Source of the DNA: an uncultured Candidatus Saccharibacteria bacterium
Lineage (GTDB): Bacteria > Patescibacteriota > Minisyncoccia > Minisyncoccales > MHMH01
Assembly (NCBI GenBank): GCA_964393465.1
Contig: CAYMTT010000001.1
Coordinates: 1 to 62,246 of the forward strand
Direction of reading: 5' to 3'
DNA length: 62,246 bases
Shown here: positions 1 to 62,246 of the stretch, piece by piece
Layout of the letters: the number at the start of each line of letters is the position of its first letter
Numbering within the stretch: the stretch's first letter is position 1
Program-made: the position numbers and the translations under genes
The notes under the pieces: model-generated
Database searches by the model: none
What the model saw: only the letters and a program-made list of their open reading frames with translations
Told to the model about the DNA's origin: nothing

Positions 1-484
1 CTCGCAGTGCTTCAAGTTGGCCGGTCATTGTGCGTTCTTTGGCCGCACGCACACGCTCGCGGGCTTGCTCTGGCACACGTTCAATTACTTGATCAAGTGC
101 GGAAAGATGTTTCGTTGTTGCGTCCGTCACTTCCGCTTCAAGATCAAGCTCACCCGTGCGTTCGGCGCGTTCTTTTGCTTCGGCAAACTGTTCTTCATAG
201 AGCCTCGCTGCCTCTGTTGTATTTTCGTCATCTTGTCGCTCGGCAAGCACTTGCGCTTCCGCTAATCGTTCTTCAGCAAGCGCGAGATAGCGACGCGCTT
301 TGTTGGCTTCGCCAAAGGTAAAAAATGTGCCAACATCCTCAAAGAAACGATCAAGGAAGAATAGCGGGCTTCCAGGTGTCGTTCCTGCTTGCGGCAGATC
401 GTTTGTCTGTGCGCTTACCACGCCGAAAAATGAAAATACTCCAAGCATGGCAATCGCAATAATTTTTTTACTCATATACATCAT
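1..484 (-). CDS. Secreted DUF5667-like protein, N-terminal part (gene runs off the left window edge)
   Basis: Absent from the ORF track because it is open at the window edge. Reverse-strand reading from ATG 484 (in-frame ATGs also at 481 and 475) gives MMYMSKKIIAIAMLGVFSFFGVVSAQTNDLPQAGTTPGSPLFFLDRFFEDVGTFFTFGEANKARRYLALAEERLAEAQ... This is a signal peptide, then an LFFLDR motif and Ala/Glu/Arg-rich helices that I associate with DUF5667 proteins. Confidence 0.6.
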   Translation of the reverse strand, partial: MMYMSKKIIAIAMLGVFSFFGVVSAQTNDLPQAGTTPGSPLFFLDRFFEDVGTFFTFGEANKARRYLALAEERLAEAQVLAERQDDENTTEAARLYEEQFAEAKERAERTGELDLEAEVTDATTKHLSALDQVIERVPEQARERVRAAKERTMTGQLEALR

Positions 485-523
485 TTTATGTTTAGTTATT
501 TATTATGTGGCTCGACCTTTTTT

Positions 524-558
524 ATTATACCACACGGCTGTCTACACTTTTTATTATA
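524..558 (-). promoter_or_regulatory. Two tandem -10 boxes (TATAAT) upstream of the DUF5667-like gene
   Basis: The plus-strand direct repeat TTTATTATACC occurs twice. On the minus strand this reads TGGTATAAT (extended -10, 532..524) and GGTATAAT (560..553). It lies in an AT-rich spacer 40-75 nt upstream of the ATG. No convincing -35 was seen. Confidence 0.35.
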
Positions 559-620
559 CCTGTTATCCCTCCTTTTTAACAAATTTTTGTCAACCTATCC
601 GCAAAAGAAACTCTCAATAA

Positions 621-639
621 CTTTGCGAACCTCGCAAAG
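621..639 (-). terminator. Hairpin downstream of tsaD (possible intrinsic terminator)
   Basis: Perfect inverted repeat CTTTGCGA-acc-TCGCAAAG. On the minus strand it is followed by TTATTGAGAGTTTCTTTTG, a weak U-tract. Confidence 0.4.
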
Positions 640-675
640 CAAAAAGCAGAACAAGAACCTCTCCTTTTTCTTTTA

Positions 676-1698
676 CTATATCCCCAAGTTGGAATCGGCC
701 TTTGCTTGTAAAGGCTTTTTTTGCCGGTTGAAATAGGCGGCAGCGGCCACCATGGCGCCGTTATCCGTGCAGAAAGCCAGATCGGGCTTGTAGTATTCCG
801 ATTCTTTTGAAACTTTTTCTTCCAGCTGCCTTCTAAGCTCTTTGTTGGCGGCCACCCCTCCACCGAGAATGACAGAGCCCACCTTGAACTCCTTTACCGC
901 CCTGTAAGTTTTGGCAAGCAAAACGTCGATTACGGCCTGCTGTACTTCGGAACACATCTCCCGGATATAAGTCAAAGATTTCCTTTTGCGCGGAGGCTGT
1001 TTTTTGTAATGATAGAGCACGGCGGTCTTTAATCCCGAAAAGCTGAAATCGTAGTTTTTCTGATGAATCATGGGCCTGGGCAAAAAAATGGTTCTTTTCC
1101 CCGAAAACTTTTCAGCTTCTCTGGAAATGACAGGACCGCCAGGATATCCCAAACCGAGTATCCTGGCAACCTTGTCCAGGCATTCTCCGGCAGCGTCGTC
1201 CACCGTTTCCCCTATCAGGGAATAAGAGCCTATTTTTTTCATCAAGACCAGCTGGGTATGCCCTCCGCTGACAATAAGGCAAACGGCAGGCAGTTTTATT
1301 GAATCTATATCCTTGTTTATATAGTTCGCAAGAATATGGGCTTCCATGTGGTTTACGAAAACCAGGGGCTTTTTATGTCTTTTGGCTTTTTCCAGAGCGA
1401 AATTTATTCCCTCCCAAAGGCAAGGTTCCAATCCGGGGCCGGAAGTGGCCCCTATCAAATCGATATCAGAAAGATTAAAGCCCTTGAGAGCTTTTTTAAA
1501 GACCAAGGAAAGATTCTTTTGGTGTTCCCTTTTTGCCAAGGAAGGGAAAACTCCTCCGTAGGGAGCGTGGAGCTTCACCTGAGAGGAAATCACATTGGAA
1601 AGAACCTGAAGTTTTTTTCCTTTGAACTCCAGCAAGGCACAGGAAGTGTCGTCGCAGGAAGTATCTATCCCTATAATCTTAAGATTTTTGGGGGACAT
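676..1698 (-). CDS. tsaD: tRNA N6-adenosine threonylcarbamoyltransferase TsaD (Kae1/Gcp family)
   Basis: 340 aa. N-terminal IIGIDTSCDDTS, metal-binding HMEAHI and GGGVAAN motifs, with the typical length. Confidence 0.9.
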   Translation of the reverse strand: MSPKNLKIIGIDTSCDDTSCALLEFKGKKLQVLSNVISSQVKLHAPYGGVFPSLAKREHQKNLSLVFKKALKGFNLSDIDLIGATSGPGLEPCLWEGINFALEKAKRHKKPLVFVNHMEAHILANYINKDIDSIKLPAVCLIVSGGHTQLVLMKKIGSYSLIGETVDDAAGECLDKVARILGLGYPGGPVISREAEKFSGKRTIFLPRPMIHQKNYDFSFSGLKTAVLYHYKKQPPRKRKSLTYIREMCSEVQQAVIDVLLAKTYRAVKEFKVGSVILGGGVAANKELRRQLEEKVSKESEYYKPDLAFCTDNGAMVAAAAYFNRQKKPLQAKADSNLGI

Positions 1699-2243
1699 AT
1701 CGTTAAATCTATTACTGTTGAAGGCTCGGACTCTTTTAAATTCCCTGCATCAAAGGCCATGTCGGGCTTCAAGTCTTCGAACTGGGAAACTACTTCTTTG
1801 AATCTGGTCGAGGGCGCGTTTCCTGAAACGTTGGCCGAAGTTCCGGTCAAAGGAAGGCTGGTTTCTTTCAAGAGCTCGTTTATAAATTCGTATTTTGGTA
1901 TTCTCAGGCCTAAGGTTCCTCCTTTTTTCCCTTTCAAGACGGCGGTCACCTGCCCGGGCCAAACCTTTTTTAAAAGCTCTTCCTGTCTTTTGTCCACCTT
2001 GACCAGCTTTTTGGCATACTCCACGTCCTTTACGAAAACGGGGACCTGTTTTTCTTTCTCTCTTTTCTTTATCTTAAAAAGCCTTTCTAAAGCTTTTTTG
2101 TTTCCGTAATCGCATACCAAACCGTAAACGGTGTCGGTGGGGCAGATCAAAACTTTCCCTTCTTTCAAGGCCTTGGCCGCTTTTTTGATATCCGGCTTTA
2201 TTATTTCCATATTCCAATCTACCTTATTCTCTCTCAAATTCAA
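1671..2243 (-). CDS. tsaC: L-threonylcarbamoyladenylate synthase, YrdC/TsaC family
   Basis: 190 aa with CPTDTVYGLVCD and GTSANVSG motifs of the YrdC/Sua5 domain. The start may be the internal ATG at 2210 (MEIIKPD...). Confidence 0.85.
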   Translation of the reverse strand: MNLRENKVDWNMEIIKPDIKKAAKALKEGKVLICPTDTVYGLVCDYGNKKALERLFKIKKREKEKQVPVFVKDVEYAKKLVKVDKRQEELLKKVWPGQVTAVLKGKKGGTLGLRIPKYEFINELLKETSLPLTGTSANVSGNAPSTRFKEVVSQFEDLKPDMAFDAGNLKESEPSTVIDLTICPPKILRL

Positions 2244-3147
2244 CCTTTTTTTCCTTCCTGGCTTTGGTGGAATAATACTTTGTCAGCCTTTCGGCTTTCT
2301 TTCGGGCAGATTCTGGAATCCGGCCTCTTTGATAATTCCTGACCAGGGTCAGGGGACCGGAATAGTCTTTCAATTCCAGCAGAAGATCTTCTTTCCCGGC
2401 AAGCTTTCTTATCCCCCCGTTTTCCTTTTCGTTCCTGCCCACCACGATTTTTGTCTTTCCGCTCCAAAAGTGCCTGCCAAGCTTCAAAAGCTCGATGTCG
2501 TCTTTTCCGCATTCGGGGTATTTTCCAAAAAGCTCTTTTAAGCGCAAGCTGAACTGCAAATCCGTCAAAAGGCAGCCTCCCGCCGGCGTGGGATATTTTT
2601 TTATCTTCCATTTTTTGGCAAGCTCCATCTGTTTTTTCCGGGAGCGCCCGGAAATGGAAAAAAGCTTTTTCCTGTCCACCCAGCCCTTTTTTTCCGGCAG
2701 AGTCAAGGGAAGCAGTTTCGCAGAAAGCGGCCTCAGCAAAAGCCCGGCCAAGGAAGATTCCTTCTCTGCCAAAAAAAGAGCTTGAATATTCTGGGACATG
2801 GGCCTCTGGCCCAAAACTTCCCCGGTAGCTATGAAATCAAACCCTTCTTTTTCCATTGTCTTTTTGGCTTCCTTGAGCATTAAAATCCGGCAGTCCGTGC
2901 AGGGATTCATTCCCTTCCCCATTCCATGCAAGGGGCGCTTTACCGTTTCCAAGTACTTTTCCGATATGTCTTTTGCCTTGAAGGGAATCTTTAGCTTTTT
3001 GGCGGCTTCTTTTGGCTGTTTTTCATTAAAAAAACAGCTCTTGAAAGATAGAGCGGTAATTTTTATCCCCTGCCTTTTCAAGATTTCAGCTGCCAAAATG
3101 GAATCGAGTCCTCCGGAAAAGAGAACCAGAGCTTTAACTTTTTTCAT
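2224..3147 (-). CDS. PP-loop ATP pyrophosphatase, ThiI-like without THUMP domain (probable tRNA thiolation enzyme)
   Basis: 307 aa. SGGLDS PP-loop at the N-terminus, CTDCRILM, and [14 protein letters not shown] resembling the ThiI adenylation domain. I do not recognise the C-terminal ~130 aa. Confidence 0.6.
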
Positions 3148-4291
3148 TGACGAATTTGGTGTAAAAACTAGAGTTGTCTTTAAGGTCTTGGAAAACCACG
3201 GAGGCCGGCCCCACCAGGCAGCCGGAACCTATTTTTACTCCCGGCATCAAGGAAACGTTTATGCCAAAACGAGTATTTTCCCCGACAATGGCCCCCAAAG
3301 AATTCATCCCCGTTTTTTTGATCTCTCCCTTATCGAACCTGATATTGGCAGTAACCGTGCCCGCTCCCGTGCGGCAGTCTTTGCCGAAAATCGAATCTCC
3401 GAAATACCCCGAATGGACGTGGACTCCTTTCTGGAAAATGCACCTGGCCACTTCAGCTTGCGACCCAACCATGGCACCTTCCTCCAAATCGGTGTAATCC
3501 CTGACCACGGCGTTGTTCCCTATCAGGCAGTTGTCGCCGATATAGCAGGGGGGATTGATTACAGCCCCCTTGAAAATCTTGACGTTCTTTCCGACGTAAA
3601 CTTTGTTTTTACCCAGATTCTTTTCCATTAAATATCTGGCTGCGGAAAAAAGATTCCAGGGATATTTCAAAGAAGGAGTTTCCTCTTCTTTTTTCTTTAA
3701 AACAACGGCTTTGTAATTCTTTTCCCTGGCGTAAAGGGACAAAGCCTCTTCGAAGTCGTAATCGTGTCTGCCGACTTTTTTGTAAAAGCCGAAGAAATCC
3801 TTATCCAAAGGATAGACGCCCACAACCTTCAAATCCGAAGGGGCTCTGTTTTTGGGTTTCTCTATTATGCCTTCAATCCTGTTTCCTTTGAACTTCAGCA
3901 TTCCGAAAAGCTCCGGAGTCTTGGTTTTCTGGGCAAAAAGCACTTTTTTAAAAGACCCTCTGCAGCCCTGGAGTATTTCTCCGGCGTCTATCTTTCCGGC
4001 GTTCAGAACCAGAAAGGGGCCTTTAATGAAATCCTTTGCCTGCCAAAGGGCATTGCCCATGCCCGAAGGGTTTTTTTGGACCGCGTACTTTATTTTTTTA
4101 TCCTTCAGCTCTTTTTCTATTTCCCTTGTCGAATCCTGAACGACTATAATTTCTTTCACTCCAGCTTTTTTTAGCCCGTCTATGGTATGGGAAATCAAAG
4201 GACGCCCCATTATTCTGAAAAGGGACTTGTGTTTGTAGTTTAAAGGCCAAAAACGGCTCGAACGGCCGGCGGCCAGAATCACGGCCTGCAT
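3134..4291 (-). CDS. Sugar-1-phosphate nucleotidyltransferase with C-terminal left-handed beta-helix (archaeal GlmU-like)
   Basis: [20 protein letters not shown]-transferase motif, plus hexapeptide repeats ([39 protein letters not shown]). I moved the start from track position 4417 to ATG 4291, which removes a 139-nt overlap with the upstream gene. Confidence 0.8.
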
Positions 4292-5268
4292 AATTGGAAT
4301 ATTGCTTTTGATAATTTTTCCGGATCGTGGCAAATAGATCCGGAGTCCGAAATGAGATCGGCCCCCAGATATTTTTTCCCGGGCAGAATGCTGCCCAAAG
4401 CTATGGGCTCCAAGCATTCGGGATAATTTTTTTTGTGCCCGCTCACTCTCTTTGGGGAGGGCTTTCTATTGTTGTAGATCACTTTATCCAGCAGTCCTCC
4501 CAAATATTTTTCGATTTCGTTGGCGAATTTCACAACGGTGTATCCGTTGGTTTCCCCGTACTTTGTCATTAAATTGCAGATGTAAACTTTTTTGGCCCGG
4601 CTTTTTCTGACGGCTTCGGAAATCCCTTTTACCAGCAAAATCTGAGACAAAGAAGAATAAAGGTCGCCCGGACCCATGACTATAAGATCGGCTTCCTTGA
4701 TGGCTTTCAAAGCGCCGGGATAAGCTTTGGCTTCCGGCTCCAAGAAAACCCTCTTTATTTTCAAATTCCCGTCGTGCTTGGGAATGTCTATTTCTCCCTC
4801 TCCCCTGACGATTTGCCCGTTTTCCAGCTCGGCACAGAGAGTGGCATCTTCCAAAGTAGAAGGAAAAATATCGCAGTAAGAAGGAATTCTCAAATCATCT
4901 TTCAAATCATCTTTCAATTCTTTTAAGGCCCGCTCCGTGCTTCCGGAAGAAGCCAGGACGGCGTTGGTGCAGTAAATGTTTGCCAGAACGTGCCCCTTCA
5001 TGGGACTGTTTTCGCTTTGATAGCGGTAAGCGAAAAGATTCTTTTTCGAGGGAGAAATTCGAGCCAAAGCCAAAACCGCTCTCCTGAAATCGCCGAAAGC
5101 CACTTTGGTGCCGAATTGTCTTCTTTCTCTGCCCGCCGATCCTCCGCTGTCGAGCATGGCCGAAACCACCGAAAGCTTTACAGGATACTTTTTAAGGCCT
5201 TGCAAAACGGCCTCGGGCATGGCATTTCCTCCGCCCAAACAGACTATTTTCGGGCAAGTTTCTTTCAT
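4279..5268 (-). CDS. YvcK/CofD-family protein (UPF0052, gluconeogenesis-factor-like)
   Basis: 329 aa. [13 protein letters not shown]-terminus and GPGDLYSS motif typical of the 2-phospho-L-lactate transferase/YvcK fold. Confidence 0.75.
4891..4917. repeat. Perfect 12-bp tandem duplication (2.25 copies) inside the yvcK-like gene
   Basis: CAAATCATCTTT at 4891-4902 and again at 4903-4914, followed by CAA. In frame, it encodes the duplicated LKDD-LKDD. Confidence 0.9.
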
Positions 5269-5304
5269 AATTAATGTTTAACACGTTTTCTGAAAGATTT
5301 CAAG

Positions 5305-5330
5305 GTAAAAAAAGAGGGGTACAACCCCCA
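5305..5330 (-). terminator. Intrinsic terminator after iorB
   Basis: The minus strand reads GGGGG-TTGTA-CCCCT followed by CTTTTTTT, 30 nt downstream of the iorB stop. Confidence 0.55.
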
Positions 5331-5359
5331 TAATGCCTCGAAAAATTGTCTTCTGGCGG

Positions 5360-5935
5360 TCAGGCTTTTTCTGCCAAATGAAAAGTTTTCCTGTTCAACT
5401 CCAAATGCTGGGGAGGAAGGACTTTTTCAACAGCTTTCAAAATTGAAGAAGATTTCAAGGGAATAATTCCCTTGAAAGAAGCCAAGCTCAAAAGATAGAT
5501 TCCGGCGGTCACCGAAACTCCGAGCTCTTTTTTGCAGATTTCCGAAGCCGGAACCAGAAAAATTTTTTCGCTAATCTTCTTCAGGGAGGCTAAAACTTCT
5601 TTTTCAGAAAGCGACTTTTGCATGGGAATCGGAACCGTCTGATTGTTCACCAAAAAACTGGTCCGGGAGCCGGCAAAAAAGGCTCCTCTTAAGGTTTCTT
5701 GAAGCTCCAAAGAAAGAACCACATCGGCCCGCCCCTCCATAACCATGGGCGAATAGATCTTCCTGCCGAATCTCACGTGCACCTGCACCGAACCCCCTCT
5801 CTGGCTCAAACCGTGGAGCTCGGAGGTCTTTAAATCTTTTCCCTCCAAAAGGGCGGCTTCAGCCAGCACCTGCAAAAGGGTTATCAATCCCTGTCCTCCC
5901 GTACCCACTATTACTATGTTGAATTGGTCTTTCAT
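5360..5935 (-). CDS. iorB: Indolepyruvate/2-oxoacid:ferredoxin oxidoreductase, beta (gamma-domain) subunit
   Basis: 191 aa. NIVIVGTGGQGLITL motif of the POR gamma/IorB family, immediately downstream of iorA. Confidence 0.8.
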   Translation of the reverse strand: MKDQFNIVIVGTGGQGLITLLQVLAEAALLEGKDLKTSELHGLSQRGGSVQVHVRFGRKIYSPMVMEGRADVVLSLELQETLRGAFFAGSRTSFLVNNQTVPIPMQKSLSEKEVLASLKKISEKIFLVPASEICKKELGVSVTAGIYLLSLASFKGIIPLKSSSILKAVEKVLPPQHLELNRKTFHLAEKA

Positions 5936-5936
5936 G

Positions 5937-7571
5937 TTATTTCTTTTTTTGCATGAAAACGCAGGGGTGATCGGCTATAATTACCGAAACCTTTTCTTTT
6001 TCCAAAAATTCCTTGACCGTGCCCACGAACAGCTCCTGATCGGCAGGATCCACCGTCTTTACGTTCTCCACTCCGCAGGCCCTGACTATTTTCTCTATAT
6101 TCAAATCGTCACCCGAAGGCACCTGGGCTCCCGGATGGGGCTGGTGCCCGGTCATGGCCGTGGTCTGATTGCTCAATATTATGATCAAGGGGTTGGATTT
6201 ATTGAATACGGTGTTTATCAAAGCTGGAATTCCGGAATGGAAAAAAGTGCCGTCTCCGATAAAAGTGATGAGTTTTTGCCCGGTGGCTTTCTTTATCCCG
6301 TGGGCGATGCCCACAGAAGACCCCATGCAGGAAAGGTAATCCTGCAGAAAATGAGGAGGGCCGCCGGCCAGCATATAGCAGCCGATATCTCCTCCGAAAA
6401 CCACTTTTTCGGGATCAACCGCCTTTTTCACGCCTCCGAAAACCAGCCAATAAGGGCATCCGGGACAAAGCTGAGGGCGCCTCAAAACCGGCTTTAAATC
6501 TTTTTTCTCAGGGGTGAATTTTTTACCGGCAAAGGAAGCCACCGCTCCCGCTACTTGGCCCGGGGTGAGCTCTCCGACCTGAGGCAAAAGATTTTTACCC
6601 AGAACCTGCAAGCCGCAGTTGGATTTTTTTGCTGTCCTTTCCAATTCCCTTTCCAGATAAGGCTCGAGCTCTTCGACCACCAGAACCTTCTTGAAATTTC
6701 CGACGAACTTTTCTATCTTTTTTTCGGGCAAAGGATAAAAAGAACCCAGTTTCAAAACGGGCAGTTTAAGGTTAAGTTCTTTTAAAGCTTCCTTGACGTA
6801 AAGATAGGAAACACCGGAAGCGATTATCCCTGTTTTCCCTTTTGCCGGATTTTCAATCTTGTTGATGCCGGATTTTTCGAAAAATTCCCTTATCTTTTCT
6901 TCTTTTCCCAGAAGCTCTCTTTTCATTTCCAGAACCCGCGGAGGCATGGTCACGAACTTTTTGTTGTCCTTGACGAACTTTCCCTTGGCAGTTGAAGAGA
7001 CAACTTTGGAAAAGGTAACGGGCATTTTTTGATGGGAAACCCTGGTAGTGGTCCTCACCATTACCGGTATCGAGAATTTTTCTGAAATTTGGAAAGCAAG
7101 TTTGACGAATTCTTTACATTCCTGGGGATCGGAAGGCTCCAAGGTGGGGATGTGGGCGAGATATGAAAAGCCCCGGCTGTTTTCTTCAGACTGGGCCGAA
7201 CTGTGGCAGGAAGGGTCGTCGGCCACCAAGAGAACGGTAGGGCCCTTGGTTCCGGTGTAGACAAAAGGCAGCAAAGCGTCAGAACAGACGTTAACCCCGA
7301 AGTTTTTCATGGCTACCAGGGTTTTTAGGCCGGAAAAGGAAGCCCCCACTCCGGCCTCCAGGGCCACTTTTTCATTGGAAGAAAATTCAAAATGCCCCTT
7401 GAAATCCCCGCTTCCAGAAAGCTTGAAAAAAGTGTTGCCCACTTCCGAAGCCGGAGTGCCGGGATAAGTGGAAACGAACTGCACGCCCGATTCCAAAGCT
7501 CCCCGGACGACGGCTTCATTGCCCAGTAAAATCATTTTTTTGCCGGAAATGTTTTGAGTTAAAGGATTCAT
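5937..7571 (-). CDS. iorA: Indolepyruvate:ferredoxin oxidoreductase alpha subunit (TPP-binding)
   Basis: 544 aa. Pyrimidine-binding N-terminal domain, CPGCPY, and the TPP motif GDGTFFHSG...NQTTAMTG. No C-terminal CxxCxxCxxxCP ferredoxin motifs are visible. Confidence 0.8.
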   Translation of the reverse strand: MNPLTQNISGKKMILLGNEAVVRGALESGVQFVSTYPGTPASEVGNTFFKLSGSGDFKGHFEFSSNEKVALEAGVGASFSGLKTLVAMKNFGVNVCSDALLPFVYTGTKGPTVLLVADDPSCHSSAQSEENSRGFSYLAHIPTLEPSDPQECKEFVKLAFQISEKFSIPVMVRTTTRVSHQKMPVTFSKVVSSTAKGKFVKDNKKFVTMPPRVLEMKRELLGKEEKIREFFEKSGINKIENPAKGKTGIIASGVSYLYVKEALKELNLKLPVLKLGSFYPLPEKKIEKFVGNFKKVLVVEELEPYLERELERTAKKSNCGLQVLGKNLLPQVGELTPGQVAGAVASFAGKKFTPEKKDLKPVLRRPQLCPGCPYWLVFGGVKKAVDPEKVVFGGDIGCYMLAGGPPHFLQDYLSCMGSSVGIAHGIKKATGQKLITFIGDGTFFHSGIPALINTVFNKSNPLIIILSNQTTAMTGHQPHPGAQVPSGDDLNIEKIVRACGVENVKTVDPADQELFVGTVKEFLEKEKVSVIIADHPCVFMQKKK

Positions 7572-7577
7572 TTAAAA

Positions 7578-9416
7578 TTACTCTACGGTTACCGATTTTG
7601 CCAAATTCCTGGGCTTGTCAACATCGCATCCCCGGGCTATTCCCATGTGGTAGGCAAAAAGCTGCAGGGGAACCACGCTTAAAATGGGAGTAAGCATTTC
7701 CGAAGTCTTGGGAATGCAGATTACATCGTCCGCCAATCCCTTGAGCTTGTCTTTTCCGTCTTCATTGACCACGGCTATTATCGGCGCCTTTCTAGCTTTG
7801 ACCTCCTGCATATTGGAAATGGTTTTTTCGAAAATGCTGTCCGAAGGAGCGATAAACACGAAGGGAAAGTTTTCGTCCGCCAGAGCCAGAGGACCGTGCT
7901 TCATCTCTCCGCCGGCCAAACCTTCTGCATGAATGGGATAAGCTATCTCTTTGAGTTTCAATGCCCCTTCCATGGCAATGGGATAGTTATATTTTCTGCC
8001 CAGGTATATGAAATTGTTGTATTTTGAATATTTGTCGGCCAGCTTCTTTATATGCTTGCCTTCCTTGTCCAAAATCTCTTTTATTTGCAAGGGCAACTTC
8101 TGGAGGTCCTGAATCAGCCTCTGGCCTTTTATCAGGCTCAAATTTCTCTGCCTGCCCAGGTAAAGGGTCATCAAAGAAAGTATGGTCAGCTGGGAGATGA
8201 AAGATTTGGTGGCGGCCACCCCGATTTCGGGACCTATATGGTTGTAGACGCCGGCTGCCGTTTCCCTGACCAAACTGCTGCCTATGGAATTGACTATTCC
8301 CAGGGTCAAGAGATCTTTTCTTTTGGCTTCCTTGACCGCGGCCAAGGTGTCCGCAGTCTCTCCGGACTGGGATATTGCCAGCAAGGCGGTGTTCCCCCCC
8401 AGAACCGGCTTTCTGTAGCGGAATTCCGAAGCCACGTCCACTTCTACGGGTATGCCCACGTATTCTTCTATCATATATTCACCGACCATTCCCGAATGGT
8501 AGGCGGTTCCGCAGGCGACGATGTTCAATCTGTCTGTTTTTCTCAAATCTTTTTCAACGTTCTGCAAGCCCCCGAGCCTGGCCATTCCCTCTTGGGGTAC
8601 GAGCCTGCCCTTCAGGGAATTTTCAACGGCTTCCGGGCCTTCCATTATTTCTTTTAGCATAAAATGAGGATAGCCTCCTTTCTGGATGTCGGAAACCTGC
8701 ATTTCCAGAACTTCGGGCTGTCTTTCTTTCAGTATGAAAAAGTCTTTTTTGGTCATGACCGCGATCTCGTTGTCGTCGAGATTTATAACCTTGTTGGTGT
8801 GAGGAAGAAGAGCGGTGGCGTCCGATGCTACGATATAATCGCCTTCGGAAGAAATTCCCAACAGCAAAGGACTGGAAAAGCGGGCGGCCACCATCTTGTC
8901 CGGATCGTCCCTGGCTATCACCACCAAGGCATAAGCTCCGCGAATTTCCCTTAAAGCTTTCCTGACGGCTTCCTCAAGATTGCCCTCGAAATGATTTTCC
9001 ACCAAATGGGCGATTACCTCCGTATCGGTTTCGGTTGAAAAAACATGCCCCTCTTTTTGAAGGGACTCTTTGAGCTCTTTGTAGTTTTCCACTATGCCGT
9101 TATGGGCCAGCCAGATATTTTTCTTGCAGTCGCAATGAGGATGGGCGTTGGCATCGGTAACCCCTCCGTGAGTGGCCCACCTGGTATGAAGGATGGAAGG
9201 ATTGACCTCCAGCTCCGAATCGCTGCCGTTGTTAAAATATTCTTTCTCCAAGGCGTCTATCCTTCCGGCTTTTTTAAAACAAAAAACCTCTTTTTTCTGG
9301 GGGTTGTAAAAAGCGAATCCGGCAGAGTCATATCCTCTGTACTCCAGCCTTTTTAAGGCCGCAAGCCCGGTTTTTATTTTTTTGGGTCGGCCGAAATAGC
9401 CGACTATTCCGCACAT
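7578..9416 (-). CDS. glmS: Glutamine--fructose-6-phosphate aminotransferase
   Basis: 612 aa. MCGIVGY Cys nucleophile, two SIS domains, and a C-terminal ...NLAKSVTVE. Confidence 0.95.
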   Translation of the reverse strand: MCGIVGYFGRPKKIKTGLAALKRLEYRGYDSAGFAFYNPQKKEVFCFKKAGRIDALEKEYFNNGSDSELEVNPSILHTRWATHGGVTDANAHPHCDCKKNIWLAHNGIVENYKELKESLQKEGHVFSTETDTEVIAHLVENHFEGNLEEAVRKALREIRGAYALVVIARDDPDKMVAARFSSPLLLGISSEGDYIVASDATALLPHTNKVINLDDNEIAVMTKKDFFILKERQPEVLEMQVSDIQKGGYPHFMLKEIMEGPEAVENSLKGRLVPQEGMARLGGLQNVEKDLRKTDRLNIVACGTAYHSGMVGEYMIEEYVGIPVEVDVASEFRYRKPVLGGNTALLAISQSGETADTLAAVKEAKRKDLLTLGIVNSIGSSLVRETAAGVYNHIGPEIGVAATKSFISQLTILSLMTLYLGRQRNLSLIKGQRLIQDLQKLPLQIKEILDKEGKHIKKLADKYSKYNNFIYLGRKYNYPIAMEGALKLKEIAYPIHAEGLAGGEMKHGPLALADENFPFVFIAPSDSIFEKTISNMQEVKARKAPIIAVVNEDGKDKLKGLADDVICIPKTSEMLTPILSVVPLQLFAYHMGIARGCDVDKPRNLAKSVTVE

Positions 9417-11821
9417 TAATCAGTCACTATGTTAACGAGTTTATCCGGAACGAAAACAATCTTTCTTATTTTCTTCCCAGCCAACCACTTTTTAACCTTT
9501 TCTCGGCTTAATGTCAACTCTCCGGCGTCTTTTTCAGATAGTCCGGGATCGGCTTCCATTCTGTCTCTAAACCGGCCGTTGATCTGAATTATTATCTGGA
9601 CTTTTTCCTCTTTAACCAGTTTTCTGTCGTATTCCGGCCAAAGTTCGTCGTGAATGCTGTATTCAAAGCCCTTCTTTTCCCAGAGCTCCTCCGCAAAATG
9701 TGGGGCGAAGGGAGCCAAAAGCAAAAGAAAGTTTTTGACGCAATCCAAGGGAGGGTTTTTCTTTTTCTGGAGCTCGTTGATGAAAACCATCAAAGAAGAA
9801 ACCGCCGTATTGAACCTGAATTTTTCAATGTCTTGGGTCACTTTCTTTATGGTCTTGTGCATCAGCTTTTCCAAATCCGAATCTTCAATTTTGCCTGGCA
9901 ACGTATTCTGACAGACGTCCCAGGCCCGGTTCAAGAACCTGTAAATTCCGACTATTCCGTTGGGATTCCACGAGCCTCCCCGAGAATAGGGACCCATAAA
10001 GCAGAGGTAGATTCTCACCGAATCCGCGCCGTATTTGCTTATCTGGATTTTGGGATCGACCACGTTTCCCCGGGATTTGGACATTTTCTGGCCGTCGGGC
10101 CCGAGAATTATCCCCTGATGCCTGAGGGCGGAAAAGGGCTCGTTAAAATGCAAATGTCCGAGCTTGTTCAAAACCTTGGTGAAAAAGCGCGAGTAAAGCA
10201 GATGCAAAACTATGTGTTCCGCTCCTCCTATGTACATATCTACGGGTAGCCAGGTTTTTATTTTTTCGGGAGAAGCGAATCTTGAAGGATTCGAAGGGTC
10301 GGCGTAACGCAGGTAATACCAGGAAGAACAGACGAAAGTGTCCATGGTATCGGTCTCTCTTTCTGCCTTTCCTCCGCATTTGGGACATTCGGTTTCCACG
10401 AACTTTCTGCTCTTTGCCAGAGGGGATTTTCCCTCTCCGCCGGGCCGGAAATCTCTGACGACGGGAAGCGGTAAAGGCAGGTCTTTTTCGGCAAGGGGCT
10501 GCCAGCCGCATTTTGAGCAGAAAATCATGGGAATAGGGACTCCCCAGTATCTCTGGCGGGAAATCAGCCAGTCCCTTATTTTATAATGGGTTTTCTTCCG
10601 AGCCAGGCCTTTTTTTTCCAGCCATTGCCCGATTCTTTCTTCTGCTTGCCGGGAAAGCATTCCATCGAACCTGCCGGAATTGACCAAGGTCCCTTCTCCC
10701 TCGTAGGGATCGGGCTGGTTTTTGTCTCCGGAATCAATCACTTTTATTATCGGAAGGTTGTATTTTTTGGCAAAATCCCAATCCCTCTGGTCGTGGCCGG
10801 GAACCGCCATTATGGCGCCCGTGCCGTAATGCATCAAAACGTAATCGGCAACAAAAACGGGAACTTCCCTGCCGTTGACCGGATTTACGGCTTTTAATCC
10901 TTTGAGCTCCACTCCGCTTTTATCCTTGATTTCGGAGATCCTTTCCCTTTCGGTTTTTTTCTTGGATTCTTCGATATATTTTCCGACCGATTTGAAATTT
11001 TCGATTTTTTCTTTCAGTTCCCTTATTATTTCATTTTCGGGAGCCAACACCAGATAAGTGCAGCCGAAAAGAGTATCGGCCCGAGTGGTATAAACGGGAA
11101 TCTTCCGGTCGGAATCCTTGATTTGGAATTTCAATTCCCATCCCTGGGATTTGCCTATCCAGTTTTTCTGCATGATTTTGGTGGTCTCCGGCCAATCCAC
11201 TTCATCCAGGCCCTCCAGCAGATCTTGGGCGTAATCGGAAATTTTGAAAAGCCACTGTTCGATTTCCTTTTGAATCACTTCCGTTCCGCATCTTTCGCAT
11301 TTGCCGTCCACCACCTGTTCATTAGCCAGAACCGTCTTGCAGGAAGGACAAAAATTGGCAGGCACCCTTCCTTTATACGCCAGACCGGCCTTGTAAAGCT
11401 GAAGAAACATCCACTGGGTCCATTTGTAGTATTCGGGATCGCAAGTAACAACTTCCCTCGACCAGTCGTAAACGTTTCCTATGGACTTCAGCTGCTTTCT
11501 CATTTTCTTGACGTTTTTCTGGGTCCAGGTTTTGGGATGTATTTTATTCTTGATGGCGGCGTTTTCCGCCGGAAGCCCGAAAGCATCAAAGCCTATGGGA
11601 GACATAACGTTCAAGCCCTGCATTCTTTTGAAGCGGGCGTAAACGTCCGCCGGAGCGAAATTATACCAATGGCCTATGTGTATGTCCCCGGAAGGATAAG
11701 GGAACATAACCAAATGATAAAAATTGTCCTTGCCCCTGGCCTTGTCTGCAGCCTTGTAAATGCCCGTTTCTTCCCATTTTTTCTGCCATTTTTTTTCTAT
11801 GTTTTTGTGCCTGTATTTCAT
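9416..11821 (-). CDS. leuS: Leucyl-tRNA synthetase
   Basis: 801 aa. PYPSGDIHIGH (HIGH) and QKMSKSRGN (KMSKS) motifs, with a CP1 editing domain. Confidence 0.95.
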   Translation of the reverse strand: MKYRHKNIEKKWQKKWEETGIYKAADKARGKDNFYHLVMFPYPSGDIHIGHWYNFAPADVYARFKRMQGLNVMSPIGFDAFGLPAENAAIKNKIHPKTWTQKNVKKMRKQLKSIGNVYDWSREVVTCDPEYYKWTQWMFLQLYKAGLAYKGRVPANFCPSCKTVLANEQVVDGKCERCGTEVIQKEIEQWLFKISDYAQDLLEGLDEVDWPETTKIMQKNWIGKSQGWELKFQIKDSDRKIPVYTTRADTLFGCTYLVLAPENEIIRELKEKIENFKSVGKYIEESKKKTERERISEIKDKSGVELKGLKAVNPVNGREVPVFVADYVLMHYGTGAIMAVPGHDQRDWDFAKKYNLPIIKVIDSGDKNQPDPYEGEGTLVNSGRFDGMLSRQAEERIGQWLEKKGLARKKTHYKIRDWLISRQRYWGVPIPMIFCSKCGWQPLAEKDLPLPLPVVRDFRPGGEGKSPLAKSRKFVETECPKCGGKAERETDTMDTFVCSSWYYLRYADPSNPSRFASPEKIKTWLPVDMYIGGAEHIVLHLLYSRFFTKVLNKLGHLHFNEPFSALRHQGIILGPDGQKMSKSRGNVVDPKIQISKYGADSVRIYLCFMGPYSRGGSWNPNGIVGIYRFLNRAWDVCQNTLPGKIEDSDLEKLMHKTIKKVTQDIEKFRFNTAVSSLMVFINELQKKKNPPLDCVKNFLLLLAPFAPHFAEELWEKKGFEYSIHDELWPEYDRKLVKEEKVQIIIQINGRFRDRMEADPGLSEKDAGELTLSREKVKKWLAGKKIRKIVFVPDKLVNIVTD

Positions 11822-12600
11822 ATTTTTATTCCGTTCAAAATCAACAGGTTCCTCAAGACCAAGGCCACGGTCAAGGGTCCCAATCCTCCGGGAACCGGGG
11901 ACACGAACCCGGCTTTTAAAGAAACGCTTTGAAAGTCCACGTCCCGACCCGCATCCAAAACGACGGCACCTTCTTTGATCATATCGCCGGTTATCAAACC
12001 GGGAACTCCGGTGGCAGAAACCACGATGTCCGCTTCTCTGGTAATGGAAGAAGGATTCGGGGTGGATTTGTCTATTATTGAAACTTCGGCCCCCTGCTTT
12101 TCAAGCCATTCAGCGGCCGGCCTGCCGACCAACCGGCCCCGGCCCACTACTGCAGCTTTCTTCTTTTTTGCCGATATTCCGTATTCCTTGAAAAACTCCT
12201 TTATGCCTGCGGCCACCGGAGATAAAATATCGGGATTTTTCCCTGAAAGGGAATCCACGTCTTTTTCTGCCGGAATAAGGTTTAAGATTTTATCGGCGTC
12301 GATATGCTCGGGGAGAGGCAACTGTATTATCACTCCGTCGTTTTGAGGATCGTCGCAGATTTTGCCGACTTTGTCTGCCAGCTCCGGAAAACCCGTTTCT
12401 TTCGGAAAAGAATAAAGCTTGAAATCTATTCCGGCTTTCAGACCGGCTTTCTCTTTCTGGGCTACAAAAATGAGGGAATCGGAATCTTTCCCGACGAGAA
12501 CGCAGGCCAATCTCAGCTTTCTCTGGGAATCTGCCAAAGCGGTCTTTATCTCTGACAAAAGCTTTTCGGCTAGTTTTTTTCCGTCCAGAATTTCCGGCAT
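11818..12600 (-). CDS. folD: Bifunctional methylenetetrahydrofolate dehydrogenase/cyclohydrolase
   Basis: 260 aa. ILDGKKLA N-terminus, GVIIQLPLP and VVGRGRLVGRP motifs. Confidence 0.9.
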   Translation of the reverse strand: MPEILDGKKLAEKLLSEIKTALADSQRKLRLACVLVGKDSDSLIFVAQKEKAGLKAGIDFKLYSFPKETGFPELADKVGKICDDPQNDGVIIQLPLPEHIDADKILNLIPAEKDVDSLSGKNPDILSPVAAGIKEFFKEYGISAKKKKAAVVGRGRLVGRPAAEWLEKQGAEVSIIDKSTPNPSSITREADIVVSATGVPGLITGDMIKEGAVVLDAGRDVDFQSVSLKAGFVSPVPGGLGPLTVALVLRNLLILNGIKI

Positions 12601-13826
12601 AATTTTCGGATTTCTTTTTTAACGCCCGCCGCCTGTCGAGGAGAATCGATCAAAACGTTTATCCAGCCGGCGATGGCTTTCATTTCCTTTTCTTCCATCC
12701 CCCTGCTGGTAACGGCCGGCGTTCCCAAACGGATTCCCGATGGGTCTTTGGGAGATTTTTTATCGTAGGGAATCATGTTTTTGTTGACGATTATCCCTCC
12801 CTTTTCCAGAACTTCCTGGGCTTCACTGCCCGAAACTCTTTTGGAAGACAAGTCTATCAAAAGCAGATGGTTGTCGGTGCCCCCGGAAACCAAACGAAAT
12901 CCGTATTTTTTCAGCTCCATTGCCAGAACCCGGCCGTTTTCCACCACTTGCCGGGCATATTTCTTGAAAGCCGGCTTTGAAGCTTCCTCAAAAGCCAAGG
13001 CGGTTCCGGCGATGGTGTGATTGTGCGGCCCTCCCTGAAGCCCGGGGAAAACGGAGGGGAAGATCTTGTCTTTCAGATTCTGACGGCAAATTATCATGGC
13101 TCCCCTGGGGCCTCTCAGTGTTTTATGAGTGGTAGTGGTGACAATGTCTGCCCAAGGGAAAGGGGAAAGATGCTGATTTGCAACCACCAGCCCGGCGATA
13201 TGGGAAATGTCGGCCAAAAGATAGGCTCCCGACTTTCTGGCAATCTGCCCGAACTTTTTGAAATCCACTTTCCGGGGATAAGCGCTGTAGCCGCAGATTA
13301 TCAAGTCGGGCTTTTCTTTTTTGGCCAAAGCTTCTATCTGCCGATAATCCAAAGTTTCGGTCTTTCTGTCCAAAAAATATCTGGATATTTTGAAGTCTTT
13401 TTCCGTCAGAGAAACCGGCGCTCCGTGGCTCAAATGCCCTCCCGAATCCAAAGAAAGACTCATTATCTTAGCTCCGGGCTTTAAAAGGCCGCGGTAAACC
13501 TCGTAGTTGGCGGGGCTCCCCGAAAGCGGCTGCAAATTTACCGCCCATTTTTCGGATTCTTTTCCCAAAAAAAGATTCAGAGCTCTTTTTTCTGCCAATT
13601 TTTCCAGAGCGTCTATGTTCTCCATGCCGCCGTAATATCTTTTTCCGGGCCGGCCTTCCGAATATTTGACTATGAAAATGGAGCTCAAAGCCGCCCTGAC
13701 GGCAAGCGAGGGATAATTTTCAGAAGCTATGAGGTTCAGAGTATCTCTGTGGTGAGCTTCCTCTTTTTCTATTAAGGCGGCCAGCTCAGGATCCGCTTTC
13801 TTTATTTTTTTAATGTATTCTTTCAT
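12570..13826 (-). CDS. glyA: Serine hydroxymethyltransferase
   Basis: 418 aa. LIASEN and the PLP-lysine motif VTTTTHKTLRGPRG. Confidence 0.95.
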   Translation of the reverse strand: MKEYIKKIKKADPELAALIEKEEAHHRDTLNLIASENYPSLAVRAALSSIFIVKYSEGRPGKRYYGGMENIDALEKLAEKRALNLFLGKESEKWAVNLQPLSGSPANYEVYRGLLKPGAKIMSLSLDSGGHLSHGAPVSLTEKDFKISRYFLDRKTETLDYRQIEALAKKEKPDLIICGYSAYPRKVDFKKFGQIARKSGAYLLADISHIAGLVVANQHLSPFPWADIVTTTTHKTLRGPRGAMIICRQNLKDKIFPSVFPGLQGGPHNHTIAGTALAFEEASKPAFKKYARQVVENGRVLAMELKKYGFRLVSGGTDNHLLLIDLSSKRVSGSEAQEVLEKGGIIVNKNMIPYDKKSPKDPSGIRLGTPAVTSRGMEEKEMKAIAGWINVLIDSPRQAAGVKKEIRKLCRKFWTEKN

Positions 13827-14641
13827 AATTTAAAAAGTTTTTGGGCGTTTTCAGAGGTGATTTCGGCTATTTCCTTATAGCTCATATCCTTTAATTTAGC
13901 AATTTTCTCTGCCACTCTTTTTACGAACAAAGGCTCGTTGCGCCCGGTTTCAGGGGGAGGGGTCAGATAGGGGCAGTCTGTCTCTATGAGAATCCTTTCC
14001 AAAGGAACCCTTTTTATTATCTCGTCGCAGTCAAGCTTGAAAATCAAGCCGTTGAATCCCAGATAAAAACCTTTTTCCAGATAGAGTTTGGCCTGCTCCC
14101 AATTTCCGGTAAAACAATGGACCACTCCCGGAAGCGAAGGATCGACAAGCTCCAAAAAGTCGTCGTGGGCGAATCGGCAGTGAAAAATCATGGGCAGATT
14201 CAGGTCTTTGGCCAAGCCCTGCTGCTCGAGAAAGGCTTTTTTCTGCTTTTCCTTGAAAAGCTCTAACTTTCTTCTGGTCTTGGGCTTGTAGTAATAATCC
14301 AAGCCGATTTCCCCTATTGCCACCACTTTATCGCTGCTTTTTGCCAGCTCTCTGTATTTTTCGCGGTCGAATTGCTCTTGGCGCGACTGAATCTGGATTT
14401 CTTCCGGATCTATTTTTATCTTGACCAAACCGGTCTCCAAATGAATAGGATGGAGCCCGACCGCCGCCCAGACGCCCTCTCGGTGGCGCTCGGCCAGTTC
14501 CACGGCCCTGAAGCTGGTGGAGTACTGGGAACCCACGTTTATAACGGAAACTCCTCCTTCAAGGGAGCGTTCAACGACCCGGTCGGAATCTTCCCTGTAA
14601 GCGTTGAAATTCAGATGGGCGTGGGTGTCTATGATCTTCAT
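13823..14641 (-). CDS. tatD: TatD-family metal-dependent hydrolase/DNase
   Basis: 272 aa. IIDTHAHL N-terminus, IGEIGLDYY, and HCF..G motifs. Confidence 0.85.
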   Translation of the reverse strand: MKIIDTHAHLNFNAYREDSDRVVERSLEGGVSVINVGSQYSTSFRAVELAERHREGVWAAVGLHPIHLETGLVKIKIDPEEIQIQSRQEQFDREKYRELAKSSDKVVAIGEIGLDYYYKPKTRRKLELFKEKQKKAFLEQQGLAKDLNLPMIFHCRFAHDDFLELVDPSLPGVVHCFTGNWEQAKLYLEKGFYLGFNGLIFKLDCDEIIKRVPLERILIETDCPYLTPPPETGRNEPLFVKRVAEKIAKLKDMSYKEIAEITSENAQKLFKL

Positions 14642-16038
14642 ATTCTCGGAAACAAAGGCCGGCTCTCCCTTTTTTCAATCTGCTCCAGTATTTTTTCTGC
14701 GGTTTCCGGCAAAAAAGCCCTTAATGTTAAAGCGATTTCTCTTAAAGCAAAAAGTAAACTTCCCAAAACCTCGGGGTCTTTGGTTTCCCAGGGCTTTTCC
14801 TTTTCGATATACCTGTCGCACCATCCCATCAATTCCCAAAGGGCAGCCAAGGCCTCGCTAAATCTGAAATCTTCCAGGCTTTCTTCCGCCCTTTTTTTGA
14901 ATTTCTCCACCGGGATTTTTTTGAAATTGGAAATTTCAGAATCCTTGGCCAAAGTCACTATTCTGGCCGTGAGATTGCCCAGGCCTTTGGCCAAATCGGA
15001 ATTATACCGCTTTTCGAATTTTTCGACGGTAAAATCCCCGTCCTGGGTCGGGGGAATTTCGCTCAGGAGAAAATATCTGACCGGATCCGCTCCGTATTTT
15101 TCCACCAGCTCGAAAGGATCTATAATATTCCCGAGGGATTTTGACATTTTCTGGCCTCCGACCGTAATGAATCCATGGATGAAAACCGCCTTGGGCAATT
15201 CAATCCCCAGAGAAAGAAGCATGCCGGGCCAGATGAGACAATGAAATTTCTGGATATCCTTGCCTATGCAGTGCAAGTCGGCAGGCCAGTATTTCTTGAA
15301 CTGGGGAGAGTTCGGATATCCCAAAGCGGAAATGTAATTGACCAAAGCGTCGCCCCAGACGTAAATGGTTTGGCTCGGATCTCCGGGAACGGGAATCCCC
15401 CATTTTAAATCTTCGGAAGGCCGAGAAAAGCTTATATCCTCCAGGCCCTGCCCGGCAAAATTGAGCATTTCCTTTTTCCGGCTTTCGGGCATTATCTCGA
15501 TTTGCCCTTTTTCGACGGCCTTTTCTATTTTTTCGGAATAGCGGGAAAGTCTGAAAAAATAATTTTCTTCCTCAATGACTTCCGGCTCTTTTTTGTGTAC
15601 GGCGCATCTTCCCTCGAACAAATCCTTTTTGGTTATGAATGCTTCGCAGCCCGAACAATAAAAGCCTTTGTATTTTTTTTTGTATATATCCCCGTTTCTT
15701 TCCAGCTTCCGCCAAACTTCCTGAACGGCGGGCCAATGCTTTTTTTTGTCGCTGGTTCTGATAAAATCGTCGTTGGAAAGATTTAAAATTTTCGTGAGCT
15801 CTCTGAATTTGAAAGAGACCTTATCGGTAAAATCTTCGGGGGTCTGGCCCGATTCTTCGGCGGCGGCGATCACTTTTTTTCCGTGCTCGTCGGTCCCGGT
15901 AAGAAAAAAAACGTCTTTTCCCGAAAGCCTCGCTGATCTGGCTATAACGTCGGCTTGGACGGTTTCCAAAGCGTAGCCCAAATGAGGAAAGGAATTAACG
16001 TAAGCGATGCTGGTTGTGAGATAGAATTTATCTGACAT
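14638..16038 (-). CDS. metG: Methionyl-tRNA synthetase (short form, no C-terminal tRNA-binding domain)
   Basis: 466 aa. SFPHLGYALE (HIGH-like), a CSGCE zinc knuckle, and QKMSKSLGN. Confidence 0.95.
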   Translation of the reverse strand: MSDKFYLTTSIAYVNSFPHLGYALETVQADVIARSARLSGKDVFFLTGTDEHGKKVIAAAEESGQTPEDFTDKVSFKFRELTKILNLSNDDFIRTSDKKKHWPAVQEVWRKLERNGDIYKKKYKGFYCSGCEAFITKKDLFEGRCAVHKKEPEVIEEENYFFRLSRYSEKIEKAVEKGQIEIMPESRKKEMLNFAGQGLEDISFSRPSEDLKWGIPVPGDPSQTIYVWGDALVNYISALGYPNSPQFKKYWPADLHCIGKDIQKFHCLIWPGMLLSLGIELPKAVFIHGFITVGGQKMSKSLGNIIDPFELVEKYGADPVRYFLLSEIPPTQDGDFTVEKFEKRYNSDLAKGLGNLTARIVTLAKDSEISNFKKIPVEKFKKRAEESLEDFRFSEALAALWELMGWCDRYIEKEKPWETKDPEVLGSLLFALREIALTLRAFLPETAEKILEQIEKRESRPLFPRI

Positions 16039-16087
16039 GGTATAATAAAAACGTTAATTCATATTATCACATTTTCGGCATTTTTCC

Positions 16088-16537
16088 ATGATTTTGTCTC
16101 TGCATCTCTTGACGGGAGCGGCTATAGTCTCCAAGACGCACTATCTGCCTCTGGCCCTGCCTTTGGCTTTTTTGAGCCACTACCTGCTCGACGTTCTTCC
16201 TCATACCAAAGAATATTCGGTGGAAAGAATAAGAGCAAAGGACTGGAAAAGCTCTTTTCCGGATTTTTTGAAAATAGGGCTGGACTTGGCTCTGGGCCTT
16301 TTTTTGATTTTCCTTATTTCAAAAAACCAAAGCCCGGCGGTTTACGCCGGAGCGCTTTTGGCCTCCCTACCCGACGGCTTTACCTTTCTGGGAATACTGT
16401 TTTCCAACCGATTTTTGAAAGAAAACGACGATTTAAATAAAAAAATCCATTTTCTAAAAAGAAGAAAAGTCCATTTTTTCTGGAAGGTTTTCTGCCAGAT
16501 AGCCGTTCTTTTCCTGGCTATCTTTTTCTTGCTATGA
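16088..16537 (+). CDS. Hypothetical integral membrane protein
   Basis: 149 aa with 4-5 hydrophobic helices. LSHYLLDVLPH faintly resembles DUF457/YdjM-type membrane hydrolases. An extended -10, TGGTATAAT, lies at 16038-16046 about 40 nt upstream. Confidence 0.55.
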   Translation: MILSLHLLTGAAIVSKTHYLPLALPLAFLSHYLLDVLPHTKEYSVERIRAKDWKSSFPDFLKIGLDLALGLFLIFLISKNQSPAVYAGALLASLPDGFTFLGILFSNRFLKENDDLNKKIHFLKRRKVHFFWKVFCQIAVLFLAIFFLL

Positions 16538-17183
16538 TCGCGAATTCTCCGGCCACTTTGTCTTTCTGGATCCGCTCGAGAACTTCCAAGGCTCCGCCCC
16601 GGTAAATGGTTTCGAATTTTTTGGTCAGCTCCCTTCCCACGACGAGTTCCAAGCCCTGAAGCAGCTTCAGGGTTTTTAAAATCCGGTGGGGGGACTCGTA
16701 GAAAATAACCGGATAGCCTTTGCCTGCCAGAAAAAAAAGCTCTTCGAAAAACTTGCTTCTTTTCTTTTTGGCCGGAGGAAATCCCAAAAAAACGAACTTG
16801 CCGACCGAGAATCCCGAAACGCTGGCCAAAGCGGCCAAAGCCGAAGAACCTGGAATGGGAATCACCCGGGCGATATCCGAATTGCAGACTTCGGCCACCA
16901 GTTTTCCTCCGGGATCTGAAATTCCCGGAGTGCCCGCATCCGACACCAAAGCCAGCTTTTTTCCTTCTTTTAAAAGCTTCAGGATATGTTCGGTTTTTTT
17001 CGTCTCCGAATGCTGGTGGTAGCTGAGAGTCGTTTTTTTTATATCATAGCTTTCCAGAAGGCGGGCAGTAATTCTGGTATCTTCGCATAAAATAAAATCG
17101 GCCTCTTCCAGCGCTTCCAGGGCCCGGAAGCTGATGTCCTTCAAATTCCCTATCGGTGTTGCGACCACATAAAGAATTCCCAT
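16518..17183 (-). CDS. rsmI: 16S rRNA (cytidine1402-2'-O)-methyltransferase
   Basis: 221 aa. LYVVATPIGNLKDISFRALE and ILCEDTR motifs of the tetrapyrrole-methylase-fold RsmI. Confidence 0.9.
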   Translation of the reverse strand: MGILYVVATPIGNLKDISFRALEALEEADFILCEDTRITARLLESYDIKKTTLSYHQHSETKKTEHILKLLKEGKKLALVSDAGTPGISDPGGKLVAEVCNSDIARVIPIPGSSALAALASVSGFSVGKFVFLGFPPAKKKRSKFFEELFFLAGKGYPVIFYESPHRILKTLKLLQGLELVVGRELTKKFETIYRGGALEVLERIQKDKVAGEFAIIARKR

Positions 17184-17187
17184 AGGT

Positions 17188-18213
17188 TTACAGGACGACC
17201 GCTTTTTCTTCTTTGCGCTTCTTGAGGAAATCCCTGCCGAATTCGAACAGCAGTCCGGCTATGGGAATTCCCAGAACCGCTCCCATTATTCCCCAAAGCT
17301 TCCCTCCGACTATGACGGCAATCAGAACCAGGGCCGGGGGCAAACCGATGAATCTTTTGGTCAGAACCGGGGTCAAGATATTGCCTTCTATCTGCTGGAT
17401 GATAACGTAAGCTATCAGGAAAAAGAGCCCTTTCATCCAAAAGCTGGCCGCCGCAATGACGGTAATCACCAAACCGGCCATTATGGCCCCGATATAGGGG
17501 ATGAAATTCAAAATTCCGGCAAAAAAAGCGAAAGAAACGGCGTAATCTATTTTCAATACGTAACAGGTCAGATAAGTCGTTAAGGCGATGAACAAGCTGG
17601 CCAGGATCTTGGCTCCGAACCAACCGCTGACCTTTTTCTGGCTTTTCTGCCAGATGTTCAGGACCACGGCTTCATATTTTTTCGGAGTAAGAAGCATCAT
17701 CCCGCGCTCTGCCCCCCTTTCTTCGAAAGACAGGAAAAGGGCTATGGAAAAAATGGTAATGGTGGAAAAAACGCCTCCGAAAATGGCTCCCATGGCAGTA
17801 AATATGTTGGCCGAGGCCTTGTTAAGCTCCTGCTCGATCGTTTCGGAAAACTTGTCGAAATTCTCAAAAGCTTCTATTCCCAGCCCCTGCAAGGGGGGAG
17901 ATATTTTTTCGAAGTATTCGGAAAAAGAAAGCGAAAACTGCTGGATTTCTGCCACAAAGACAGGAGCTACCAGATATACGGATCCTCCCAGTATTCCGAA
18001 AATCAAGGTGTATATCAAAACTACGGCCAAAGAACGGGGCATAAACTTTTTTAAAAACTCGATGGCCGGATTGAAAAGCACGGAAATTATCAAAGCGAAG
18101 ATTATCCAGATTAAAATATCTTTTATCAGATAGAAGAAATAAAAGGCCAGACCGGTAATGGCGATCTTCAAAATGGTCGCCCAGGAAATGTCCAATAATT
18201 TGTTTTCGCTCAT
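17188..18213 (-). CDS. AI-2E family transporter (PerM/UPF0118)
   Basis: 341 aa with about 8 TM helices. The topology and the C-terminal IPIAGLL segment are typical of the family. Confidence 0.8.
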   Translation of the reverse strand: MSENKLLDISWATILKIAITGLAFYFFYLIKDILIWIIFALIISVLFNPAIEFLKKFMPRSLAVVLIYTLIFGILGGSVYLVAPVFVAEIQQFSLSFSEYFEKISPPLQGLGIEAFENFDKFSETIEQELNKASANIFTAMGAIFGGVFSTITIFSIALFLSFEERGAERGMMLLTPKKYEAVVLNIWQKSQKKVSGWFGAKILASLFIALTTYLTCYVLKIDYAVSFAFFAGILNFIPYIGAIMAGLVITVIAAASFWMKGLFFLIAYVIIQQIEGNILTPVLTKRFIGLPPALVLIAVIVGGKLWGIMGAVLGIPIAGLLFEFGRDFLKKRKEEKAVVL

Positions 18214-19505
18214 TTTTTTAAAATATTAATGAATTTATTTTTATCCTTGAAAGGGCCCAGCAAGGCCAGGTTTAGTTTGGCGGGCTTGAAAATTTCCCGA
18301 GAAGCTTCAATAACGTCTTCCGAAGAAACTTTGTCTATTTTTTTGTAGACCTCTTCGGGAGTCAAAATCCTTTTTTCCAGAATCTCCTGGCTGCCGTAAA
18401 AAGAAGCCAAAGCGTCGGAAGACTCCAAAAGCAGGGCCATTTTCCCTTTCATGTATTCTTTGGCTTTTTTCAGCTCCTTGGAAGAAATTTCGGTTTTAGC
18501 CAATTTACGGTATTCTCTTAAAATGACAGAAACCGCTTTTTCCGCGTTTTTGTTATCCACTCCGGCCTGGGTCATCAAATAACCGGTGTCCGGATTGGAA
18601 TCGCAGGAAGTCTTGATATAGTATGCCAAGCCCAGTTTTTCCCTCACTTCCATAAAAAGACGGGAGCTCATCATGCCTCCGAGAATCACGGCCAAGATTT
18701 CCTGAGAGTATCTTTTCGGGTGGAAAAGATTGTATCCCCTAGCTCCCAGGCAGAGATGGGTTTGGTCGGTCCGGCGAAAATGAAGAAGGCATTCCGGCTT
18801 TGATTGTTTTTCTACCACTTCCGGTTTTGAAAAAGGATCGTCGGCGCTTATCCCCGAAAAATATTTTTTGACTTTATCTGCCACCGAATTTTCAATACTG
18901 CCCGAAACGCAAACTATGGTGTTAGAAGCCGTATATTGCCTTTTCATGTAAGAGAAAAGTTCTTTTCTTCCCATTTTTTGCACAGTTTCTTTAGTTCCGG
19001 CAATGTCCCAGCCGGCCGGCTGATCCCCATATAAAAGCCTGTTCCAGAGAATTTCGACATAGGCCATTGGATGGTCGCGCCTCATGTTTATCTCTTCCAG
19101 AATCACCCCTTTCTCCTTTTTTATCTCCGTGGAAGGCAAAAGGCTATTCAGAAAAATGTCGGAAACCCAGTCCAAGGCCAGATCTATTTTGGCGGCCCTC
19201 ACTTTGGCATAATATCCCGTATATTCCTCCCCGGTGAAAGCGTTGTAAATTCCCCCGATCTTGTCCAAGGTTTCGGCTATCTCCAGCTTGTCCGGCCTCT
19301 TTTTCGTTCCTTTGAAAAACATGTGCTCGAGAAAATGGGAAACTCCGGAGATCTCCCTGGTTTCGTATTTGGAACCGGTTCCCACCAAAACCAAAACCGT
19401 CACCGCCCGGGTCCCTTTCTGAGGGACGGTGATAATCCTCAGTCCGTTTTTCGAAACGGTTTTTTCGTACATAGCTTCTTTAATTATATCCCATTGCGGA
19501 AACAT
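18210..19505 (-). CDS. M16-family zinc peptidase (insulinase-like)
   Basis: 431 aa. HxxEH zinc motif in HFLEHMFFKGT. Confidence 0.85.
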   Translation of the reverse strand: MFPQWDIIKEAMYEKTVSKNGLRIITVPQKGTRAVTVLVLVGTGSKYETREISGVSHFLEHMFFKGTKKRPDKLEIAETLDKIGGIYNAFTGEEYTGYYAKVRAAKIDLALDWVSDIFLNSLLPSTEIKKEKGVILEEINMRRDHPMAYVEILWNRLLYGDQPAGWDIAGTKETVQKMGRKELFSYMKRQYTASNTIVCVSGSIENSVADKVKKYFSGISADDPFSKPEVVEKQSKPECLLHFRRTDQTHLCLGARGYNLFHPKRYSQEILAVILGGMMSSRLFMEVREKLGLAYYIKTSCDSNPDTGYLMTQAGVDNKNAEKAVSVILREYRKLAKTEISSKELKKAKEYMKGKMALLLESSDALASFYGSQEILEKRILTPEEVYKKIDKVSSEDVIEASREIFKPAKLNLALLGPFKDKNKFINILKK

Positions 19506-19532
19506 TAAAAAGCCCCGGGAAAAGACGGAGCG
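19506..19532 (-). terminator. Hairpin plus U-tract between glyQS and the M16 peptidase gene
   Basis: The minus strand reads GCTCCG-TCTTTTC-CGGGGC followed by TTTTTA, which runs directly into the peptidase ATG. It could be a terminator or an attenuator. Confidence 0.4.
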
Positions 19533-19553
19533 AAAAAAATTAGAAAAGTTTTT

Positions 19554-20867
19554 TTAACAGCCGTCTATTTTTTCTCTTAAAACTCGGGGGGCTTCCGAAA
19601 TTTTCACCCTTTCCTGTTTCATGGTATCCCTGTCTCTCAGGGTGAAATCGTCTTTCTCCAAGCTTTCAAAATCCAAAGTCAGACAGAAAGCCGTTCCTAT
19701 TTCGTCCTGCCTTCGGTAGCGGCGCCCGATGGAGCCGGTTTCGTCGTAGCGGCAGGAAAAACAAGGATTCAAAATGTCGTAAAGCTGCTTGGCTTTTTTG
19801 ATTATTTCCGGCTTGTTTTTGACCAAAGGGAGAACGGCCGCCTTAACTGGAGCCAGTTTTCTGTGAAGGTCGAGCATGACTTCCATTTCCTTGGAAGATT
19901 CGGTGGTTTCGGTCCTGCCTCCCTTGACCTCTTTATAGCTATCGACGAGAAAAGCCAGAAAACCTCTGTCCGCTCCTCCGGAAGTTTCTATGACGTAAGG
20001 GAAATATCCTTCATACTTTAAATCTTTTCCCGAATGTTTGGAGTGGTTGGAAAGGTCCCAGTCTCCCCGGTTGTGAATCCCCTCTATTTCCTTCCATCCG
20101 AAAGGAAACTTGTATTCGATATCCACCGCTCTTTTTGCATAATGGGCAAGTTCTTTTTTGGGCACTTCCTTGAATCTCAAATTCTTCTTTTCCACTCCCA
20201 AATCCAAATACCATTTCATTCTGGCTTCTTTCCAGTATTCGAAAAACTCGTCGGCGTCTTCGGGATGGCAAAACCACTGCATTTCCATCTGCTCGAACTC
20301 CCGGGTCCTGTAAATGAAATTGCCCGGGGTTATTTCGTTCCTGAAAGATTTGCCTATTTGGGCTATGCCGAAAGGCAGCTTCAAACGGGAAGAAGTCATT
20401 ACGTTCTCGAAATTGACGTAAATTCCCTGGCAGGTTTCAGCTCTCAAATAAGTGACCGAAGCTTCATCCTCGACCGGACCTACGAATGTCTTCATCATCA
20501 AGTTGAATTTGCGGGGCTCCCCCAGTTTTCCTCCGCAGTCGGGGCATTCGTCTTTTTCAAGAAAATCCTTCCTGAAGCGGCGGTGGCATTCCCGGCATTC
20601 CACCAGCTCGTCGGTAAATCCGGCCGTCAAATGCCCCGAGGCTTCCCAAATCCTGGGACTCATCAAGATAGCGGAATCCAAACCCACTATATTATCGCGT
20701 TTTCTAACCATTTCCTGCCACCAAACATTCTTAACATTGTTTTTCATTTCCACTCCCAAGGGCCCGAAATCGTATCCCGAGCCGAACCCCCCGTAGATTT
20801 CAGAGGAAGGGAATATGAAACCGCGCCTTTTGCAGAGAGATATTATTTTTTGCATTAAATCTTCCAT
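19554..20867 (-). CDS. glyQS: Glycyl-tRNA synthetase (class II, alpha2 type)
   Basis: 437 aa. RRGFIFPSSEIYGG N-terminus, class II motifs, and a C-terminal anticodon-binding domain. Confidence 0.9.
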   Translation of the reverse strand: MEDLMQKIISLCKRRGFIFPSSEIYGGFGSGYDFGPLGVEMKNNVKNVWWQEMVRKRDNIVGLDSAILMSPRIWEASGHLTAGFTDELVECRECHRRFRKDFLEKDECPDCGGKLGEPRKFNLMMKTFVGPVEDEASVTYLRAETCQGIYVNFENVMTSSRLKLPFGIAQIGKSFRNEITPGNFIYRTREFEQMEMQWFCHPEDADEFFEYWKEARMKWYLDLGVEKKNLRFKEVPKKELAHYAKRAVDIEYKFPFGWKEIEGIHNRGDWDLSNHSKHSGKDLKYEGYFPYVIETSGGADRGFLAFLVDSYKEVKGGRTETTESSKEMEVMLDLHRKLAPVKAAVLPLVKNKPEIIKKAKQLYDILNPCFSCRYDETGSIGRRYRRQDEIGTAFCLTLDFESLEKDDFTLRDRDTMKQERVKISEAPRVLREKIDGC

Positions 20868-20876
20868 AAGATTGTT

Positions 20877-22523
20877 TTATTGCACTGTTCCTTCTTCCCG
20901 GCTCACGCTGTCGTCGTCGGGAAGATCGGTTCCCAAGGCCGAATCAGAAGCTTCCACGGTCTGGCCGGTAAATTCGTCTTCTCCGCTGATTTCAACCTCT
21001 CCGACAAGTTCCGCAATTTCGCCTTCCTGGTGTTGGGAAGGATCAAAAGCCACCTGAAAAGACACGTTGGGGCCGGGGCCCGTTACTCCCTTGTCCGCAT
21101 GCAGTCTTTCCAGCCTCCAGACGATTTCCCTGGATTTGGAATCGAAAGTAAGGTTGGCCTCCTCCGGGAAAATCTTGCCCGTCAGGCTCACCCCTTGGCC
21201 CAAAACTGCAGACACTTTCATGTTTTTCACCGAATTGTAGTGGTTTTTGGCCTGCCAGGTCACAGTATAGGTGGTGGTTTTTCCGCTTTCTGGGGGCAAG
21301 GGACCGGTATTCCCGAAAATCTCATCTACGTAATAGCCCTTTTGGACGATTTCCAATTCGGTATTCACTTTGGTGATGAATTCTTCTCTGGCCTGGGAAA
21401 GATAAACCTTGTTCGCCAAAGAATATCCCTCGACGCTCTCTTGCGCATCCCATTCTTCCTTCAAATCTATCCAGAATTCAACCCTGCCTTCTTGCTGGGC
21501 CCCTAAATACTGCAGGTCTCTGGCTCTCCGCCAATCGAAAACCACCGAGTTGTCTCCCTGCTCGAATTCTCCGTAAGGAGCTTTCAGGGATTCAAAATCG
21601 AAAGCTTCCCCTTCCAGCTTGGCCACCAAGAAAAGATTGTTGAAAGCTTCCTCGCCTATGTTTTTGAAAAAGATTTCATAGTGCAGGGTGTCTCCGGGGC
21701 TGGCCACGTACTTGGGGCTTCCGTTTATATGCTGGAAAATGTATATAGAAGGAGTGACGATTCTAACGGCCCTGACAGTCTCTTTCAGCAAAACGAATTC
21801 TCCGTCCCGCCAAATTCCCAGCTGAGCCTTGAAAGTTTTCTGCTCGTTCACTTCTCCCCTGAGCAGGCCGGTTAAATTTATCACCCCGCCTTCGGCCTTA
21901 TTCAAAAGTCCTATCTCCCCTAAAGATTCCGGATTGGATTCTTTTAATTCGAAGTCCTCCGGATAATCCGCTTTTATGCCCAGATCGGAAAGCGGATAGT
22001 CGGCGTTGGAAAAATAGCTGAGAGCGAAGGAAATTTCCTTTCCGGATTCTATCTTGGAAGGCAAATCCATCTCAAGAGTTAAAGGAACGGATTTTATCTG
22101 CACCGAATGGGAAGTGGAAGATTCATAAGTGGCCTTGAGGTTTTTCGGGTGGTAAGCGAGCCAGACGTTGGCTTTCTTTATCTCTCCCTCTTTTCCCAAA
22201 AGCCTGCATTTGAAAGTAAGCGTCTTTTCCTGGCCCGGATAAATGTCTTCCAGAACGAGCTCGGGCATGAGAGTTTCTCCATTTTCGACTATGGAATGTC
22301 CAGGATATTCAAAAAGAAGCCGGGCTTCTTCCAACCTGACGTTTCCGTTGTTTTTGTATTTGACAGTGTATTCCACTTCCTGGCCCAAATCGGCCTCTTG
22401 AGGGCCCAGAATCTCCAATTTTAAGATTTCCTTGGAATAGACGTTTTTCTGGTAGTACCAAAATCCGACCGCTCCGGCGGCCACCGTTAAAATTATCAAA
22501 GATATTATGATTTTTTTTCTCAT
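20877..22523 (-). CDS. Membrane-anchored multi-domain surface protein (repeated beta-sandwich, CARDB/DUF11-like)
   Basis: 548 aa. One N-terminal TM helix (IIISLIILTVAAGAVGFWYY), then 4-5 segments of ~100 aa rich in alternating beta-strand patterns (e.g. VEYTVKYKNNGNV, TLHYEIFFKNIGE, TTYTVTWQAKNH). The C-terminal tail is acidic. Confidence 0.6.
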   Translation of the reverse strand: MRKKIIISLIILTVAAGAVGFWYYQKNVYSKEILKLEILGPQEADLGQEVEYTVKYKNNGNVRLEEARLLFEYPGHSIVENGETLMPELVLEDIYPGQEKTLTFKCRLLGKEGEIKKANVWLAYHPKNLKATYESSTSHSVQIKSVPLTLEMDLPSKIESGKEISFALSYFSNADYPLSDLGIKADYPEDFELKESNPESLGEIGLLNKAEGGVINLTGLLRGEVNEQKTFKAQLGIWRDGEFVLLKETVRAVRIVTPSIYIFQHINGSPKYVASPGDTLHYEIFFKNIGEEAFNNLFLVAKLEGEAFDFESLKAPYGEFEQGDNSVVFDWRRARDLQYLGAQQEGRVEFWIDLKEEWDAQESVEGYSLANKVYLSQAREEFITKVNTELEIVQKGYYVDEIFGNTGPLPPESGKTTTYTVTWQAKNHYNSVKNMKVSAVLGQGVSLTGKIFPEEANLTFDSKSREIVWRLERLHADKGVTGPGPNVSFQVAFDPSQHQEGEIAELVGEVEISGEDEFTGQTVEASDSALGTDLPDDDSVSREEGTVQ

Positions 22524-23233
22524 ATGTTTTTATTATAGCATTCCGACAATTTTTTCAACATTTTCATATTGGCAGGATCGAATTTCAATCGAGACAAGGT
22601 CTGGACGTCTTTTTTCAAAATGAGTCTGATTATCTTTACCGCGTCAGCTCCTATCTCCAAAGAATCTTCAGCCTTTCCCGAGCAAGAAGAGCAAAGCACT
22701 CCCCCAGTTTCGAAAGAAAAAAACAATTCTTCCGGAACCGGCTTTTTCTGGCAAAGACAGCAGCTGTAGAGTTCGGGTCTGTAGCCGAGGATCGAAACCA
22801 GATTCCAGAAAAAATAATCGTAAATGAGCCCGGCTTCAAAAATGCGCGAACCGGGCTTTTCCAGCTCGGCCATAACTTCCGACAGCAAGTTCCAGACATG
22901 ATCGTCTTTTTCTTCTCCGGACACGAAATCTTGCAGGGTTTGGCACATCGAAGAAACCGTTTCCAGCTTTTCCAAATCCTTTCTGATATTGGGGAAATTC
23001 TCTATCAAAAGGGCATCGGTAAGGGTTTTGTAGGTTTTCCCCTGGATAAACTCTATTTCCGAAAGATAAAAGAGTTCGGCTCCCGATCGCAGTTTCGACT
23101 TTATCTTCCTGATTGCTTTTCCCAAAACTTCCAATTTGCCGAAGTCTTCGGTATAAACGGTAAAAATATAATCCGATTCGCCTCTTTCTTTTTTTGCCAG
23201 AAAGAATCCTTTGGTCCTGTGATGAGTGGCCAT
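22520..23233 (-). CDS. recO: DNA repair protein RecO
   Basis: 237 aa. An OB-fold N-terminus (ESDYIFTVYTEDFGKLEVLGKAIRK) and a CxxC...CxxC zinc motif (CCLC...CSSC). Confidence 0.85.
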   Translation of the reverse strand: MATHHRTKGFFLAKKERGESDYIFTVYTEDFGKLEVLGKAIRKIKSKLRSGAELFYLSEIEFIQGKTYKTLTDALLIENFPNIRKDLEKLETVSSMCQTLQDFVSGEEKDDHVWNLLSEVMAELEKPGSRIFEAGLIYDYFFWNLVSILGYRPELYSCCLCQKKPVPEELFFSFETGGVLCSSCSGKAEDSLEIGADAVKIIRLILKKDVQTLSRLKFDPANMKMLKKLSECYNKNI

Positions 23234-23604
23234 TATATGTTAGCGTTCTTGTTCCAGTGATCCAGTTGGGTTATTTTCTGCTTGAGCTCTTTTTCTTTTT
23301 TAAAATCCCCTTTGCGCTTAGCTTCCCAACGCTCTTTGGTCATTTTTTTTATGGCCTCGTTAAATTTTCTCTGATCCAAACCGTAAGAGCCTCCGGCGTA
23401 TTTTTTCAATTCGTCCATGAAAGCCGCTCTTTCTTTTTTGCCGAGCTTTCTGGCGGTCCCGGGAACTTTGGCAAAAGGAGCCTTTTTCCTGGCATACCAG
23501 TTAAGCTCTTTATAGGTGCGGTATTTTTTTTGGCCGAAAAATCCTCCCGGAGCTTTTTGGGACTGCTGTTTGTTTTTTTTGGGTGGTCCGCCGAAAATTG
23601 ACAT
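23233..23604 (-). CDS. Hypothetical highly basic protein
   Basis: 123 aa, Lys/Arg-rich, with no motif I recognise. It sits between ileS and recO with a 1-nt overlap to recO, so it is probably co-translated. Confidence 0.5.
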   Translation of the reverse strand: MSIFGGPPKKNKQQSQKAPGGFFGQKKYRTYKELNWYARKKAPFAKVPGTARKLGKKERAAFMDELKKYAGGSYGLDQRKFNEAIKKMTKERWEAKRKGDFKKEKELKQKITQLDHWNKNANI

Positions 23605-23631
23605 AACAATTAGATTTATTTTATACGACCT

Positions 23632-26600
23632 TTAATATTTCTTTACTCCCAGCCAGAGCTTTTTCCCGTCGATACTGGTTTCTTTTTCCGAGTCGAAAAC
23701 CCGGCTTTCTTTCGCGCCAGCCTCCAACTCTGTGAGCCTGGCCTCTTTTAAAATGAATTCTTTTTTCCTGGAAAAAACCTCGTCGAGCTCTCCAGAATAG
23801 CGGATCCCTATCCTGTCTTTGGGCTTGTAGCCGGCTTTTTTTCTCATTTCCTGAATGTGCCTTATAATCTCCCTGATGTTTCCCTCTTCTTTCAAAGCAG
23901 GAGTGATGTCGGTGTCCAGCTTCAAGGATTTGCCGAAAGAAACTTTTTTCACGTTGACCTCTTCCTTGATCAGGTCTTCCAGCTCCTTTTGGAGCTTCAA
24001 GGGAACCTGCAATTCTGCCAAAGGCTGGCGTATTTTTATGCCGGCGTTCGATCTCTCTTTGAGGGCTTCTGTCACCGTCTGGCGGACTTTTTCCATCTGC
24101 CTTTCCAGCTTTTCGTCTATAAGTTTTTTGTCGGCCCGGGGCCAGTCGTCCAGATGAACGCTTTTGAATTTGCCTTGGTAAATATGGTCGCTCAAAAAGG
24201 GAATAAAAGGAGCGGTAAGCCTGCTCAAGACGTGAAGGACGAAACTCAAAGTCTGGGAAGATTCCCTAAGCTCTTTCTTGGATTCGGGTTTCTGGAATCT
24301 TTTTCTGGACCTTCTGATATACCACAAGGAAAGGTCGTTGACGACGAAATTCTCTATGGCTCTGGCCGCCGAAGTAATGCCGTAAGATTCAAATTGCGAG
24401 GTCGCCTGCAGAACCAGGCCGTTCAGTTTGGAAATTATCCATTTATCCAAAAGGTCGGAGCTTCCGGAAAATTTCGGCCCGATGCCTTTCGGAGCATAAG
24501 TTCTCAGAAAAACCCAGCTGTTCCAGTAGGTGAGAATGAATTTTTTCAGGGCTTGATCCACGTCCTTTTCCGAAAAGAGTTTGGAATCTCCGGGCCGGTT
24601 GATGGTAAAAAAGCACCATCTTACGGCGTCCACTCCGTATTTTTCGATTATCTGCCGAGGATCGATCACGTTGCCTTTGGACTTTGACATCTTCTCCCCT
24701 TTTTCATCCAGAATATGGCCAACGGAAATGACGTTTTTGAAAGCCGGGCCCTTGCCCAGCAGGCCGGAAATGGCGTGCAGGGTGTAAAACCAGCCTCTGG
24801 TCTGATCTACGGCTTCGCAGATGTAATTTGCCGGAAAGAGTATTTTTTTGTCGAAAGGGTAATGGTACTGGGCAAAGGGCATGGAGCCGGAATCAAACCA
24901 GCAGTCTATAACGTCCGGGACCCGCTCAGTATTGCCGCCGCATTCCGGACATCGGAATTTAACCTTGTCTATGTAAGGGCGGTGGAAATCGACTTTTCCC
25001 TGGCCGTCCAAAGGAATCTTTTTGTATTCCAGCTTTCTCCACTCCCCGGTCTGGATGCTTTTTTTGAGGATTTTTTTTCTGAGCAGCTCTTTGTCGCTCC
25101 AGCCTTTAAAAACCCCTTCCAAAAGCCAGAGAGGATCGCCGTGGCTTATAATCAAAATGTTCTTTTTGCGATGCTTTTTGTCTATTTCCTCCAGGTAATC
25201 GAACATTCTTTTCCTGACCCCGCCCCAGTTCTCTCCCCCTTTGGGAGGCCTGGCGTAAAAGCTTTCTTCTGCCAAGGGAAAATCTTTATAGAATTTTTCC
25301 TTTTTATCCCCGTGATAAACTCCGAGATTGAAATCCCTGAGCCTTTTATCGAAAACGACTTCCTTCACTCCCAGTTTTTTTGAAACTATGCCGGCCGTCT
25401 GCTTGGTCCTGAAAATATCCGAAGAGTAAATGAGGTCTATTTTTTTGTTCTTGAGTTCTTTTGCCGACTTTTCAACCTGTTTTATCCCTTTTTCGGTAAG
25501 CTTGACGGGCTTTTTCTCCGGCCAAGGATAAGTGAAATCGGCCTTTTTTAATTGGTATGCGGTCTGGCCGTGCCTCAAAACGTAGTAATTATTGTCGGAA
25601 AACTTTTGGGAAATTAAATCTTTCAAAGAACCGATGACTTCCGTTTTTTTGCATTTTCCGCACTGCCAAACGGGCAAAGGGGTACCCCAGTATCTTTCCC
25701 TGGAAAAAGCCCAGTCTTTCAGATCCCTCAGCCATTCTCCGAATCTTCCTTCTTTCAAATGGGAAGGCACCCAGTTTATCTTTCTATTGTTTGCAATGAG
25801 GTCTTTTTTAACCTTCTGCATGTTTATAAACCAGCTTTCCTTGGCGTAATAAAGAAGGGCCGATTTGCAGCGCCAGCAAAAAGGATAATCGTGCTCGTAA
25901 AGCTCCTGGGCGAACAGAGTGCCTCTTTTTTTCAGCAGCTGCAGGATCAGACTTTCTGTCGAGGCGTCCTTGACGTAAAGTCCTTCCAGGTCCGGAAGGC
26001 CTTTGATGAATCTGCCGGATTGATCGACCGTATGAAAAGTCGGAAGGCCAACCTTTTTTCCCAGATCGTAGTCCTCTTCTCCGTACATAACGGCGGTGTG
26101 CACCACGCCCGTGCCTTCTTCCTCTTTGACAAAATCTGCCGGATACACCTTGTATGATTTTTCGGTTTTCAATTGTGGAACGTCAAAAAGAGGCTCGTAT
26201 TCTTTCCCCAAAAGAGAAGAACCCTTGAAAGTCTCCACTTGGGAAAATTGCGAACCCGAAAACTTTTCTTCGTATTCTTTGGGAAAGATGTGTTTTGAAA
26301 GAAGGTTTTGGAAAGCTCCCTTTGCCATTACTATTTTCTTTTTTTCGTCTTGAGGATCGGGAAAAATTCCGTATTCCAGTTCGGGATTGACAGCCAGGGC
26401 CACATTGCCCGGCAGCGTCCAGGGAGTGGTAGTCCAGGAAATAATGGAAACGTCTTTCCACTGGGTATCCCTAGAAACGATCTTGAATCTCAGGTAAACC
26501 GAATTTTCCTTCACTTTTTCATAGCCCAGAGCCACTTCATGAGAAGACAAAGAAGTGCCGCACCTGGGGCAGTAAGGAACCACCTTATACCCTTTGTATA

Positions 26601-27096
26601 AAAGGCCTTTTTGGAAAATCCGCTTTATTATCCACCAAACGCTTTCGATGTATTCTGGTTCGTAGGTGATGTAAGGATCGTCCATATCCACCCAGAAGCC
26701 TATCCTTTCTGTCAGCTTTTCCCAATCCTGCTTGTAGTTCCAGACCGACCGCCTGCATTCCTTGTTGAAAGCGGCTATCCCGAATTTTTCGATGTCTTTT
26801 TTGGAACGAAGCCCCAGTTTTTTCTCAATCTCCAATTCCACGGGCAGGCCGTGAGTGTCCCAGCCGGCCTTCCTCAAGACCCTGAATCCTTTCATGGTTT
26901 TGTAGCGGCAGACGATATCCTTGTAAATTCTGGCCAAAACGTGATGGAACCCGGCCTTGGCGTTGGCCGTGGGAGGGCCCTCGTAAAAAACAAAATCGCG
27001 GGCTCTTTGCCTACGTTTTACGGATTTCTGGAAAATCTCGTTATCTTTCCAGAATTTCAGCACTTTTTCTTCTATTTTCGGGAAATCCAACTGCAT
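23632..27096 (-). CDS. ileS: Isoleucyl-tRNA synthetase carrying an internal histidine-phosphatase domain insertion
   Basis: 1154 aa in a single frame. PPTANAKAGFHH (HIGH region), WTTTPWTLPGN and GTGVVHTAVMYGEEDY (CP1 editing), KMSKSKGN, and a type-2-like C-terminus. About 200 extra residues lie between WQCGKCKK...LKDL and DFHRPYIDKVKFRCPECGG. Confidence 0.92.
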   Translation of the reverse strand: MQLDFPKIEEKVLKFWKDNEIFQKSVKRRQRARDFVFYEGPPTANAKAGFHHVLARIYKDIVCRYKTMKGFRVLRKAGWDTHGLPVELEIEKKLGLRSKKDIEKFGIAAFNKECRRSVWNYKQDWEKLTERIGFWVDMDDPYITYEPEYIESVWWIIKRIFQKGLLYKGYKVVPYCPRCGTSLSSHEVALGYEKVKENSVYLRFKIVSRDTQWKDVSIISWTTTPWTLPGNVALAVNPELEYGIFPDPQDEKKKIVMAKGAFQNLLSKHIFPKEYEEKFSGSQFSQVETFKGSSLLGKEYEPLFDVPQLKTEKSYKVYPADFVKEEEGTGVVHTAVMYGEEDYDLGKKVGLPTFHTVDQSGRFIKGLPDLEGLYVKDASTESLILQLLKKRGTLFAQELYEHDYPFCWRCKSALLYYAKESWFINMQKVKKDLIANNRKINWVPSHLKEGRFGEWLRDLKDWAFSRERYWGTPLPVWQCGKCKKTEVIGSLKDLISQKFSDNNYYVLRHGQTAYQLKKADFTYPWPEKKPVKLTEKGIKQVEKSAKELKNKKIDLIYSSDIFRTKQTAGIVSKKLGVKEVVFDKRLRDFNLGVYHGDKKEKFYKDFPLAEESFYARPPKGGENWGGVRKRMFDYLEEIDKKHRKKNILIISHGDPLWLLEGVFKGWSDKELLRKKILKKSIQTGEWRKLEYKKIPLDGQGKVDFHRPYIDKVKFRCPECGGNTERVPDVIDCWFDSGSMPFAQYHYPFDKKILFPANYICEAVDQTRGWFYTLHAISGLLGKGPAFKNVISVGHILDEKGEKMSKSKGNVIDPRQIIEKYGVDAVRWCFFTINRPGDSKLFSEKDVDQALKKFILTYWNSWVFLRTYAPKGIGPKFSGSSDLLDKWIISKLNGLVLQATSQFESYGITSAARAIENFVVNDLSLWYIRRSRKRFQKPESKKELRESSQTLSFVLHVLSRLTAPFIPFLSDHIYQGKFKSVHLDDWPRADKKLIDEKLERQMEKVRQTVTEALKERSNAGIKIRQPLAELQVPLKLQKELEDLIKEEVNVKKVSFGKSLKLDTDITPALKEEGNIREIIRHIQEMRKKAGYKPKDRIGIRYSGELDEVFSRKKEFILKEARLTELEAGAKESRVFDSEKETSIDGKKLWLGVKKY
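24991..25599 (-). other. Histidine-phosphatase (phosphoglycerate-mutase-like) domain nested within ileS (about aa 500-702)
   Basis: YYVLRHGQT (RHG motif), SDIFRTKQTA (second Arg), RLRDFNLGVYHG, and NILIISHGDPL (distal His). I checked the DNA directly: 25561-25600 encodes SDNNYYVLRHGQT and 25131-25160 encodes NILIISHGDP. Confidence 0.75.
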
Positions 27097-27137
27097 GTAT
27101 CTAAGATTAGAATATCACTATATCCCCTTTTTAGCAA

Positions 27138-27166
27138 AATGAAAAGAGCTCCCTTTTAGGGAGCCC
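27138..27166 (-). terminator. Intrinsic terminator after the second M16 peptidase gene
   Basis: 7-bp stem GCTCCCT/AGGGAGC with a 3-nt loop at 27148-27164, followed on the minus strand by TCTTTTCATTTT. Confidence 0.6.
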
Positions 27167-27170
27167 TTGG

Positions 27171-28427
27171 CTACTTGAAAAATCCTTCCGGGGCCAGAAC
27201 CGCCAGCGTATAGTTTTCGATCAGATATTTTCGGGCGGCCTCCAGCAATTCTTGGCTGGTTATCCGATCGTAAACATCGGCGGTCTGCCTGTAATCGTAA
27301 TCGGGGCCGTAGTACTCGAGATCCAGTATCCTGTTGGCCCGCCAAACCGGCATTCTCATGTTTTGAACATGGAGAGACCTGTACTGGTTCTTTATCCTTT
27401 CCAGCTCTTCGGGCTTTATGAGGTTGGTTTTCAGGTCCTTGAATTCGCCCTCGATAATGCTTACCGCTTCCTTGAAATACTTCGGATCAAAACCGTAAAT
27501 GCAAGCGTAGAAAATGGCCGTCTCCTTGCAATAGCTGTCGTAGTTGCTCCCCACAAAGTACCCGATTCCTCTTCTCTCTCTCAATTCCTGGAAAAGCCGG
27601 GAAGACATTCCGAGAGAAAGAACTCCGTCCAGAAGCTTCAGCTTGTGAAAATCGTTGTAAGCCAAGCTGGGAACCTTGAACCCCAAGTCGAGATAAACCT
27701 GCCTGATGTTGGAGCTTTCCCGGAGAATCTCGGTTCTGACGTTCTTTTGGCTGAAAACCAAGTTTTGCTCCGGCAAATCTCTCGAGGGAATTCTGCCGAA
27801 AGTCTCTTCCACTTTCTTTATGAGTTCTTTTTCATCGAACTTTCCGGCAACCACGAGAACCATGTTGTTTGGCGTATAAAACCTCTTTTTGAACTGCACC
27901 ATTTTCTTGACAGAAAGCGCACCTACCGACTCCTCGGTTCCTCCCACCGTTCTTTCCAGAGAAGTCCCCTTAAACAGGGAGGGCTCGAACAGCCTGCAAT
28001 GGGTATGCATTTTGGGATCTTCAAAATCAAGCTGGATTCCCTGAAGAATGATGCTCTTTTCGAGCTCGAACTCTTCTTGATCGTACTGGAGATTGGTAAC
28101 GGCCTGATGGCTGACTTCCAAGGCCCTGTTCAATTTGGCGGGATCGGGCAGAGTTTCCGCGTAAAAAACCGTTTTTGCGTTGTCGGTAAAAGCGTTAATC
28201 TGGCTTCCGTCAAACTCCAAATCACTGGACAACTGTTCCTTGTTTCTGTAGGCGTTGCTTTTGAAAAGCAAATGCTCGGTGAAATGGCTGGCTCCGTTGA
28301 ATTTGTCGTCTTCGTTTATGGAGCCGACATTGATCGACACCAGAAGCACCGCGCTTTCCTCGCTCGGTATGAATTCGGTAAGCAAAACCAAGCCGTTCGG
28401 GAAAACCTTTCTCTTTATACCTTTCAT
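27171..28427 (-). CDS. M16-family zinc peptidase (second paralogue)
   Basis: 418 aa. HxxEH in HFTEHLLFKSN, with the same two-domain layout as 18210..19505. Confidence 0.85.
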   Translation of the reverse strand: MKGIKRKVFPNGLVLLTEFIPSEESAVLLVSINVGSINEDDKFNGASHFTEHLLFKSNAYRNKEQLSSDLEFDGSQINAFTDNAKTVFYAETLPDPAKLNRALEVSHQAVTNLQYDQEEFELEKSIILQGIQLDFEDPKMHTHCRLFEPSLFKGTSLERTVGGTEESVGALSVKKMVQFKKRFYTPNNMVLVVAGKFDEKELIKKVEETFGRIPSRDLPEQNLVFSQKNVRTEILRESSNIRQVYLDLGFKVPSLAYNDFHKLKLLDGVLSLGMSSRLFQELRERRGIGYFVGSNYDSYCKETAIFYACIYGFDPKYFKEAVSIIEGEFKDLKTNLIKPEELERIKNQYRSLHVQNMRMPVWRANRILDLEYYGPDYDYRQTADVYDRITSQELLEAARKYLIENYTLAVLAPEGFFK

Positions 28428-28490
28428 GTCTCCTCCTTTTCAATTTTCAAAGTACTGAATCAGTCTACTATTTTTTAAATTTCCGTCAAG

Positions 28491-28515
28491 AAAAAAAACG
28501 GAGGCCGAGCTCCGC
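28491..28515 (-). terminator. Intrinsic terminator after argS
   Basis: The minus strand reads CGGAG-CTCGGC-CTCCG followed by TTTTTTTT, 25 nt downstream of the argS stop. Confidence 0.65.
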
Positions 28516-28539
28516 TTGCTATCTTTTCTGAATTAAAAA

Positions 28540-30045
28540 CTACATTTTTTCGGGAGAAGAAACTCCCATCAAGCCCAAGGTTTGCTTGAGAACGTTTTTG
28601 CAGGCCAAAGTCAGCGCCAGACGAGACCTCGTCAAATCCCGGTCTTTGGAAATGACTTGGCAGTCCCTGTAAAAGCGGTGGAAAAAAGAGGCCAGCTCCA
28701 GAGAATAGCGGGGTAATCTCTGCACCTGGTAATCCCGGGCGGTATCTTTGACTATCTCGGGGAATTCGGACAGTTTTTTTGCCAGCTCGAGCTCGGAAGG
28801 ATGCTCCGGATTTTTAAGCTCGGGCTTTAAATCGGTCTTTCTCAATATGGAGCAGATCCTGGCGTGGGCGTACTGGACGTAGTAGACAGGATTCTTGGAA
28901 GATTTCTCCCCGGCCAAATCCAGATCTATTTCCATATGGGTATCCAGGGACTTTTGCAGGTAAAAAAAGCTTGCGGCGTCCAAACCTATCAAATCCACCA
29001 GCTCTTCCAGAGAAACTATCTGCCCTTTTCTTTTTGACAGCTTTTCCCTGCCCTTTAAGGTCACCAGCTGCAAAATCAAGATATCCAAGCGCCCCTTGTA
29101 GTCCAGTATTTTGGCGGCCGCCCTGATTTTGGAAGCGTGGGCCTGGTGATCCGCTCCCAGAATGTTTATTATCCTGCCGAAGCCCTTGTCCATCTTTTCT
29201 TTATGGTAGGCAATGTCGCTCAAAAGATAGGTGGGGCTTCCGTCTTTTCTCTTTACCACCCAGTCTTTCTGGTCCCCGAACTTTGAAGTTTTTATCCACC
29301 AGGCTTCTTCTTTTTTATAGACGAGGTTCTTTTTTTCAAGCCATTCGAAAATCTTTCGGACCTTTTTTTTCTCGAAAAGGTCTTTTTCCTCGGAAACCCA
29401 CCTGTCGAACTTTATCTCGAGCTTTTTTTCTATGAACTCCCTGTTTTCTTTCATTATCTGCTCCGTTATCTTTTCCGGGTCTTCCAAACGGGATATTTTG
29501 TCCTGGAGGTAGGGGGTGTAATAAGGGAGGCCTTCTCCTTGGCCGGATTCTTTGACCTGGGAAGCGGTATCCATGACGGTTTTTATCTGCCTGCTCACCT
29601 GGGCGTCGTTGATATAGTAGTCTTTGGTTACCTTGAACCCGGCTTTTTCCAAAACTAAGGCGATGGCTTTTCCGGCAAAAGCGTTCCTGCCGTGCCCTAT
29701 GTGCAGGGGGCCGGTCGGATTGGCTGAAATGAACTCTATATTCGCTTTCTCTTTTTGAGAAAATGAACCGTATTTCCCCTTTTTCTTTAAAATCTCTTTT
29801 ACTTCCTCAGAAAGCGCCTTTTTGGACAAAAAAAGATTGATGAATCCGGGCCCGGCTGTCTCCACTTTTTCAAAAAGCTTGCATTCCAGCTTTCCGGCTA
29901 TTTCTTTGGGGTCTTTTTTGAGTTTCAGGGCCACATTGGTGGTATAGTCTCCCGGAATGTTGGAAGAAGTATGCTCTATTGAAACCTGATCGGCGGGAAG
30001 CCCGACCGCCTTGGCAATTTTCTCTTTTATTTCCTCTCTGATCAT
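28540..30045 (-). CDS. argS: Arginyl-tRNA synthetase
   Basis: 501 aa. SANPTGPLHIGHGRN (HIGH) and a C-terminal DALR anticodon-binding region ending ...GVSSPEKM. Confidence 0.92.
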   Translation of the reverse strand: MIREEIKEKIAKAVGLPADQVSIEHTSSNIPGDYTTNVALKLKKDPKEIAGKLECKLFEKVETAGPGFINLFLSKKALSEEVKEILKKKGKYGSFSQKEKANIEFISANPTGPLHIGHGRNAFAGKAIALVLEKAGFKVTKDYYINDAQVSRQIKTVMDTASQVKESGQGEGLPYYTPYLQDKISRLEDPEKITEQIMKENREFIEKKLEIKFDRWVSEEKDLFEKKKVRKIFEWLEKKNLVYKKEEAWWIKTSKFGDQKDWVVKRKDGSPTYLLSDIAYHKEKMDKGFGRIINILGADHQAHASKIRAAAKILDYKGRLDILILQLVTLKGREKLSKRKGQIVSLEELVDLIGLDAASFFYLQKSLDTHMEIDLDLAGEKSSKNPVYYVQYAHARICSILRKTDLKPELKNPEHPSELELAKKLSEFPEIVKDTARDYQVQRLPRYSLELASFFHRFYRDCQVISKDRDLTRSRLALTLACKNVLKQTLGLMGVSSPEKM

Positions 30046-30084
30046 TAGTTAAGTTTAGCTTAATTCAAAGCAAAAAGGAAGCCG

Positions 30085-30113
30085 TTGATAAAAAGCGAAA
30101 ATAAAGGTAGATT
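30085..30113 (+). promoter_or_regulatory. Sigma70-like promoter of smpB (TTGATA-17 nt-TAGATT)
   Basis: -35 TTGATA at 30085-30090, a 17-nt spacer, and -10 TAGATT at 30108-30113. Only 6 nt separate the -10 from the smpB ATG (30120), and there is no SD. Confidence 0.5.
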
Positions 30114-30119
30114 AAGGTA

Positions 30120-30569
30120 ATGGCGGTGCTTTCAAACAACAGAAAAGCGTATTTCAACTATGAAATCCTGGAAACTTTCGAGGCCGGAATGGTTTTGGAA
30201 GGCCACGAGGTAAAATCGGTGAAACTGGGCAGAATGAACCTGGCCGGCTCCCATATAGTGCTCAAAGACGAGGAAGCCTATTTGCTCAACGCCCAAATTC
30301 CCCCTTACCAGCCCAAAAACACGCCCGAAGGCTACGATCCTTCCAGGCTGAGAAAACTCCTATTGAAAAAAGACGAACTGAACTATTTAATCGGCAAATC
30401 CCAGCAGAAGACCTTGACTTTAGTGCCCCTTAAGGTGTATACTAAGAAAGGCAAAATCAAGCTGGAATTCGGAGTCGGCAGAGGAAGGAAGAAAGTGAAC
30501 AAAAAGGAACTGTTAAAGAAAAGAGCGACCGACAGGGAAATAGAAAGGGAAATGAAATCAAGGGGATGA
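30120..30569 (+). CDS. smpB: SsrA-binding protein SmpB
   Basis: 149 aa. NRKAYFNYEILETFEAGMVLEGHEVKS with a basic C-terminal tail. Confidence 0.95.
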   Translation: MAVLSNNRKAYFNYEILETFEAGMVLEGHEVKSVKLGRMNLAGSHIVLKDEEAYLLNAQIPPYQPKNTPEGYDPSRLRKLLLKKDELNYLIGKSQQKTLTLVPLKVYTKKGKIKLEFGVGRGRKKVNKKELLKKRATDREIEREMKSRG

Positions 30570-30923
30570 CACAGCTTAGATGGAAGATCTTTTTTCAAAA
30601 CGCGCAAGCCGAGTTTGCCAGAATCTCGCTAAACTTCCGGCACAGAATAAGTGCCAACTTATTCAAACAACCAGCTTTAGCTCACGCACACGCGTAAGGC
30701 ATAAGCCATCTTCTTTATGGACTCTCGATAAATAAAGAAGGTGTCATAAACTCGAGATAGGCAGGCCCTTTTGATTCGGGAGAGCCGCCGAAAAAACAAC
30801 CGAATCGAAACCTCGAGGCTCTTCGTCCGGTTCCAGGCCTCAGGTTTTTCTTCCAACCGGGCTAAGCTTGTAGAAGCTTTTTGGAAAAGCTTCCAGACGT
30901 GGGGGCAGTGCCCACCATCTCCA
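30562..30923 (+). ncRNA. ssrA: tmRNA (SsrA), standard one-piece form, CCA not encoded
   Basis: 5' GGGGAUG (30562-30568) pairs with 3' CAUCUCC (30916-30922), giving a G3:U70 wobble, the AlaRS identity element. Discriminator A is at 30923. The T-arm is GUGGG-GGCAGUG-CCCAC, directly abutting the acceptor strand. UGGAAG (30581-) pairs with CUUCCA (30890-) as a P2-like helix. The putative tag ORF AUAAGU-GCC AAC UUA UUC AAA CAA CCA GCU UUA GCU CAC GCA CAC GCG UAA (30653-30697) encodes ANLFKQPALAHAHA. The gene lies immediately after smpB. Confidence 0.85.
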
Positions 30924-30941
30924 CAGAACCATTTTTAAAAA

Positions 30942-31448
30942 TTGAACACAAAACCACCGGTCAACAGAGAAATAAGGGCGAGAGAAGTCAGACTAATAGA
31001 CGAAACCGAAAAACAGGTAGGGGTTGTTCCCTTGGAACAAGCGCTCCAAACTGCAAAGGAGCGCGGTTTGGATTTAATCCAGGTAACGGAAAAAGCCGAC
31101 CCTCCCGTTTGCAAGATAATGGATTACGGCAAATACCTTTACCGGGAAAAAAAGAAAGCCAAGGGAACGAAAACCCACCAGGGAGAATTGAAAGGCATCA
31201 GGCTCAGGTTCAACATTTCCCAGCACGACTTGGAAATAAGGGCCAAGCAGGCGGAAAAATTCCTGAAAGCCGGAGACAAAGTGAGAATAGAAATGCGCCT
31301 CAGGGGCAGAGAAAAGGCCCTGAGAGAATTTTCCGAACAGAAAGCCAAGCAGTTCCTGGAAATCCTGGGGCAGCTGATTCCCTACAAGCTGGAGAGAGGC
31401 ATCAAAAAAGACCCGAGGGGATTTTCCATGATAATTTCCAAAGAATAA
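30942..31448 (+). CDS. infC: Translation initiation factor IF-3 (TTG start)
   Basis: 168 aa. VNREIRAREVRLIDETEKQVGVV and KIMDYGKYLY motifs. TTG 30942 is the first possible start after the in-frame TAA at 30936. Confidence 0.92.
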   Translation: MNTKPPVNREIRAREVRLIDETEKQVGVVPLEQALQTAKERGLDLIQVTEKADPPVCKIMDYGKYLYREKKKAKGTKTHQGELKGIRLRFNISQHDLEIRAKQAEKFLKAGDKVRIEMRLRGREKALREFSEQKAKQFLEILGQLIPYKLERGIKKDPRGFSMIISKE

Positions 31449-31449
31449 T

Positions 31450-31629
31450 ATGAAAACGAGAAAATCGATAACAAAAAGGTTCAAAATAACCAAAACCGGA
31501 AAGATATTGAGAAGGCATACCGGACAGGACCACTATCTTGCCAAAAAGAAAGGCAAGAAAATCAGGCTGAACCGGAAATGGGTGGAGTTGTCCAAAACGG
31601 AAGCCAAGAAAATTAAAAGAATGCTTTAA
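31450..31629 (+). CDS. rpmI: 50S ribosomal protein L35
   Basis: 59 aa, below the ORF-track cutoff. I translated it by hand: MKTRKSITKRFKITKTGKILRRHTGQDHYLAKKKGKKIRLNRKWVELSKTEAKKIKRML. It sits in the canonical infC-rpmI-rplT position. Confidence 0.9.
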   Translation: MKTRKSITKRFKITKTGKILRRHTGQDHYLAKKKGKKIRLNRKWVELSKTEAKKIKRML

Positions 31630-31631
31630 TT

Positions 31632-31979
31632 ATGGCCAGAGTAAAAAGAGGAAAAGCAGCGCACAAAAAAAGAAAAAGGATTTTGAAGCAAACCAAAGGT
31701 TTCAAATGGGGAAGAAAAACCCACTACAGGCTGGCAAAAGACGCACTAAGGCACGCTTGGACCCACGCCTACAGGGACAGAAAAAGGAAAAAACGCGACT
31801 TCAGACAGCTCTGGGAATCCCAAATATCGGCCGCCTGCCGACAGCACGAAATCTCCTACAGCCGCTTCATCAATGCCTTAAAGAAAAACAAAATAGATTT
31901 GGATAGAAAAATGCTGTCTCAACTGGCCCAGGAACATCCCCATATTTTCAAAAAAATAGTTGAGAAAGTCAAAAGTTAA
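31632..31979 (+). CDS. rplT: 50S ribosomal protein L20
   Basis: 115 aa. MARVKRGKAAHKKRKRILKQTKGF... Confidence 0.95.
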   Translation: MARVKRGKAAHKKRKRILKQTKGFKWGRKTHYRLAKDALRHAWTHAYRDRKRKKRDFRQLWESQISAACRQHEISYSRFINALKKNKIDLDRKMLSQLAQEHPHIFKKIVEKVKS

Positions 31980-31993
31980 ACGGCGCCTAAATA

Positions 31994-32022
31994 AAAGCCA
32001 CTCCTAAAGAAGTGGCTTTTTG
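31994..32022. terminator. Bidirectional intrinsic terminator between rplT and the convergent purF-like gene
   Basis: AAAGCCACT-cctaaaga-AGTGGCTTT followed by TTTGG on the plus strand, with an A-run on the other side. Confidence 0.7.
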
Positions 32023-32023
32023 G

Positions 32024-33520
32024 TTATTCTCTATTCACGGGATAATGGCCGGTAAAGGATCCCGCGCAGAAATTCTCCCTTGGTAGTTCTGTAGCTTCAA
32101 TGGTGGATTCAAGGCTCAAATGGCCCAGGGTCATCTCTCCTTGAAATCCCGTTTCATCTCTGATGAAATTCAGTATCTCTTGATCTGTGCTGCGCCTAGT
32201 CCTGATTAACTCTTCGTAGGTAACCGTATCTATGCCCAAATGACAGGGGTAGCGGATGGGCGGAGAAGAAATTCGTATGTCTATCGCTCTGACTCCGGCT
32301 ACTTGCAGGAATTGAATCACTCTGGGCAAGGTATTCAATCTGACAATGGAATCATCTACCAACACAATTCTTTTTCCTTTGACTATGGCTGGAATGGGAT
32401 TGAACTTCAGCCTCTGAAATAGGTGCCTTTTCTCTGCGGCCGGTTCTATGAATGTCCTACCAACGGTGTGCGCCCGGAAAAGTCCGTAAATGGTGACGGG
32501 CAAGCCAGACCCCTGGCTGTAACCGATGGCGTGAGGATTAGCGGCATCGGGCACCGAGATTACCAAATCCGCCATCGGCGAAGGTTGTTCCCGAGCTAGC
32601 GCCCTGCCCATATTCTCTCTGACCGTGTAAATAGTTTTTCCTTCGATAATGCTGTCGGGATTGGCAAAGTAGATAAATTCAAAGAGGCATAAACCGCTAA
32701 CAGAAGGGTTAGACGCCCAAATTATTCTTTTCTCTCTTCCTTGCCCAAAAATCAACATTTCCCCGGGGGCGATGTCATCGATTAAATTTCCGCCCAAGAC
32801 ATCCAAAACGCGGCTTTCCGAGGCGACAATGTAAGTTGCCTCCCTTTTCCCCCAGCATAGAGGGCGAATGCCGAAAGCGTCTCTTGCAGCAATAACCGTG
32901 TCATCAAAGATGATGGTTAAGGAAAACGCTCCTTCTAGGCGGGGCAGGACTTCCAAAACCGCTTCCACGAAATCGGCTTTAGATGAGGTGGCCAGCAAGG
33001 CAACGATTACTTCGGTGTCGGTAGTGCTTCTGAACTGATAGCCCTTCCTGCCGCATTCCTCTCTCAATCGCTGTATGCGCACTAAATTGCCGTTGTGGGC
33101 CACAGCAAACTGCTTATCCTTGAACCAACCTGTCATGGGCTGAGCATTGGCTATCATACTGGCACCAGTGGTTGAATAGCGCACATGGCCGATGGCCGTC
33201 GTACCGCTTAGTTTATCCAGAACGCTCTCCCGCATCTTGAATTTATTTTCTCTTAAAAAAACGGCAATATTTTTCTGCGGCTCGCCGCGGCTATGCTGGT
33301 CTATAACGGCCTTGACCAGTTTCTCGGCCGGGATTTCCTCCCAGAAAACCTGGTCAACCGTCCCCAGGCCAAGGCGCGAGAAAAGTTTCCCTTTATGGGA
33401 AGAAATTATGCCGGCCGATTCTTGACCCCTGTGCTGCATCTGCAGAAGGGCGAAGTAAGCGTCAGAGGCCACCTCTTTCTTATCCGACCAAATCCCAAAA
33501 ACCCCGCATTTTTCAAACAT
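32024..33520 (-). CDS. purF: Amidophosphoribosyltransferase-like class II glutamine amidotransferase (divergent PurF)
   Basis: 498 aa. MFEK-CGVFGI N-terminal Cys nucleophile, RGQESAGI, and a PRTase motif VLVDDSIVRLNT (canonical DDSIVRGTT). SSPPIRYPCHLGIDT is B. subtilis-like. Confidence 0.8.
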   Translation of the reverse strand: MFEKCGVFGIWSDKKEVASDAYFALLQMQHRGQESAGIISSHKGKLFSRLGLGTVDQVFWEEIPAEKLVKAVIDQHSRGEPQKNIAVFLRENKFKMRESVLDKLSGTTAIGHVRYSTTGASMIANAQPMTGWFKDKQFAVAHNGNLVRIQRLREECGRKGYQFRSTTDTEVIVALLATSSKADFVEAVLEVLPRLEGAFSLTIIFDDTVIAARDAFGIRPLCWGKREATYIVASESRVLDVLGGNLIDDIAPGEMLIFGQGREKRIIWASNPSVSGLCLFEFIYFANPDSIIEGKTIYTVRENMGRALAREQPSPMADLVISVPDAANPHAIGYSQGSGLPVTIYGLFRAHTVGRTFIEPAAEKRHLFQRLKFNPIPAIVKGKRIVLVDDSIVRLNTLPRVIQFLQVAGVRAIDIRISSPPIRYPCHLGIDTVTYEELIRTRRSTDQEILNFIRDETGFQGEMTLGHLSLESTIEATELPRENFCAGSFTGHYPVNRE

Positions 33521-33537
33521 TATCCTTTATCCTCCTT

Positions 33538-33867
33538 TTAAAAGAGCATTTTATCATTCTTAATCAAAACGCCTTCTTTTTCAAGTAGTTGGATTTTCTT
33601 TTTTTGTCCAAGCCTATAACCGCCAACTTTCCCGTTCGATCTGACAACGCGATGGCAGGGAATATTTCTAAGGTCTGGATTTTTATTCAAGGCATTGCCC
33701 ACCGCTCTGGCTGCTTTTGGCGAACCCGCCAATTTAGCCACTTGCCTGTAGGTCAACACTTTTCCTCGAGGAATTTTCCTGACCGCTCTATATACTTTTT
33801 CCTGAAAGAAACTTATCCCGAATTTATTGAAGGAAGTTATTGGCTTTCTTAAGTATTTCTTTGGCAT
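33538..33867 (-). CDS. Methylated-DNA--protein-cysteine methyltransferase domain protein (Ogt/MGMT C-terminal domain only)
   Basis: 109 aa. VYRAVRKIPRGKVLTYRQVA helix-turn-helix and the active-site motif IPCHRVV. Confidence 0.85.
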   Translation of the reverse strand: MPKKYLRKPITSFNKFGISFFQEKVYRAVRKIPRGKVLTYRQVAKLAGSPKAARAVGNALNKNPDLRNIPCHRVVRSNGKVGGYRLGQKKKIQLLEKEGVLIKNDKMLF

Positions 33868-34231
33868 TTTTGTAGGTCAACTGTTTTGACGCCTCTTTAT
33901 AAGCGAGCCACTTGTATGCTTTGTGCTCCCAGGATATTTTCACTTTTTTCGTTGTGGTTTGGGCCAAGAAAAAAACGACGGTCTTCGAAATCTTTTCTTT
34001 TTCCCTTTTGTAAAAATATCTTATCGTTTCCTTAAACCCCGGAATGAAATCGATATTACGAATACCGGTTTCTTCGAAAACTTCCCTGCGGGCGGCCCCC
34101 TCCTTGCTTTCCCCTTTTTCTATCTTGCCTTTGGAAAAATCCCAATGGCCGGAACCGTAATGCAAAAGCAGGTAAAAGTTTTTACCTTTTTCTCTTCTGA
34201 AAATTACAGCCCCGGCCGATCTTTCCGTCAT
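33824..34231 (-). CDS. NUDIX hydrolase
   Basis: Nudix box GKIEKGESKEGAARREVFEETGI. I placed the start at ATG 34231 (MTERSAGAVIF), which forms an ATGA overlap with the PolX stop. The track start at 34306 lies inside PolX. Confidence 0.85.
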   Translation of the reverse strand: MTERSAGAVIFRREKGKNFYLLLHYGSGHWDFSKGKIEKGESKEGAARREVFEETGIRNIDFIPGFKETIRYFYKREKEKISKTVVFFLAQTTTKKVKISWEHKAYKWLAYKEASKQLTYKNAKEILKKANNFLQ

Positions 34232-35952
34232 GCCGATTTTTTGCCGAAAAATTTCAAAATCTCTTTCCAGTCCATGGTATTGATTATATCTTTTTTCTCG
34301 GCCCATCCTCTCCTGGCCTGGGCTATTCCCAGCTCCATATACCTTAATTGGTCGTTCTGGTGGGAATCGGTGCTGACTACCATTTTGACCCCGGCTTCCT
34401 TGGCTCTTTTTATATTCTGGTCGTTCAAATCCAGCCTTTCGGGATGCGAATTTATTTCCAAAACCGTTCCGAATTCCCTAGCTGCTCTCAAAATTTTGTC
34501 GAGATCGCACCGGTATCCGTCCCTTCTTTTTAAAATTCTGCCGGTTGGATGGGAAATTATCCTTATATAAGGGTTTTTCATGGCCTTGATTATCCTTTCT
34601 GTCATTTCCTTCTCTGGCATGCCGAAATTCGAATGGATTCCGGCGATGGCGTAATCCAGTTCGGATAAGGCCTTGTCGTTAATGTCTATGGAGCCGTCGT
34701 TGAGAATGTTAGTTTCCGCCCCTTTTAAAATCCTGAAATCTTTCCGCTGAGAATTAAGTGCGTCTATTTTTTTGTTGCGCCTGGCAAGTTCTTTTTCGTC
34801 CAAGCCGTGCTCTATTTTCAAAAATTTAGTATGGTCGGAGATTCCCGCGTATCGATATCCCATCTTTCGGGCAGCCTCCGCTATTTCTCCGATGGAATTT
34901 TGCCCTCCATCCCAGCTAGAATGAATGTGCAAATCGCCCAGAATATCTCGGTATTCCACCAAATCGGGCAGCTTCCCTTTTAAGGCCGCTTCCACTTCTC
35001 CGCGGTTTTCCCTCATTTCCGGTGCAATCCAATTCATACCCAAGGCATTGTAAACTCCTTTTTCGGTTTTACCTGCCAAAACCTTTTTACCTTTGAAAAG
35101 CCCGTATTCGGAAAGCTTCATTCCTTTTCCCATAGCGATTTTCCTCAAAGCTATATTGTGTTCTTTGGATCCCGTGAAATACAAAAGGGCCGAGCCGTAG
35201 CTTTTTTCGGAGACCACCCTCAAGTCGATATCGAACCCCTCCTCGACCCTGACCGAAGATTTGGTGGAGCCCTTTCCCCAAACTTTCGTCACCTCTTTCT
35301 GGGAAACGAAAAACTCAACCACTTTTTCCGGCTTTTTGGAAAAAACCAAAATGTCCACGTCTCCGATGGTTTCTTTTTTTCTTCTAAAAGATCCGGCAAC
35401 GTCAATTTTTTCAACTTCGTCCAAAGACTCTAATTTTTTCCGCATTTCCCTGGCCCTAAAGACGATTTCCCCCAATAGAAACCTTCCCCTGCTTTTTTTC
35501 AAAAACTCTATTCCTTCGATAATGTTTTCTTCGGTTTTTTCCCCGAATCCCTCCAAAGAAGCTATTTTGTGCTTTCTGGCGGCCTCTTCCAAACTTTTCA
35601 AATTTCTCACTCCGAGCTCCCGATAAAGGATCTTGGCTTTTTTGGGGCCCATGCCTTCGATTCCTGTAATTTCTTCCAGTCTTAAGGGCATTCTTTTTTT
35701 AAACCGCTCATGGTGTTTTATCTTTCCGGTTTTCAGATACTCTTCTATTTTTTCAGCGATGCTTTTTCCCACTCCGGGAATTTCCTCCAAGGCCTTGATG
35801 CCGCCTTCTTTATAAAATTCTTCTACGTCTTTTTCCATGCTTTCCAAAGATAAAGCGGCCTTGCGGTAGGCGTAAGGCCTGAACTGAGCTTCTCCCATTT
35901 GAAGGTAATCTGCCAATTCGTAAAAGACTTTGGCTATTTCCCGGTTCTTCAT
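34228..35952 (-). CDS. DNA polymerase X family protein with C-terminal PHP domain
   Basis: 574 aa. Pol-beta-like N-terminus (NREIAKVFYELADYL, HhH GVGKSIAEKI, GSFRRKKETIGDVDIL) and PHP motifs (GDLHIHSSWDGG, ISDH). Confidence 0.9.
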   Translation of the reverse strand: MKNREIAKVFYELADYLQMGEAQFRPYAYRKAALSLESMEKDVEEFYKEGGIKALEEIPGVGKSIAEKIEEYLKTGKIKHHERFKKRMPLRLEEITGIEGMGPKKAKILYRELGVRNLKSLEEAARKHKIASLEGFGEKTEENIIEGIEFLKKSRGRFLLGEIVFRAREMRKKLESLDEVEKIDVAGSFRRKKETIGDVDILVFSKKPEKVVEFFVSQKEVTKVWGKGSTKSSVRVEEGFDIDLRVVSEKSYGSALLYFTGSKEHNIALRKIAMGKGMKLSEYGLFKGKKVLAGKTEKGVYNALGMNWIAPEMRENRGEVEAALKGKLPDLVEYRDILGDLHIHSSWDGGQNSIGEIAEAARKMGYRYAGISDHTKFLKIEHGLDEKELARRNKKIDALNSQRKDFRILKGAETNILNDGSIDINDKALSELDYAIAGIHSNFGMPEKEMTERIIKAMKNPYIRIISHPTGRILKRRDGYRCDLDKILRAAREFGTVLEINSHPERLDLNDQNIKRAKEAGVKMVVSTDSHQNDQLRYMELGIAQARRGWAEKKDIINTMDWKEILKFFGKKSA

Positions 35953-36587
35953 CTAATCTTTGGCATGGGATAAACTTTTTCTTTGGGAATTAAATTTTCT
36001 TTTATAAGTAGAAATAAAATTGCGGCAATTATGCCCAAAACGCTCACCGCTACGAAAACCGGAACGAATCCAAAAGAACTGGCCACTACGCCTCCTATAA
36101 TTCCGGCGATCCCGGTAGCGAAACTGGCGGAAGAATTTTCCAGACTCCAAGAAAAAGCTTCTTTCCCCCTGCCAATATGGCGGGTAAAAATTGCCGACCA
36201 CGAAGGAACGGCAAAAGCCATTCCCAAAGCATGGACTGCCTGTAATGCATATATATGCCAAGGGGATGAAGCGAAAATGAAACCCAAAGGAGTGAGGCTC
36301 GCCAAAAACGTCCCCCCTATCAGTGAATAATAATCGTCTTTGTCGCCTTCGTGTTTATCCAAAAAATTAGCTACGGGCAGCTGCATTAAAGCCTGCCCGA
36401 TCCAATAAATTCCCACGGCGATGCCGACCACCTTAGCAGCTTCCCCCATATCCCCGAAGGTAATTCTCTGAGCGATGAAAATCGCCAGAATCGGCACCAC
36501 CAAACCCCAGCCAAAAAGCAGAAAAAAATCAGAGACTACCAATACTCTTATCACCTTGCTGATCGAAGGAAGTTTTATCTTCTTCAT
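35949..36587 (-). CDS. Half-size (6-TM) MFS-like membrane protein
   Basis: 212 aa with six hydrophobic helices and an MFS-like loop (DKHEGDKDDYY). A terminator upstream and a 4-nt overlap with PolX argue against it being a truncated fragment. Confidence 0.55.
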   Translation of the reverse strand: MKKIKLPSISKVIRVLVVSDFFLLFGWGLVVPILAIFIAQRITFGDMGEAAKVVGIAVGIYWIGQALMQLPVANFLDKHEGDKDDYYSLIGGTFLASLTPLGFIFASSPWHIYALQAVHALGMAFAVPSWSAIFTRHIGRGKEAFSWSLENSSASFATGIAGIIGGVVASSFGFVPVFVAVSVLGIIAAILFLLIKENLIPKEKVYPMPKIR

Positions 36588-36622
36588 TAGTTTATTGTAG
36601 TTTTATTCCAAAGAGCTGGCAA

Positions 36623-36650
36623 GAAAAAACGGCTTGTCCGAAAGCCGTTC
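36623..36650 (-). terminator. Intrinsic terminator after the yjbQ-like gene
   Basis: The minus strand reads AACGGCTT-TCGGAC-AAGCCGTT followed by TTTTTCTT. Confidence 0.7.
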
Positions 36651-36665
36651 CGTCGTAAAAATGTC

Positions 36666-37070
36666 CTAATTTCCCGCCATCTTCACGATAATTTCCCTTT
36701 CTCTCGGACGATTGTCAAAATCAACCAGGACAATCTGCTGCCAGGTACCCAGGGCCAGCTTCCCCCCTTGCACGGGAAAAGCCATTCCGGGCTTCATCAA
36801 GGCTGATCTTACGTGGGCGTAGCCGTTGTCATCCCCCCGCATTCTGCTGTGCTGATAATCTTCGTCCATGGGGGCTATCTTTTCCAGTATTCTTTTTAGG
36901 TCTTTTACGACTCCTTCTTCATATTCTATAGTGGTGATTCCGGCGGTGGAACCGGAACAAAAAACCAAACAAATTCCCTCTTTTTTGCCGGATTTCTCCA
37001 CCTCTTTCCGGACATCGTCCGTAATATCGATTATATCGTTAAATCCCCTGGTCGAAACGTTAAAGCTCAT
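36666..37070 (-). CDS. YjbQ/UPF0047 family protein (secondary thiamine-phosphate synthase-like)
   Basis: 134 aa. DIIDITDDV, SGSTAGITT.E and NGYAHVRSALMKPG motifs. Confidence 0.8.
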   Translation of the reverse strand: MSFNVSTRGFNDIIDITDDVRKEVEKSGKKEGICLVFCSGSTAGITTIEYEEGVVKDLKRILEKIAPMDEDYQHSRMRGDDNGYAHVRSALMKPGMAFPVQGGKLALGTWQQIVLVDFDNRPREREIIVKMAGN

Positions 37071-38083
37071 AGCTCTTGATCTATTTTAAGAAAATAGCTT
37101 ATTTTCCTGGAAACTATTTTGCTTACAATCCCGGCCCCTATCTTAAAAAGAATAACCAATCCCAGCAAAGCAACAGCAAGTTCCGCTCCCCTTATGACCA
37201 TGGTGAATACCGGGGCGGTGGAAGCTCCCAGCCCCAAACTGTTGAAAACGAAGGTCTGGAAGGTTTCATGCGTCCCCAAAGCGGTAGGAATCGGAATCAT
37301 CAGGGCCAAATAAGAGAAGCTGATAACCGAAACCGCAGAAAGAAAAGATATACTCTTGCCCAGGGAAAATATCAAAAACCAAGCCCTGACCAAAGTAATT
37401 CCGCATTTTAAAAAAGACAAGGCTACCATCTTCCAGAAAAAAAGCTCTTTGGGCTTCAAAACCGCGAAAATTTCCTCTTCCACTTCCAGAGGCTCAGCAT
37501 CTTTGATGTTTCCGCTGAAAGCCCGGCCGAAGAATTTGAGAATGCTCTGCTTTTTGTGCGATTTGAAGTAAAAAAGAGCGATGCCGGCGGCAAAAATAGA
37601 AAGAACGACAGCCAAGGTGAAAACCAGACGATCGGAAGGCAGTCCCCGGGAAAGAAAAAGAAGAAACACTCCGGGAACAATAATAGACATATAAACGGTA
37701 AGTTCCACCATCCTGTCCACGATGACCGAAGCCATGCCTTTTTCAAAAACCACCGAATGTTTTTCCTTCAAAAAATAAGCTCGGAGAGTTTCTCCGGCGA
37801 ACAAAAAGATGGGAGCGAAAATCATAATGGGAAAACTGGCCAGATAGAGGCGAAAGGCGGCAAAAAAGGAAATATCTTCTCCCTGTTTTCTGACAATCGA
37901 CCTCCAGCGCCAGTTGCCGACGGCCAGCATCAAAAAAGTCAAACCCAATATTATCAGGCCGTCCCATCCAGAAAAAGCCAGAAAAGCCAGACCTATATCT
38001 TCCCAGCCGATGCTTTTGGTGATCCAGAACAAAAGGCCCAAACCCGCCAGCAGGGAAAGCAAAAGAAGCAATAGTTTTTTCAT
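37067..38083 (-). CDS. UPF0104 / lysylphosphatidylglycerol-synthase-TM-region-like (flippase-like) membrane protein
   Basis: 338 aa with about 8 TM helices. The N-terminal LLFWITKSIGWEDI and overall topology are typical of the family. Confidence 0.65.
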   Translation of the reverse strand: MKKLLLLLLSLLAGLGLLFWITKSIGWEDIGLAFLAFSGWDGLIILGLTFLMLAVGNWRWRSIVRKQGEDISFFAAFRLYLASFPIMIFAPIFLFAGETLRAYFLKEKHSVVFEKGMASVIVDRMVELTVYMSIIVPGVFLLFLSRGLPSDRLVFTLAVVLSIFAAGIALFYFKSHKKQSILKFFGRAFSGNIKDAEPLEVEEEIFAVLKPKELFFWKMVALSFLKCGITLVRAWFLIFSLGKSISFLSAVSVISFSYLALMIPIPTALGTHETFQTFVFNSLGLGASTAPVFTMVIRGAELAVALLGLVILFKIGAGIVSKIVSRKISYFLKIDQEL

Positions 38084-38295
38084 TTATCCGAAAGGAATTT
38101 ATTCAGGTCTTTAACCAGCTTGTCGGCGTCTATCTGGTGCATTTCGGCAGCAGACTCTATGGTATCGTTCTGAGCCAGAGGACAGCCGACGCAATGAAGC
38201 CCGTGCTCCAAAAAAACAGGGGCCGTTTCGGGGTATTTTTGCAGAACTTCGGCGATATTCATTTTTTTGGTGATTTTTTTCTTGTTTTCAGGCAT
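38080..38295 (-). CDS. DUF1858 / hybrid-cluster-protein-associated redox disulfide domain protein
   Basis: 71 aa. IAEVLQKYPETAPVFLEHGLHCVGCPLAQNDTIESAA matches the DUF1858 CxxC pattern. Confidence 0.75.
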   Translation of the reverse strand: MPENKKKITKKMNIAEVLQKYPETAPVFLEHGLHCVGCPLAQNDTIESAAEMHQIDADKLVKDLNKFLSDK

Positions 38296-38335
38296 ATACT
38301 AGATTATAGCCCATTAAAGGAGAAACCGCAAAGGA

Positions 38336-38364
38336 TTGACAAGCGACAAAGATTGTTATACAAT
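38336..38364 (+). promoter_or_regulatory. Near-consensus sigma70 promoter (TTGACA-17 nt-TACAAT)
   Basis: -35 TTGACA at 38336-38341, an exact 17-nt spacer, and -10 TACAAT at 38359-38364. AGGAGG (38373-38378) follows, then TTG at 38386. Confidence 0.6.
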
Positions 38365-38385
38365 ATTACAAAAGGAGGCGGCAAA

Positions 38386-38838
38386 TTGAAAAAGGAAATT
38401 TTAATATTCGCTGTAATTCTGCTGATTTACGGGATATGCATAGTAACGCTGTCTCTGATAACGGTAGAATTATTCAACAAGCAGGTTGCCCCCGCCATCG
38501 AGGAAAAAAATCAAGCCAATCAAGCCATAGAAGATTATTTCCTTAATAACAGGGCAGGGCAACCTGCCTTTTTATTTGCACATTTTCATCAAAGTTCTGG
38601 CATTCTTGACCGCGCGCCCCTCGAGGTCGTTGTTGAAATAAACGAAAACCTCCAATCCCCTTTTTTGCCATTTCTTCACCTTCCCCGACAGATTCCGGAG
38701 CTCTTTTTCAGAGTAGCTAGAAGCGAACTTTTTTCGGGGGCCGTGCATGCGGACATAAACCGATTTCGAAGTGACTTTGTCTTGTCTGGGATAATCCGGC
38801 GAATCGGATATCACCCAGGCGGCTCCATGTTTTTTTAA
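38386..38838 (+). CDS. Small membrane protein ORF with uncertain 3' end
   Basis: A TTG start lies 7 nt after AGGAGG and downstream of a consensus promoter. The N-terminus LKKEILIFAVILLIYGICIVTLSLITVELF is a clear TM helix. In the assembled frame there is no stop before 38838, so the ORF would overlap the convergent DUF72 gene by 267 nt; see findings. Confidence 0.3.
   Translation: MKKEILIFAVILLIYGICIVTLSLITVELFNKQVAPAIEEKNQANQAIEDYFLNNRAGQPAFLFAHFHQSSGILDRAPLEVVVEINENLQSPFLPFLHLPRQIPELFFRVARSELFSGAVHADINRFRSDFVLSGIIRRIGYHPGGSMFF
38553..38573. terminator. Hairpin GGCAGG-gcaa-CCTGCC plus T-tract between the small plus-strand ORF and the DUF72 gene
   Basis: The stem at 38553-38568 is followed by TTTTT on the plus strand. 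On the minus strand it lies immediately after the DUF72 stop codon (38572-38574). Confidence 0.5.
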
Positions 38839-39309
38839 AATACGATAAACCTTTTCTTGGCACCAAGAACGGTGGCGAAACTCGAAAGCGCACCCGGACT
38901 TGTCTTTTTTAACTGTTTTTAAGAAATCTTCCAGTCTTTTTAAATTTTCCTCGGTGGCTTTAAAACCGGACGGAAACTGGAACAATACCGGCCCAAGTTT
39001 TTCTTCGAGCCGGGAAGCTCTTTTGAAAAAAGTTTTCCAGGGATTTTTTACTCCCTTCAGCTTTTTGACGTGAGTGATATACCTGCTGGCCTTTACGGAA
39101 AAAATAAAATCTCCGGGGGTTTCCGATCTCCATTTTTTGAAAGTTTCCGCTTTAGGCAAGCGGTAAAAAGAATAATTGATCTCGGCGGTTAAAAAGCGCT
39201 CCGAAAAATATCGGAGTTTTTTTGAAGAAGGAAGATCTTCGGGATAAAAAACCTTTTGCCAGTGGGCATACGACCATCCCGAAGTCCCTATATGAAGCTT
39301 TTTCTTCAT
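38572..39309 (-). CDS. DUF72 (YecE/UPF0759) family protein
   Basis: 245 aa. HIGTSGWSYAHWQKVFYP N-terminus and FEFRHRSW motif. Confidence 0.85.
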   Translation of the reverse strand: MKKKLHIGTSGWSYAHWQKVFYPEDLPSSKKLRYFSERFLTAEINYSFYRLPKAETFKKWRSETPGDFIFSVKASRYITHVKKLKGVKNPWKTFFKRASRLEEKLGPVLFQFPSGFKATEENLKRLEDFLKTVKKDKSGCAFEFRHRSWCQEKVYRILKKHGAAWVISDSPDYPRQDKVTSKSVYVRMHGPRKKFASSYSEKELRNLSGKVKKWQKRGLEVFVYFNNDLEGRAVKNARTLMKMCK

Positions 39310-39500
39310 TATCCCTGCTCTTCAATGAATTTGCCAAAAGACCTGTCGAAAGTCTTTTCGGCCTCCTTTGAAAAACAACAGGCCGGCAACTCCCCTTTTT
39401 CCAAATGATGCCTTATGCATTCGCAGCAAAGGCCCTTTCTCGGGCAGCCGGGATAAGTGCAGGGGCAATCTTTTAAGTTTTTTTCTTTTTGGCACTCCAT
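39309..39500 (-). CDS. Small cysteine-rich protein (DUF6485-like)
   Basis: 63 aa with 9 Cys: MECQKEKNLKDCPCTYPGCPRKGLCCECIRHHLEKGELPACCF... It overlaps the DUF72 start by 1 nt. Confidence 0.6.
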   Translation of the reverse strand: MECQKEKNLKDCPCTYPGCPRKGLCCECIRHHLEKGELPACCFSKEAEKTFDRSFGKFIEEQG

Positions 39501-39504
39501 ATTT

Positions 39505-40023
39505 TTATTTTATCACCTCGACCTCGAAAGTGTAAAATTCGGCCGGGTTTTTCTTCCAGTAATCGGGAGGCAAGCCGGCCTTGAACATTAAATTCTCCAA
39601 AAAAGTTTCCAAATCCCAGCCATTTTCCAAAGCCACTTGGGGCAGAAAAAGCGCCGCCCTTCCTTGGGCTTTGACCATCAACCCCTGGACTCCCAAGCGC
39701 AGTTCATCTACAGATTTTAAAGGCTTCAAAGGGCCTAAAACGGAAACTTCGTATTCCAGAAAAGGCAGCTCTTCTTCGGAAACGGGAGGGAATCTCGGAT
39801 CTTGGAAGGCGGCGGCAACAGCCAAAAGGGGAACCGCCTTGTAAAGGGGAGATTCGCAATCGATCTGCCCGATACAGCCGCGCAAGAGTCCTTGTTTTTT
39901 TAAAGTGACGAAAACTCCCCGCTTTTCTTTTAATTTTTCCGGGGTTGGCTCAAATTCGGGAATTTCTCTTTCCCTGGCGAAAGTTTCAACCGAAGTTTTA
40001 GCGATGGAAAGCAACCGATCCAT
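39505..40023 (-). CDS. AMMECR1 domain protein (AmmeMemoRadiSam system protein A-like)
   Basis: 172 aa. RGVFVTLKKQGLLRGCIGQ and DPRFPPV motifs. Confidence 0.88.
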   Translation of the reverse strand: MDRLLSIAKTSVETFAREREIPEFEPTPEKLKEKRGVFVTLKKQGLLRGCIGQIDCESPLYKAVPLLAVAAAFQDPRFPPVSEEELPFLEYEVSVLGPLKPLKSVDELRLGVQGLMVKAQGRAALFLPQVALENGWDLETFLENLMFKAGLPPDYWKKNPAEFYTFEVEVIK

Positions 40024-40795
40024 AACCTACCACCCGGTTTTTGTCTCCGGCTTCGACGTCACCGGAATTGGCGTATTTCAAAAGATGAGCTTGTCCTTTC
40101 AAAGACTCAGAAACCTTCATTAAGGTTTTGAGAGAATCTTTTCCGCAGGCTTCCAGAGATGTATAATTTCCGCCGAGCACGGCTTCCAGGGTCCGCTTGT
40201 CTTTTTTTACGGCTTCCCCGTAAGGCAAATAATGGGAAAGGTCTGAAGAGGCCACAATCAAAGTTTTTTTCCGGCCGATATTTCCCAGCAAAGCTTGGGC
40301 CAAACTTTCCCAGTCTTCATCTTCGGAACCGAAAACGATCGGCAGAATTTTGAATTTTTTCAGCGTTTTTTGCAAAAAAGGCAGCTGGACTTCCAAAGAA
40401 TGCTCGAAAATATGGGCCGAATCCCGGGAATAGAATCTTTTAGAAAAAGAGGTAATTTTCTCTACCAGCTGCTCGTCGACTTCCACCTTTCCCAAAGGGG
40501 TCTCCCATTTGCCAGAAGACCAAAAAGACACCCCCTCAAAACGCTCGTAATGGGAATCTCCCATGAGAATGACTGTGTCAAAATCTCTCCCCGCCAGAGC
40601 TTTGTATCCGCAGGCGGCCACCTGGCCGGAGAAAACGTATCCGGCGTGAGGCGAAAGCAAACCGAAAATCTCCCCTTTTATTTCGGGAGCCTCGGCCCGC
40701 GACAAAAGAAAGGAAACGTTTTTTTCCAATTCTTTTTTCTCTTCGGGATAAAATTGTCCGGCTACAGCCGGCGGTCTGATCATATGTTTCAACAA
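39998..40795 (-). CDS. MEMO1-family protein (AmmeMemoRadiSam system protein B-like)
   Basis: 265 aa. RPPAVAGQFYP N-terminus, SPHAGYVFSG, GDSHYE, and SSDLSHY. The alternative start at ATG 40783 would remove the 7-nt overlap. Confidence 0.88.
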   Translation of the reverse strand: MLKHMIRPPAVAGQFYPEEKKELEKNVSFLLSRAEAPEIKGEIFGLLSPHAGYVFSGQVAACGYKALAGRDFDTVILMGDSHYERFEGVSFWSSGKWETPLGKVEVDEQLVEKITSFSKRFYSRDSAHIFEHSLEVQLPFLQKTLKKFKILPIVFGSEDEDWESLAQALLGNIGRKKTLIVASSDLSHYLPYGEAVKKDKRTLEAVLGGNYTSLEACGKDSLKTLMKVSESLKGQAHLLKYANSGDVEAGDKNRVVGYGSVAFHR

Positions 40796-41151
40796 GTTAA
40801 ATGAAAGAGTCCTATTATTTTCTCCGGCCTGCCTTCCTCTTCTTCTGATTCTTCCTTGCGGATGTTGAAGGTTTTTACGGCCGCTTCCGTCCTGTCTATT
40901 ATAAGGCGGATTCCTTTTTCGGCCACTAACTCTTTGGCTTTGCCCGAAACTTTCATCAAGCCCGATTCTCCCGTGCCAATGACAATGGTTTCAGGATTTT
41001 CTCCGACCGCCCTTTCGAGATCTTCAACCTCGACCGAATGGGAATTTTCCCGCCACCACTTCAAAACCTGGCCGGTCCAACGCACTTCCGAATCCTGCTT
41101 GTAAGTTTTCCCGCCGACCACTATTAATCCGAAGTTGTACTGATCTATCAT
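40789..41151 (-). CDS. Mth938-like (DUF498/AAMDC/NDUFAF3-fold) domain protein
   Basis: 120 aa. FGLIVVGGKTYKQDSEV...ETIVIGTGESGLMKVSGKAKELVAEKGIRLII matches my recollection of the Mth938 domain pattern. Confidence 0.65.
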   Translation of the reverse strand: MIDQYNFGLIVVGGKTYKQDSEVRWTGQVLKWWRENSHSVEVEDLERAVGENPETIVIGTGESGLMKVSGKAKELVAEKGIRLIIDRTEAAVKTFNIRKEESEEEEGRPEKIIGLFHLTC

Positions 41152-41156
41152 AAAGT

Positions 41157-42416
41157 TTAAAAAAGGGTGTTTTGTTTTGAAGCCCTCCTGCTTTCCCCTT
41201 TGGAAAATATCCTAATTTTCCCGTAGACTCCATCGTAGCCCGGCTCTACAAAAACCCTGCCTTCCCTGATTCTCATTATCCCTTCGGCTATTTCCGGTAA
41301 AGATGCAGATTCCAAATCCTGTCGGGAAGCTTCCAGCAGAATCTTGAATTCACTGCCAAGGCCGCCTATAAGGTTTTCGTATTCTTCTTTGACTTTTTTG
41401 GAAGCTGTCCCCAAGCCGAGGCTTTCTGCAATTATCTCTTCCAAAGGCACCAGGCTTTTGAAGGGAATGGCGTCTTCCGGTTTGAAGCCTTCCGGCCTGT
41501 CGGCCAAACTTTCTATCCTGCTCATTACCCCGACGGTCAAAGGTCTTCCGCAGGTCGGACAAATGTTGTTGTATTTTTTCGACTCTTGCGGGGAAAGCAC
41601 GATTTGGCAGTTTCTGTGGCCGTCGTAATGGTACTTCCCCTCTTGGGGGAAAAATTCCACAGTGTACAGAAAATTCTGAGGGTCTTTTGATTTTATGGCT
41701 GCCCCTATGGAAGAATAGCTCAAAAAGGGCAAACTGAAAACGTTGGCCTCCCTGCCTATCCTGCTCGGTGAATGGGAATCGCTGTTGGAGATCAAAGCCA
41801 TCCTGTCCAAAGAAGAAAGCCTCCAGTTCATAGCAGGATCAGACGACAATCCCGTTTCCAAAGCGTAGATGTATTTTGAATAATCCTCGAAGCATTCCTC
41901 CAAAGAATCGAAGCCGGATTTGGATCCGAAAATGCCGAACCAAGGAGTCCAGGCGTGAGCCGGAATCACCAGGCAGTCTTCGGAAACCGAAAAAACGATT
42001 TTCGCCAGCTCTTTGGCATCCAAGCCCAGAATCGGGCGGCCGTCGGCTTTCAAATTTCCTATCCATCCCAGCCGGGCGTTGATATTTTCTACCTCTTTGA
42101 AAGAAGGGGCGAAAATTAAAACGTGTATCTTTCTGACCTTGTTGTTTTTGGAATAAATGCAGCTGATTTCCGCGGTCAAGATGAAACGGACGGGAGTATC
42201 TTTTTCTTTCAGTTTAAAAAGACCGGGCTCTGCCGGTTCCAGTTTTTCTTTCAGATCGTTGAACCATTCGGGATGAGTGAAATCTCCTGTAGCCAAAACT
42301 TTTATCCCTTTTATTCCGGCCCACTTATCCAGGCTTTCCAGGTCCATATCCCTGCTGGTGGCCCTGGAATACTTGCTGTGGATGTGGAAATCGGCTACGA
42401 ATTGCATATATTCCAT
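41157..42416 (-). CDS. Endonuclease Q (PHP-fold nuclease with zinc ribbon)
   Basis: 419 aa, collinear with archaeal EndoQ. ADFHIHSKYSRATS, ATGDFTHPEW, IPAHAWTPWF, LETGLSSDPAMNW, NSDSHSP.RIGREANVF, EGKYHYDGHRNC, CPTCG, and PGYDGVYGKIRIF. Confidence 0.85.
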   Translation of the reverse strand: MEYMQFVADFHIHSKYSRATSRDMDLESLDKWAGIKGIKVLATGDFTHPEWFNDLKEKLEPAEPGLFKLKEKDTPVRFILTAEISCIYSKNNKVRKIHVLIFAPSFKEVENINARLGWIGNLKADGRPILGLDAKELAKIVFSVSEDCLVIPAHAWTPWFGIFGSKSGFDSLEECFEDYSKYIYALETGLSSDPAMNWRLSSLDRMALISNSDSHSPSRIGREANVFSLPFLSYSSIGAAIKSKDPQNFLYTVEFFPQEGKYHYDGHRNCQIVLSPQESKKYNNICPTCGRPLTVGVMSRIESLADRPEGFKPEDAIPFKSLVPLEEIIAESLGLGTASKKVKEEYENLIGGLGSEFKILLEASRQDLESASLPEIAEGIMRIREGRVFVEPGYDGVYGKIRIFSKGESRRASKQNTLF

Positions 42417-42449
42417 TTTACCTCCCGGAGGAGTTTGGGTAAAGGCCGA

Positions 42450-43565
42450 TCAGCGGGAAAAAAAGGAAATTATTTCGAATATTATTCCCAGAACGAAAAA
42501 AGCGGGCAGAATATAAATCAAGGGGCTCATTCTGCGGTTGAATCGCTTTTTCAAAAACTGGCGATAAAGAAAAACCATCACTATCCCCATACAACCTATG
42601 GACAAAGCTCCCGTCAAACTGATAATCTCGATAAACTCCCTCATTCCAGCCAAAAACATAAAAAGAGGCAGGAAACTGACTACGGCCCAGGCCAAAACGG
42701 GGTGAAGATTGAAATCATACCAGAGCACTTTTTTCAAAGTCAAACCCAAGGTCAAAAAAGAAGTAAAACAGGTTATTATCCCGAAAACGAAAGCCAGCCG
42801 GATTACTCTGTTTCCGAGAGTCCGGGCCAGGCCGGAAATCGCCTCCTTGGAAGTGCCGGATCCCGAAGTTCCCAGAACGGTATAGATGAAAAAAAGATAA
42901 GTGAGAGCTGACAGCAAAATCCCCAAGATTATCACTTTTTTCACGGCCCGGGGATTGTTTCCCAGAAATTCTCTTATTTCGGGCACTATATTGCTGCCCC
43001 ACAAAGAAAAAAGTATGACTCCATAGGGAAGAGCCAAAAAAGCGGAATTCATCCCTTTAAGATGTCCCAATTCGATGAAAGAATAGGATTTAAAAAAGAA
43101 TATGCCCAGAATGGCAAAAAAAACAACCAGCAGAAAAAATTCTATCGTGCAAATGCTTTTTATGCCCCGGAAAATAAAAAAAGAGCCCAAAGCCCAGAAA
43201 AAAAGCGTATACAAAACCGCGCTTCCTCCAAAATAAGGGGAAAGAAAAGAATTGAGAAAATTACCTCCGACCACTAAATAGGCCAGCAAAGCTCCCAGTA
43301 GGCCGGAACCTATGGCAAGAAAAGTGAAAGTCTTCCAGCGCCGGCCGAGATATTCTTGGGCGAATCCGGGCAGGCGCTTCAAGCCGGTAGTCCCCAAAGA
43401 AACTTCGGCGTACATTAAATGAATGGCCGCCGCTATGCAAGCCAGCAGGAAAAAATAAAAAAGAACGACCGGAAATCCGGCCTTCAAAGCGACATAGGGC
43501 AGGCCGAATATTCCCACCCCGATAATTGTCCCGGCAAAAACGGCCAGGGCCTTAATAAAATTCAT
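42450..43565 (-). CDS. Amino acid permease (aromatic amino acid/SdaC-type transporter family)
   Basis: 371 aa with about 11 TM helices. N-terminal AGTIIGVGIFGLPYVALKAGF. Confidence 0.7.
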   Translation of the reverse strand: MNFIKALAVFAGTIIGVGIFGLPYVALKAGFPVVLFYFFLLACIAAAIHLMYAEVSLGTTGLKRLPGFAQEYLGRRWKTFTFLAIGSGLLGALLAYLVVGGNFLNSFLSPYFGGSAVLYTLFFWALGSFFIFRGIKSICTIEFFLLVVFFAILGIFFFKSYSFIELGHLKGMNSAFLALPYGVILFSLWGSNIVPEIREFLGNNPRAVKKVIILGILLSALTYLFFIYTVLGTSGSGTSKEAISGLARTLGNRVIRLAFVFGIITCFTSFLTLGLTLKKVLWYDFNLHPVLAWAVVSFLPLFMFLAGMREFIEIISLTGALSIGCMGIVMVFLYRQFLKKRFNRRMSPLIYILPAFFVLGIIFEIISFFSR

Positions 43566-43570
43566 GGAAG

Positions 43571-44068
43571 CTAAACTCCCGTTTTTGTGCCTTTGGCTTT
43601 TTTGACCAATTCTTCCCTAAGTTCTTCGGCTTTTTCCACGGAAACTCCGGGAAGCTTGCCTTCCGGATCTCCCATGCCCCTTCTGCCGTAGTTTCCGCTG
43701 TAGCCGGCGGTCTGTACCATCAAATCGGAAAGACCGAACAATCTGGCCAGAATCCCCCTGTGTATGTCGACGTTCTGAATCCTTTCATAGGGAATGGAAA
43801 CGTATTTTTTCCAGATAACTCCGTGCTCTTTTTTGAAAACGTCTTCTGTCAGCTGATACTTGTAGGCGTTGTAGCTGAGCTTGGCCCAGAAATAGCTTCC
43901 TCCCAGCCAAAGAAGAAAAAACAGAAACAGTCCTATCATCACGGATCTCGTCCCGGCGAGAGAATAAACGCCTCTCAAAAAGACGCTCAGAAAAATGGCA
44001 AAGAAAAAGCCCGCTCCCAGAAAACGGAAGAAAAACAACCAAACGGCTCTTGGATGCAGTTTTTCCAT
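43571..44068 (-). CDS. Bacterial PH domain (bPH_2/YdbS-like) membrane protein
   Basis: 165 aa. Two N-terminal TM helices, then YERIQNVDIHRGILARLFGLSDLMVQTAG typical of bPH_2. Confidence 0.7.
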   Translation of the reverse strand: MEKLHPRAVWLFFFRFLGAGFFFAIFLSVFLRGVYSLAGTRSVMIGLFLFFLLWLGGSYFWAKLSYNAYKYQLTEDVFKKEHGVIWKKYVSIPYERIQNVDIHRGILARLFGLSDLMVQTAGYSGNYGRRGMGDPEGKLPGVSVEKAEELREELVKKAKGTKTGV

Positions 44069-44072
44069 AAAT

Positions 44073-44405
44073 TTATTTTATCAATTTTACCCCCACTCCG
44101 GCCACTTGAGCTCCGCCAAAAAAGAGGATGAAGGCGAAAATCGACCAGGAAATCAGATTCAGCATCTTGAAAATCGATTCTGAAGGAATCGTGTCTTTAA
44201 GCTGATCCCGAATCAATTCCTGCATTTGGCCTTCCAGACCGGCGGCAGTCTGGGAAACCGATCCGTTTTCCGGCTCGAAAGAAAAGACTTCGGGAGGCTC
44301 CTTTTCTGCGGTAAAAATATTGAAAGAAGCGTAAAAAGCGTAAGCCATTACGGCCAATCCCGCAAAAAGCAGAAAAAGGCCCAGAACTTTCTTGAGTTTG
44401 CCCAT
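44073..44405 (-). CDS. Hypothetical membrane protein
   Basis: 110 aa with an N-terminal and a C-terminal TM helix. It is tightly packed in the operon, with 4-nt gaps. Confidence 0.5.
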   Translation of the reverse strand: MGKLKKVLGLFLLFAGLAVMAYAFYASFNIFTAEKEPPEVFSFEPENGSVSQTAAGLEGQMQELIRDQLKDTIPSESIFKMLNLISWSIFAFILFFGGAQVAGVGVKLIK

Positions 44406-44406
44406 G

Positions 44407-44715
44407 TTATTTTTTATTTAATTCCCCGTATAACGAGGATTTTTTAATTATTATCTTGTAAATATTTTCTATGAAATCCCCTCCGGCGTAACCGATAACA
44501 AAAGAGAGGGCGGGAGTGAAAGAATCAAAAAGCGTAAATCCCAGCTGCTTTACCGCCACGGAAGCCATAAGGCCGACGGTTCCGGAAATGAACATCATGC
44601 CGAAAAAATAAGGAAGCTTGAATCCCACGTTTTTATAGGAAAACTGATACTTCACGAAGCCCACCAGGCCTCTTAAAAATCCTCCTCCGAAAGCGGCGAT
44701 AAATATTGAAATCAT
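44407..44715 (-). CDS. Hypothetical membrane protein
   Basis: 102 aa with three hydrophobic helices. Confidence 0.5.
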   Translation of the reverse strand: MISIFIAAFGGGFLRGLVGFVKYQFSYKNVGFKLPYFFGMMFISGTVGLMASVAVKQLGFTLFDSFTPALSFVIGYAGGDFIENIYKIIIKKSSLYGELNKK

Positions 44716-44720
44716 TATCT

Positions 44721-45125
44721 TTAGGACGTTTTGTGAAAAAACTTATCTTCAAAAAACCTCAGAGCCGCCAGAATGGCAATGGTCATAAAAGTTACGAATA
44801 AAGAAACCGAATAAAGTTCCATTCCCACGGCGATTCCTATGGCCGCGGCCACCCAAAGCCCGGCGGCAGTGGTCAGCCCTTCAACAAACTTATCGCGGTG
44901 AATAATCAGGCCGGCCCCGATGAAACCGATGCCCGTGGCTACCGCCTGAATCACCCTGCCCAGATCAATGTCTGCCATTTTCTGACCGACGACGGTAAAA
45001 AGAGCCGCTCCCAGACAGACCAAGGCGTAAGTCCTCAGCCCGGCTTCTTTTCTTTTGTATTCCCGCTCTAATCCGAGAAGCCCGCCCAGCAAAGCGGACA
45101 AAAATAGTTGAAGGAAAATTTCCAT
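44721..45125 (-). CDS. mgtC: MgtC/SapB family membrane protein
   Basis: 134 aa. GLLGLEREYKRKEAGLRTYALVCLGAALF. Confidence 0.85.
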   Translation of the reverse strand: MEIFLQLFLSALLGGLLGLEREYKRKEAGLRTYALVCLGAALFTVVGQKMADIDLGRVIQAVATGIGFIGAGLIIHRDKFVEGLTTAAGLWVAAAIGIAVGMELYSVSLFVTFMTIAILAALRFFEDKFFHKTS

Positions 45126-45397
45126 TAAACTTTGTATACCTTGTATCCTTCCCTCACTTTGTCGTCAACCTTCAATCCGACCGAATCTCCGGGTTTGGCC
45201 TTTTGGACCTTCTCATGCTCCACTTCCATGGAATCCACTTTCTGGCTGAAATCGGTTTCCCCTCCCACTATCCTGATTTCATCGCCGACATTCAGTTCTT
45301 CTGAAAGTTTGATAACCGCCACTCCGATGTTTCCGAAATAATGGGTTAATTCGCCTATGAGCTTTCCTTCTTCTACTGGCTGTGGTTCTTTTGCCAT
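45125..45397 (-). CDS. Translation elongation factor-like protein (stand-alone EF-Tu domain-2-like barrel)
   Basis: 90 aa. GELTHYFGNIGVAVIKLSEELNVGDEIRIVGGETDFSQKVDSMEVEHEKVQKAKPGDSVGLKV. Confidence 0.7.
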   Translation of the reverse strand: MAKEPQPVEEGKLIGELTHYFGNIGVAVIKLSEELNVGDEIRIVGGETDFSQKVDSMEVEHEKVQKAKPGDSVGLKVDDKVREGYKVYKV

Positions 45398-45414
45398 AAT
45401 TTTATTAATATTTT

Positions 45415-45963
45415 TTATTTCCGACCTTTTTCTTTTTTAATCTCTTTGATCAGCTTTTGGACCAATTTTTTGGGCTCGATATCGTAAACCATAGGGCCTC
45501 TTTTTTTGTGGGGGCGGCGAAGAATGTATTTTATTAGATCAGCCGTGCCTCCGGACCCTTCCAAAACGCCGATCGGTTTTTTATCCTCGTAAGCGATGGT
45601 GAACTCGTTCAAGGTCCCCATCCTTCCGCAAGCCACGATTACAGCGTCTGCGGCCCTGGTCATTAAAAGATTCCTGCCGGAATAATCGAATCCCGTATAG
45701 ACCACTACGTCAAACTGATCCAAGGGAAGATGATAAACTTTATCGTGCTCCAGTTCGGAAACCGCCGGAGAAAAACCGATGCTTATGCCCCCTTCTTCCT
45801 TGCAGCCTTTGGCCGCCCAATAAGGAACTCCGGTAGTGGCTCCGGTAACCAAAACCACTTCCTGACGGGCTATCTCCCTGCCTATCTCTTCTGACAGTTT
45901 TTTTATATTTTTGGAGCAGTGGCCCATTTTGGCCGCCCCGCTCACTGCAATTTTGAAACGCAT
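45415..45963 (-). CDS. TIGR00725/LOG-like (SLOG) Rossmann-fold protein
   Basis: 182 aa. KIAVSGAA, VLVTGATTGV, and CGRMGTLNEF (a PGGxGTxxE-like motif). Confidence 0.7.
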   Translation of the reverse strand: MRFKIAVSGAAKMGHCSKNIKKLSEEIGREIARQEVVLVTGATTGVPYWAAKGCKEEGGISIGFSPAVSELEHDKVYHLPLDQFDVVVYTGFDYSGRNLLMTRAADAVIVACGRMGTLNEFTIAYEDKKPIGVLEGSGGTADLIKYILRRPHKKRGPMVYDIEPKKLVQKLIKEIKKEKGRK

Positions 45964-45984
45964 ATATTTAAATTATAGCAGATT

Positions 45985-46860
45985 TCAGCCGCATTGGCAT
46001 CCCCCTTTCCCCTCTGGCTCGATGTGTATCATTATGTCTTTGACTCCGGGAAGCTCTTTTATGATTTTCTTTTTCAAAAGGCGGGAAATGCGATGGGCTT
46101 GCTCCAAAGAAAGATCCGAATCCAGGGAAACGTGCATGTCCAGAAAAACGTGATGCTGATCTCCCCGGCTCCTGATTTCATGGCAGGAACGCACGCCCTT
46201 TGTCTCGCCGACTATTCTTTTTACTCTCTTTTCGTCCACCGCGGCCTTGTCGCATAAAATTCCAGCTACATGCTTGATTATTTCCCAAGCCAGTTTTCCA
46301 AGCATTAAAATGACGGCCAAAGCGATTAAAGGATCCAGTACAAGATAGCCTTTCTTGATCGCCACCATGCCCAAAATGACCGCCGGAGTAATGAAAAAAT
46401 GGGTTTTGGTGTGCAAAGAATCTGCTATCAAAATGGTGCTTTTGAGTTTTTTGCCCTGCCTGCTTTCGTAAAAGTAAACGAAAGCGTCGACGCAAAGAGT
46501 GCCTCCCATCACCAAAAAACTCAAAAAACTTATATCGGGAGCGACCGGATTCAAAAAACGAGCGGCGGCGCTCTTCAAAAATTCGTAGCTGGCGATCAAT
46601 ATCAAAAAAGCAATGGCCAAAGCGGAAAAAGCTTCGAATTTCAAGTGTCCGTAGGGGTGCCCGGCATCTTTGGGGTGTTCGGCCGCTTTCAAGCCGAGCA
46701 AACCCAGAATATTGGACATTCCGTCAAAAAGAGAGTGAAATCCGTCGGTAAGAATGCTCAAGGCTCCGGTAAGGGAGCCGACCAAAATCTTGGCCAGGGC
46801 CACAGCCCAGTTCAGCGTCAAGGTTATTATCAATATTTTCCTGGGTTTTCGGAATTCCAT
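45985..46860 (-). CDS. Cation diffusion facilitator family transporter
   Basis: 291 aa. Six TM helices with the TDGFHSLFD motif and a C-terminal cytoplasmic domain (HHVFLDMHVSLD). Confidence 0.85.
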   Translation of the reverse strand: MEFRKPRKILIITLTLNWAVALAKILVGSLTGALSILTDGFHSLFDGMSNILGLLGLKAAEHPKDAGHPYGHLKFEAFSALAIAFLILIASYEFLKSAAARFLNPVAPDISFLSFLVMGGTLCVDAFVYFYESRQGKKLKSTILIADSLHTKTHFFITPAVILGMVAIKKGYLVLDPLIALAVILMLGKLAWEIIKHVAGILCDKAAVDEKRVKRIVGETKGVRSCHEIRSRGDQHHVFLDMHVSLDSDLSLEQAHRISRLLKKKIIKELPGVKDIMIHIEPEGKGGCQCG

Positions 46861-46866
46861 TTCGGG

Positions 46867-46939
46867 TGCGCCCGGCCTGATTCGAACAGGCGACTTCTGG
46901 CTCCGGAGGCCAGCGTTCTATCCACTGAACTACGGGCGC
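46867..46939 (-). tRNA. tRNA-Arg (anticodon CCG), CCA not encoded
   Basis: I folded it by hand: GCGCCCG-TA-GTTC-AGTGGATA-GAAC-G-CTGGC-CTCCGGA-GCCAG-AAGTC-GCCTG-TTCGAAT-CAGGC-CGGGCGC-A. It has a perfect 7-bp acceptor stem and a canonical T-loop. Confidence 0.92.
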
Positions 46940-46943
46940 GCTC

Positions 46944-46972
46944 TTTACAATTTCGTAGTTTTAGTATATAAT
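46944..46972 (+). promoter_or_regulatory. Sigma70-like promoter (TTTACA-17 nt-TATAAT)
   Basis: -35 TTTACA at 46944-46949, a 17-nt spacer, and consensus -10 TATAAT at 46967-46972. AGGAGG lies at 46990-46995. Confidence 0.6.
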
Positions 46973-47000
46973 ATAGCGTAGGAATTGCAAGGAGGAAAAA

Positions 47001-47186
47001 TTGAAAAAGAGGCACTTCAAGCTATGCTTCAGGGTTCGAGGAATATCCAAAGACCCCATGGTGATGTACAGATGGTTTTCCAACGAAGGAAGTTTTATCG
47101 CCTATGTAAAGAAAAGGTTCAAGAAAATGTATCCGCGCCAGAATCTTTTCGTCGAAATCCTGAGTATAGAAGAAATCAAGCACTAA
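47001..47186 (+). CDS. Hypothetical small basic protein (61 aa)
   Basis: A TTG start lies 5 nt after AGGAGG, with its own promoter upstream and a hairpin downstream. The sequence is MKKRHFKLCFRVRGISKDPMVMYRWFSNEGSFIAYVKKRFKKMYPRQNLFVEILSIEEIKH. I recognise no family. Confidence 0.55.
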   Translation: MKKRHFKLCFRVRGISKDPMVMYRWFSNEGSFIAYVKKRFKKMYPRQNLFVEILSIEEIKH

Positions 47187-47191
47187 AACTA

Positions 47192-47215
47192 AAGCCCCTC
47201 CTCCGCGGGGGGCTT
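47192..47215. terminator. GC-rich hairpin between convergent genes
   Basis: AAGCCCC(TC)-loop-(GG)GGGGCTT. It overlaps the TAA of the methyltransferase gene and follows the small plus-strand ORF by 6 nt. Confidence 0.55.
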
Positions 47216-47903
47216 ATTTCTCGGCAACAAAATAAAGATTTCCGTGTTTTTTGCCCGGGCTTTTCAAAAGCCCGGTTTCTTTCACTTTTAATCCAGCTTT
47301 TTCGGCCAGTTTCCGCAGTTCTTTTTCGTCAAAAAGATGAACATAGCGCAAGCAGTCTCTGTTCCAAGGAACCAAAACGTCGCCCGAACCCATTTTCGAT
47401 TTCCCTAAAAACTTCAGAAAAAGAAACTTGGCTCTCAAAATCATTTCTTTCAGAGGAGGGAGCTTCCAAACGGTTACAATCAAAAAGCCTTCCGGGCGCA
47501 GAACCCTGCAAGCCTCCTTTAAAAATTTCAAACGCATATCAAAAGAAGAAATATGGTGGAAAACCCCGATGGAAATTATTTTATCGAAGGAATTTTCGGC
47601 AAAAGGCAGATCCAGGGCGTCGCCGACTTTAAAATCGGCTTCCGGATACTTTTCTCTGGCTATTTCGACGAGCTTTTCGGAAGCATCCAGGCCGCAGTAG
47701 GAAACGTTCTTTTTTTCAATCAAATCGTAAAGCCTTCCGTTGCCGCATCCCAAATCCAGAACCCTGTCTTTGGGGGAAACGTATTTTTCCAAAGACCTCA
47801 ACTCTCCCCATATTTTTTCTCTGCTTCTTGAAAAGTCTCCGGCAATGGAGTTATAATCTTTAATGGTCTTGTTCAACAGATACTGAGCGTATTTTTTATC
47901 CAT
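47214..47903 (-). CDS. Class I SAM-dependent methyltransferase, Trm9/ALKBH8-like
   Basis: 229 aa from ATG 47903 (MDKKYAQ...). The track start at 48014 would run through the elp3 start. Motif series: YNSIAGDFSRSR, VLDLGCGNG, GDALDLPF, SFDKIISIGVFHHI, RVLRPEGFLIVTVW, GDVLVPW, and RYVHLFDEKEL. Confidence 0.7.
   Translation of the reverse strand: MDKKYAQYLLNKTIKDYNSIAGDFSRSREKIWGELRSLEKYVSPKDRVLDLGCGNGRLYDLIEKKNVSYCGLDASEKLVEIAREKYPEADFKVGDALDLPFAENSFDKIISIGVFHHISSFDMRLKFLKEACRVLRPEGFLIVTVWKLPPLKEMILRAKFLFLKFLGKSKMGSGDVLVPWNRDCLRYVHLFDEKELRKLAEKAGLKVKETGLLKSPGKKHGNLYFVAEK
47828..47857 (+). promoter_or_regulatory. Candidate elp3 promoter embedded in the methyltransferase coding region (TTGAAA-18 nt-TATAAT)
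   Basis: -35 TTGAAA at 47828-47833 and -10 TATAAT at 47852-47857, 45 nt upstream of the elp3 ATG. Confidence 0.4.
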
Positions 47904-49416
47904 GAAAGTTTCAGAAGAAATAATTAAAGAATTGGCAAAAAGTCCGCAGGGGACCGATTTGTTGCGCCTTAAAAGGAAAATGGCAAAAAAGTTCAACGTC
48001 TCCTGCCCCAGCAACGTAGAACTTCTTAAAACCTACCATAAAATGGCGGCCCGAAAAAGGGTCGAACCTTCAGAATATATTGAAAACCTTTTGAAAACCA
48101 GGCCGGTCAGATCGCTTTCGGGAATCGTCAACGTATCGGTTTTAGTGAAGCCTTACCCCTGCCCGGGGAAATGCGCCTATTGCCCGCAGGAAAAAAACGC
48201 ACCCAAAAGCTATCTTAAAGGAGAACCTGCCGTGATGAGAGCGATTTTGAACGAATACGACCCTTACAAACAAGTAAAAACCAGATTGAATTCACTGAAA
48301 ATGACGGGGCATCCTACCGACAAGATAATGCTCAGGATAGTCGGAGGGACGTGGTCTTTTTATCCGGAAAAATACAAAAGCGGATTCATTAAAAAATGCT
48401 TTGAAGCCTGCAACGGCAGAAAAGAGGAAAGCTTGGAATCTGCATTTAGGAAAAACGAAAAAGCCGAACATCGCCTGGTGGGAATTTCCATAGAGACCAG
48501 GCCCGATTTCGTGACAAAAAAGGAAATAGAGAATCTGAGAAAACTGGGGGTAACCCAAGTGGAGCTGGGGGTTCAAAGCATATACGAGGACGTTTTGAAA
48601 CTGAACAAAAGAGGGCACGGCGTAAAAGAAACCAAAAAAGCCACCGAAGCCCTGAAAGACGCAGGGTTCAAAATCTGTTATCAAATGATGCCCAATCTCC
48701 CCGGCTCAACCTTGAAACGCGACGAAAAAATGTTCAAAGAGCTTTTTTCCAATCCCGATTTCAAACCCGATTTTCTAAAAATATATCCCTGCGCCGTCTT
48801 GAAAAACACCCTTCTTTACAAATGGTGGAAACGGGGAAAATACAGGCCTTACACCAAAAAACAACTGATAAGCTTGATTAAAAAAATAAAAAGGGAGATA
48901 CCCTGGTACGTGAGAATCCAAAGGATAACCAGGGATATTCCCAGCGGGGAGATAGTGGCCGGCCCCGCCAAAATATCCAATTTAAGGCAGCTGGTTTCGG
49001 GCCAATGCAAATGCATAAGATGCCGGGAAGTGAGAGGAAACTACGATCCCAAAGAAAAAATATTCCTGTTCCGCCAAGACTACGAAGCTTCAAAAGGCAA
49101 AGAAGTTTTTTTGAGCTACGAAAATAAAGGGCGCGACAAGCTTTTCAGCCTTCTACGGCTGCGCCTGACTTCCGACAATAAAACTTTCATCAGGCACCTT
49201 CACACTTACGGAAAGCTTTATCCTTTCGGACCGAAAACTCAAATTTCCCCCCAGCATAAAGGCCTGGGCAAAAAACTGGTAAGAGAGGCAGAAAAAATAT
49301 CCCAAAAAGAATTCGGGGCAAAAAAAATAGCCGTGATTTCCGGCATAGGAGTAAGGGGTTATTACCGAAAGCTGGGCTACAAGCTGAACAATACCTACAT
49401 GGTAAAAAACTTTTGA
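47902..49416 (+). CDS. elp3: Elp3-family radical SAM/GNAT enzyme (tRNA U34 carboxymethyluridine synthase homologue)
   Basis: 504 aa. Radical SAM cluster motif CPGKCAYCP, TIM-barrel region (ISIETRPD, VELGVQS), and a C-terminal GNAT (QHKGLGKKLVREAEKI...GIGVRGYYRKLGY). Confidence 0.88.
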   Translation: MKVSEEIIKELAKSPQGTDLLRLKRKMAKKFNVSCPSNVELLKTYHKMAARKRVEPSEYIENLLKTRPVRSLSGIVNVSVLVKPYPCPGKCAYCPQEKNAPKSYLKGEPAVMRAILNEYDPYKQVKTRLNSLKMTGHPTDKIMLRIVGGTWSFYPEKYKSGFIKKCFEACNGRKEESLESAFRKNEKAEHRLVGISIETRPDFVTKKEIENLRKLGVTQVELGVQSIYEDVLKLNKRGHGVKETKKATEALKDAGFKICYQMMPNLPGSTLKRDEKMFKELFSNPDFKPDFLKIYPCAVLKNTLLYKWWKRGKYRPYTKKQLISLIKKIKREIPWYVRIQRITRDIPSGEIVAGPAKISNLRQLVSGQCKCIRCREVRGNYDPKEKIFLFRQDYEASKGKEVFLSYENKGRDKLFSLLRLRLTSDNKTFIRHLHTYGKLYPFGPKTQISPQHKGLGKKLVREAEKISQKEFGAKKIAVISGIGVRGYYRKLGYKLNNTYMVKNF

Positions 49417-49419
49417 TTT

Positions 49420-49824
49420 TCAGGAACTTCTCGAAGCTTTCTTGAAAAGAGCTCCGCTAAAAACCAGAAATATAAATCCTATTACGAAAGCGTTAACCCC
49501 TTCGTTCAGGAAAGGAATTCTGGGAAGAACCTGCCAGGCTCCGTACCAGAAAAGCAGAATGCCTACGCCGGCGAAAAATCCGTATACGAAGCGGTTGCCT
49601 TGAATTTCGTGCTGCATTCTCGAAAAGTGTTTTTCCAAAACCTTGTCGAGGCGGCGCGAAACCTGTTTGGATAACTCCCCCCTTAATTCTTTTTTCAGTT
49701 CCTCGGAAATATTCTGGTGGGATTTCTGAAGCTCTTGGCCCACCTTTTTATTTATATACTTGCGGGTTTGAGGCCACTGATGAATCGGTTCCTGTTTTTT
49801 GTTTGAGGGAGGGTTTTTTTCCAT
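49420..49824 (-). CDS. Hypothetical membrane protein
   Basis: 134 aa. A charged N-terminal half and two C-terminal TM helices. Confidence 0.5.
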   Translation of the reverse strand: MEKNPPSNKKQEPIHQWPQTRKYINKKVGQELQKSHQNISEELKKELRGELSKQVSRRLDKVLEKHFSRMQHEIQGNRFVYGFFAGVGILLFWYGAWQVLPRIPFLNEGVNAFVIGFIFLVFSGALFKKASRSS

Positions 49825-49851
49825 TAATTTTCCTTTAGTGTCTTCATTGTA

Positions 49852-50418
49852 TCACCGCGTTTTTTTCTTTGTCAAACCTAGAGTTTTACTTAAATTCTTA
49901 AAATCCTTTTCCATTCTTTTTTTAAATTTTAAAAAGCGCAGGCCGGCGGCCGGATGATAAGTGATGAAGTAAGCCCGTCCGTTTTTTTTGAAAACTTTGC
50001 CTCGTTTCTTCCAGAAGTTAACGCCCAAAACCGTATCGCAAGCCACTCTTCCAAGAAGAACGACGGTTTCCGGATTTATCAATTCCATTTGTTTTTTCCA
50101 CCAAAAAGAACAAGCTTTCAATTCCCCGCTTTTGGGCTTTCTGTTCAAAGGGGGTCTGTGTTTTATAACCGAAGTTATGAAAACTTTCTTCCTCTCTATG
50201 CCGCTTTTTTCAAACAAAAGATCCAGAAGCCTGCCGGCTCGGCCCACGAAAGGCCTGCCATTCAAATCCTCCTGCCTGCCGGGAGCTTCTCCCACGAACA
50301 TTATTTCCGCGCCGGAGGGACCTTCTCCGGGAACAGGATTCCGCGTCCCTTTCCATAAAGGACAAAGCCGGCAAGAGGAAATCTGCCGGTCGATTTTTCT
50401 CATTTCTTTTTTTTCCAT
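49852..50418 (-). CDS. Uracil-DNA glycosylase, family 4
   Basis: 188 aa. CRLCPL and GEAPGRQEDLNGRPFVGRAGRLL motifs, plus HPAAGLR near the C-terminus. Confidence 0.88.
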   Translation of the reverse strand: MEKKEMRKIDRQISSCRLCPLWKGTRNPVPGEGPSGAEIMFVGEAPGRQEDLNGRPFVGRAGRLLDLLFEKSGIERKKVFITSVIKHRPPLNRKPKSGELKACSFWWKKQMELINPETVVLLGRVACDTVLGVNFWKKRGKVFKKNGRAYFITYHPAAGLRFLKFKKRMEKDFKNLSKTLGLTKKKTR

Positions 50419-50509
50419 TTGGAAACTTTCTGATGCTGCTGATAATGAAACCTATGGGGAGTCCTGTAGGCGGTTTTCCCTCTCTTTGCCCTTTTGGAGG
50501 AATATTTTT

Positions 50510-51631
50510 TCATAGTCTCTTTTTAAGCCTGGAAAAAGCGGCTTCTTTTTCTCTAAGGGAAATTCCGCTTTTTTTTATCCCTCTGGCTATAATCTGCAGG
50601 GTTTTATCGTAGGTCTCCCTGTCCACCGGGAAAGGAGTGCTGTCTTTTCCTCCGTGGGCGAACGTATAGCGGGCCGGATCCTCATAGGAAGGTTTGGCCC
50701 CGTAGATTATTTCTGCCACCAAAGAAAGAGCCCTAACGGTCCTGGGGCCCACTCCCTTTAAAGCCAAAAAGCTTTCGAAGTCTTCCGGTTTTCTTTCGGA
50801 AGCCGAAAATATGGTCTTTTCCAGCCTTTTCAGGTCGAACTTTTCCTGAACCACTGGATGCCAATGGAATTCCCTGTCGTAAAGTTGCATCATAGTCAGA
50901 TTCTTGGATTGCCGAGTCTGGATAAGGTTCAGGTCTTTCAGAAAGGTCTTCGGCTCTTCTTTGACCATGGCTCCGCTTATCTCTCTGTTTTTTTCGCTTT
51001 CTTGGGCTACCAGATTCAAAGGATTGCCTTTCAAAGAGGAAATGATTCCCGAATGAGGCTCCCGGATGAAATCGGTTTTTTCTTTCTGCCGGGATAAGCC
51101 CGATGAAATCCAATGGTAGCGGCGGGCAGTCTGATTGCCGATATTCATTCCCTGTTGAACAACAGCCCAATCTCCCGATTTTGTGAAAAGAAAATTATGC
51201 TGGTAAATCTGGTATTTGTCCTGAATCAGGGAAGAATCGACCTTAGCTGCCATTTTTGAAGCGTAAATAAGATCCGGAGCGAAAGAAAAGCGCCTGGATA
51301 TGCCGTAAGCTTCTATTTCGGAGGGAGTTTCCCTGGAAGCCTTCTTTCCTCCGCAAACATAGATCCCCAACCGGTCCTGAATGTCAAAAAGACCGGCTTT
51401 TAAGGCTCCCAAAGTGGTAACCGTCAGCCCCGAAGAATTCCAATCGAATCCAAGAACGCAGCCGAAAGACTGGAACCAAACGGGATCGGAAATCCTTCTT
51501 AAGAATTCTTCCGGTCCGAACTCCTCTACCACGGCCGCAGTTATCCCTTTCGAAAGATTTTTCATCCTTTCGAAAAGCCAGCGGGGGCATTTTCCGTAAT
51601 CCAAAGGAACTGTTGCTATACCGACTCTCAT
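50510..51631 (-). CDS. DUF763 domain protein
   Basis: 373 aa. N-terminal ATVPLDYGKCPRWLFERM..., and a helix-hairpin-helix-like LKGVGPRTVRALSLVAE near aa 290. Confidence 0.75.
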   Translation of the reverse strand: MRVGIATVPLDYGKCPRWLFERMKNLSKGITAAVVEEFGPEEFLRRISDPVWFQSFGCVLGFDWNSSGLTVTTLGALKAGLFDIQDRLGIYVCGGKKASRETPSEIEAYGISRRFSFAPDLIYASKMAAKVDSSLIQDKYQIYQHNFLFTKSGDWAVVQQGMNIGNQTARRYHWISSGLSRQKEKTDFIREPHSGIISSLKGNPLNLVAQESEKNREISGAMVKEEPKTFLKDLNLIQTRQSKNLTMMQLYDREFHWHPVVQEKFDLKRLEKTIFSASERKPEDFESFLALKGVGPRTVRALSLVAEIIYGAKPSYEDPARYTFAHGGKDSTPFPVDRETYDKTLQIIARGIKKSGISLREKEAAFSRLKKRL

Positions 51632-51673
51632 CTTATCTATTCTAACAAAAAACCGGCCTTGGAGCCAGTTTAT

Positions 51674-52903
51674 TTATTCCGATTCTCTGGCTGCTTTTCC
51701 CAAAGCGTACTTGGTCAAAGGAGGAGCTACCAGTTCGTTTATAACCACCGAGGCCAGGACGGCGTTAATCAGGATTTCGGCAATCCCGGAAAGCTGGGGA
51801 TTCTGGACAACGAGCATGGTCAGGCCCAGAGTGACTCCGGCTTTCGGAAAAAGGGCCAGGCCCAGATATTTTCTTACGACGGCGGGAGCGTTGGAAATTT
51901 TAGCTCCCGTCCAGACGCCGAAAAATTTTCCGCCGCACCTTCCCAAAACTATCAAAACTGCCACCAATCCGGCCGCTTTCAATATTCCCAAATCAAAATG
52001 GGCTCCGGCCAAAGTGAAAAAAAGCGCATAAACCAGTATTTCGGCGTCGCCTATGACGTCTATCATTCTGTCTTTGGCTTTGGTCACGTTGACCACAATA
52101 AATCCCAAAATCATTGCCGCCAGCAACGGCTGAAGTCCCAACTGCTGGGCCAAACCGGCGCAAAAAACCACGGCCCCCAGAACCAAAGCCAGAGTTTCAT
52201 TTCTTTCCTTCAAAAAAGCGCTTAGTTTTATCAAGACAAAAGCCACCAAAGCCCCCAAGCCGAGAGAAAGCGCTATTTCCAGCCCTACTTTTCCCAATTC
52301 TTCAATCAGGGAAAATCCGGCCTGGGCTCCGGTCAAAAGAACGGCGAAAGAAGTGGCGAAAATGAAACAAACGATGGCCAAAACGTCGTCCAAAGCCACC
52401 ACTCCGAAAAGAAATGTTTTAAAAGACCCCTTGGCCTTGTTCTCATGGGCTATGGCCACAGTCACCGCGGGAGCGGTGGCCAGAGAAATGGCTCCCGCCA
52501 GAATCCCTAAAGCCAAATAGGAGTTCAAATCAATGTTCAAAAAATTCAACCCTTCAAAATAAAGGGCCGCCAGTCCAAATAAGGATATTAAAAAGGTTAC
52601 GGACAGCCAGGCGCCGATCCCTTGAAAAAGAGTGACCAAAGGCAGGGATTTTCCCATTTTCTTGAGTTCTCCGACAAAAAGGTTCCCCCCTATGAGATAA
52701 GCTATTACGGCCAGGGCTATGGGAGTGACTATTTCTGAAATTCCCTCTATGGTTTTAGAAGAGAATATTCCGGAAACCGAAGGGCTCAAGAGCATTCCAA
52801 TCAAAATGAATCCGCTTATCAGGGGAAATTTTATCTTTCTTATGGCTATCCCTCCGAGCATTCCCAAAACCAAAATTATTCCGATGATTAAAAACCAGTT
52901 CAT
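51674..52903 (-). CDS. Cation:proton antiporter (CPA2/Kef-type Na+/H+ exchanger family)
   Basis: 409 aa with about 12 TM helices. The glycine-rich helices are typical of the family, and there is no C-terminal TrkA domain. Confidence 0.75.
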   Translation of the reverse strand: MNWFLIIGIILVLGMLGGIAIRKIKFPLISGFILIGMLLSPSVSGIFSSKTIEGISEIVTPIALAVIAYLIGGNLFVGELKKMGKSLPLVTLFQGIGAWLSVTFLISLFGLAALYFEGLNFLNIDLNSYLALGILAGAISLATAPAVTVAIAHENKAKGSFKTFLFGVVALDDVLAIVCFIFATSFAVLLTGAQAGFSLIEELGKVGLEIALSLGLGALVAFVLIKLSAFLKERNETLALVLGAVVFCAGLAQQLGLQPLLAAMILGFIVVNVTKAKDRMIDVIGDAEILVYALFFTLAGAHFDLGILKAAGLVAVLIVLGRCGGKFFGVWTGAKISNAPAVVRKYLGLALFPKAGVTLGLTMLVVQNPQLSGIAEILINAVLASVVINELVAPPLTKYALGKAARESE

Positions 52904-52961
52904 GATCGAACAAATTCAAAGTTCAATTTCCATATTATCAAAGACCGAGAACTTTTCCAAT

Positions 52962-52987
52962 CAAAAAGCGGACTTTCCGGCCCGCTT
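52962..52987 (-). terminator. Intrinsic terminator after the NIF3-like gene
   Basis: The minus strand reads AGCGG-GCCGGAAAGT-CCGCT followed by TTTTTGA. Confidence 0.6.
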
Positions 52988-52993
52988 TCCAAA

Positions 52994-53938
52994 TTACGCC
53001 CTGGAAATTCTTATCAATCCCGAGCAGGGAATGACTTCTATTCCCTCTTTCTGGAGTTCATCCAGGAAAAGATTCATTCCCAAAGAATCCGAAGACATGT
53101 GTCCGGCAATAACAACATTCAGATGGGCGGCTTTGGCCTCTTTTCTGTGCTCTTCGGACTGATGCATGGAAACGACAGTGCCTATTCCCGCCTGCACCAT
53201 TTTCTCATAAAGTTTTGGGGAACCCTCCGTCCCTCCGGTGATTTCGGTAACCGTGACCCTTCCGCAGCGATTTTCCGGGGACCCCACGAAAAGCTTGGGG
53301 CCGGCCCCTATTTTTGCGGCTTCTTTGTATTCGGGTATGCTTTTCAAGAGCTTGAGCACATCTTCCAGTCTTTCGGGAGAAGCTTCTTCTATTTTCTCTC
53401 TCAGGAAGCGGGCGGCCAGATTGTCGCAGGGGGTATGGCAGTTTATCAGGTTGGCTCCGGCCAAGCGGGCGGTATCTACCGCTCTCTGATGGTTGGCGGC
53501 GCTCACTCCCCTAGCCACTTCGGAAATCCTCTCTTTCATCAAATCCTCGGCCACGTTTATGGGAACCCCGTACTGATTCAAAACGTCACATTGGAGCTCC
53601 ATAACTTCGTGAAGATTGGCCAAAGCTTTTCCCCTGGGATGGTGGGCTATTATGAGATCGATGTTGCCAAGATCTTTTGCCAGAAGAATTTCAGCAGAAT
53701 CTATATCTATTCCGGCCAGAACCTTTTTGATTTCTTTGTCTTGGGCCACGTTCAGAATCTGGGAGTCCGAATACGGATTTTTTAGCCTGTCTGTATCGAA
53801 ATATTCCTTAGCCTCCGGAGAAAGCTTTTCGTATTTGTCTTTTTTTCTCTGCAAAAGCCCGACTATGGCGTCTCTGCCCCGAAAGTCGGCCTCGACTCCC
53901 ATTTTAAGGGCCAAATTGTATATATCTTTGGTTTTCAT
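52994..53938 (-). CDS. NIF3/YbgI-family dinuclear metal centre protein
   Basis: IIAHHPRG, NCHTPCDN and AGHMSSDSLGMN motifs. I placed the start at ATG 53938 (MKTKDIY). The track start at 53989 is a TTG that would overlap the small upstream ORF. Confidence 0.8.
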   Translation of the reverse strand: MKTKDIYNLALKMGVEADFRGRDAIVGLLQRKKDKYEKLSPEAKEYFDTDRLKNPYSDSQILNVAQDKEIKKVLAGIDIDSAEILLAKDLGNIDLIIAHHPRGKALANLHEVMELQCDVLNQYGVPINVAEDLMKERISEVARGVSAANHQRAVDTARLAGANLINCHTPCDNLAARFLREKIEEASPERLEDVLKLLKSIPEYKEAAKIGAGPKLFVGSPENRCGRVTVTEITGGTEGSPKLYEKMVQAGIGTVVSMHQSEEHRKEAKAAHLNVVIAGHMSSDSLGMNLFLDELQKEGIEVIPCSGLIRISRA

Positions 53939-53972
53939 ATCCGTTGTACTGTAACAAAAAACGGCCTTTTTG

Positions 53973-54113
53973 TCAAAGAGAGCCGCCAAAAACCTTTCGG
54001 TACAAATCGTTTATCCGCTCCTCCCTCTCTTTGGGATCTGAAAACTCCCTCCTAATGCGGGCTTTTTCTTTTCTGACGTATTTACGGATTGATTTTGGAA
54101 GTTTTTTCTTCAT
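53973..54113 (-). CDS. Hypothetical small basic protein (46 aa) translationally coupled to rtcB
   Basis: Below the ORF-track cutoff; I translated it by hand: MKKKLPKSIRKYVRKEKARIRREFSDPKEREERINDLYRKVFGGSL. Its ATG (54113-54111) overlaps the rtcB TGA (54112-54110) as ATGA. Confidence 0.4.
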   Translation of the reverse strand: MKKKLPKSIRKYVRKEKARIRREFSDPKEREERINDLYRKVFGGSL

Positions 54114-55549
54114 TCTCCTTTGATTACGGCTAAAGGTTCGAGTCTGGCCACTTTTCTGGAAAGTCCGGCCTTGTGCACTGTTTCCACCACTCCGTCTATA
54201 TCTTTATACGCCAAAGGGGCCTCTTCGGCAATACCCCTGGGACTGCGGCATTTGACCACGATCCCTTTTTTTGCCAAAACATCCAAAACCTCGCGGCCGG
54301 AAATCTTTCTCATGGCCGCGTGCCGGGACATGGTTCTTCCCGCCCCATGATTCACCGTGTAGAAAGCTTCTTTGGATTTTTCGGTCCCCACGCAGACATA
54401 AGAAGAGGTTCCCATAGAGCCGGGAATGAGAACGGGCTGGCCGGAAGAAGAATATTCTTCGGGCAGTTCGGGATGTCCCGGGGGAAATGCTCTGGTCGCC
54501 CCTTTGCGGTGAACCAGCAGCTTTTTTTTCTGTCCGCCGATTTCATGCTCTTCCATCTTGGCGATATTGTGGGCGACGTCGTAAAGCAAAGAAAGGCCGG
54601 ATTTGCCTCCGAGAGCCTCCTTCCAGGCCTTTCTGACGTAATGGGTGATCATCTGGCGGTTGGCCCAGGCGAAATTGCAAGCGGCCGACATGGCCCCGAA
54701 AAACCTCCGGCCTTCCGAGGAATCGAAAGGAACGCAAGCCAGCTCTTTATCGGGCAGATCGATTCCGTATTTGGAAAAGGCCGGCATCACTTCCTTTAAA
54801 TAGTCTGCGCAGTTCTGGTGGCCCAATCCCCGGCTTCCGGTATGTATCATCACCAAAACCTGGTTTTCGAAAAGCCCGAAAGCAGCGGCGACCGAAGGGT
54901 CGAATATCTCTTTGACCTGCTGGACTTCCAGAAAATGGTTCCCTGATCCCAGAGTTCCCAGCTGGCCTTTCCCCCGGCTCTTGGCCCTGCCAGAAATTAA
55001 AGAAGCTTGGGCTTTTTCCATTTTCCCTTTTTCTTCGCAGCGCTCGGCATCCTCTTTTTCTCCGAAGCCCCGCCTCACCAGTTCGGGAACTCCTCCTTCC
55101 AGTATGCTGTCGAGTTCGGAAAAAGAAAGTTCGGATTTTCTCCCCCTGCCCAGACCCGAAGGAACTTCTTTTTGCATCAAAGAAGCCAGTTTGTCCAAGC
55201 GGGAAGCCAATTTTTCTTTTTTGTATTCCGACTTTAAAATCCTGACTCCGCAATTTTGGTCGTATCCCACGAATCCGGGAGAAATTACCCCTTCGGAAAG
55301 CCCGAAAGCTCCCACTCCTCCGATGGGAGGGCCGTAGCCCGAATGAATGTCGGGCATGGCCAGTACTCTTTCTGCCAGCCCGGGAAGACAGGCCGTATTC
55401 ACCAACTGTTGAAGAGCGGCATTTTCGACCCGGGAAAACATTTCCTCTGAGATGTAGATTCTGGCCGGAACCTTCATCTCTCTCCAGAAAGAAACTGGAA
55501 TTTCCCAGGCGTACTCGCTTATTCTTTTGAAATCTTTTTTGGAAATCAT
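54110..55549 (-). CDS. rtcB: RNA-splicing ligase RtcB
   Basis: 479 aa. PDIHSGYG, GSGNHFLE, HTGSRGLGHQ, and NHGAGR motifs. Confidence 0.95.
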   Translation of the reverse strand: MISKKDFKRISEYAWEIPVSFWREMKVPARIYISEEMFSRVENAALQQLVNTACLPGLAERVLAMPDIHSGYGPPIGGVGAFGLSEGVISPGFVGYDQNCGVRILKSEYKKEKLASRLDKLASLMQKEVPSGLGRGRKSELSFSELDSILEGGVPELVRRGFGEKEDAERCEEKGKMEKAQASLISGRAKSRGKGQLGTLGSGNHFLEVQQVKEIFDPSVAAAFGLFENQVLVMIHTGSRGLGHQNCADYLKEVMPAFSKYGIDLPDKELACVPFDSSEGRRFFGAMSAACNFAWANRQMITHYVRKAWKEALGGKSGLSLLYDVAHNIAKMEEHEIGGQKKKLLVHRKGATRAFPPGHPELPEEYSSSGQPVLIPGSMGTSSYVCVGTEKSKEAFYTVNHGAGRTMSRHAAMRKISGREVLDVLAKKGIVVKCRSPRGIAEEAPLAYKDIDGVVETVHKAGLSRKVARLEPLAVIKGE

Positions 55550-55951
55550 TTAAACGTCGAATAAAACGACGGCCCGGCAGCCTCTTTTCTCGCAGACCGT
55601 CCGCAATGAATGATAAGTGGCCCCTTTTATCTCTCTTTGGAAACCGGAAACTTTCCTGCCTTTAAAAAATCCGCGGATTTTCTTTTCGGAAAACAGGGAA
55701 AAATCGGCAGAAAGATAAACTTCTTTTTCCGCCTGGCCGAGAGAAAGGACTTCGTTCAGAAAATCTGCCAGAAGAAGGGAAGAATCGGAAGATTCCACCT
55801 CGAACCCCCTTTCAACTTCGCTTTTTTGCAATTCCGGCTTTAAATATTCGGCTGCCGCCTCCAGGCAGTTCAAAAAAAGAGCTTCTCTGTCTTTTCCGAA
55901 AACCTCCATTTTCAAATCGGCCGCATGATCCAAAATTCTGTACTTCATCAT
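55550..55951 (-). CDS. Archease (RtcB activator)
   Basis: M(M)KYRILDHAADLKMEVFG... and C-terminal IKGATYHSL. I placed the start at ATG 55951 or 55948. The track start at 56062 runs through a strong terminator hairpin. Confidence 0.85.
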   Translation of the reverse strand: MMKYRILDHAADLKMEVFGKDREALFLNCLEAAAEYLKPELQKSEVERGFEVESSDSSLLLADFLNEVLSLGQAEKEVYLSADFSLFSEKKIRGFFKGRKVSGFQREIKGATYHSLRTVCEKRGCRAVVLFDV

Positions 55952-55955
55952 TTTA

Positions 55956-55983
55956 ACAATAGCAAAAACAGCGATTTTGTCAT
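55956..55983 (-). promoter_or_regulatory. Candidate archease-rtcB promoter (ATGACA-16 nt-TGcTATTGT)
   Basis: The minus strand has -35 ATGACA (55983-55978) and extended -10 TGCTATTGT (55964-55956). Only 4 nt separate the -10 from the ATG, and there is no SD. Confidence 0.35.
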
Positions 55984-55987
55984 CCCA

Positions 55988-56018
55988 AACAAAAAAGCAA
56001 CCGGTAATGGTTGCTTTT
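55988..56018 (-). terminator. Strong intrinsic terminator upstream of the archease gene
   Basis: Perfect 10-bp palindrome AAAAGCAACC-(6 nt)-GGTTGCTTTT, with a T-run on the minus strand. Confidence 0.65.
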
Positions 56019-56021
56019 GAA

Positions 56022-56159
56022 TTAAGTTCCGCCTTTCTCCATTCTTTCCAGGGATATTTCAAGGCTTTCTTCTAGAACTTCCGGATGTTCTCCGTCTTCG
56101 GCCGAAGCCGAAACGATTTGAGAAATCAATTCCAGTCTTTTTCCGGAATCTTCTGCCAT
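56022..56159 (-). CDS. Hypothetical small acidic protein (45 aa)
   Basis: ATG 56159 lies 8 nt after a perfect AGGAGG (56173-56168). The sequence is MAEDSGKRLELISQIVSASAEDGEHPEVLEESLEISLERMEKGGT, followed directly by the terminator. Confidence 0.45.
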   Translation of the reverse strand: MAEDSGKRLELISQIVSASAEDGEHPEVLEESLEISLERMEKGGT

Positions 56160-56232
56160 CTGCATTTCCTCCTTTGTGGAACTAAATCCTTTATTCGGGC
56201 CCAAACAATCTTACCACGGAAAGAAAATTACG

Positions 56233-57423
56233 TCAATGGATTTTTTCAAGCTCTTGGAGAACGACTTCTTTTTCGTTCCAAGGCATTTTCTCGCCTCCGG
56301 CCAGGCACATCCAAGGCTCCGATCCCTTCCCGGTGATAACGACCGTATCCCCTTTTCCGGCTTCCTCCAAGGCTTTTCTGATGGCTTTTCTTCTGTCCTG
56401 AATTTCCAAAACCTTGGAAAGATCGGAAATTCCCGACTTCACATCCGCAATTATCTCCCGGGGCGTTTCGTCGTAAGGATCTTCGTCGGCGAGGATTATC
56501 CTGCGGCAGTTTTCTCCGGCTATCCGGCCGAGCTCCGGCCTTTTCCATTTGTCCCTTCCTCCGCCGCAAGCTCCCAAAACGCATATTTTATTCCCGGGCA
56601 GGGCTTTGTAGGCTTTTCTTAAAGAATCGGGTGTATGGGCGTAGTCTATAACCACTTTGAAAGGCTCCGAAACCACGGTTTCCATCCTGCCGGGAATTTG
56701 TTTTATCTCTTGCACCGCTTTTTTGCAGAGCTGCAAATCTATTCCCTGGGAAACTCCCAAACAGACCGCCGCCAATCCGTTGTAAATATTGAATTGACCG
56801 GGCAGGGAAAGATCCAATCTCAGATTTTCGTTGTTGATGTTGCCCTGGCGCAGGCCGTAAGTGTATTTTTTCTTCGCCGGGAAATCGAGAAAATATCCGG
56901 AGCTCCGGTCGTCAATATTGATTATGTGCACTTTTTTTGCGGCCTTGAAAAGGCGGCCCTTTGCCTTTTTGTATTTTTCGAAGCTGCCGTGACTCTCTAT
57001 GTGCTCGGGGGTCAGATTGGTGAAAATCGCCGCATCGAAATCAACAAACCTGTGACGGTGCTGTTTTATCCCTTCGGAAGTTACCTCCAAAACGACGTAT
57101 TCGCAGCCTTCTTTGACAGCTTGTCTTAGAAATCTTTGCAATTTGAAGCGGCCGGGCATCGTCATTTTCAAATCGTTGGAATATTCTTTCTGCCCGATTT
57201 TGAATTTTATGGAAGATATCGAAGCCACTTTGTAGCCGGCTTTTTCCAAAACCGCGCAGGAAAGCAGAACCACGGTAGACTTGCCATTGGTGCCGGTCAC
57301 TCCCACAACTTTCATATTTCTGGAAGGAAACAGATACAAAAAAGCTCCAGACATGGCCAGGAAAAGATGATAAAAATCCAGCAAAAAGGAAGGAATGATT
57401 TTTTTTAAAAAGGTCCTTGCCAC
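56233..57423 (-). CDS. Mur ligase family protein, MurE-like but lacking the N-terminal UDP-binding domain
   Basis: 396 aa. GVTGTNGKST P-loop only ~40 aa from the N-terminus, IDYAHTPDSL, and ADEDPYDETPREII (resembles the MurE DNPR region). Confidence 0.75.
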   Translation of the reverse strand: MARTFLKKIIPSFLLDFYHLFLAMSGAFLYLFPSRNMKVVGVTGTNGKSTVVLLSCAVLEKAGYKVASISSIKFKIGQKEYSNDLKMTMPGRFKLQRFLRQAVKEGCEYVVLEVTSEGIKQHRHRFVDFDAAIFTNLTPEHIESHGSFEKYKKAKGRLFKAAKKVHIINIDDRSSGYFLDFPAKKKYTYGLRQGNINNENLRLDLSLPGQFNIYNGLAAVCLGVSQGIDLQLCKKAVQEIKQIPGRMETVVSEPFKVVIDYAHTPDSLRKAYKALPGNKICVLGACGGGRDKWKRPELGRIAGENCRRIILADEDPYDETPREIIADVKSGISDLSKVLEIQDRRKAIRKALEEAGKGDTVVITGKGSEPWMCLAGGEKMPWNEKEVVLQELEKIH

Positions 57424-57438
57424 TGCTATCTTTAAAAT

Positions 57439-58017
57439 TCACTGTAAAGTTTTTCCCGCGCCCCCGAGAATTTTCAGAGCCTCTTTGACTCTTTCCTCGG
57501 AATTTTTGGAACCCGGGAGAATTTTAGACAAAGCCTCCCTGCTTTTTTGTTTGGAAAAACCGAGGGAAACCAAAGTATCCAAAGCTTCATCCTCTTTTTC
57601 CGGCACTGTAGCTTGAGCGGACTCTTTGATTTTCCCGGTCAGCTCGAGAAGGATTTTTTGCATTTTCTTTCTCCCAATCCCTTTGACCTTCTGGTCGAAC
57701 TTGCCTTTTTCTATCTCTGCCTTCAAATTTTCCAGCGAGCCGAAAACCGAAAGGTCGAGAGCCGTTCTCGGACCGATACCAGAAATCCCGTTCAAAGTTT
57801 CAAAAAGTTCGAGCTCTGCTTCCTCCAAAAAACCGTAGAGCTCCTCCTCGTCTTCCTTCAAATGCAAAAAAGTGTAAAGCTGGACTTCCGATCCCGCTTC
57901 GGGCAGTTTTTCAAGAACGGGAAGAGAACAAAAAACTTTATAGCCCACTCCGGCCACCTCGATTACGGCAAACTTGCTTTTTTTTCTTTTCAGTCCTCCT
58001 TTGAGGTAATAAATCAT
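57439..58017 (-). CDS. ruvA: Holliday junction DNA helicase RuvA
   Basis: Start at ATG 58017 (MIYYLKG...). VAGVGYKVF OB domain, ISGIGPRTA and VKGIGRKKM HhH motifs, and C-terminal domain III. Confidence 0.88.
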   Translation of the reverse strand: MIYYLKGGLKRKKSKFAVIEVAGVGYKVFCSLPVLEKLPEAGSEVQLYTFLHLKEDEEELYGFLEEAELELFETLNGISGIGPRTALDLSVFGSLENLKAEIEKGKFDQKVKGIGRKKMQKILLELTGKIKESAQATVPEKEDEALDTLVSLGFSKQKSREALSKILPGSKNSEERVKEALKILGGAGKTLQ

Positions 58018-58031
58018 TGCCTTATTATACC

Positions 58032-58060
58032 TTGAAAAAAAGAAAAAATAAAGATAGGAT
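58032..58060 (+). promoter_or_regulatory. Candidate uvrB promoter (TTGAAA-17 nt-TAGGAT)
   Basis: -35 at 58032-58037 and -10 at 58055-58060. Only 7 nt separate the -10 from ATG 58068, and there is no SD. Confidence 0.45.
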
Positions 58061-58067
58061 AAATGGT

Positions 58068-60008
58068 ATGTTTGAACTGATTTCCAAATACGGACCGGCC
58101 GGGGACCAAGCCCAGGCGGAGGCAAAAATTACTGAAAATCTGAAAACCGGTCTGAAAAACCAGGTGCTTTTGGGAGTGACCGGCTCCGGAAAAACTTTCA
58201 CCATGGCTTCTGTGATAGAAAAGTCACAAAAACCGGTCCTGATAATATCTCACAACAAAACCTTGGCCGCCCAGCTTTACCAGGAATTGAAGGATTTTTT
58301 CCCGAAAAACGCCGTCCATTATTTCGTCTCCTATTACGATTACTATCAGCCGGAAGCATATATCCCCCAAACGGACACCTATATAGAAAAAGACGCCAAA
58401 GTGAACCAGGAAATAGACCGGCTGAGGCATGCTGCCACACAGGATCTTCTGACCAGAAAAGACGTGATCGTGGTAGCTTCCGTTTCCTGCATCTACAACT
58501 TGGGGTCTCCCGAAGCCTACCAGAAAGTTTCCCTGGAGATAAGGCCGGGGCAGAAAATCAAAAGAAGGGAATTGATAGAGCGCCTGATCTCCCTGCAGTA
58601 CCAAAGGAATGAAATAGACTTCAAGCCGGGAGCCTTCAGAGTCAGAGGGGATATTCTGGATATTTTCCTGGTTACGGGCAAAGAAATCCTGAGGGTCGAG
58701 TTTTCAAAGGACGCAATCTCAAGCCTTTCTTTGGCAAAAGATTTTCTTTCTCCTTCTTTTTCCCCTTTGAAATCCGGCTGGCGGCTTTATCCTGCCCAGT
58801 TTTGGGTCACTCCGAAAAACAAACTGGAAATCGCCCTGGAAAACATAAGATTGGAACTGCAGGAAAGAACCAAAGGGCTGAAAAAAGAAAAAAAGCTTCT
58901 GGAGTCCCAAAGGCTCCAAAAAAGAACCGGCTACGATCTGGAAATGATAAAAGAATCGGGCTGGTGCCACGGCATAGAAAACTATTCCCGGCATTTGGAA
59001 TTCAGGGGAGAAGGAAAAGCGCCTTTCACGCTTCTGGACTACTTCGATTTTTCCCAAGGCTCCGGCTATCTGGTATTCATCGACGAATCGCACATGACCT
59101 GCCCCCAGCTGCAAGCCATGTTTTTCCAGGACCGGGCCAGAAAAAAGGTTTTGATCGACCACGGCTTCCGCCTGCCCTCCGCTCTGGACAATCGCCCCCT
59201 GACTTTCGAAGAATTCCAGAAAAAAACGCCCCAGAAAATATACGTTTCGGCCACCCCCGGCAAATACGAAAAGAAATTTCCCGTAACCGAACAGCTTATC
59301 CGTCCCACCGGTCTTTTGGAACCTTCCGTGAAAATAAAGCCGACTAAAAACCAAGTTAAAGATTTAATAGAAGAAATAAAAAAGAGGACCGCCAAAAAGC
59401 AAAGGGTCCTGGTTGTAACCCTCACCAAAAGGCTGGCCGAAGCTCTTTCCGACCGCCTGGAGGAAGCCGGCGTCAAAAACCGCTGGATCCACGCGGAGAT
59501 AAAAACTTTGGAGAGGCCGCAGATTCTGAAAGACTTCAGGAGCGGGAAATACGACGCGCTGGTGGGAATCAATCTTTTAAGAGAAGGCCTGGATCTGCCC
59601 GAAGTGGCCCTGGTAGCCATACTCGACGCCGACAAAGAGGGTTTTTTGAGAACGGAAACAACCCTCATTCAAACTATGGGAAGAGCGGCCCGTCATCAAG
59701 AAGGACACGTTATAATGTACGCCGACAAAATCACCGAATCGATGAAAAAAGCCATCCGGGAAATAAAAAGGCGGAGGAAAATCCAGCAGGACTACAACCA
59801 AAAACACGGAATTTCGCCAAAACCCATAATCAAAGAAATAAGGGACTGGCCTTTCGCCAAAAAAGAGGCGGTCGCTCCGGAATTCGGACCGGTAAAAGAC
59901 GCTAAAATCCTGGAAAAAGAAATGAACATCGCGGCCAAAAACCTGGATTTTGAAAGGGCGGCGGCGATCAGGGACTTGATTAAAAAAATAAAGGATGGTA
60001 AAAGGTAA
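58068..60008 (+). CDS. uvrB: Excinuclease ABC subunit B
   Basis: Start at ATG 58068 (MFELISKYGPAGDQAQA). GVTGSGKTFTMA Walker A, DESH box, and C-terminal UVR domain (NLDFERAAAIRD). Confidence 0.95.
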   Translation: MFELISKYGPAGDQAQAEAKITENLKTGLKNQVLLGVTGSGKTFTMASVIEKSQKPVLIISHNKTLAAQLYQELKDFFPKNAVHYFVSYYDYYQPEAYIPQTDTYIEKDAKVNQEIDRLRHAATQDLLTRKDVIVVASVSCIYNLGSPEAYQKVSLEIRPGQKIKRRELIERLISLQYQRNEIDFKPGAFRVRGDILDIFLVTGKEILRVEFSKDAISSLSLAKDFLSPSFSPLKSGWRLYPAQFWVTPKNKLEIALENIRLELQERTKGLKKEKKLLESQRLQKRTGYDLEMIKESGWCHGIENYSRHLEFRGEGKAPFTLLDYFDFSQGSGYLVFIDESHMTCPQLQAMFFQDRARKKVLIDHGFRLPSALDNRPLTFEEFQKKTPQKIYVSATPGKYEKKFPVTEQLIRPTGLLEPSVKIKPTKNQVKDLIEEIKKRTAKKQRVLVVTLTKRLAEALSDRLEEAGVKNRWIHAEIKTLERPQILKDFRSGKYDALVGINLLREGLDLPEVALVAILDADKEGFLRTETTLIQTMGRAARHQEGHVIMYADKITESMKKAIREIKRRRKIQQDYNQKHGISPKPIIKEIRDWPFAKKEAVAPEFGPVKDAKILEKEMNIAAKNLDFERAAAIRDLIKKIKDGKR

Positions 60009-60012
60009 ATAT

Positions 60013-60282
60013 ATGCCGATAAAAGATGCTGCCAAAAAAGCGCTCAGACAAAGTTTCAGAAAAAAGAAACAGAATCTGGCCTATAAGAACAAAATAAAAA
60101 GCCTCCAAAAAGAGGCGAAGTCCCTGCTGGCCCAAGGTAAGAACAAAGATGCAGAAAAACTCCTGCCCTCGATTTATAAAATTCTGGATAAGGCAGCCAA
60201 AACCGGAATGATAAAGAAAAACGCCGCCGCCAGGGAAAAATCCAGAATAACGGCCGCAATAAACCCTAAATCTCGGCAATAA
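60013..60282 (+). CDS. rpsT: 30S ribosomal protein S20
   Basis: 89 aa from ATG 60013: MPIKDAAKKALRQSFRKKKQNLAYKNKIKS... Confidence 0.9.
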   Translation: MPIKDAAKKALRQSFRKKKQNLAYKNKIKSLQKEAKSLLAQGKNKDAEKLLPSIYKILDKAAKTGMIKKNAAAREKSRITAAINPKSRQ

Positions 60283-61180
60283 AAAGATCCAGAGCCAGAG
60301 AGGCTTCCAGTTTGCCGGTTTTGATTTTGTAATCTACCTGGAAAATCTTGCGGTAGATTTTTTTTAACTCATCGAGAGTAAAGCTCCGAGCCTGTCTGGA
60401 GCTTTTTTGAGCGACGTAAGGGTGAAGCCCGGCTTTCTGCAGAGACTGCCCTCTTTCTGCCAAATCTTTGACCGCGATAATGTTCCTGAACTGGAAAGTT
60501 ATCATGCTCAATAAATAAAGAGGGGTATCTCCTTTTTCCAAATGCTTGTGCAAAAGGGAAAGCGCGGTTTTTTTGTCTTTTCCGGCCAGAGCGTCTATGG
60601 TTTTGAAAATATCCGCCTCTATATTCGGCTTGACCATTAGCTCCACGTCTTCTCTTTCTATTTTCCGGGATTCTTTTTTGTAAGCGGCCAGTTTCCTGAT
60701 TTCGTTGGCCAGCCTCCAAAGATCGTTCCCGACAAATTCGATCAGTTTTTCGGAAGCGCCCCGCTCCATCTGGGCAGAAAGCATTCTGGCTTCCTTTTGA
60801 ATCCAGCTTTTGAGCTGCTCGCCCTGCAGAGGACGGAAAAACTCCACTTTGGCGTTTTTTTTCAGAAAGACCAATAAAGAATCTTTGGCCGGAATGTCTT
60901 TTTTCTCGCAAAAAATTATGAGGTCTTGCGAATCGGCGAATTTTTTCCCGTCTTTGACGAAGTTTTCCTTGAAATCGGAGTCGGAAAAAAAATCGGTCAG
61001 AACGAAAATATTTTTCTCTTTAAACATAGGAACCTGGGAAAACTCGTCTTTAAAGTCGCGATAAGATCCCTGAAGGTTTTTCAAATTCAAGTTTTTGGAA
61101 GTTTTCTTCTCTTCCCTTATTATCTCTTCCAGCCTTTGCTTGATCCTGTAATCGTCTTTTCCGTAAAAAAGATAAATCAT
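60266..61180 (-). CDS. holA: DNA polymerase III delta subunit
   Basis: Start at ATG 61180 (MIYLFYGKDDY), forming an ATGA overlap with the mutM stop. It has the length and helical C-terminal domain typical of HolA. Confidence 0.8.
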   Translation of the reverse strand: MIYLFYGKDDYRIKQRLEEIIREEKKTSKNLNLKNLQGSYRDFKDEFSQVPMFKEKNIFVLTDFFSDSDFKENFVKDGKKFADSQDLIIFCEKKDIPAKDSLLVFLKKNAKVEFFRPLQGEQLKSWIQKEARMLSAQMERGASEKLIEFVGNDLWRLANEIRKLAAYKKESRKIEREDVELMVKPNIEADIFKTIDALAGKDKKTALSLLHKHLEKGDTPLYLLSMITFQFRNIIAVKDLAERGQSLQKAGLHPYVAQKSSRQARSFTLDELKKIYRKIFQVDYKIKTGKLEASLALDLFIAEI

Positions 61181-62049
61181 AATTTCTGGCACTTGGGGCA
61201 GAAATGGGCCGATCTCCCGCCGATTTTTTTCCTTTCGATTTTCCCTCCGCATTCGGGGCATTTCTCTCCGGTCCGGCGGTAGACTTTGACTTCTTTGTGA
61301 TAAAAGCCCTTGCGGCCGGAAGGAAGCCTGTAATCGGAAAAAGATTCCCCTTTAAGCTGGACTGCCTTTTTGAGAACTTTTTTTATGTCTTTGTAAACGG
61401 CCTTCAGCTCTTTTTCCGAGAGCTTAAAAGTTTTTTTGGCAGGATGCACTCGGGCCCTCCAGAGGATTTCGTCAGAATAAATGTTGCCGATTCCGGCAAT
61501 AATCTCTTGATTCATGAGCACTTTCTTTATTTCCCCTTTTTTGCCCTCCAGAGCTTTTTTGAATTTCTCGAAACTGAAATTTCCGTTCAAGGGTTCGGGG
61601 CCCAAAGATTTCATAGTTTGAGAATTTTCGAGTTTTTCTGCGTCCCAGAGCTCGGCCTTGGCAAATCTCCTCAAATCGGACAAAGCCATCATCTGGCCGT
61701 CCCTGAAGGTGAAAAGCAAGTGTATGTAAAGGTTTGTCTTTTCTGCCAAAGGGCCGGGAGGGGGCTCCCAGGTTTTATTTTTCCTGCGCCACTCCCCCAA
61801 CAGCATGTGCCCCGTCATTTTCAAATGAATCAACAGCGTTTTTTTGCCGGAAAGATCGAAAAGCAGGTTTTTTCCCCGGCGTCTGATTCTTTCTATTTTC
61901 CTGCCTTTTATTTCTTTTTTGAATTTCTCGAAGCTCTCGGGTTTTTTGACCAGTTTTGCAGAGTCGGTCCAAACATCGGCAAAAACCTTGCCGACAATTT
62001 TTTTTCGCAGCCATCTTGCCGTCGTTTCAACTTCGGGAAGCTCTGGCAT
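61177..62049 (-). CDS. mutM: Formamidopyrimidine-DNA glycosylase
   Basis: 290 aa. MPELPEVET N-terminus, H2TH region, and a C-terminal zinc finger CPECGGKIERKKIGGRSAHFCPKCQ. Confidence 0.95.
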   Translation of the reverse strand: MPELPEVETTARWLRKKIVGKVFADVWTDSAKLVKKPESFEKFKKEIKGRKIERIRRRGKNLLFDLSGKKTLLIHLKMTGHMLLGEWRRKNKTWEPPPGPLAEKTNLYIHLLFTFRDGQMMALSDLRRFAKAELWDAEKLENSQTMKSLGPEPLNGNFSFEKFKKALEGKKGEIKKVLMNQEIIAGIGNIYSDEILWRARVHPAKKTFKLSEKELKAVYKDIKKVLKKAVQLKGESFSDYRLPSGRKGFYHKEVKVYRRTGEKCPECGGKIERKKIGGRSAHFCPKCQKL

Positions 62050-62050
62050 A

Positions 62051-62246
62051 TCAAGGCAGGCGGTTAATCAAACTTTGGAAATCGAGCTTTGTCAAAAGCT
62101 CTTCAACCTTTTTTTTGTCGTAGCCTCCCCAAAGGCATCCTTCCAAATTGAAATCCAAAGGCACGTTTTCTTTTATCCTGGCCAGCTCCTTGCTTAAAAA
62201 AGCGTGTTCTTTGCCCCGAACCAGAACTTCCCTCAGTTTATCTTTT
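62051..62246 (-). CDS. C-terminal end of a 5'-3' exonuclease / Pol I N-terminal-domain protein (starts beyond the right edge)
   Basis: The reverse frame reads ...KDKLREVLVRGKEHAFLSKELARIKENVPLDFNLEGCLWGGYDKKKVEELLTKLDFQSLINRLP*, which resembles the end of the Pol I 5'-nuclease domain (SKELATI...LEF.SL). TGA is at 62053-62051. Confidence 0.55.
   Translation of the reverse strand, partial: KDKLREVLVRGKEHAFLSKELARIKENVPLDFNLEGCLWGGYDKKKVEELLTKLDFQSLINRLP

Follow-up and report, generated by a model that had tools for sequence, protein, structure and literature searches.

The ileS gene of the window (the whole 62,246-nt stretch of DNA analysed here) carries a branch-1 histidine phosphatase of ~200 aa, nested in the Zn-knuckle loop of the second Rossmann half of the isoleucyl-tRNA synthetase (IleRS) that it encodes. 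The gene is a complete type-2 IleRS, whose charging activity is predicted from its sequence, and relatives throughout a large clade of Parcubacteria-type Patescibacteria have inherited the nested architecture. A search of the full-text literature found no description of a phosphatase nested in IleRS, in agreement with the first-pass annotation of this DNA, which had considered the arrangement undescribed, and a 2026 preprint devoted to the evolution of IleRS domains makes no mention of a phosphatase or of the CPR.

Architecture of the host IleRS

The ileS ORF (23632..27096; this and all other features below lie on the minus strand) encodes 1154 aa followed by a stop in a single uninterrupted frame, as the first-pass annotation had read it, albeit with the strand left unstated. 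Overall, the whole 1154-aa protein scores 888.9 bits against the TIGR00392 ileS model (cut-off 621.4), and a Pfam search recovered tRNA-synt_1 in two stretches with His_Phos_1 between them, along with Anticodon_1 and DUF5915, which bears out the nested arrangement proposed beforehand. In an alignment with the Thermus thermophilus IleRS (1ILE), residues 4-496 correspond to positions 9-478 of the chain and residues 702-1020 to positions 488-821; the flanks are indeed collinear with canonical IleRS, as had been claimed, with both halves intact, and ~205 residues therefore stand in place of a loop of ~10 residues. The full-length structure model, parts of whose Rossmann fold are of low confidence, matched the P. 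megaterium IleRS2 structure 8C9D (Foldseek E=2.6e-73).

The N-terminal part of the enzyme (aa 1-496, 25609..27096) comprises the first Rossmann half, the CP1 editing domain and the start of the second Rossmann half. Its class I signature has the non-canonical form G-F-H-H (aa 49-52, 26941..26952), a G/AXHH signature that has been described for part of the IleRS2 enzymes and is documented as functional there (PMC10485003). Within the editing domain, the TTTPWT motif (aa 222-227, 26416..26433) is invariant at T222, T223, T224, P225, W226 and T227 among 60 sequences, and the editing-domain structures 1WK8 and 1UE0 align with aa 190-405 of the window IleRS. The Zn knuckle lies downstream of this domain, in the second Rossmann half and ~85 residues before the KMSKS loop (aa 802-806, 24679..24693). 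Its first half, C479-G-K-C482 (25651..25662), and its second half, C716-P-E-C719 (24940..24951), have both of their Cys in 120 of 120 homologues, and between them lies the inserted module (aa 497-701, 24994..25608), which is without counterpart in canonical IleRS. The earlier claim of a split Zn knuckle thus stands, with C479/C482 and C716/C719 flanking the insert, whereas this element can be called a “connective polypeptide”, as the first-pass annotation did, only if the CP nomenclature is taken in its wider sense. The C-terminal part (aa 702-1154, 23635..24993) completes the protein with the remainder of the Rossmann fold and the anticodon-binding and type-2 C-terminal domains. With the two halves of the knuckle and every IleRS motif intact, the insert is best described as a domain carried in a surface loop.

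The concern that this might be a decaying copy beside a second, complete ileS found nothing in its favour: neither a second ileS nor a further His_Phos gene was found within the 62-kb window, and the GFHH, TTTPWT and KMSKS motifs are intact. Upstream, an M16 peptidase gene (27171..28427) lies between ileS and argS (28540..30045), the latter being a conserved upstream operon partner.

Compared with other IleRS2 enzymes (1ILE; P. megaterium 8C8U-8C9D), the window IleRS is thus alike in its collinearity outside the insert, its CxxC...CxxC knuckle, KMSKS loop, type-2 C-terminal domain and GXHH signature (found in part of IleRS2; PMC10485003), but differs in having a complete phosphatase domain for a knuckle loop. 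Among solved and described IleRS, none was found to have a phosphatase in this loop. A precedent for an IleRS with an extra enzyme domain exists in NF040702 (ileS_w_GNAT), although GNAT is another domain family and the window protein, at 315.6 bits against a cut-off of 1999, is not a member; coordinate arithmetic on partial matches hints at the same loop as the possible site of this GNAT.

The phosphatase domain and its family

The stretch at aa 500-702, assigned by the first-pass annotation to the histidine phosphatases, gave a strong match to His_Phos_1 (PF00300) at aa 505-682 (25051..25584), with E=8.3e-33 and 114.1 bits (gathering threshold 21.7) over profile positions 2-177 of 194, and the 203-aa insert stretch alone reached E=3.2e-34. 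The phosphatase motifs quoted there are all present, with verified coordinates: the RHG motif with R508 and the nucleophile H509 (25567..25575; R and H in 120/120 nested homologues, aligned to RHG of PhoE 1EBB), the second phosphate-binding arginine R563 (25408..25410; 120/120), D588 (25333..25335), aligned to the Glu of the PhoE RLRE motif, and the second catalytic histidine H652 (25141..25143; 119/120). Position 588 is Asp in the window sequence and Glu at the aligned position of B. stearothermophilus PhoE, and the residue is acidic in all 120 nested homologues (Glu in 70, Asp in 50). The same R/H/R/acidic/H residues are each present in 56-59 of the 59 free-standing representatives. On average, residues of the insert match the window sequence with an identity of 0.48, compared with 0.43 for those of the editing-domain region.

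Modelled alone with AF2, the insert gave a confident structure of an independently folding domain (pLDDT 90.7, pTM 0.89), and a Foldseek search with this model retrieved solved histidine phosphatases of ~200 aa (GpgP, PhoE, PspA, S. pombe PGM and CobC; TM 0.70-0.76). Catalytic residues kept in 119-120 of 120 nested and 56-59 of 59 free-standing sequences, together with the confident predicted fold, argue for a functional enzyme rather than a relic, which is also how the first-pass annotation had seen it. Judging from these residues, the domain is apparently a phosphomonoesterase, active through a phospho-histidine intermediate.

Broadly speaking, the domain resembles the short branch-1 phosphatases (PhoE 1EBB/1H2E, PspA 4IJ5, GpgP Rv2419c 4PZ9, CobC and the riboflavin HFP 9MMH) in length (~190-200 aa), in the RHG/R/acidic/H set and in fold, with a sequence match to PhoE at E=6e-13. 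However, identity to these enzymes is only 23-27%, and the window domain differs from them in being nested in, or coupled to, tRNA enzymes. Family-specific invariant positions of the IleRS-linked phosphatase are N502, Y504, a WPE-type motif and S559-D560. Two sequence flavours, “SHGDPLW” and “SHELPLT”, occur within the family; they were rejected as markers of the free-standing versus the nested state, each flavour being present in both.

None of the curated subfamily cut-offs of the NCBIfam models was reached by the insert. The best match was the archaeal dPGM model NF038349 (79.2, cut-off 225), followed by PRK07238 (75.6 bits, cut-off 326), and scores also fell below the cut-off for TIGR03162 (CobC, alpha-ribazole phosphatase; 70.5 vs. 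162.9), NF045917 (phosphoserine phosphatase PspA; 67.4 vs. 350), TIGR00249 (SixA; 36 vs. 74.5) and TIGR01258 (pgm_1; 32.5 vs. 81.7). With no subfamily threshold reached, the substrate is not readable from the sequence, and neither the curated subfamily models nor the fold neighbours offered anything discriminating for a substrate assignment. The second-best of these matches, the RNase H/acid phosphatase PRK07238 (M. tuberculosis Rv2228c type), likewise joins a His_Phos_1 (CobC-like) domain to a nucleic-acid enzyme, but as a terminal fusion rather than a nested one and with another partner.

Distribution and genomic linkage to tRNA enzymes

All 120 best database homologues (56-64% identity) have the nested architecture, each with PF00300. 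In the GTDB species-representative collection, 277 pattern matches led to 259 stretches encoding a relative and 80 loci that were kept, among which 54 are nested and 26 have a free-standing phosphatase gene of ~190 aa. The comparison of related IleRS that the first-pass annotation had called for therefore identifies carriers well outside the window, and in every nested homologue the insert lies at core HMM position 473/474. Rather than being peculiar to the window genome, the feature is shared by a large Patescibacteria clade.

Insert-less IleRS of the same clade have an ordinary loop of 15-25 aa at this place. Neighbor-joining trees combined with bootstrap parsimony indicated at least three changes between the nested and adjacent states on the IleRS tree, and the phylogenies of the insert and of its host IleRS are decoupled. 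Many of the representative ORFs open at the insert and continue into the C-terminal half of IleRS, as a split ileS would; this reading was rejected because the two cases inspected are cut by a contig edge, with the frame open upstream. Also rejected was a deletion scar in the insert-less loops (“QATNY-KLEDLHRP”): the phi-x-D-L-HRP pattern is generic to insert-less IleRS2, and a TNY-like piece occurs in only four sequences.

The phosphatase is found in four configurations, namely nested in IleRS, as a separate cistron, as a C-terminal fusion to ArgRS and as a C-terminal fusion to TsaC. Where it forms a separate cistron, the gene usually follows argS and precedes ileS, the stop and start codons overlapping or lying a few nt apart. 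Most free-standing phosphatases (22 of 26) adjoin an insert-less ileS that starts at most ~130 nt downstream or overlaps, and the ileS ATG lies between -11 and +5 nt from the phosphatase stop in 15 of the 21 loci examined, including seven ATGA overlaps. The argS gene is upstream in most loci, nested and free-standing alike.

The ArgRS-phosphatase fusions form three clusters from independent assemblies, one of them just 49% identical to the query, and at one locus with the synteny of the window (L081) ileS is absent and the phosphatase is fused to ArgRS. TsaC-phosphatase fusions form four clusters (52-65% identity), one of which is found on 7 contigs; the neighbours of this fusion are the CCA-adding enzyme (HD domain), TGT, Q-salvage and TruD genes. 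In addition, one ValRS fragment carries four phosphatase copies. Two of the free-standing homologues lie away from any aminoacyl-tRNA synthetase gene: one follows FtsH (L034), and the other lies beside a DUF4147+MOFRL gene of the glycerate-kinase family (L063). An accessory hydrolase that is either inserted in a catalytic domain or separate is known from the ProRS INS editing domain and the free-standing YbaK/ProXp; these are, however, mis-acylated-tRNA hydrolases of another fold, whereas the window module is a predicted phosphomonoesterase and is not known to take part in editing.

Possible roles of the phosphatase

One explanation for these configurations would be that selection keeps the phosphatase in stoichiometric, physical or translational coupling with the enzymes that charge or modify tRNA, in which case the phosphatase would act on phosphate-bearing species that those enzymes meet. 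We infer such a dedicated functional coupling, whatever the substrate, with an even balance of confidence and doubt. The coupling would have to be strong enough for repeated moves of the domain between a free subunit, the ArgRS-fused and TsaC-fused forms and a place within the IleRS core. More tentatively, the phosphatase could be a dedicated, unrecognised accessory enzyme of tRNA charging and modification in Patescibacteria, providing a phosphate-removal step on which aminoacylation depends, for example by healing 2'/3'-phosphorylated acceptor ends or by clearing PPi at source. The specific reading that we favour, somewhat unlikely when taken by itself, is that 2'- or 3'-terminal phosphates would be removed from tRNA acceptor ends before charging; a second, in which PPi or a nucleotide by-product would be hydrolysed at source, appears improbable. 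The favoured concept of a phosphatase on a tRNA 3'-end enzyme, healing phosphorylated ends, has a parallel in the HD domain of the bacterial CCA-adding enzyme, which reportedly has phosphatase activity, but that domain is metal-dependent and unrelated to histidine phosphatases in fold and mechanism. We know of no branch-1 histidine phosphatase that acts on RNA ends or PPi.

Alternatively, the domain could be a hitch-hiking metabolic enzyme with no part in aminoacylation. It would then be a phosphatase or mutase with a housekeeping role on small molecules, for instance phosphoglycerates or sugar phosphates, that has settled in argS-ileS, a highly expressed operon, within a streamlined genome, and nesting would serve co-expression only. 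We hold this to be possible but rather doubtful. It would fit the best NCBIfam match, the archaeal dPGM model, as well as the fold neighbours GpgP, PhoE, PspA, S. pombe PGM and CobC, which are small-molecule enzymes, and the homologue near the glycerate-kinase-family gene. The dPGM enzymes bind their substrate through the motifs ERHYG, WRR(S/G) and HGN, and these are missing from the phosphatase family, which has [ED][IYVF][ND][VL]G for ERHYG, H[EG][DL]P for HGN and no WRR; the scores below cut-off for TIGR01258 and NF038349 also count against a mutase of this type. Unrelated genes are often fused in these genomes, with TsaC joined not only to the phosphatase but also to Ogt, TruB, 2H/LigT, Nudix, GNAT and MPG. 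Such promiscuity makes fusion alone weak evidence of mechanistic coupling, and translation genes make up a large share of small genomes, which inflates chance adjacency. Against the metabolic reading, however, the linkage to tRNA enzymes persists where IleRS core identity is down to 42%, where the IleRS is of a different subtype and where ileS is lost from the locus, and it recurs in the separate ArgRS and TsaC fusions. The work of Jaffe et al. also counts in favour of a metabolic enzyme.

The hydrolysis of by-products at source would require a pyrophosphatase or nucleotide-product hydrolase tethered to IleRS, ValRS, ArgRS and TsaC, where the removal of PPi or a by-product would pull the activation step; we consider this unlikely. 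Each of these four partner enzymes forms an acyl-adenylate and releases PPi, a common chemistry that speaks for the idea, as does the translational coupling, which implies matched stoichiometry. Two precedents can be counted on the same side, namely PPases fused to ATP sulfurylase and the cleavage of phosphoanhydrides by AppA, a branch-2 enzyme, but we are aware of no PPase in branch 1. Neither a canonical PGM nor a canonical PPase was found among the ~50 ORFs scanned in the 62-kb fragment, a result that says little for a fragment of this length.

A built-in protein phosphatase, which would relieve the synthetase of inhibition by phosphorylation (Hip-type toxin kinases acting on a serine of the KMSKS loop would be one example), seems very unlikely. 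The site of insertion, ~85 residues ahead of KMSKS and within one Rossmann half with it, would suit this role, HipA/HipT phosphorylate class I synthetases in the KMSKS region, and the histidine phosphatase superfamily includes the protein phosphatases SixA, PGAM5 and Sts-1. Yet the C-terminal ArgRS and TsaC fusions fit it poorly, the SixA model scored below its cut-off, no kinase was seen nearby, and neither the whole protein nor the insert nor the free-standing form matched any PADLOC-DB model of anti-phage defence.

Similarly, we give very little credence to a non-catalytic pseudo-enzyme with a structural or tRNA-binding role, replacing a loop or specificity domain. In its favour, the nested module has a basic character, with a pI of 9.7 and a net charge of +8 per 100 aa versus ~+4 in the IleRS core parts, although a high pI is common among Lys-rich proteomes, and its insertion site is where bacterial LeuRS has the leucine-specific domain; the five catalytic residues are nonetheless essentially invariant in nested and free-standing forms, and insert-less IleRS of the same clade function with their ordinary loop. 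Finally, it is scarcely credible that the feature is artefactual or parasitic, whether through chimeric assembly, through mobile insertion of an intein-like kind or through decay of an ileS copy, for although the contigs of several metagenomes end just upstream of the insert and the insert and host trees disagree, misassembly, which the first-pass annotation had raised, is excluded by an architecture that recurs in >100 independent assemblies, some of them with large contigs (nested loci lie on contigs of up to 636 kb), Pfam finds only His_Phos_1 in the insert and hence no Hint or homing-endonuclease domain, the IleRS motifs are all intact, and the free-standing homologues are ordinary genes.

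The aminoacyl-tRNA synthetases belong to the most thoroughly studied enzymes, and their known extra domains serve editing, tRNA binding or eukaryotic signalling. A catalytically intact phosphatase kept with IleRS, ArgRS or TsaC by the species of a large clade would imply an undescribed phosphate-handling step in tRNA charging and, at minimum, would represent a new way for reduced genomes to package enzymes. It is also a clean natural case of a whole enzyme tolerated in the Zn-knuckle loop of a Rossmann-fold catalytic core, and a directly testable system that offers one domain with one catalytic histidine, in naturally occurring split as well as fused versions. Should the domain instead prove to be a metabolic enzyme, it may account for the apparent phosphoglycerate-mutase gap reported in some Parcubacteria, and would serve as a warning that gene-level annotation misses nested domains.

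Architecture of the synthetase and its nested phosphatase

The ileS gene (23632..27096, minus strand) is a single unbroken frame of 1154 aa, as the first-pass annotation had read it, and translation verified all motifs and coordinates quoted there. Pfam recovered tRNA-synt_1 split in two, with His_Phos_1 (PF00300) at aa 505-682 between the two stretches (E=8.3e-33, 114 bits vs. a gathering score of 21.7), which bears out the nesting proposed earlier; the 203-aa segment then taken as the insert matched His_Phos_1 when scored alone (E=3.2e-34). Beyond the split domain come Anticodon_1 and DUF5915, the C-terminal domain of type 2, and the protein scored 888.9 bits against the NCBIfam ileS model (TIGR00392, cut-off 621.4). 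Alignment to T. thermophilus IleRS (1ILE) paired residues 4-496 with chain positions 9-478 and residues 702-1020 with 488-821, leaving ~497-701 (24994..25608, minus strand) unmatched, so that ~205 residues stand for a ~10-residue loop. This loop is flanked by C479-x-x-C482 and C716-x-x-C719, and the insert does split the CxxC...CxxC zinc knuckle as first described; its placement in the “connective polypeptide” needs a small correction, the knuckle lying in the second Rossmann half, C-terminal to the CP1 editing domain and ~85 residues upstream of KMSKS (the connective-peptide parts of IleRS being named CP core, CP1, CP2 and CP3, PMC11685878).

The class I HIGH signature is G-F-H-H (aa 49-52, 26941-26952, minus strand, checked by translation), and a 60-sequence family alignment shows almost no variation at G49, H51 and H52. 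It has the swapped form G/AXHH, a non-canonical signature that is functional in IleRS2 and confers mupirocin hyper-resistance (PMC10485003). Some relatives with an adjacent phosphatase gene have the canonical HYGH instead of GFHH. Translation also shows KMSKS and the editing motif TTTPWT. A full-length AlphaFold prediction (mean pLDDT 76.8) has P. megaterium IleRS2 as a structural match (E=2.6e-73). Judged by sequence, the protein is an intact type 2 IleRS. The 62-kb window contains neither a second ileS nor another histidine phosphatase, and the intact IleRS motifs speak against a decaying copy.

Modeled alone, the insert gave a confident prediction of an intact, independently folding domain (pLDDT 90.7, pTM 0.89). 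Across 120 nested homologues, R508, H509, R563, G621-E622, R630 and the four knuckle cysteines are invariant, H652 is kept in 119, and position 588 is acidic throughout (70 E, 50 D). Compared with the window sequence, the insert averages 0.48 residue identity and the editing-domain region 0.43, and the insert is therefore not drifting. With its catalytic residues kept and its fold confidently modeled, the phosphatase looks active, in line with the earlier suggestion. Its closest solved structures (TM 0.70-0.76) are GpgP Rv2419c, S. pombe PGM, PhoE, PspA, the riboflavin-pathway HFP and CobC, i.e., short phosphatases and monomeric PGM, and PhoE of B. stearothermophilus is closest by sequence (E=6e-13). 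The insert scored below each curated subfamily cut-off (dPGM_arch, 79 vs. 225; CobC, 70.5 vs. 162.9; PspA, 67 vs. 350; SixA, 36 vs. 74.5; pgm_1, 32.5 vs. 81.7). Cofactor-dependent phosphoglycerate mutases (dPGM) carry the specific motifs ERHYG, WRRS and HGN, which are absent throughout the alignment of the insert's phosphatase family. The domain is a branch-1 histidine phosphatase, more phosphatase- than mutase-like and outside the curated subfamilies. Membership in dPGM, CobC, PspA, SixA, ileS_w_GNAT, inteins and known defence proteins was rejected for the window protein.

Distribution and evolution of the module

All of the best 120 homologues of the window IleRS in a 5.8-billion-protein collection (56-64% identical; NCBI, JGI, ENA and Logan assemblies) also carry PF00300. 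Those with names are Nealsonbacteria, Pacebacteria or “bacterium” MAGs, and NCBI calls such proteins “class I tRNA ligase family protein”, nothing further. Scanning one genome per GTDB species yielded 277 pattern matches, 259 of which encode an insert relative, and 80 loci were kept. Nearly all are labeled as Patescibacteria-type MAGs (Nealsonbacteria, Paceibacterota, Yanofskybacteria, Wolfebacteria, Minisyncoccia or “Parcubacteria group”); L075 and L077 are exceptions by title (Binatia and Acutalibacteraceae). The nested form occurs at 54 of the 80 loci, and the insertion point is core HMM 473/474 in every nested protein (the core being IleRS without the insert). The nested architecture is not an artefact: its recurrence in these loci and in the best 120 homologues, from several assembly sources, rules out the chimeric assembly considered at first. 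Metagenome contigs repeatedly break off within ileS, 15-45 nt before the phosphatase begins (L084, L085 and several representative ORFs); assemblies fragmenting at the conserved flank of the knuckle, or differences between strains, may be the cause.

At 26 of the 80 loci the phosphatase is a free-standing ORF (~190-207 aa), in most cases immediately 3' of argS. These ORFs have the boundaries of the window insert, 42-58% identity to it and insert-HMM scores of 197-270 bits. An insert-less ileS (~950-985 aa) lies downstream on the same strand in 22 of the 26, its ATG falling -11 to +5 nt from the phosphatase stop in 15 of 21 loci examined (7 as ATGA overlaps). These insert-less enzymes keep both knuckle halves and an ordinary loop; a deletion scar in the loop and a split ileS were examined and rejected. 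In L018 (2466-4554) the pair appears to have been split by a restriction-modification-like element, since two ORFs lie between phosphatase and ileS and one of them has a restriction-enzyme domain of the Tsp45I type. At most nested loci argS adjoins ileS too, and in the window only an M16 peptidase gene (27171-28427, minus strand) separates ileS from argS (28540-30045, minus strand). This gene and a second M16 peptidase gene (18210-19505) flank the aaRS cluster, and a tmRNA gene (30562-30926) lies between argS and infC. The window also encodes LeuRS (9416-11821), MetRS (14638-16038), a class II aaRS (19554-20867) and a PHP-domain polymerase of the PolX type (34228-35952), as well as two ORFs with no Pfam match, one very basic (123 aa, 23233-23604, between recO and ileS) and one of 419 aa (41157-42416).

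A neighbor-joining tree of 68 IleRS cores (923 columns) intermixes nested and adjacent states, with 3-6 changes between them (mode 4; Fitch parsimony, 100 bootstrap trees) vs. at least 12 for shuffled states. Pairwise identities of phosphatase and host core correlate weakly (Spearman 0.32), whereas as controls the editing domain gives 0.76 and random 184-column core sets give 0.93. For example, the complete Nealsonbacteria genome L013 has a free-standing phosphatase 61% identical to the window insert and an IleRS core only 42% identical. It belongs to an adjacent-type clade (with L006, L007, L017, L023 and L076) of a divergent IleRS2 subtype (“WLISKKRYWG...PWLDAGIV”, ~42-44% core identity to the window), in which the upstream phosphatases of five loci are 51-61% identical to the insert and that of L007 is 51% identical by tblastn. 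Rate differences, ileS replacement or module exchange could each contribute to the weak correlation.

Fusions to other tRNA enzymes

Three clusters from independent assemblies, one only 49% identical to the query, contain an ArgRS with a seamless C-terminal phosphatase (“...APEHM” then “FNNSYFFLRHG”). In L082 and L083 ileS starts 6 nt after this fusion. In L081 (ena:ERZ27256796:k141_1091711) the fusion is followed directly by recO, ileS and the intervening M16 gene both being absent from a gene order otherwise almost identical to the window's (PolX ... argS, recO, DUF7619, class II aaRS, M16, AI-2E transporter, TP_methylase). TsaC (threonylcarbamoyl-AMP synthase) bears a C-terminal phosphatase in four clusters (52-65% identity), one found on 7 contigs beside an HD-domain CCA-adding enzyme, TGT, a queuosine-salvage gene and TruD. 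The fusion partners of patescibacterial TsaC proteins (P0394-P0506) are varied, most often an Ogt-type PF01035 domain, and also TruB, 2H/LigT-CPDase phosphoesterases, Nudix, GNAT or methylpurine glycosylase; the window TsaC (1671-2243) is free-standing and adjoins TsaD (676-1698). There are multi-copy variants as well. P0239 is a ValRS fragment whose N-terminal part leads into four His_Phos_1 domains in tandem, P0228 and P0257 are IleRS with two nested tandem copies, and P0224 has two copies but no aaRS part; those looked up each formed a singleton cluster. In an IleRS-like paralogue (L009:5080-6600; P0208 and P0271, 1030 aa), core HMM 6-195 runs directly into 374-476, so that the CP1 editing domain is missing, but the nested phosphatase is kept; in L009 it stands in tandem downstream of a complete nested ileS. 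Overall, the phosphatase has been retained long-term, coupled translationally or physically to IleRS, ArgRS and TsaC.

Possible roles of the phosphatase

The insert may act as a phosphomonoesterase whose role would be tied to tRNA enzymes. Its partners share tRNA and an ATP-dependent adenylate formation that releases PPi. Our favored reading, itself tentative, is that the substrate would be a phosphorylated tRNA acceptor end, healed prior to charging, because all fusion partners and most neighbors are tRNA enzymes, because the nested module is strongly basic (pI 9.7, +8 per 100 aa vs. ~+4 for core parts), because other TsaC proteins of this phylum have 2H/LigT phosphoesterases as fusion partners instead, and because the window encodes RtcB and Archease (adjacent, 54110-56062, minus strand). 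RtcB is an RNA 3'-phosphate/2',3'-cyclic phosphate ligase, and the pair points to machinery for RNA-end repair or splicing in this organism. Hydrolysis of PPi or a nucleotide by-product, ranked second after tRNA-end healing, seems less likely.

The main rival, about as likely as tRNA-end healing, is a metabolic phosphatase merely carried along in the argS-ileS operon. PGM is reported to be missing from several shallow Parcubacteria clades (Jaffe et al., PMC7304191), a glycerate-kinase-family gene lies near one free-standing homologue, and such genomes harbor promiscuous gene fusions (e.g., TsaC-Ogt), all of which would suit this rival; however, the dPGM motifs are missing and the linkage to tRNA enzymes survives several independent rearrangements.

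Among known systems, the closest analogies are the IleRS with a GNAT domain that NCBIfam recognizes, the mycobacterial fusion of the RNase H/CobC type, and the ProRS INS domain with its free-standing counterpart YbaK, a domain likewise found inserted or free. A full-text literature search found no description of a phosphatase inside or beside an aaRS, in agreement with the first-pass annotation, nor is the form mentioned in a 2026 survey of how IleRS domains evolved. Undescribed as far as this search reached, the architecture, in which a multi-domain aaRS carries an accessory enzyme, is real and widespread.

Follow-up and report, generated by a model that had tools for sequence, protein, structure and literature searches.

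Inherited gene order and local gene loss as a likely origin of a six-gene run with Memo and AMMECR1 in a CPR-like genome

Six open reading frames (ORFs) follow one another on the minus strand of the 62,246-nt stretch of DNA analysed here (the window; 62 kb). They code for an EndoQ homologue, a DUF498 protein, Memo, AMMECR1, a DUF6485 protein and a DUF72 protein, with junctions of +5, -7, -26, +4 and -1 nt from EndoQ to DUF72 (Table 1). All six were recovered exactly where the first-pass annotation had placed them, with the same spacing, and its family names were confirmed by profile and PDB matches. The Pfam scores for DUF498, Memo, AMMECR1, DUF6485 and DUF72 all exceeded the Pfam cut-offs.

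Table 1. Features of the six-gene run (window coordinates).
Feature	Position	Strand	Basis or remark
EndoQ homologue (PHP-domain lesion-specific DNA endonuclease), 419 aa	41157..42416	-	PfuEndoQ full-length match
DUF498/Mth938-family protein, 120 aa	40789..41151	-	PF04430 and PDB sequence matches
Memo / AmmeMemoRadiSam system protein B, 265 aa	39998..40795	-	PF01875, TIGR04336, human MEMO1
AMMECR1 / AmmeMemoRadiSam system protein A, 172 aa	39505..40023	-	PF01871, TIGR04335, PH0010
DUF6485 small Cys-rich protein, 63 aa, 9 Cys	39309..39500	-	PF20095
DUF72 TIM-barrel protein, 245 aa	38572..39309	-	PF01904, TM1631
6-bp GC-rich hairpin after DUF72 stop	38553..38568	-	possible 3' boundary of transcription unit

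Memo scored 197.5 bits with PF01875 and 256.5 bits with TIGR04336 (cut-off 26) and matched human MEMO1 with E=3e-12. Its start codon is TTG, and an alternative in-frame ATG is located 12 nt downstream at 40783. AMMECR1 reached 182.3 bits with PF01871 and 178.7 bits with TIGR04335 (cut-off 99), matched PH0010 (1vaj) with E=7e-28 and carries the motifs LRGCIG and DPRF. TIGR04335 and TIGR04336 are the models for proteins A and B of the AmmeMemoRadiSam system, TIGR04337 that for its radical SAM enzyme. The AMMECR1 ORF overlaps the 3' end of Memo by 26 nt; the same overlap was seen in the comparison loci L001, L002 and L171-L173, and one of 35 nt in L003.

The EndoQ homologue aligned over its full length with PfuEndoQ (5zb8/7k30; 397 residues, E=9e-58) and with TIGR00375 stayed under the equivalog cut-off (180 against 326.6 bits). 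L001-L003 carry a 71-77% identical gene at the corresponding position. DUF498 scored 69.7 bits with PF04430 and matched the PDB entries 2ab1 (human C11orf67/AAMDC), 2cyj (PH1505) and 1ihn (MTH938). DUF72, the start of which overlaps the DUF6485 stop by 1 nt, gave a full-length match to PF01904 with 252.4 bits and to TM1631 (1vpq) with E=4e-33.

DUF6485 scored 35.5 bits with PF20095. The search yielded 240 homologues; the 120 listed were 67-82% identical, and the named ones among them were almost all from Patescibacteria/Paceibacterota. Eight cysteines (C3, C12, C14, C19, C25, C26, C28 and C41) and H32 were invariant. The AF2 model had a pLDDT of 91.2, and a fold search with it gave no PDB match. 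DUF6485 is a highly conserved protein that probably binds metal, and we regard it as no modified-peptide precursor. Only in the window and in L171-L173 did it fill the slot between AMMECR1 and DUF72. In L005-L010 it was found beside unrelated genes, and L006 has the order DUF498...rtcA-DUF6485-IspH-IspG without Memo, AMMECR1, DUF72 or EndoQ.

The first-pass annotation regarded the six genes as a single coupled unit ending at a hairpin. The spacing is indeed tight and co-transcription is plausible, in our reading as a by-product of packing, but the unit is not delimited and the whole window is equally packed. Its coding fraction was 0.94 with a median same-strand gap of 4 nt, and 31 of 47 same-strand neighbour pairs had a gap of ≤10 nt; thus, the spacing of the six genes is no tighter than the genome norm. 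The co-directional run continued upstream of EndoQ with eight further genes at gaps of 33, 5, 4, 1, 5, -1, 17 and 21 nt, among them permease (33 nt from EndoQ), bPH_2, MgtC, SLOG and CDF genes, and inspection of the gene gaps in the window revealed no 5' boundary at EndoQ. At the other end the hairpin (GGCAGG-TTGC-CCTGCC) lies 3 nt past the DUF72 stop codon, opens a 276-nt intergenic gap and folds with -12.4 kcal/mol (40-nt context). On the minus strand its tail, CTGTTATTAA, makes a poor U-tract, and the T-tail is better on the plus strand.

The close relatives available for comparison were a small sample of five lineages with AMMECR1 57-65% identical to that of the window. In all five an opposite-strand rtcA lies just upstream of Memo in head-to-head orientation; the window has no rtcA. 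L001, L002 and L003 share the order EndoQ-DUF498-[rtcA, opposite strand]-Memo-AMMECR1-DUF72 and have no DUF6485 at the locus; L002 in addition has DUF2905 and an NTPase beside rtcA, between DUF498 and Memo. In these three relatives, the ones whose contigs keep EndoQ directly followed by DUF498, the opposite-strand rtcA inside the array implies two transcription units. In L171-L173 IspG/IspH/IspD/IspE/rtcA on the opposite strand are followed by Memo-AMMECR1-DUF6485-DUF72. L177 reads DUF498-hydrolase-rtcA(-)-Memo-AMMECR1, then come unrelated genes without DUF72, which was otherwise found downstream of AMMECR1 in L001-L004 and L171. In the more distant L066 EndoQ lies 4 kb upstream, with GT2/TPR genes between it and a Memo::AMMECR1 fusion; OTCase comes next, and all there is of DUF72 is a possible remnant of 41 aa 2 kb from the fusion. 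Some 20 genes around the run, unrelated in function, were collinear with the close relatives (among them SLOG, MgtC, amino-acid permease, DUF1858, LPG-synthase TM, YjbQ, MFS, PolX and MGMT), which points to inherited synteny. We concluded that the six genes run uninterrupted because the genome of the window lost rtcA. Split by rtcA in L001-L003, with DUF6485 present in one of the five relatives and DUF72 absent from one, the six-gene unit did not hold up, and its uninterrupted form was unique to the window contig among all those sampled.

Outside these five relatives we surveyed 160 AMMECR1 loci from other lineages among the matches listed. Memo was fused or adjacent to AMMECR1 in 116 of them. 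DUF498 was near AMMECR1 in none, nor was DUF72 if the remnant in L066 is set aside; EndoQ was near in one, L066 itself, and DUF6485 in five, each time 3-8 kb off within lineage-specific housekeeping blocks. None of the four was among the 25 commonest families in a Pfam scan of 149 immediate AMMECR1 neighbours. The survey supports Memo-AMMECR1 as the only pair with cross-phylum standing as a functional unit. Such systems were described by Burroughs et al. 2019 and Balaji & Aravind 2007, and the published prediction for the AmmeMemoRadiSam substrate is a nucleotide or RNA base, via the conserved AMMECR1 cysteine.

The lack of a radical SAM partner beside the genes, pointed out in the first-pass annotation, was upheld for the TIGR04337 type throughout the window. 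An ORF screen for CxxxCxxC yielded Elp3 (TIGR01211, 548 bits) as the sole hit and no AmmeMemoRadiSam-type gene, tblastn of the window with two TIGR04337-type seeds gave no match, and about 70 kb of close-relative loci contained no TIGR04337 homologue. Yet this absence is not abnormal. A TIGR04337-type gene lay inside the locus in 25 of the 160 loci and, among those well flanked (at least 5 kb at either end, 10 kb per side at most), in 17 of 64. With the partner not adjacent in the other 47, a missing neighbouring radical SAM gene is no distinguishing feature. Sister CPR loci do have it: the order is UvrBAC-Memo-AMMECR1-rSAM(-) in L174-L176, whose Memo shares 64% identity with that of the window, and rSAM-LigB...AMMECR1 in L178 and L179. 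The best 119 clusters of 7,983 matches to the partner were 67-76% identical, and the few named ones carried a Parcubacteria, Nealsonbacteria or 'Pacearchaeota' label. We infer a trans-encoded partner for the pair of the window; Memo and AMMECR1 would work with a TIGR04337-type enzyme whose gene lies at another place in the genome, the usual arrangement in other genomes.

Taken together, we favor the view, with a probability of roughly 0.7, that the six-gene adjacency stems from inherited gene order and local gene loss and represents no new functional system. Each ORF would be an ordinary member of a known gene family, the genome a streamlined Patescibacteria-like (CPR) one, and all six would belong to a much longer co-directional array, ~94% coding, in which genes typically lie a few nt apart or overlap slightly. 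Their order would come down as regional synteny common to close relatives, and the loss of rtcA would have joined [EndoQ-DUF498] to [Memo-AMMECR1-(DUF6485)-DUF72]. As to the biochemical roles of the six products, which we infer, EndoQ and DUF72 most likely act independently as DNA-repair nucleases; PolX, MGMT and a UDG-family gene lie in the same region. DUF498 and DUF6485 would be independent small proteins. On the other hand, four of the five relatives keep Memo-AMMECR1-DUF72 together, their ORFs overlapping or abutting, although the proteins have diverged to ~45-65% identity; one of the four has DUF6485 in the very slot that it fills in the window. Three relatives also keep EndoQ next to DUF498. 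This counts against pure packing, and the sub-cluster Memo-AMMECR1-(DUF6485)-DUF72 may be under selection; because all relatives form one clade, inheritance and selection are statistically inseparable.

That the pair works without any radical SAM enzyme, the gene being lost from the lineage and the neighbours irrelevant, appears rather unlikely to us. The idea draws on the negative searches in the window and the close-relative loci and on general background: CPR genomes are reduced, and eukaryotes, which retain AMMECR1 and MEMO1, are not known to have an AmmeMemoRadiSam radical SAM partner. However, it is the bacterial system models TIGR04335/TIGR04336 that give the proteins of the window their best scores, and a non-adjacent partner is the common state. 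Furthermore, the partner is abundant in Parcubacteria, where it is highly conserved, and it adjoins the pair in L174, whose Memo is as close to that of the window as those of clade members. If a typical CPR genome is taken to be ~1 Mb, the window itself would cover an estimated 5-10% of it.

We consider it improbable that Memo-AMMECR1-(DUF6485)-DUF72 is a clade-specific module acting on damaged or modified nucleic acid, with the UVDE-like TIM-barrel DUF72 and sometimes the small metal-binding DUF6485 as partners and the radical SAM enzyme lost or uncoupled. AMMECR1 and DUF72 overlap or abut in L001, L002, L003/L004, L171 and, via DUF6485, in the window, which shares the DUF6485 slot with L171-L173. 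Nucleic-acid repair or processing genes recur as flanks in CPR contigs (rtcA in five relatives, UvrBAC in L174, LigT and HHH_8 in L178/L179, EndoQ and PolX in the window). DUF72 reportedly resembles UV-damage endonuclease in structure and is enriched in the neighbourhood of polB2 (PMC11791011); for AMMECR1, an action on RNA bases has been predicted (PMC2034487). Yet L177 has rtcA-Memo-AMMECR1 without DUF72, L066 at most the remnant, and the other AMMECR1 loci surveyed no DUF72 nearby; four of the five relatives lack DUF6485 in the slot, and elsewhere it occurs in unrelated contexts. The radical SAM loss in the clade is an assumption of this reading, and because the whole region is collinear the conservation requires no functional explanation. 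The reading of the first-pass annotation, one translationally coupled functional operon of all six genes as a radical-SAM-less AmmeMemoRadiSam variant tied to repair of deaminated DNA, has very little probability left. The close junctions, the hairpin after the last gene and the presence of EndoQ, DUF498, Memo, AMMECR1 and DUF72 within one 5-kb region in L001-L003 would suit it. But the comparative loci argue strongly against it: rtcA (with two more genes in L002) parts DUF498 from Memo in L001-L003, MEP-pathway genes replace EndoQ-DUF498 in L171, L006 combines DUF498 and DUF6485 without the other four, and the broad survey was negative. The spacing at the genome-wide norm and the lack of a 5' boundary add to this.

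Among known systems, the DUF72 protein resembles the TM1631 (1vpq) TIM barrels by strong full-length profile and structure-entry matches, whereas the link to UV-damage endonuclease and polB2 comes from the literature only. The DUF498 protein fits the Mth938 family by its PF04430 score and PDB matches; its adjacency to EndoQ was seen only in the clade of the window. Like PfuEndoQ, the EndoQ homologue keeps the PHP HxH motif (DFHIHS) and the C-terminal zinc-finger half-site CPTCG. It differs in that the first zinc-finger Cys is seemingly His (HRNC vs CSRC) and in being a bacterial (CPR) protein predicted from sequence below the equivalog cut-off; EndoQ was described as a family found chiefly in Thermococcales and methanogens, to which bacteria contribute few members (PMC4357722). 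With the AmmeMemoRadiSam system the window shares Memo and AMMECR1 above both system-specific cut-offs, their adjoining position as in most surveyed loci, and the RGChG and DxRa motifs of AMMECR1. Differences are the radical SAM partner, absent here as in most well-flanked loci elsewhere, and the clade-specific flanks DUF498, DUF6485, DUF72 and EndoQ. Nothing distinguishes the window from the 'uber-operon'-like polycistronic arrays of streamlined genomes: it has the long co-directional run of unrelated genes with gaps of 0-10 nt or small overlaps, and a collinearity eroded by single-gene indels (rtcA, DUF6485, DUF72, transporters).

An ORF listing of the window returned the six minus-strand genes with exactly the coordinates and the junctions (+5, -7, -26, +4 and -1 nt) claimed by the first-pass annotation, which had read them as one translationally coupled functional module that lacks a radical SAM partner. 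The family names were right as well. Pfam and NCBIfam scores for DUF498/Mth938, DUF6485, DUF72, Memo and AMMECR1 all exceeded the cut-offs, with concordant PDB sequence searches for these non-EndoQ genes. The EndoQ gene, the first of the six, had no Pfam match and was identified by a full-length alignment to Pyrococcus furiosus EndoQ (5zb8; E=9e-58, query 8-404, subject 5-383) that spans the PHP domain and the C-terminal domains. Its homologues in relatives bear the PF27218 label. With 180.3 bits against TIGR00375, under the equivalog cut-off of 326.6, the window protein is, judged by its sequence, a divergent bacterial member of the family. Names and spacing of the earlier reading thus stood, while the functional module and the weight given to the absent radical SAM gene were unsupported.

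Tight spacing is the norm in the window. It is 94% coding, the minus strand carries 55 of its 73 ORFs, and 31 of 47 same-strand neighbour pairs (66%) are separated by 10 nt or less (median 4 nt); by this gene map the six genes are not spaced more tightly than the background. The co-directional run starts earlier than EndoQ. The next gene upstream encodes an amino-acid permease and stops 33 nt short of it; further upstream come bPH_2, two small ORFs, MgtC, an EF-Tu-D2-like ORF, a SLOG protein and a CDF transporter, all joined by gaps of 5, 4, 1, 5, -1, 17 and 21 nt. Past the 276-nt gap behind DUF72 the array continues with DUF1858, LPG-synthase TM, YjbQ, MFS, PolX and MGMT. The logic applied to the six genes would therefore yield an "operon" of at least 14 genes with plainly unrelated functions. 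The six genes may well be co-transcribed; a special, delimited unit they are not.

The hairpin behind the DUF72 stop, a candidate intrinsic terminator, has 6 bp, five of them GC. On the minus strand it is followed by a weak U-tract, CTGTTATTAA; the T-run lies on the plus strand, where the gap also holds a promoter-like sequence and an ORF with no homologue in any fetched locus (see table). The tmRNA in the window together with SmpB and IF3 in a relative assigns the organism to the bacteria.

Coordinates of features in the window and in compared loci (L-numbers)
Feature	Position	Strand	Remarks
tmRNA	window 30562-30926	+	Rfam RF00023, 87.6 bits; unreported by ARAGORN
MGMT	window 33538-33867		
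PolX	window 34228-35952		with PHP domain
Sigma-70-like promoter	window 38336-38364	+	TTGACA-17-TACAAT, 11/12; in the 276-nt gap after DUF72
Gap ORF	window, TTG at 38386, stop-free to 38838	+	AGGAGG 7 nt ahead of TTG; hydrophobic helix; antisense to DUF72
Hairpin	window 38551-38570	read on +	good T-tail TTTATTTG
EndoQ	window 41157-42416	-	
Elp3, full-length	window 47902-49416	+	TIGR01211, 548 bits; radical SAM/GNAT tRNA U34 modification enzyme
UDG-superfamily protein	window 49852-50418		
DUF763 ORF	window 50510-51631		E=7e-120
tRNA-Leu(AAG), ARAGORN	window 51456-51539	-	inside DUF763 ORF; no Rfam tRNA at gathering score; probably false positive
rtcA	L001:6190-7206, L002:6178-7206, L003:6091-7158, L171:2932-3954, L177:1552-2580		
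Uncalled DUF6485 ORF	L171:5311-5499, L173:1741-1929, L172:2631-2762		
DUF72-like stretch	L066:12440-12562		41 aa, 46% identical to DUF72 N-terminus, E=2e-5
LigT/2H-phosphoesterase	L178:8124-8681, L179:9283-9960		Parcubacteria
CysRS	L174:10601-11977		CPR contig
~350-aa ORF	L020:10458-11507, L022:10482-11525, L024:10458-11513, L103:10458-11513		

Close relatives were collected by an AMMECR1 search, which yielded a small clade at 57-65% identity comprising five lineages (L001, L002, L003, L171-L173 and L177); their contigs were inspected and then searched by tblastn. An exact-match search of public assemblies gave no identical copy of the window's AMMECR1. A contiguous, co-directional set of the six genes was not found in any of the five. 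Instead, rtcA, the gene of RNA 3'-phosphate cyclase, stands head-to-head with Memo in all five at a distance of ~25-70 nt. L001 and L003 have the order EndoQ-DUF498-rtcA(opposite strand)-Memo-AMMECR1-DUF72 without DUF6485, and L002 has the same genes with DUF2905 and an NTPase inserted, again without DUF6485. In L171-L173, which lack EndoQ and DUF498, IspG, IspH, IspD, IspE and rtcA, all on the opposite strand, are followed by Memo-AMMECR1-DUF6485-DUF72. L177 reads DUF498-hydrolase-rtcA(-)-Memo-AMMECR1 with unrelated genes afterwards and no DUF72. Four of the five lineages accordingly keep Memo-AMMECR1-DUF72 contiguous, with DUF6485 in the matching slot once. Because rtcA is present in all five lineages and tblastn detected none in the window, the unbroken six-gene run represents a derived state, reached via rtcA loss. 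In L001-L003 the opposite-strand rtcA between DUF498 and Memo precludes a transcript shared by EndoQ-DUF498 and Memo-AMMECR1(-DUF72). With rtcA immediately upstream of Memo throughout and members missing, a conserved six-gene operon does not hold up among the relatives.

Both flanks are collinear with the relatives, one with SLOG, EF-Tu-D2, MgtC, two small ORFs and the permease, the other with DUF1858, LPG-synthase TM, YjbQ, MFS, PolX, NUDIX and MGMT. The conserved feature is regional synteny rather than a module. L006 shares this regional frame, with DUF498-Na/Ca exchanger-rtcA(-)-DUF6485-IspH-IspG-YjbQ-MFS-PolX and without Memo, AMMECR1, DUF72 and EndoQ. In the more distant L066 (AMMECR1 48%, EndoQ 63% identical) EndoQ is followed by GT2, two TPR genes, a Memo::AMMECR1 fusion and OTCase.

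Recurrence beyond the clade was assessed at 160 AMMECR1 loci from many phyla (41-55% identity), taken from the matches listed by one genome and one metagenome collection scan. These scans constitute a broad survey and not one of close relatives: the genome pattern G[VL][FL]LPQVAxE misses the window's own AALFLPQVALE, and none of the matches listed exceeded 55% identity. The six window proteins, plus a verified TIGR04337 seed (389.5 bits), served as phmmer queries against all ORFs of the loci. Memo was fused or adjacent in 116 of the 160 listed loci, DUF498 occurred in none, DUF72 in none apart from a remnant in L066, EndoQ in one (L066) and DUF6485 in five, 3-8 kb off and never adjacent. The proximity of DUF6485 to AMMECR1 in these five was rejected as meaningful, since three of them share a lineage-specific block, ABC ATPase-DUF6485-LPG_synthase_C-MutL-NIF3-Memo-AMMECR1-glycosyltransferase. 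As a seed-independent check, the genes directly flanking the AMMECR1/Memo unit at 75 loci, 149 in total, were scanned with Pfam. CysRS (9), PALP (7) and D-Tyr-tRNA deacylase (5) led the list; EndoQ, DUF498, DUF6485 and DUF72 were absent from the 25 most frequent families. The neighbours differ lineage by lineage, and neither the listed loci nor the 149 neighbours gave any recurrence in distant genomes beyond shared synteny.

Several other associations were seen in this survey. CysRS is encoded no more than 3 kb from AMMECR1/Memo at 15 of the 160 listed loci (L013, L021, L024, L028, L030, L035, L045, L048, L050, L059, L103, L118, L126, L130 and L140); the metagenome loci carry no organism label, and those that have one are of Thermodesulfobacteriota type (Smithella, Syntrophaceae, Desulfarculaceae). 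A CysRS gene is also found 2 kb from the AmmeMemoRadiSam genes in a contig of the CPR, the Patescibacteria-type bacteria. Dus, SpoU methylase and D-Tyr-tRNA deacylase are immediate neighbours, too. MutL-NIF3(DUF34)-Memo-AMMECR1 recurs in L029, L104, L108, L113, L115, L119 and L128, and DUF6485 precedes it by a few genes in L113, L115, L119 and L128; this block is probably synteny in one lineage, L029 being labelled Spirochaetota. In several Desulfomonilaceae/Desulfarculaceae-type loci a ~350-aa ORF overlaps the AMMECR1 3' end by ~25-55 nt. It is devoid of CxxxCxxC, is not the TIGR04337 enzyme and may belong to the PALP family.

The functional unit that is supported is Memo-AMMECR1. AMMECR1 scored 178.7 bits against TIGR04335 (cut-off 99) and Memo 256.5 bits against TIGR04336 (cut-off 26), i.e. 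they are proteins A and B of AmmeMemoRadiSam, the third component of which is a TIGR04337 radical SAM enzyme. The A and B genes adjoin with an overlap of 26 nt in the window and likewise in L001, L002 and L171-L173 (35 nt in L003). Extended Memo contexts have reportedly been described by Burroughs et al. 2019 (JBC). In the literature the term AmmeMemoRadiSam was found in annotation tables only. The AMMECR1 motifs LRGCIG and DPRF are intact in the window protein, and R48, G49, C50, G52, D75, R77 and F78 did not vary in an alignment of 16 sequences. An RGChG cysteine motif and a DxRa motif define AMMECR1 as a predicted enzyme (Balaji & Aravind 2007, PMC2034487), for which modification of RNA or nucleotide bases via the conserved cysteine has been predicted (PMC2034487; PMC4075521).

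The AmmeMemoRadiSam radical SAM gene is indeed missing from the window: an ORF scan and tblastn with two TIGR04337-type seeds detected none within the 62 kb. The only radical SAM ORF is Elp3, 5.5 kb upstream. It was rejected as the partner, being a bona fide Elp3 on the opposite strand and not TIGR04337-like. Elp3 is mainly archaeal and eukaryotic. The significance attached to the absence was unsupported. A TIGR04337-type gene lies inside 25 of the 160 listed AMMECR1 loci and in 17 of the 64 listed loci flanked by 5 kb or more on each side; non-adjacency (47/64) is the majority state. Sister CPR lineages do have the partner. L174-L176, the next relatives beyond the clade (AMMECR1 54%, Memo 64% identical), show UvrB-UvrA-UvrC-Memo-AMMECR1-rSAM(-) with a radical SAM protein 44% identical to the verified seed, and are bacterial despite a "Pacearchaeota" label because they encode UvrABC and a DnaX-type clamp-loader subunit. 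A search with their radical SAM protein gave 7,983 matches, the best 119 other clusters being 67-76% identical; the few named among these 119 were Parcubacteria or Nealsonbacteria. L178 and L179 have LigT(-)|rSAM-LigB-type protein...AMMECR1-HHH_8-EF-P. The partner is thus common across the phylum around the clade. Its absence from a stretch of 62 kb carries no information; "missing" components of a system are usually encoded elsewhere in the genome. Memo-AMMECR1 would probably act jointly with a TIGR04337 enzyme encoded in trans.

In the earlier reading the Cys-rich protein might be a substrate or a metallochaperone; the substrate idea was examined as that of a radical-SAM-modified peptide precursor. 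DUF6485 has 240 detectable homologues, of which the 120 listed are 67-82% identical; almost all those named among the 120 are Patescibacteria, and those at ~80% identity Paceibacterota/Patescibacteria. Eight Cys and His32 are invariant, while the ninth Cys varies. AlphaFold (AF2) gave a small helical fold (pLDDT 91.2), with no structural match in the PDB by Foldseek and only marginal zinc-finger matches (E ~0.006) in a PDB sequence search. No mention of DUF6485 was found in the literature. Cores of radical-SAM peptide precursors are usually variable. No maturase is encoded near DUF6485, which argues against a substrate. The identity among the listed homologues, the invariant Cys/His, the confident fold and contexts that are mutually unrelated (L005-L010) speak against a substrate and against a dedicated Memo/AMMECR1 chaperone alike. 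As modelled, its conduct fits a structured metal-binding protein with a function of its own. In L171-L173 the gene caller skipped this gene (63 aa, 71% identity to the window copy) and left a 238-nt "gap" in its place. Small Cys-rich genes of this family are under-called and, therefore, missed by surveys built on called genes.

The lesion-specific endonuclease EndoQ has been described as rare among bacteria (PMC4357722), and DUF72 is reported to be UVDE-like and enriched near polB2 (PMC11791011). Genes for MGMT, PolX, EndoQ and a UDG-superfamily protein, all of DNA repair, cluster in a 17-kb part of the window; DUF72, possibly UVDE-like, lies in the same stretch. Both EndoQ and DUF72 would most plausibly be repair nucleases that work independently, in a window with PolX, MGMT and the UDG-family gene as well. 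In L066, where the EndoQ...PolX frame is kept, a DUF72-like stretch 2 kb downstream of the intact Memo::AMMECR1 fusion looks, by its sequence, like a decayed DUF72 gene. DUF72 is dispensable beside an intact Memo-AMMECR1, as L177 and L066 demonstrate.

Two readings of the contiguity have to be weighed. In one, Memo-AMMECR1 of a single clade lost its radical SAM enzyme and became coupled to the UVDE-like DUF72 and sometimes to DUF6485 as an 8-Cys/1-His metalloprotein. We consider this joint proposal unlikely, at roughly one chance in eight, and a real clade-specific coupling of Memo-AMMECR1-DUF72 by itself is hardly less doubtful. The contiguity in four of five members speaks for coupling, yet inside one collinear clade coupling and descent are indistinguishable, and the broad survey and the loss of DUF72 beside intact pairs point away from it. 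If the coupling were true it would provide a new handle on three families without assigned biochemistry, and the repair and end-processing neighbours (rtcA, LigT, UvrABC, EndoQ and the PolX-like HHH_8) would suggest a role on damaged or modified nucleic acid. We favor the other reading, in which the arrangement would reflect compact-genome packing over inherited synteny, made contiguous through rtcA loss. As found, the six-gene adjacency is of little consequence beyond a caution: among CPR-type genomes, co-directional ORFs that overlap are the usual state and carry little functional information.

In the two Parcubacteria loci the radical SAM gene of AmmeMemoRadiSam faces a LigT/2H-phosphoesterase gene head-to-head. 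The products of rtcA and LigT both work on RNA 2',3'-cyclic phosphate ends, and these neighbours are a weak but recurrent hint at an RNA link for AmmeMemoRadiSam. On CPR contigs the neighbours of Memo/AMMECR1 are repeatedly genes of nucleic-acid repair or end-processing (rtcA, LigT, UvrABC, HHH_8, EndoQ). Two modest by-products remain: a CPR bacterial branch of EndoQ among further repair genes, and neighbours of AmmeMemoRadiSam in the CPR, from RNA-end-processing and DNA repair, that agree weakly with the nucleic-acid-base prediction for AMMECR1/Memo.

Follow-up and report, generated by a model that had tools for sequence, protein, structure and literature searches.

A divergent Elp3 and Trm9-like methyltransferase gene pair in Patescibacteria and Dehalococcoidia: a predicted bacterial pathway for wobble mcm5U34

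Organization of the locus

The window analysed here is a 62,246-nt stretch of DNA from an uncultured Candidatus Saccharibacteria bacterium, in which an Elp3 gene and a methyltransferase gene lie head to head; the features of this locus are the following.

47214–47903, minus strand: Trm9-like class I SAM methyltransferase, 229 aa from ATG
47828–47857, plus strand: candidate sigma-70-type Elp3 promoter (TTGAAA, 18 nt, TATAAT), within the methyltransferase CDS
47901–47904, both strands: CATG in which the two divergent start codons overlap, as the sequence itself shows
47902–49416, plus strand: Elp3, 504 aa, radical-SAM plus GNAT/KAT, predicted tRNA U34 cm5U synthase

The ATG of Elp3 on the plus strand and that of the methyltransferase on the minus strand have two bases of the CATG in common, which bears out the head-to-head arrangement described in the initial annotation. 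The TTG start given in the ORF listing, from which the methyltransferase would reach 266 aa, was rejected as too long because the homologues, 228–231 aa in length, align with the whole (100%) of the 229-aa product. A Shine–Dalgarno motif is absent at both genes of the pair; this is unremarkable, since such a motif precedes only 9 of the window's 51 genes. The tmRNA found at 30562–30926 shows that the window is bacterial, and the nearest homologues of the methyltransferase carry the names Candidatus Nealsonbacteria, Pacebacteria or Patescibacteria; no relative of Elp3 was detected in the viral contigs scanned with it.

Identity of Elp3

The gene at 47902–49416 is confirmed as a full-length Elp3 by the curated family cut-off, with a score of 548 bits against NCBIfam TIGR01211 (cut-off 350) over residues 17–503 of 504, and its family membership makes it a predicted cm5U34 synthase. 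The Pfam models Radical_SAM (PF04055, 66.7 bits) and Radical_SAM_C (PF16199, 86.2 bits) match the protein, ELP3_N on residues 2–71 falls slightly below its cut-off (25.1 bits for 27), and the GNAT models are weak and below cut-off (17–19 bits), as they equally are for the Elp3 proteins of Dehalococcoidia. The initial annotation had made the same call from a radical-SAM CPGKCAYC and a C-terminal GNAT, and both elements can be located: CPGKCAYC, the three-cysteine [4Fe-4S] radical-SAM motif, occupies residues 87–94 and is one residue shorter than the CPHGKCIFC of M. infernus Elp3, while the acetyl-CoA motif QHKGLG (451–456) and the C-terminal GYYRKLGY (486–493) align to the KAT domain of the M. 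infernus protein. The linker cysteines CKCIRC (369–374) are of the prokaryotic type, and the N-terminus is extended and basic, with 17 K+R within the first 75 residues. The closest solved structures are those of Elp3 from M. infernus (2e-131), D. mccartyi (6e-115) and eukaryotes (1e-106).

Relation of the methyltransferase to Trm9

Comparisons with solved structures by sequence, profile and fold all give Trm9 as the best match of the methyltransferase, in agreement with the earlier description of this neighbour as Trm9/ALKBH8-like. In a single-sequence phmmer search against the PDB, Yarrowia Trm9 (5cm2_Z) scores 69.6 bits and the next structure 54.8; a profile search also ranks 5cm2_Z first (87.3 bits; next 80.1), with only a small margin over PH0226, and Foldseek with the AlphaFold2 model (pLDDT 94.5; Rossmann-type strand/helix order) returns the same chain on top (E 4e-17, 31% identity; other matches at most 24%), the margin being modest, since another class I methyltransferase reaches 1e-16. 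The Dehalococcoidia protein is less clearly ranked, with Trm9 only seventh among its PDB matches.

Family-level comparisons point in the same direction. A fungal Trm9 HMM scores 93.8 bits on the window protein and a median of 92.5 bits on 81 proteins from Patescibacteria (CPR); among 1,185 ORFs of at least 150 aa from the window and the related loci it matched 83, and the 25 lowest-scoring of these all lie at methyltransferase coordinates. Conversely, an HMM of the CPR family gives 95–104 bits to fungal Trm9 and 22.7 bits to E. coli CmoM. The similarity extends over the full length of Trm9 and takes in both the Y..IA..FS.TR helix at the N-terminus and the motifs VPW, RY.H and N at the C-terminus, all of which fall outside the SAM-binding core; every motif of the series listed in the initial annotation was located in the 229-aa protein (residues 17–28, 49–56, 94–100, 110–117, 133–139, 143–146, 175–180 and 186–196), motif I being LDLGCGNG at 49–56. 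The methyltransferase thus appears, from its sequence and modelled fold, to be nearer to Trm9 than to the other characterised methyltransferases compared (PDB, NCBIfam, CmoM).

The names and domain models attached to the family are less specific, and could be taken to mean that the neighbour of Elp3 is an ordinary methyltransferase of the UbiE, BioC or CmoM type whose adjacency is incidental. Some family members are called TRM9 by JGI automatic naming, while other sources use 'ubiquinone/menaquinone biosynthesis C-methylase UbiE' or 'class I SAM-dependent methyltransferase'; Pfam detects the generic Methyltransf_11/25/31 domains only, with Ubie_methyltran at 40 bits, and no NCBIfam model reaches its cut-off (best DVU_1556, 70 bits for 155). 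Against these labels, UbiE/MenG and BioC remain far below their NCBIfam cut-offs (59 bits for 158 and 55 for 185, respectively), and a CmoM-like function was rejected on a BLASTP score of 26 bits, as against 84 for Trm9. The identification of the neighbour in the initial annotation stood up to these comparisons, and the question of adjacency is taken up below with the conservation of the pair.

Conservation of active-site residues

Mutagenesis of yeast Trm9 (ScTrm9) has identified R29, D72, H116, W145, W168, R241, Y243 and N271 as required (PMC4678810), and H24, K31, Q149 and D270 as dispensable (PMC4678810; Létoquart 2015). Seven of the eight essential residues are kept in the window protein, where R28, D73, H117, W146, W180, R186 and N222 correspond to ScTrm9 R29, D72, H116, W145, W168, R241 and N271, respectively; the sole essential position that differs is Y243, replaced by V188. 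Among the 81 CPR proteins, the equivalents of R29 and of D72 (the SAM-binding acidic residue, D73 in the window) are invariant, the latter also in all five Dehalococcoidia proteins; W145 and N271 are each kept in 80 and R241 in 69, the H116 position is occupied by H (76) or Q (5), and the W168 position mostly by W (69) or F (10). The position of Y243 is aromatic or aliphatic in these proteins, with counts of Y 34, V 15, F 15 and I 8. The four dispensable positions, in contrast, are not conserved and vary freely in the 81 proteins, so that the pattern of conserved and dispensable residues mirrors the yeast mutational data.

These observations also bear on a different explanation, in which the methyltransferase is tied to Elp3 and methylates some other target, such as another uridine atom or tRNA position, Elp3, or a small molecule. 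The purely generic Pfam domains, the closeness of PH0226 and other uncharacterised methyltransferases to Trm9 in profile and fold scores, the lack of conservation of Y243, and a helical insertion of about 17 residues in the CPR proteins that is absent from Trm9 would all be compatible with such a target. Nevertheless, conservation falls on those residues that in the Trm9 model bind the carboxylate of cm5U and the uracil, and not on the dispensable ones, which would be unexpected for a different substrate; moreover, the similarity includes the N- and C-terminal motifs outside the SAM-binding core, and the partner gene is predicted to make exactly the substrate of Trm9. Another target is accordingly considered improbable, and esterification of cm5U is the reading pursued here.

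Trm112 interface

Every characterised Trm9, the eukaryotic and Haloferax enzymes included, requires Trm112 (PMC4678810, PMC6144793), and many bacteria have Trm112 homologues without a known partner (PMC5372719); both facts would favor a version of the same pathway in which the methyltransferase works only as a heterodimer with a zinc-ribbon protein of the Trm112/YcaR type whose gene lies elsewhere in the genome. In fungal Trm9 the complex is formed through a hydrophobic patch around strand beta3, and Trm112 shields its three central hydrophobic positions, V59, F78 and V102 in Yarrowia lipolytica (Yl) numbering. The interface residues give a divided picture. The position of V59 is K/R in 64 of the 81 CPR proteins and that of F78 is D/E/N in 53, replacements common to the CPR and Dehalococcoidia proteins; V102 is mixed, and R115 is not kept. 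On the side of the heterodimer, F116 is F in 76/81 and D117 is D in 70/81, a conservation that may have reasons other than Trm112 binding. No Trm112 zinc-ribbon or [FY]P..G[IV]P motif was found by regular expression, nor any significant match to E. coli YcaR by tblastn (best E-value 0.69), in a search that covered the whole 62-kb window and up to 10 kb from the pair in 86 loci.

Since polar or charged residues prevail at two of the three core hydrophobic Trm112-contact positions and the neighbourhood searched contains no homologue of Trm112, the methyltransferase probably acts as a stand-alone enzyme, and an obligate Trm112 partner is judged unlikely, less so than the alternative of another target. 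The divergence from a Trm112-type interface argues for a stand-alone variant of Trm9 rather than against the catalytic assignment.

Conservation of the gene pair

The genomic context was compared in 80 CPR loci, collected with a methyltransferase profile on contigs from one genome per species, a sampling anchored on the methyltransferase that covers the CPR genomes carrying it. A look-up of the window's own methyltransferase for an annotated neighbourhood gave no record. Elp3 lies immediately upstream on the opposite strand in 77 of these loci, or 77 of the 79 that are informative, as one of the remaining three is cut by the contig end and two have no Elp3. The start-to-start gap in the 77 pairs has a median of 2 nt, and 20 of them show the overlap of −2. 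The pair persists in loci whose methyltransferase identity is as low as 36%, whereas the genes around it differ, and relatives of the methyltransferase occur in at least 456 species-level genome stretches. The reverse test, anchored on Elp3 and carried out for the Dehalococcoidia-type Elp3 only, found a divergent methyltransferase neighbour at five of the six Elp3 loci of Dehalococcoidia, D. mccartyi CP019867 among them, and these neighbours carry the same Trm9 signature residues. The conservation test suggested in the initial annotation is thus passed.

A third conserved gene was also considered; the strongest of these, namely an EF-Tu-domain-2-like protein of 90 aa, SLOG, NIF3, TIGR00375 and MurE, were rejected as background synteny because these recurrent neighbours occur in at most 39 of the 80 CPR loci, mostly in closer relatives.

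The pairing of Elp3 with the methyltransferase is far beyond chance, and the module is widespread in bacteria and no peculiarity of this genome. The related loci share 35–54% identity and are not near-identical strains, so that the synteny, retained in a second phylum, refutes the incidental adjacency of an ordinary UbiE-, BioC- or CmoM-type enzyme; together with the scores given above, it leaves hardly any probability to that explanation. The presence of the module across Patescibacteria and Dehalococcoidia points instead to a bacterial version of the archaeal Elp3/Trm9 pathway that is general in kind.

Proposed pathway

The most probable reading of the locus, in which we have fairly good confidence, is an archaeal-style two-gene bacterial pathway in which Elp3 would form cm5U34 and the Trm9-like methyltransferase would convert it to mcm5U34 (5-methoxycarbonylmethyluridine), probably without Trm112. 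In the first step, to which family membership points, a stand-alone Elp3 would bind the tRNA through its basic N-terminus and would use SAM at the [4Fe-4S] radical-SAM site and acetyl-CoA at the KAT site to place a carboxymethyl group on C5 of U34, yielding cm5U, as archaeal Elp3 has been shown to do. In the second, the methyltransferase would esterify the cm5U carboxylate with SAM to give mcm5U, a step to which the conserved active-site residues and the gene linkage point; by homology, R28 and H117 would position the carboxylate, N222 and H116 would read the uracil, and W146 and W180 would stack on the bases.

The initial annotation had proposed an mcm5U34 module of eukaryotic type. The Elp3 and Trm9 pairing stands; the type does not, since a stand-alone Elp3 with Trm9 and without the other Elongator subunits is better called archaeal.

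Comparison with known systems

The closest parallel is the archaeal Elp3 and Trm9 pathway (HVO_2888 and HVO_1032-Trm112 in Haloferax volcanii), in which, as here, Elp3 occurs without Elp1, 2, 4, 5 and 6 and a Trm9-family methyltransferase is genetically linked to it; mcm5U, the product predicted here, has been shown in Haloferax. The likeness includes a full-length Elp3 that has three cysteines in the linker and a basic N-terminus, and whose best structural match is M. infernus; the sequence comparison of the methyltransferase was made with fungal Trm9. CPR bacteria have many archaeal-type genes. The differences lie in the host, a bacterium by its tmRNA, in the head-to-head genes with overlapping starts, and in the Trm112 dependence of archaeal Trm9, which contrasts with the mostly polar or charged contact positions described above. 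Clustering of Elp3 and Trm9 genes is already known in Sulfolobus solfataricus (PMC2584109, PMC6144793).

Among the eukaryotic enzymes of the Trm9-Trm112 and ALKBH8 type, Trm9 of Yarrowia lipolytica (5CM2) shares about 30% full-length identity and the same fold with the window protein (TM-score 0.82 on the target), and the residues in common with eukaryotic Trm9, in yeast numbering, are R29, D72, H115, H116, W145, W168, R241 and N271. The window protein differs in the absence of a Trm112-type interface and in the change of Y243 to V, the CPR proteins have an extra helix at residues ~150–166, and AlkB and RRM domains are absent; the upstream eukaryotic enzyme is the six-subunit Elongator, here replaced by a single Elp3.

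In bacteria, the stand-alone Elp3 of Dehalococcoides mccartyi (DmcElp3, PDB 5L7J), so far the sole bacterial Elp3 to have been studied, scores 387 bits to the window Elp3. Upstream of its gene, at a distance of 43 nt, lies a divergent methyltransferase gene whose 224-aa product shows the same Trm9 signature; this neighbour is not mentioned in the literature searched, which did not include the 2016 structure paper. The two systems differ in that DmcElp3 is without the extended N-terminus present in the window protein (PMC6367351), and in that the Dehalococcoidia methyltransferases (28–33% identity to the window protein in the multiple alignment) have no CPR helical insertion and their pairs have start codons that do not overlap, with gaps of 43–267 nt. 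Only very weak activity has been reported for recombinant DmcElp3 (PMC7663514).

MnmE/MnmG (with MnmC) and CmoM act, like the predicted pair, on C5 of the wobble uridine. MnmEG, a GTPase and a flavoprotein using glycine and methylene-THF, is unrelated to the Elp3/Trm9 pair in chemistry and enzymes; CmoM, also of the class I methyltransferases, forms an ester at the carboxyl group of a modified U34, as is predicted for the enzyme here, and its similarity in sequence is distant, as the BLASTP and family-HMM scores indicate.

No description of a bacterial two-gene Elp3-Trm9 pathway was found in the searchable literature, in line with the earlier remark that no report of this pairing in bacteria was known. 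In reference lists cm5U and mcm5U appear for archaea and eukaryotes alone (PMC7694415), and no bacterium has been shown to contain either (PMC7663514, PMC7694415); according to a review of 2017, bacterial homologues of the methyltransferases that partner with Trm112 could not be detected (PMC5372719), and a 2020 review on Elongator knows bacterial Elp3 only from Dehalococcoides, with no evidence for xcm5U there (PMC7663514). The conservation of the pair across CPR bacteria and Dehalococcoides suggests that mcm5U, never reported in bacteria, is made there, and turns the linked genes into a concrete two-gene prediction. A small and probably self-sufficient Trm9 would serve structural and mechanistic work without Trm112, and the function of bacterial Elp3 is open to direct testing, since cultures exist of D. 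mccartyi and of a few Patescibacteria, for example Microsyncoccus archaeolyticus PMX.50, which carries the pair. The pair further bears on the decoding of split codon boxes in CPR bacteria.

Candidate promoter within the methyltransferase gene

With the two genes arranged start to start and almost no spacer between them, at least the Elp3 promoter should lie within the CDS of its partner, an arrangement that couples the inheritance of the two genes and possibly their expression. A consensus scan of 47828–47857 on the plus strand gives 11 of 12 matches to the TTGAAA–18 nt–TATAAT type, which makes this segment a candidate Elp3 promoter inside the methyltransferase gene, its function being inferred from the sequence. 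The −10 box is written in the methyltransferase codons D16-Y17-N18 and the −35 box in F24-S25. Of 71 loci, 33 have a perfect TATAAT at this position, with TTGAAA 18 nt upstream in 22 of the 33, and the codon of Ser25 is TCA in 33/61, compared with a background of 22% (binomial p 6.5e-8, phylogeny not corrected for); the TAT codon bias at Tyr17 is not above background. A position-fixed −10 box for the methyltransferase was sought within the Elp3 CDS, and none was found.

A more far-reaching and tentative proposal, possible rather than probable, is that Patescibacteria/CPR and Dehalococcoidia make their wobble xm5 modification with an archaeal-type Elp3 and a Trm112-independent Trm9 and not with MnmE/MnmG, and that in CPR bacteria the promoters are mutually embedded in the CDSs of the partners, the Elp3 promoter having its −10 and −35 boxes in the codons of the conserved Trm9 motifs DYN and FS. 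If this is true, mcm5U or mcm5s2U, which current lists do not give for Bacteria, would be the usual modification of the wobble base over a considerable share of bacterial diversity, and a stand-alone bacterial Trm9 would show the form of this enzyme before its dependence on Trm112. The overlapping divergent starts, together with a candidate promoter written into a conserved protein motif, make the junction of the two genes a compact dual-use sequence.

The Elp3 locus and its host

The ORF listing of the 44-53 kb region contains two divergent genes, given here with two features bearing on the nature of the host:

47902-49416, + strand: Elp3, 504 aa
47214-47903, - strand: methyltransferase, 229 aa, ATG at 47903
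30562-30926, + strand: tmRNA, Rfam 87.6 bits
30120-30569, + strand: SmpB-like ORF, judged on its own sequence with no family-library scan

The longest reading of the methyltransferase ORF begins with a TTG at 48014; the ATG at 47903 is preferred as the start because homologues measure 228-231 aa and span 100% of the 229-aa protein. The junction reads TTATCCATGAAAG, and the two start codons therefore overlap, the ATG of Elp3 (47902-47904, +) and that of the methyltransferase (47903-47901, -) sharing two bases within CATG. The window is bacterial, with the tmRNA as marker, and the closest relatives of the methyltransferase carry the labels Candidatus Nealsonbacteria, Pacebacteria or Patescibacteria, which places the host in the candidate phyla radiation (CPR). 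The SmpB-like ORF lies directly 5' of the tmRNA gene, with a slight overlap.

The initial annotation had proposed an Elp3 paired head-to-head with a Trm9-like methyltransferase, and both halves of this proposal hold. The 504-aa protein scores 548 bits against NCBIfam TIGR01211 (Elp3; curated cut-off 350), matches Radical_SAM, Radical_SAM_C and ELP3_N in Pfam, and aligns with the solved structures of Elp3 from Methanocaldococcus infernus (2e-131), Dehalococcoides mccartyi (6e-115) and eukaryotes (about 1e-106). Its radical-SAM cysteines lie in CPGKCAYC (87-94) and its linker cysteines, of the prokaryotic type, in CKCIRC (369-374); the acetyl-CoA motif is QHKGLG (451-456), and GYYRKLGY stands at the C-terminal end. 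The N-terminus carries a basic extension (17 K+R among the first 75 residues) that is absent from the D. mccartyi Elp3, DmcElp3 (PMC6367351).

Identity of the methyltransferase

Pfam assigns the methyltransferase no more than generic class I domains (Methyltransf_11, 25, 31), and no model comes near its cut-off in an NCBIfam scan (UbiE/MenG 59 vs 158, BioC 55 vs 185). The top PDB sequence match is Yarrowia lipolytica Trm9 (5cm2_Z, from the Trm9-Trm112 complex), with 69.6 bits vs 54.8 for the next, in an alignment reaching the C-terminal VPW and RY.HL motifs; with a 45-member family profile Trm9 is again first (87.3 bits), PH0226 being a close second (80.1). The AlphaFold2 model built on the same 45-member alignment is predicted with confidence (pLDDT 94.5, pTM 0.91), and a Foldseek search of the PDB again ranks 5cm2_Z first (E 4e-17, 31% identity, target TM-score 0.82), the remaining matches listed showing at most 24% identity. 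A fungal Trm9 HMM, from sequences gathered using the Yarrowia fragment, gives 93.8 bits for the window protein and a median of 92.5 (range 65.6-113.2) for 81 CPR family members; it has 83 matches among the 1,185 ORFs of at least 150 aa in the window and all fetched loci, and the 25 lowest-scoring of these, those listed, all fall at methyltransferase coordinates found with the query. In the reverse direction, the CPR family HMM gives 95-104 bits for fungal Trm9 and 22.7 for E. coli CmoM, the other known U34 carboxyl methyltransferase; in BLASTP the two reach 84 and 26 bits. A few family members are named 'TRM9' by JGI automatic annotation, so the similarity has already been caught by pipelines but, to our knowledge, has not been discussed. 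CPR members carry a helical insertion of about 17 residues (residues ~150-166, ~47406-47456) between the VW and VPW motifs, which corresponds to helix 150-165 of the model and is absent from fungal Trm9 and from the Dehalococcoidia proteins.

Active site and Trm112 interface

Mutagenesis of yeast Trm9 showed that R29, D72, H116, W145, W168, R241, Y243 and N271 are required, that H24, K31, R122, E148, Q149 and D270 are dispensable, and that H115 has a mild effect (Létoquart et al. 2015, PMC4678810). These positions were transferred through a separate mapping alignment and the Yarrowia sequence, and counted on 81 CPR and five Dehalococcoidia proteins.

Table. Required yeast Trm9 residues, window equivalents and state in 81 CPR proteins
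R29: R28; 81/81
D72: D73; 81/81
H116: H117; H 76, Q 5
W145: W146; 80/81
W168: W180; W 69, F 10
R241: R186; 69/81
Y243: V188; Y, V, F or I
N271: N222; 80/81

The four mapped dispensable positions of the six (H24, K31, Q149, D270) vary freely. With most required residues kept and the mapped dispensable ones variable, conservation mirrors the experimental map for cm5U methylation, a match that, judged from sequence, would be hard to explain under a different substrate.

In the Yarrowia complex, Trm112 shields a hydrophobic patch of Trm9 (V59, F78, V102, A110, P112, F116), with polar contacts through E100, R115 and D117. Among the 81 CPR proteins, K or R replaces V59 in 64 and D, E or N replaces F78 in 53; the V102 position is mixed, R115 has not been retained, and F116 and D117 are conserved. 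V59 and F78 are replaced in the same way in the five Dehalococcoidia proteins. Neither a Trm112 motif search nor tblastn with E. coli YcaR, the bacterial Trm112 homologue, yields anything significant in the window and 86 related loci (best E-value for YcaR, 0.69), the stretches searched in the related genomes extending about 10 kb to each side of the pair. These features point to a methyltransferase predicted to act independently of Trm112.

Conservation of the pair

A methyltransferase-profile scan of GTDB r232, with one genome per species, finds a relative encoded in at least 456 genome stretches, the best 80 of which were fetched with 10-kb flanks, so that the CPR loci are anchored on the methyltransferase and not on Elp3. 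Their records name Nealsonbacteria, Paceibacterota, Portnoybacteria, Campbellbacteria, Falkowbacteria, Berkelbacteria, Kerfeldbacteria, Kuenenbacteria, Magasanikbacteria, Peregrinibacteria, Minisyncoccales and Microsyncoccus archaeolyticus. By tblastn with the window Elp3, in 77/80 loci Elp3 is the immediate upstream neighbour, encoded on the other strand; L017 is cut by a contig end, and L056 and L064 give no Elp3 in this search. The pairing persists down to 35% methyltransferase and 39% Elp3 identity, and the remaining neighbours (a 90-aa EF-Tu-domain-2-like protein, a SLOG protein, NIF3, TIGR00375, MurE) recur in at most 39/80 loci, mainly of closer relatives. On the methyltransferase side lie the EF-Tu-domain-2-like beta-barrel protein (45125-45397, -; 39/80 loci) and the SLOG-cluster-4 protein (45415-45963, -; 28/80), which we read as background synteny, a functional link being possible. 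Six loci with a CPR-type pair (L034, L052, L066, L068, L070, L073) come from records named 'Pacearchaeota archaeon' or 'uncultured Gammaproteobacteria bacterium', bin labels that may be unreliable; L034 has an 800-nt gap and a partial Elp3 match.

For a second phylum, the DmcElp3 sequence was rebuilt from the PDB alignment, relatives were collected and six loci read. A divergent Methyltransf_11 gene (186-224 aa) lies 43-267 nt upstream of Elp3 in D. mccartyi CP019867 and four Dehalococcoidia-type contigs (5/6 loci), the sixth contig having no divergent methyltransferase neighbour. These proteins are 28-33% identical to the window protein in a multiple alignment and share its signature (R, HH, VW, VPW, RYY, C-terminal N), with Trm9 only their seventh PDB match. 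The occurrence of the pair in both CPR and Dehalococcoidia argues that a head-to-head Elp3/Trm9-like arrangement is a general feature of bacterial Elp3. Around the Dehalococcoidia pairs, QueH and a GNAT acetyltransferase adjoin in L081-L083, an ArsP_1 permease fragment is near in L081, L082 and L085, and a Zincin_1 protein follows Elp3 in L085 and L086.

Gene architecture and a candidate promoter

Across the 77 CPR loci the two start codons are estimated to lie a median of 2 nt apart; the CATG overlap recurs in 20/77, and most others have gaps of at most 14 nt, so that promoters and 5' regions must sit within the partner gene. A consensus scan identifies a candidate Elp3 promoter, TTGAAA-18 nt-TATAAT (47828-47857, +), inside the methyltransferase coding sequence and 45 nt before the Elp3 ATG, its -10 box being the reverse complement of codons D16-Y17-N18 (GAT TAT AAC) and its -35 box that of TTT TCA A, the codons F24-S25 with one further base. 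At exactly this position 33/71 loci have a perfect TATAAT, with TTGAAA 18 nt upstream in 22. The Ser25 codon is TCA in 33/61 cases vs 22% elsewhere in the methyltransferase genes (binomial p 6.5e-8, relatedness ignored); the Tyr17 TAT codon is not enriched, and a search for a position-fixed -10 box for the methyltransferase gene found none. Neither gene has a Shine-Dalgarno motif, such motifs preceding only 9/51 window genes, and in several genes (e.g. 20877-22523, 38080-38295, 45415-45963, 35949-36587) a hexamer resembling TATAAT precedes the ATG by 6-10 nt. Transcripts with a short leader or none thus seem common in this genome.

Proposed function

Both proteins are members of their families, the active site is conserved and the genes are linked. 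Most likely, Elp3 would make cm5U34, as established for the archaeal enzyme, and the Trm9-like methyltransferase would methyl-esterify it to mcm5U34; the earlier reading of the pair as an mcm5U34 pathway is supported at the sequence level, the chemistry, the tRNA substrates and any later 2-thiolation being predicted. Clustering of the genes for Elp3 and Trm9 is known from Sulfolobus solfataricus, Trm9 homologues being found in a limited number of archaea (PMC2584109), and mcm5U is made by Haloferax Trm9-Trm112 (PMC6144793). For bacteria, a 2017 review described MnmEG/MnmC as the route used and detected no gene resembling eukaryotic Trm112 partners (PMC5372719), a 2020 review restricted Elp3 to Dehalococcoides and remarked that evidence for xcm5U derivatives is lacking there (PMC7663514), a 2026 paper mentions Elp3 in 'numerous bacteria' (PMC13315578), and the modified-nucleoside catalogue lists only cmnm5U, mnm5U and nm5U in this group (PMC7694415). 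Our full-text literature search returned no paper connecting Elp3 or Trm9 with CPR/Patescibacteria and no description of the methyltransferase adjoining DmcElp3. The pair is a conserved bacterial module, probably Trm112-independent and unusual in that its divergent genes overlap; it would be a known pathway in a new form.

Other features of the window

A candidate thiouridine synthase, for which no curated family reaches its cut-off, belongs with its neighbours to a small tRNA-modification gene cluster:

2224-3147, - strand: PP-loop ATPase (ThiI/MnmA-type HUP domain) fused to an NFACT-R_2 RNA-binding domain
1671-2243: Sua5/TsaC
676-1698: TsaD

A tRNA-Leu(aag) called by ARAGORN (51456-51539, -) within the DUF763 coding sequence is probably a false positive, since Rfam misses it at the gathering threshold; both tools agree on tRNA-Arg(ccg) (46865-46939), which lies just downstream of the methyltransferase. 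Several genes have an archaeal or eukaryotic flavour:

54110-56062, - strand: RtcB, with an archease-like neighbour
52994-53989, - strand: NIF3
39505-40795, - strand: AMMECR1-Memo pair
50510-51631, - strand: DUF763
34228-35952, - strand: PolX with PHP domain
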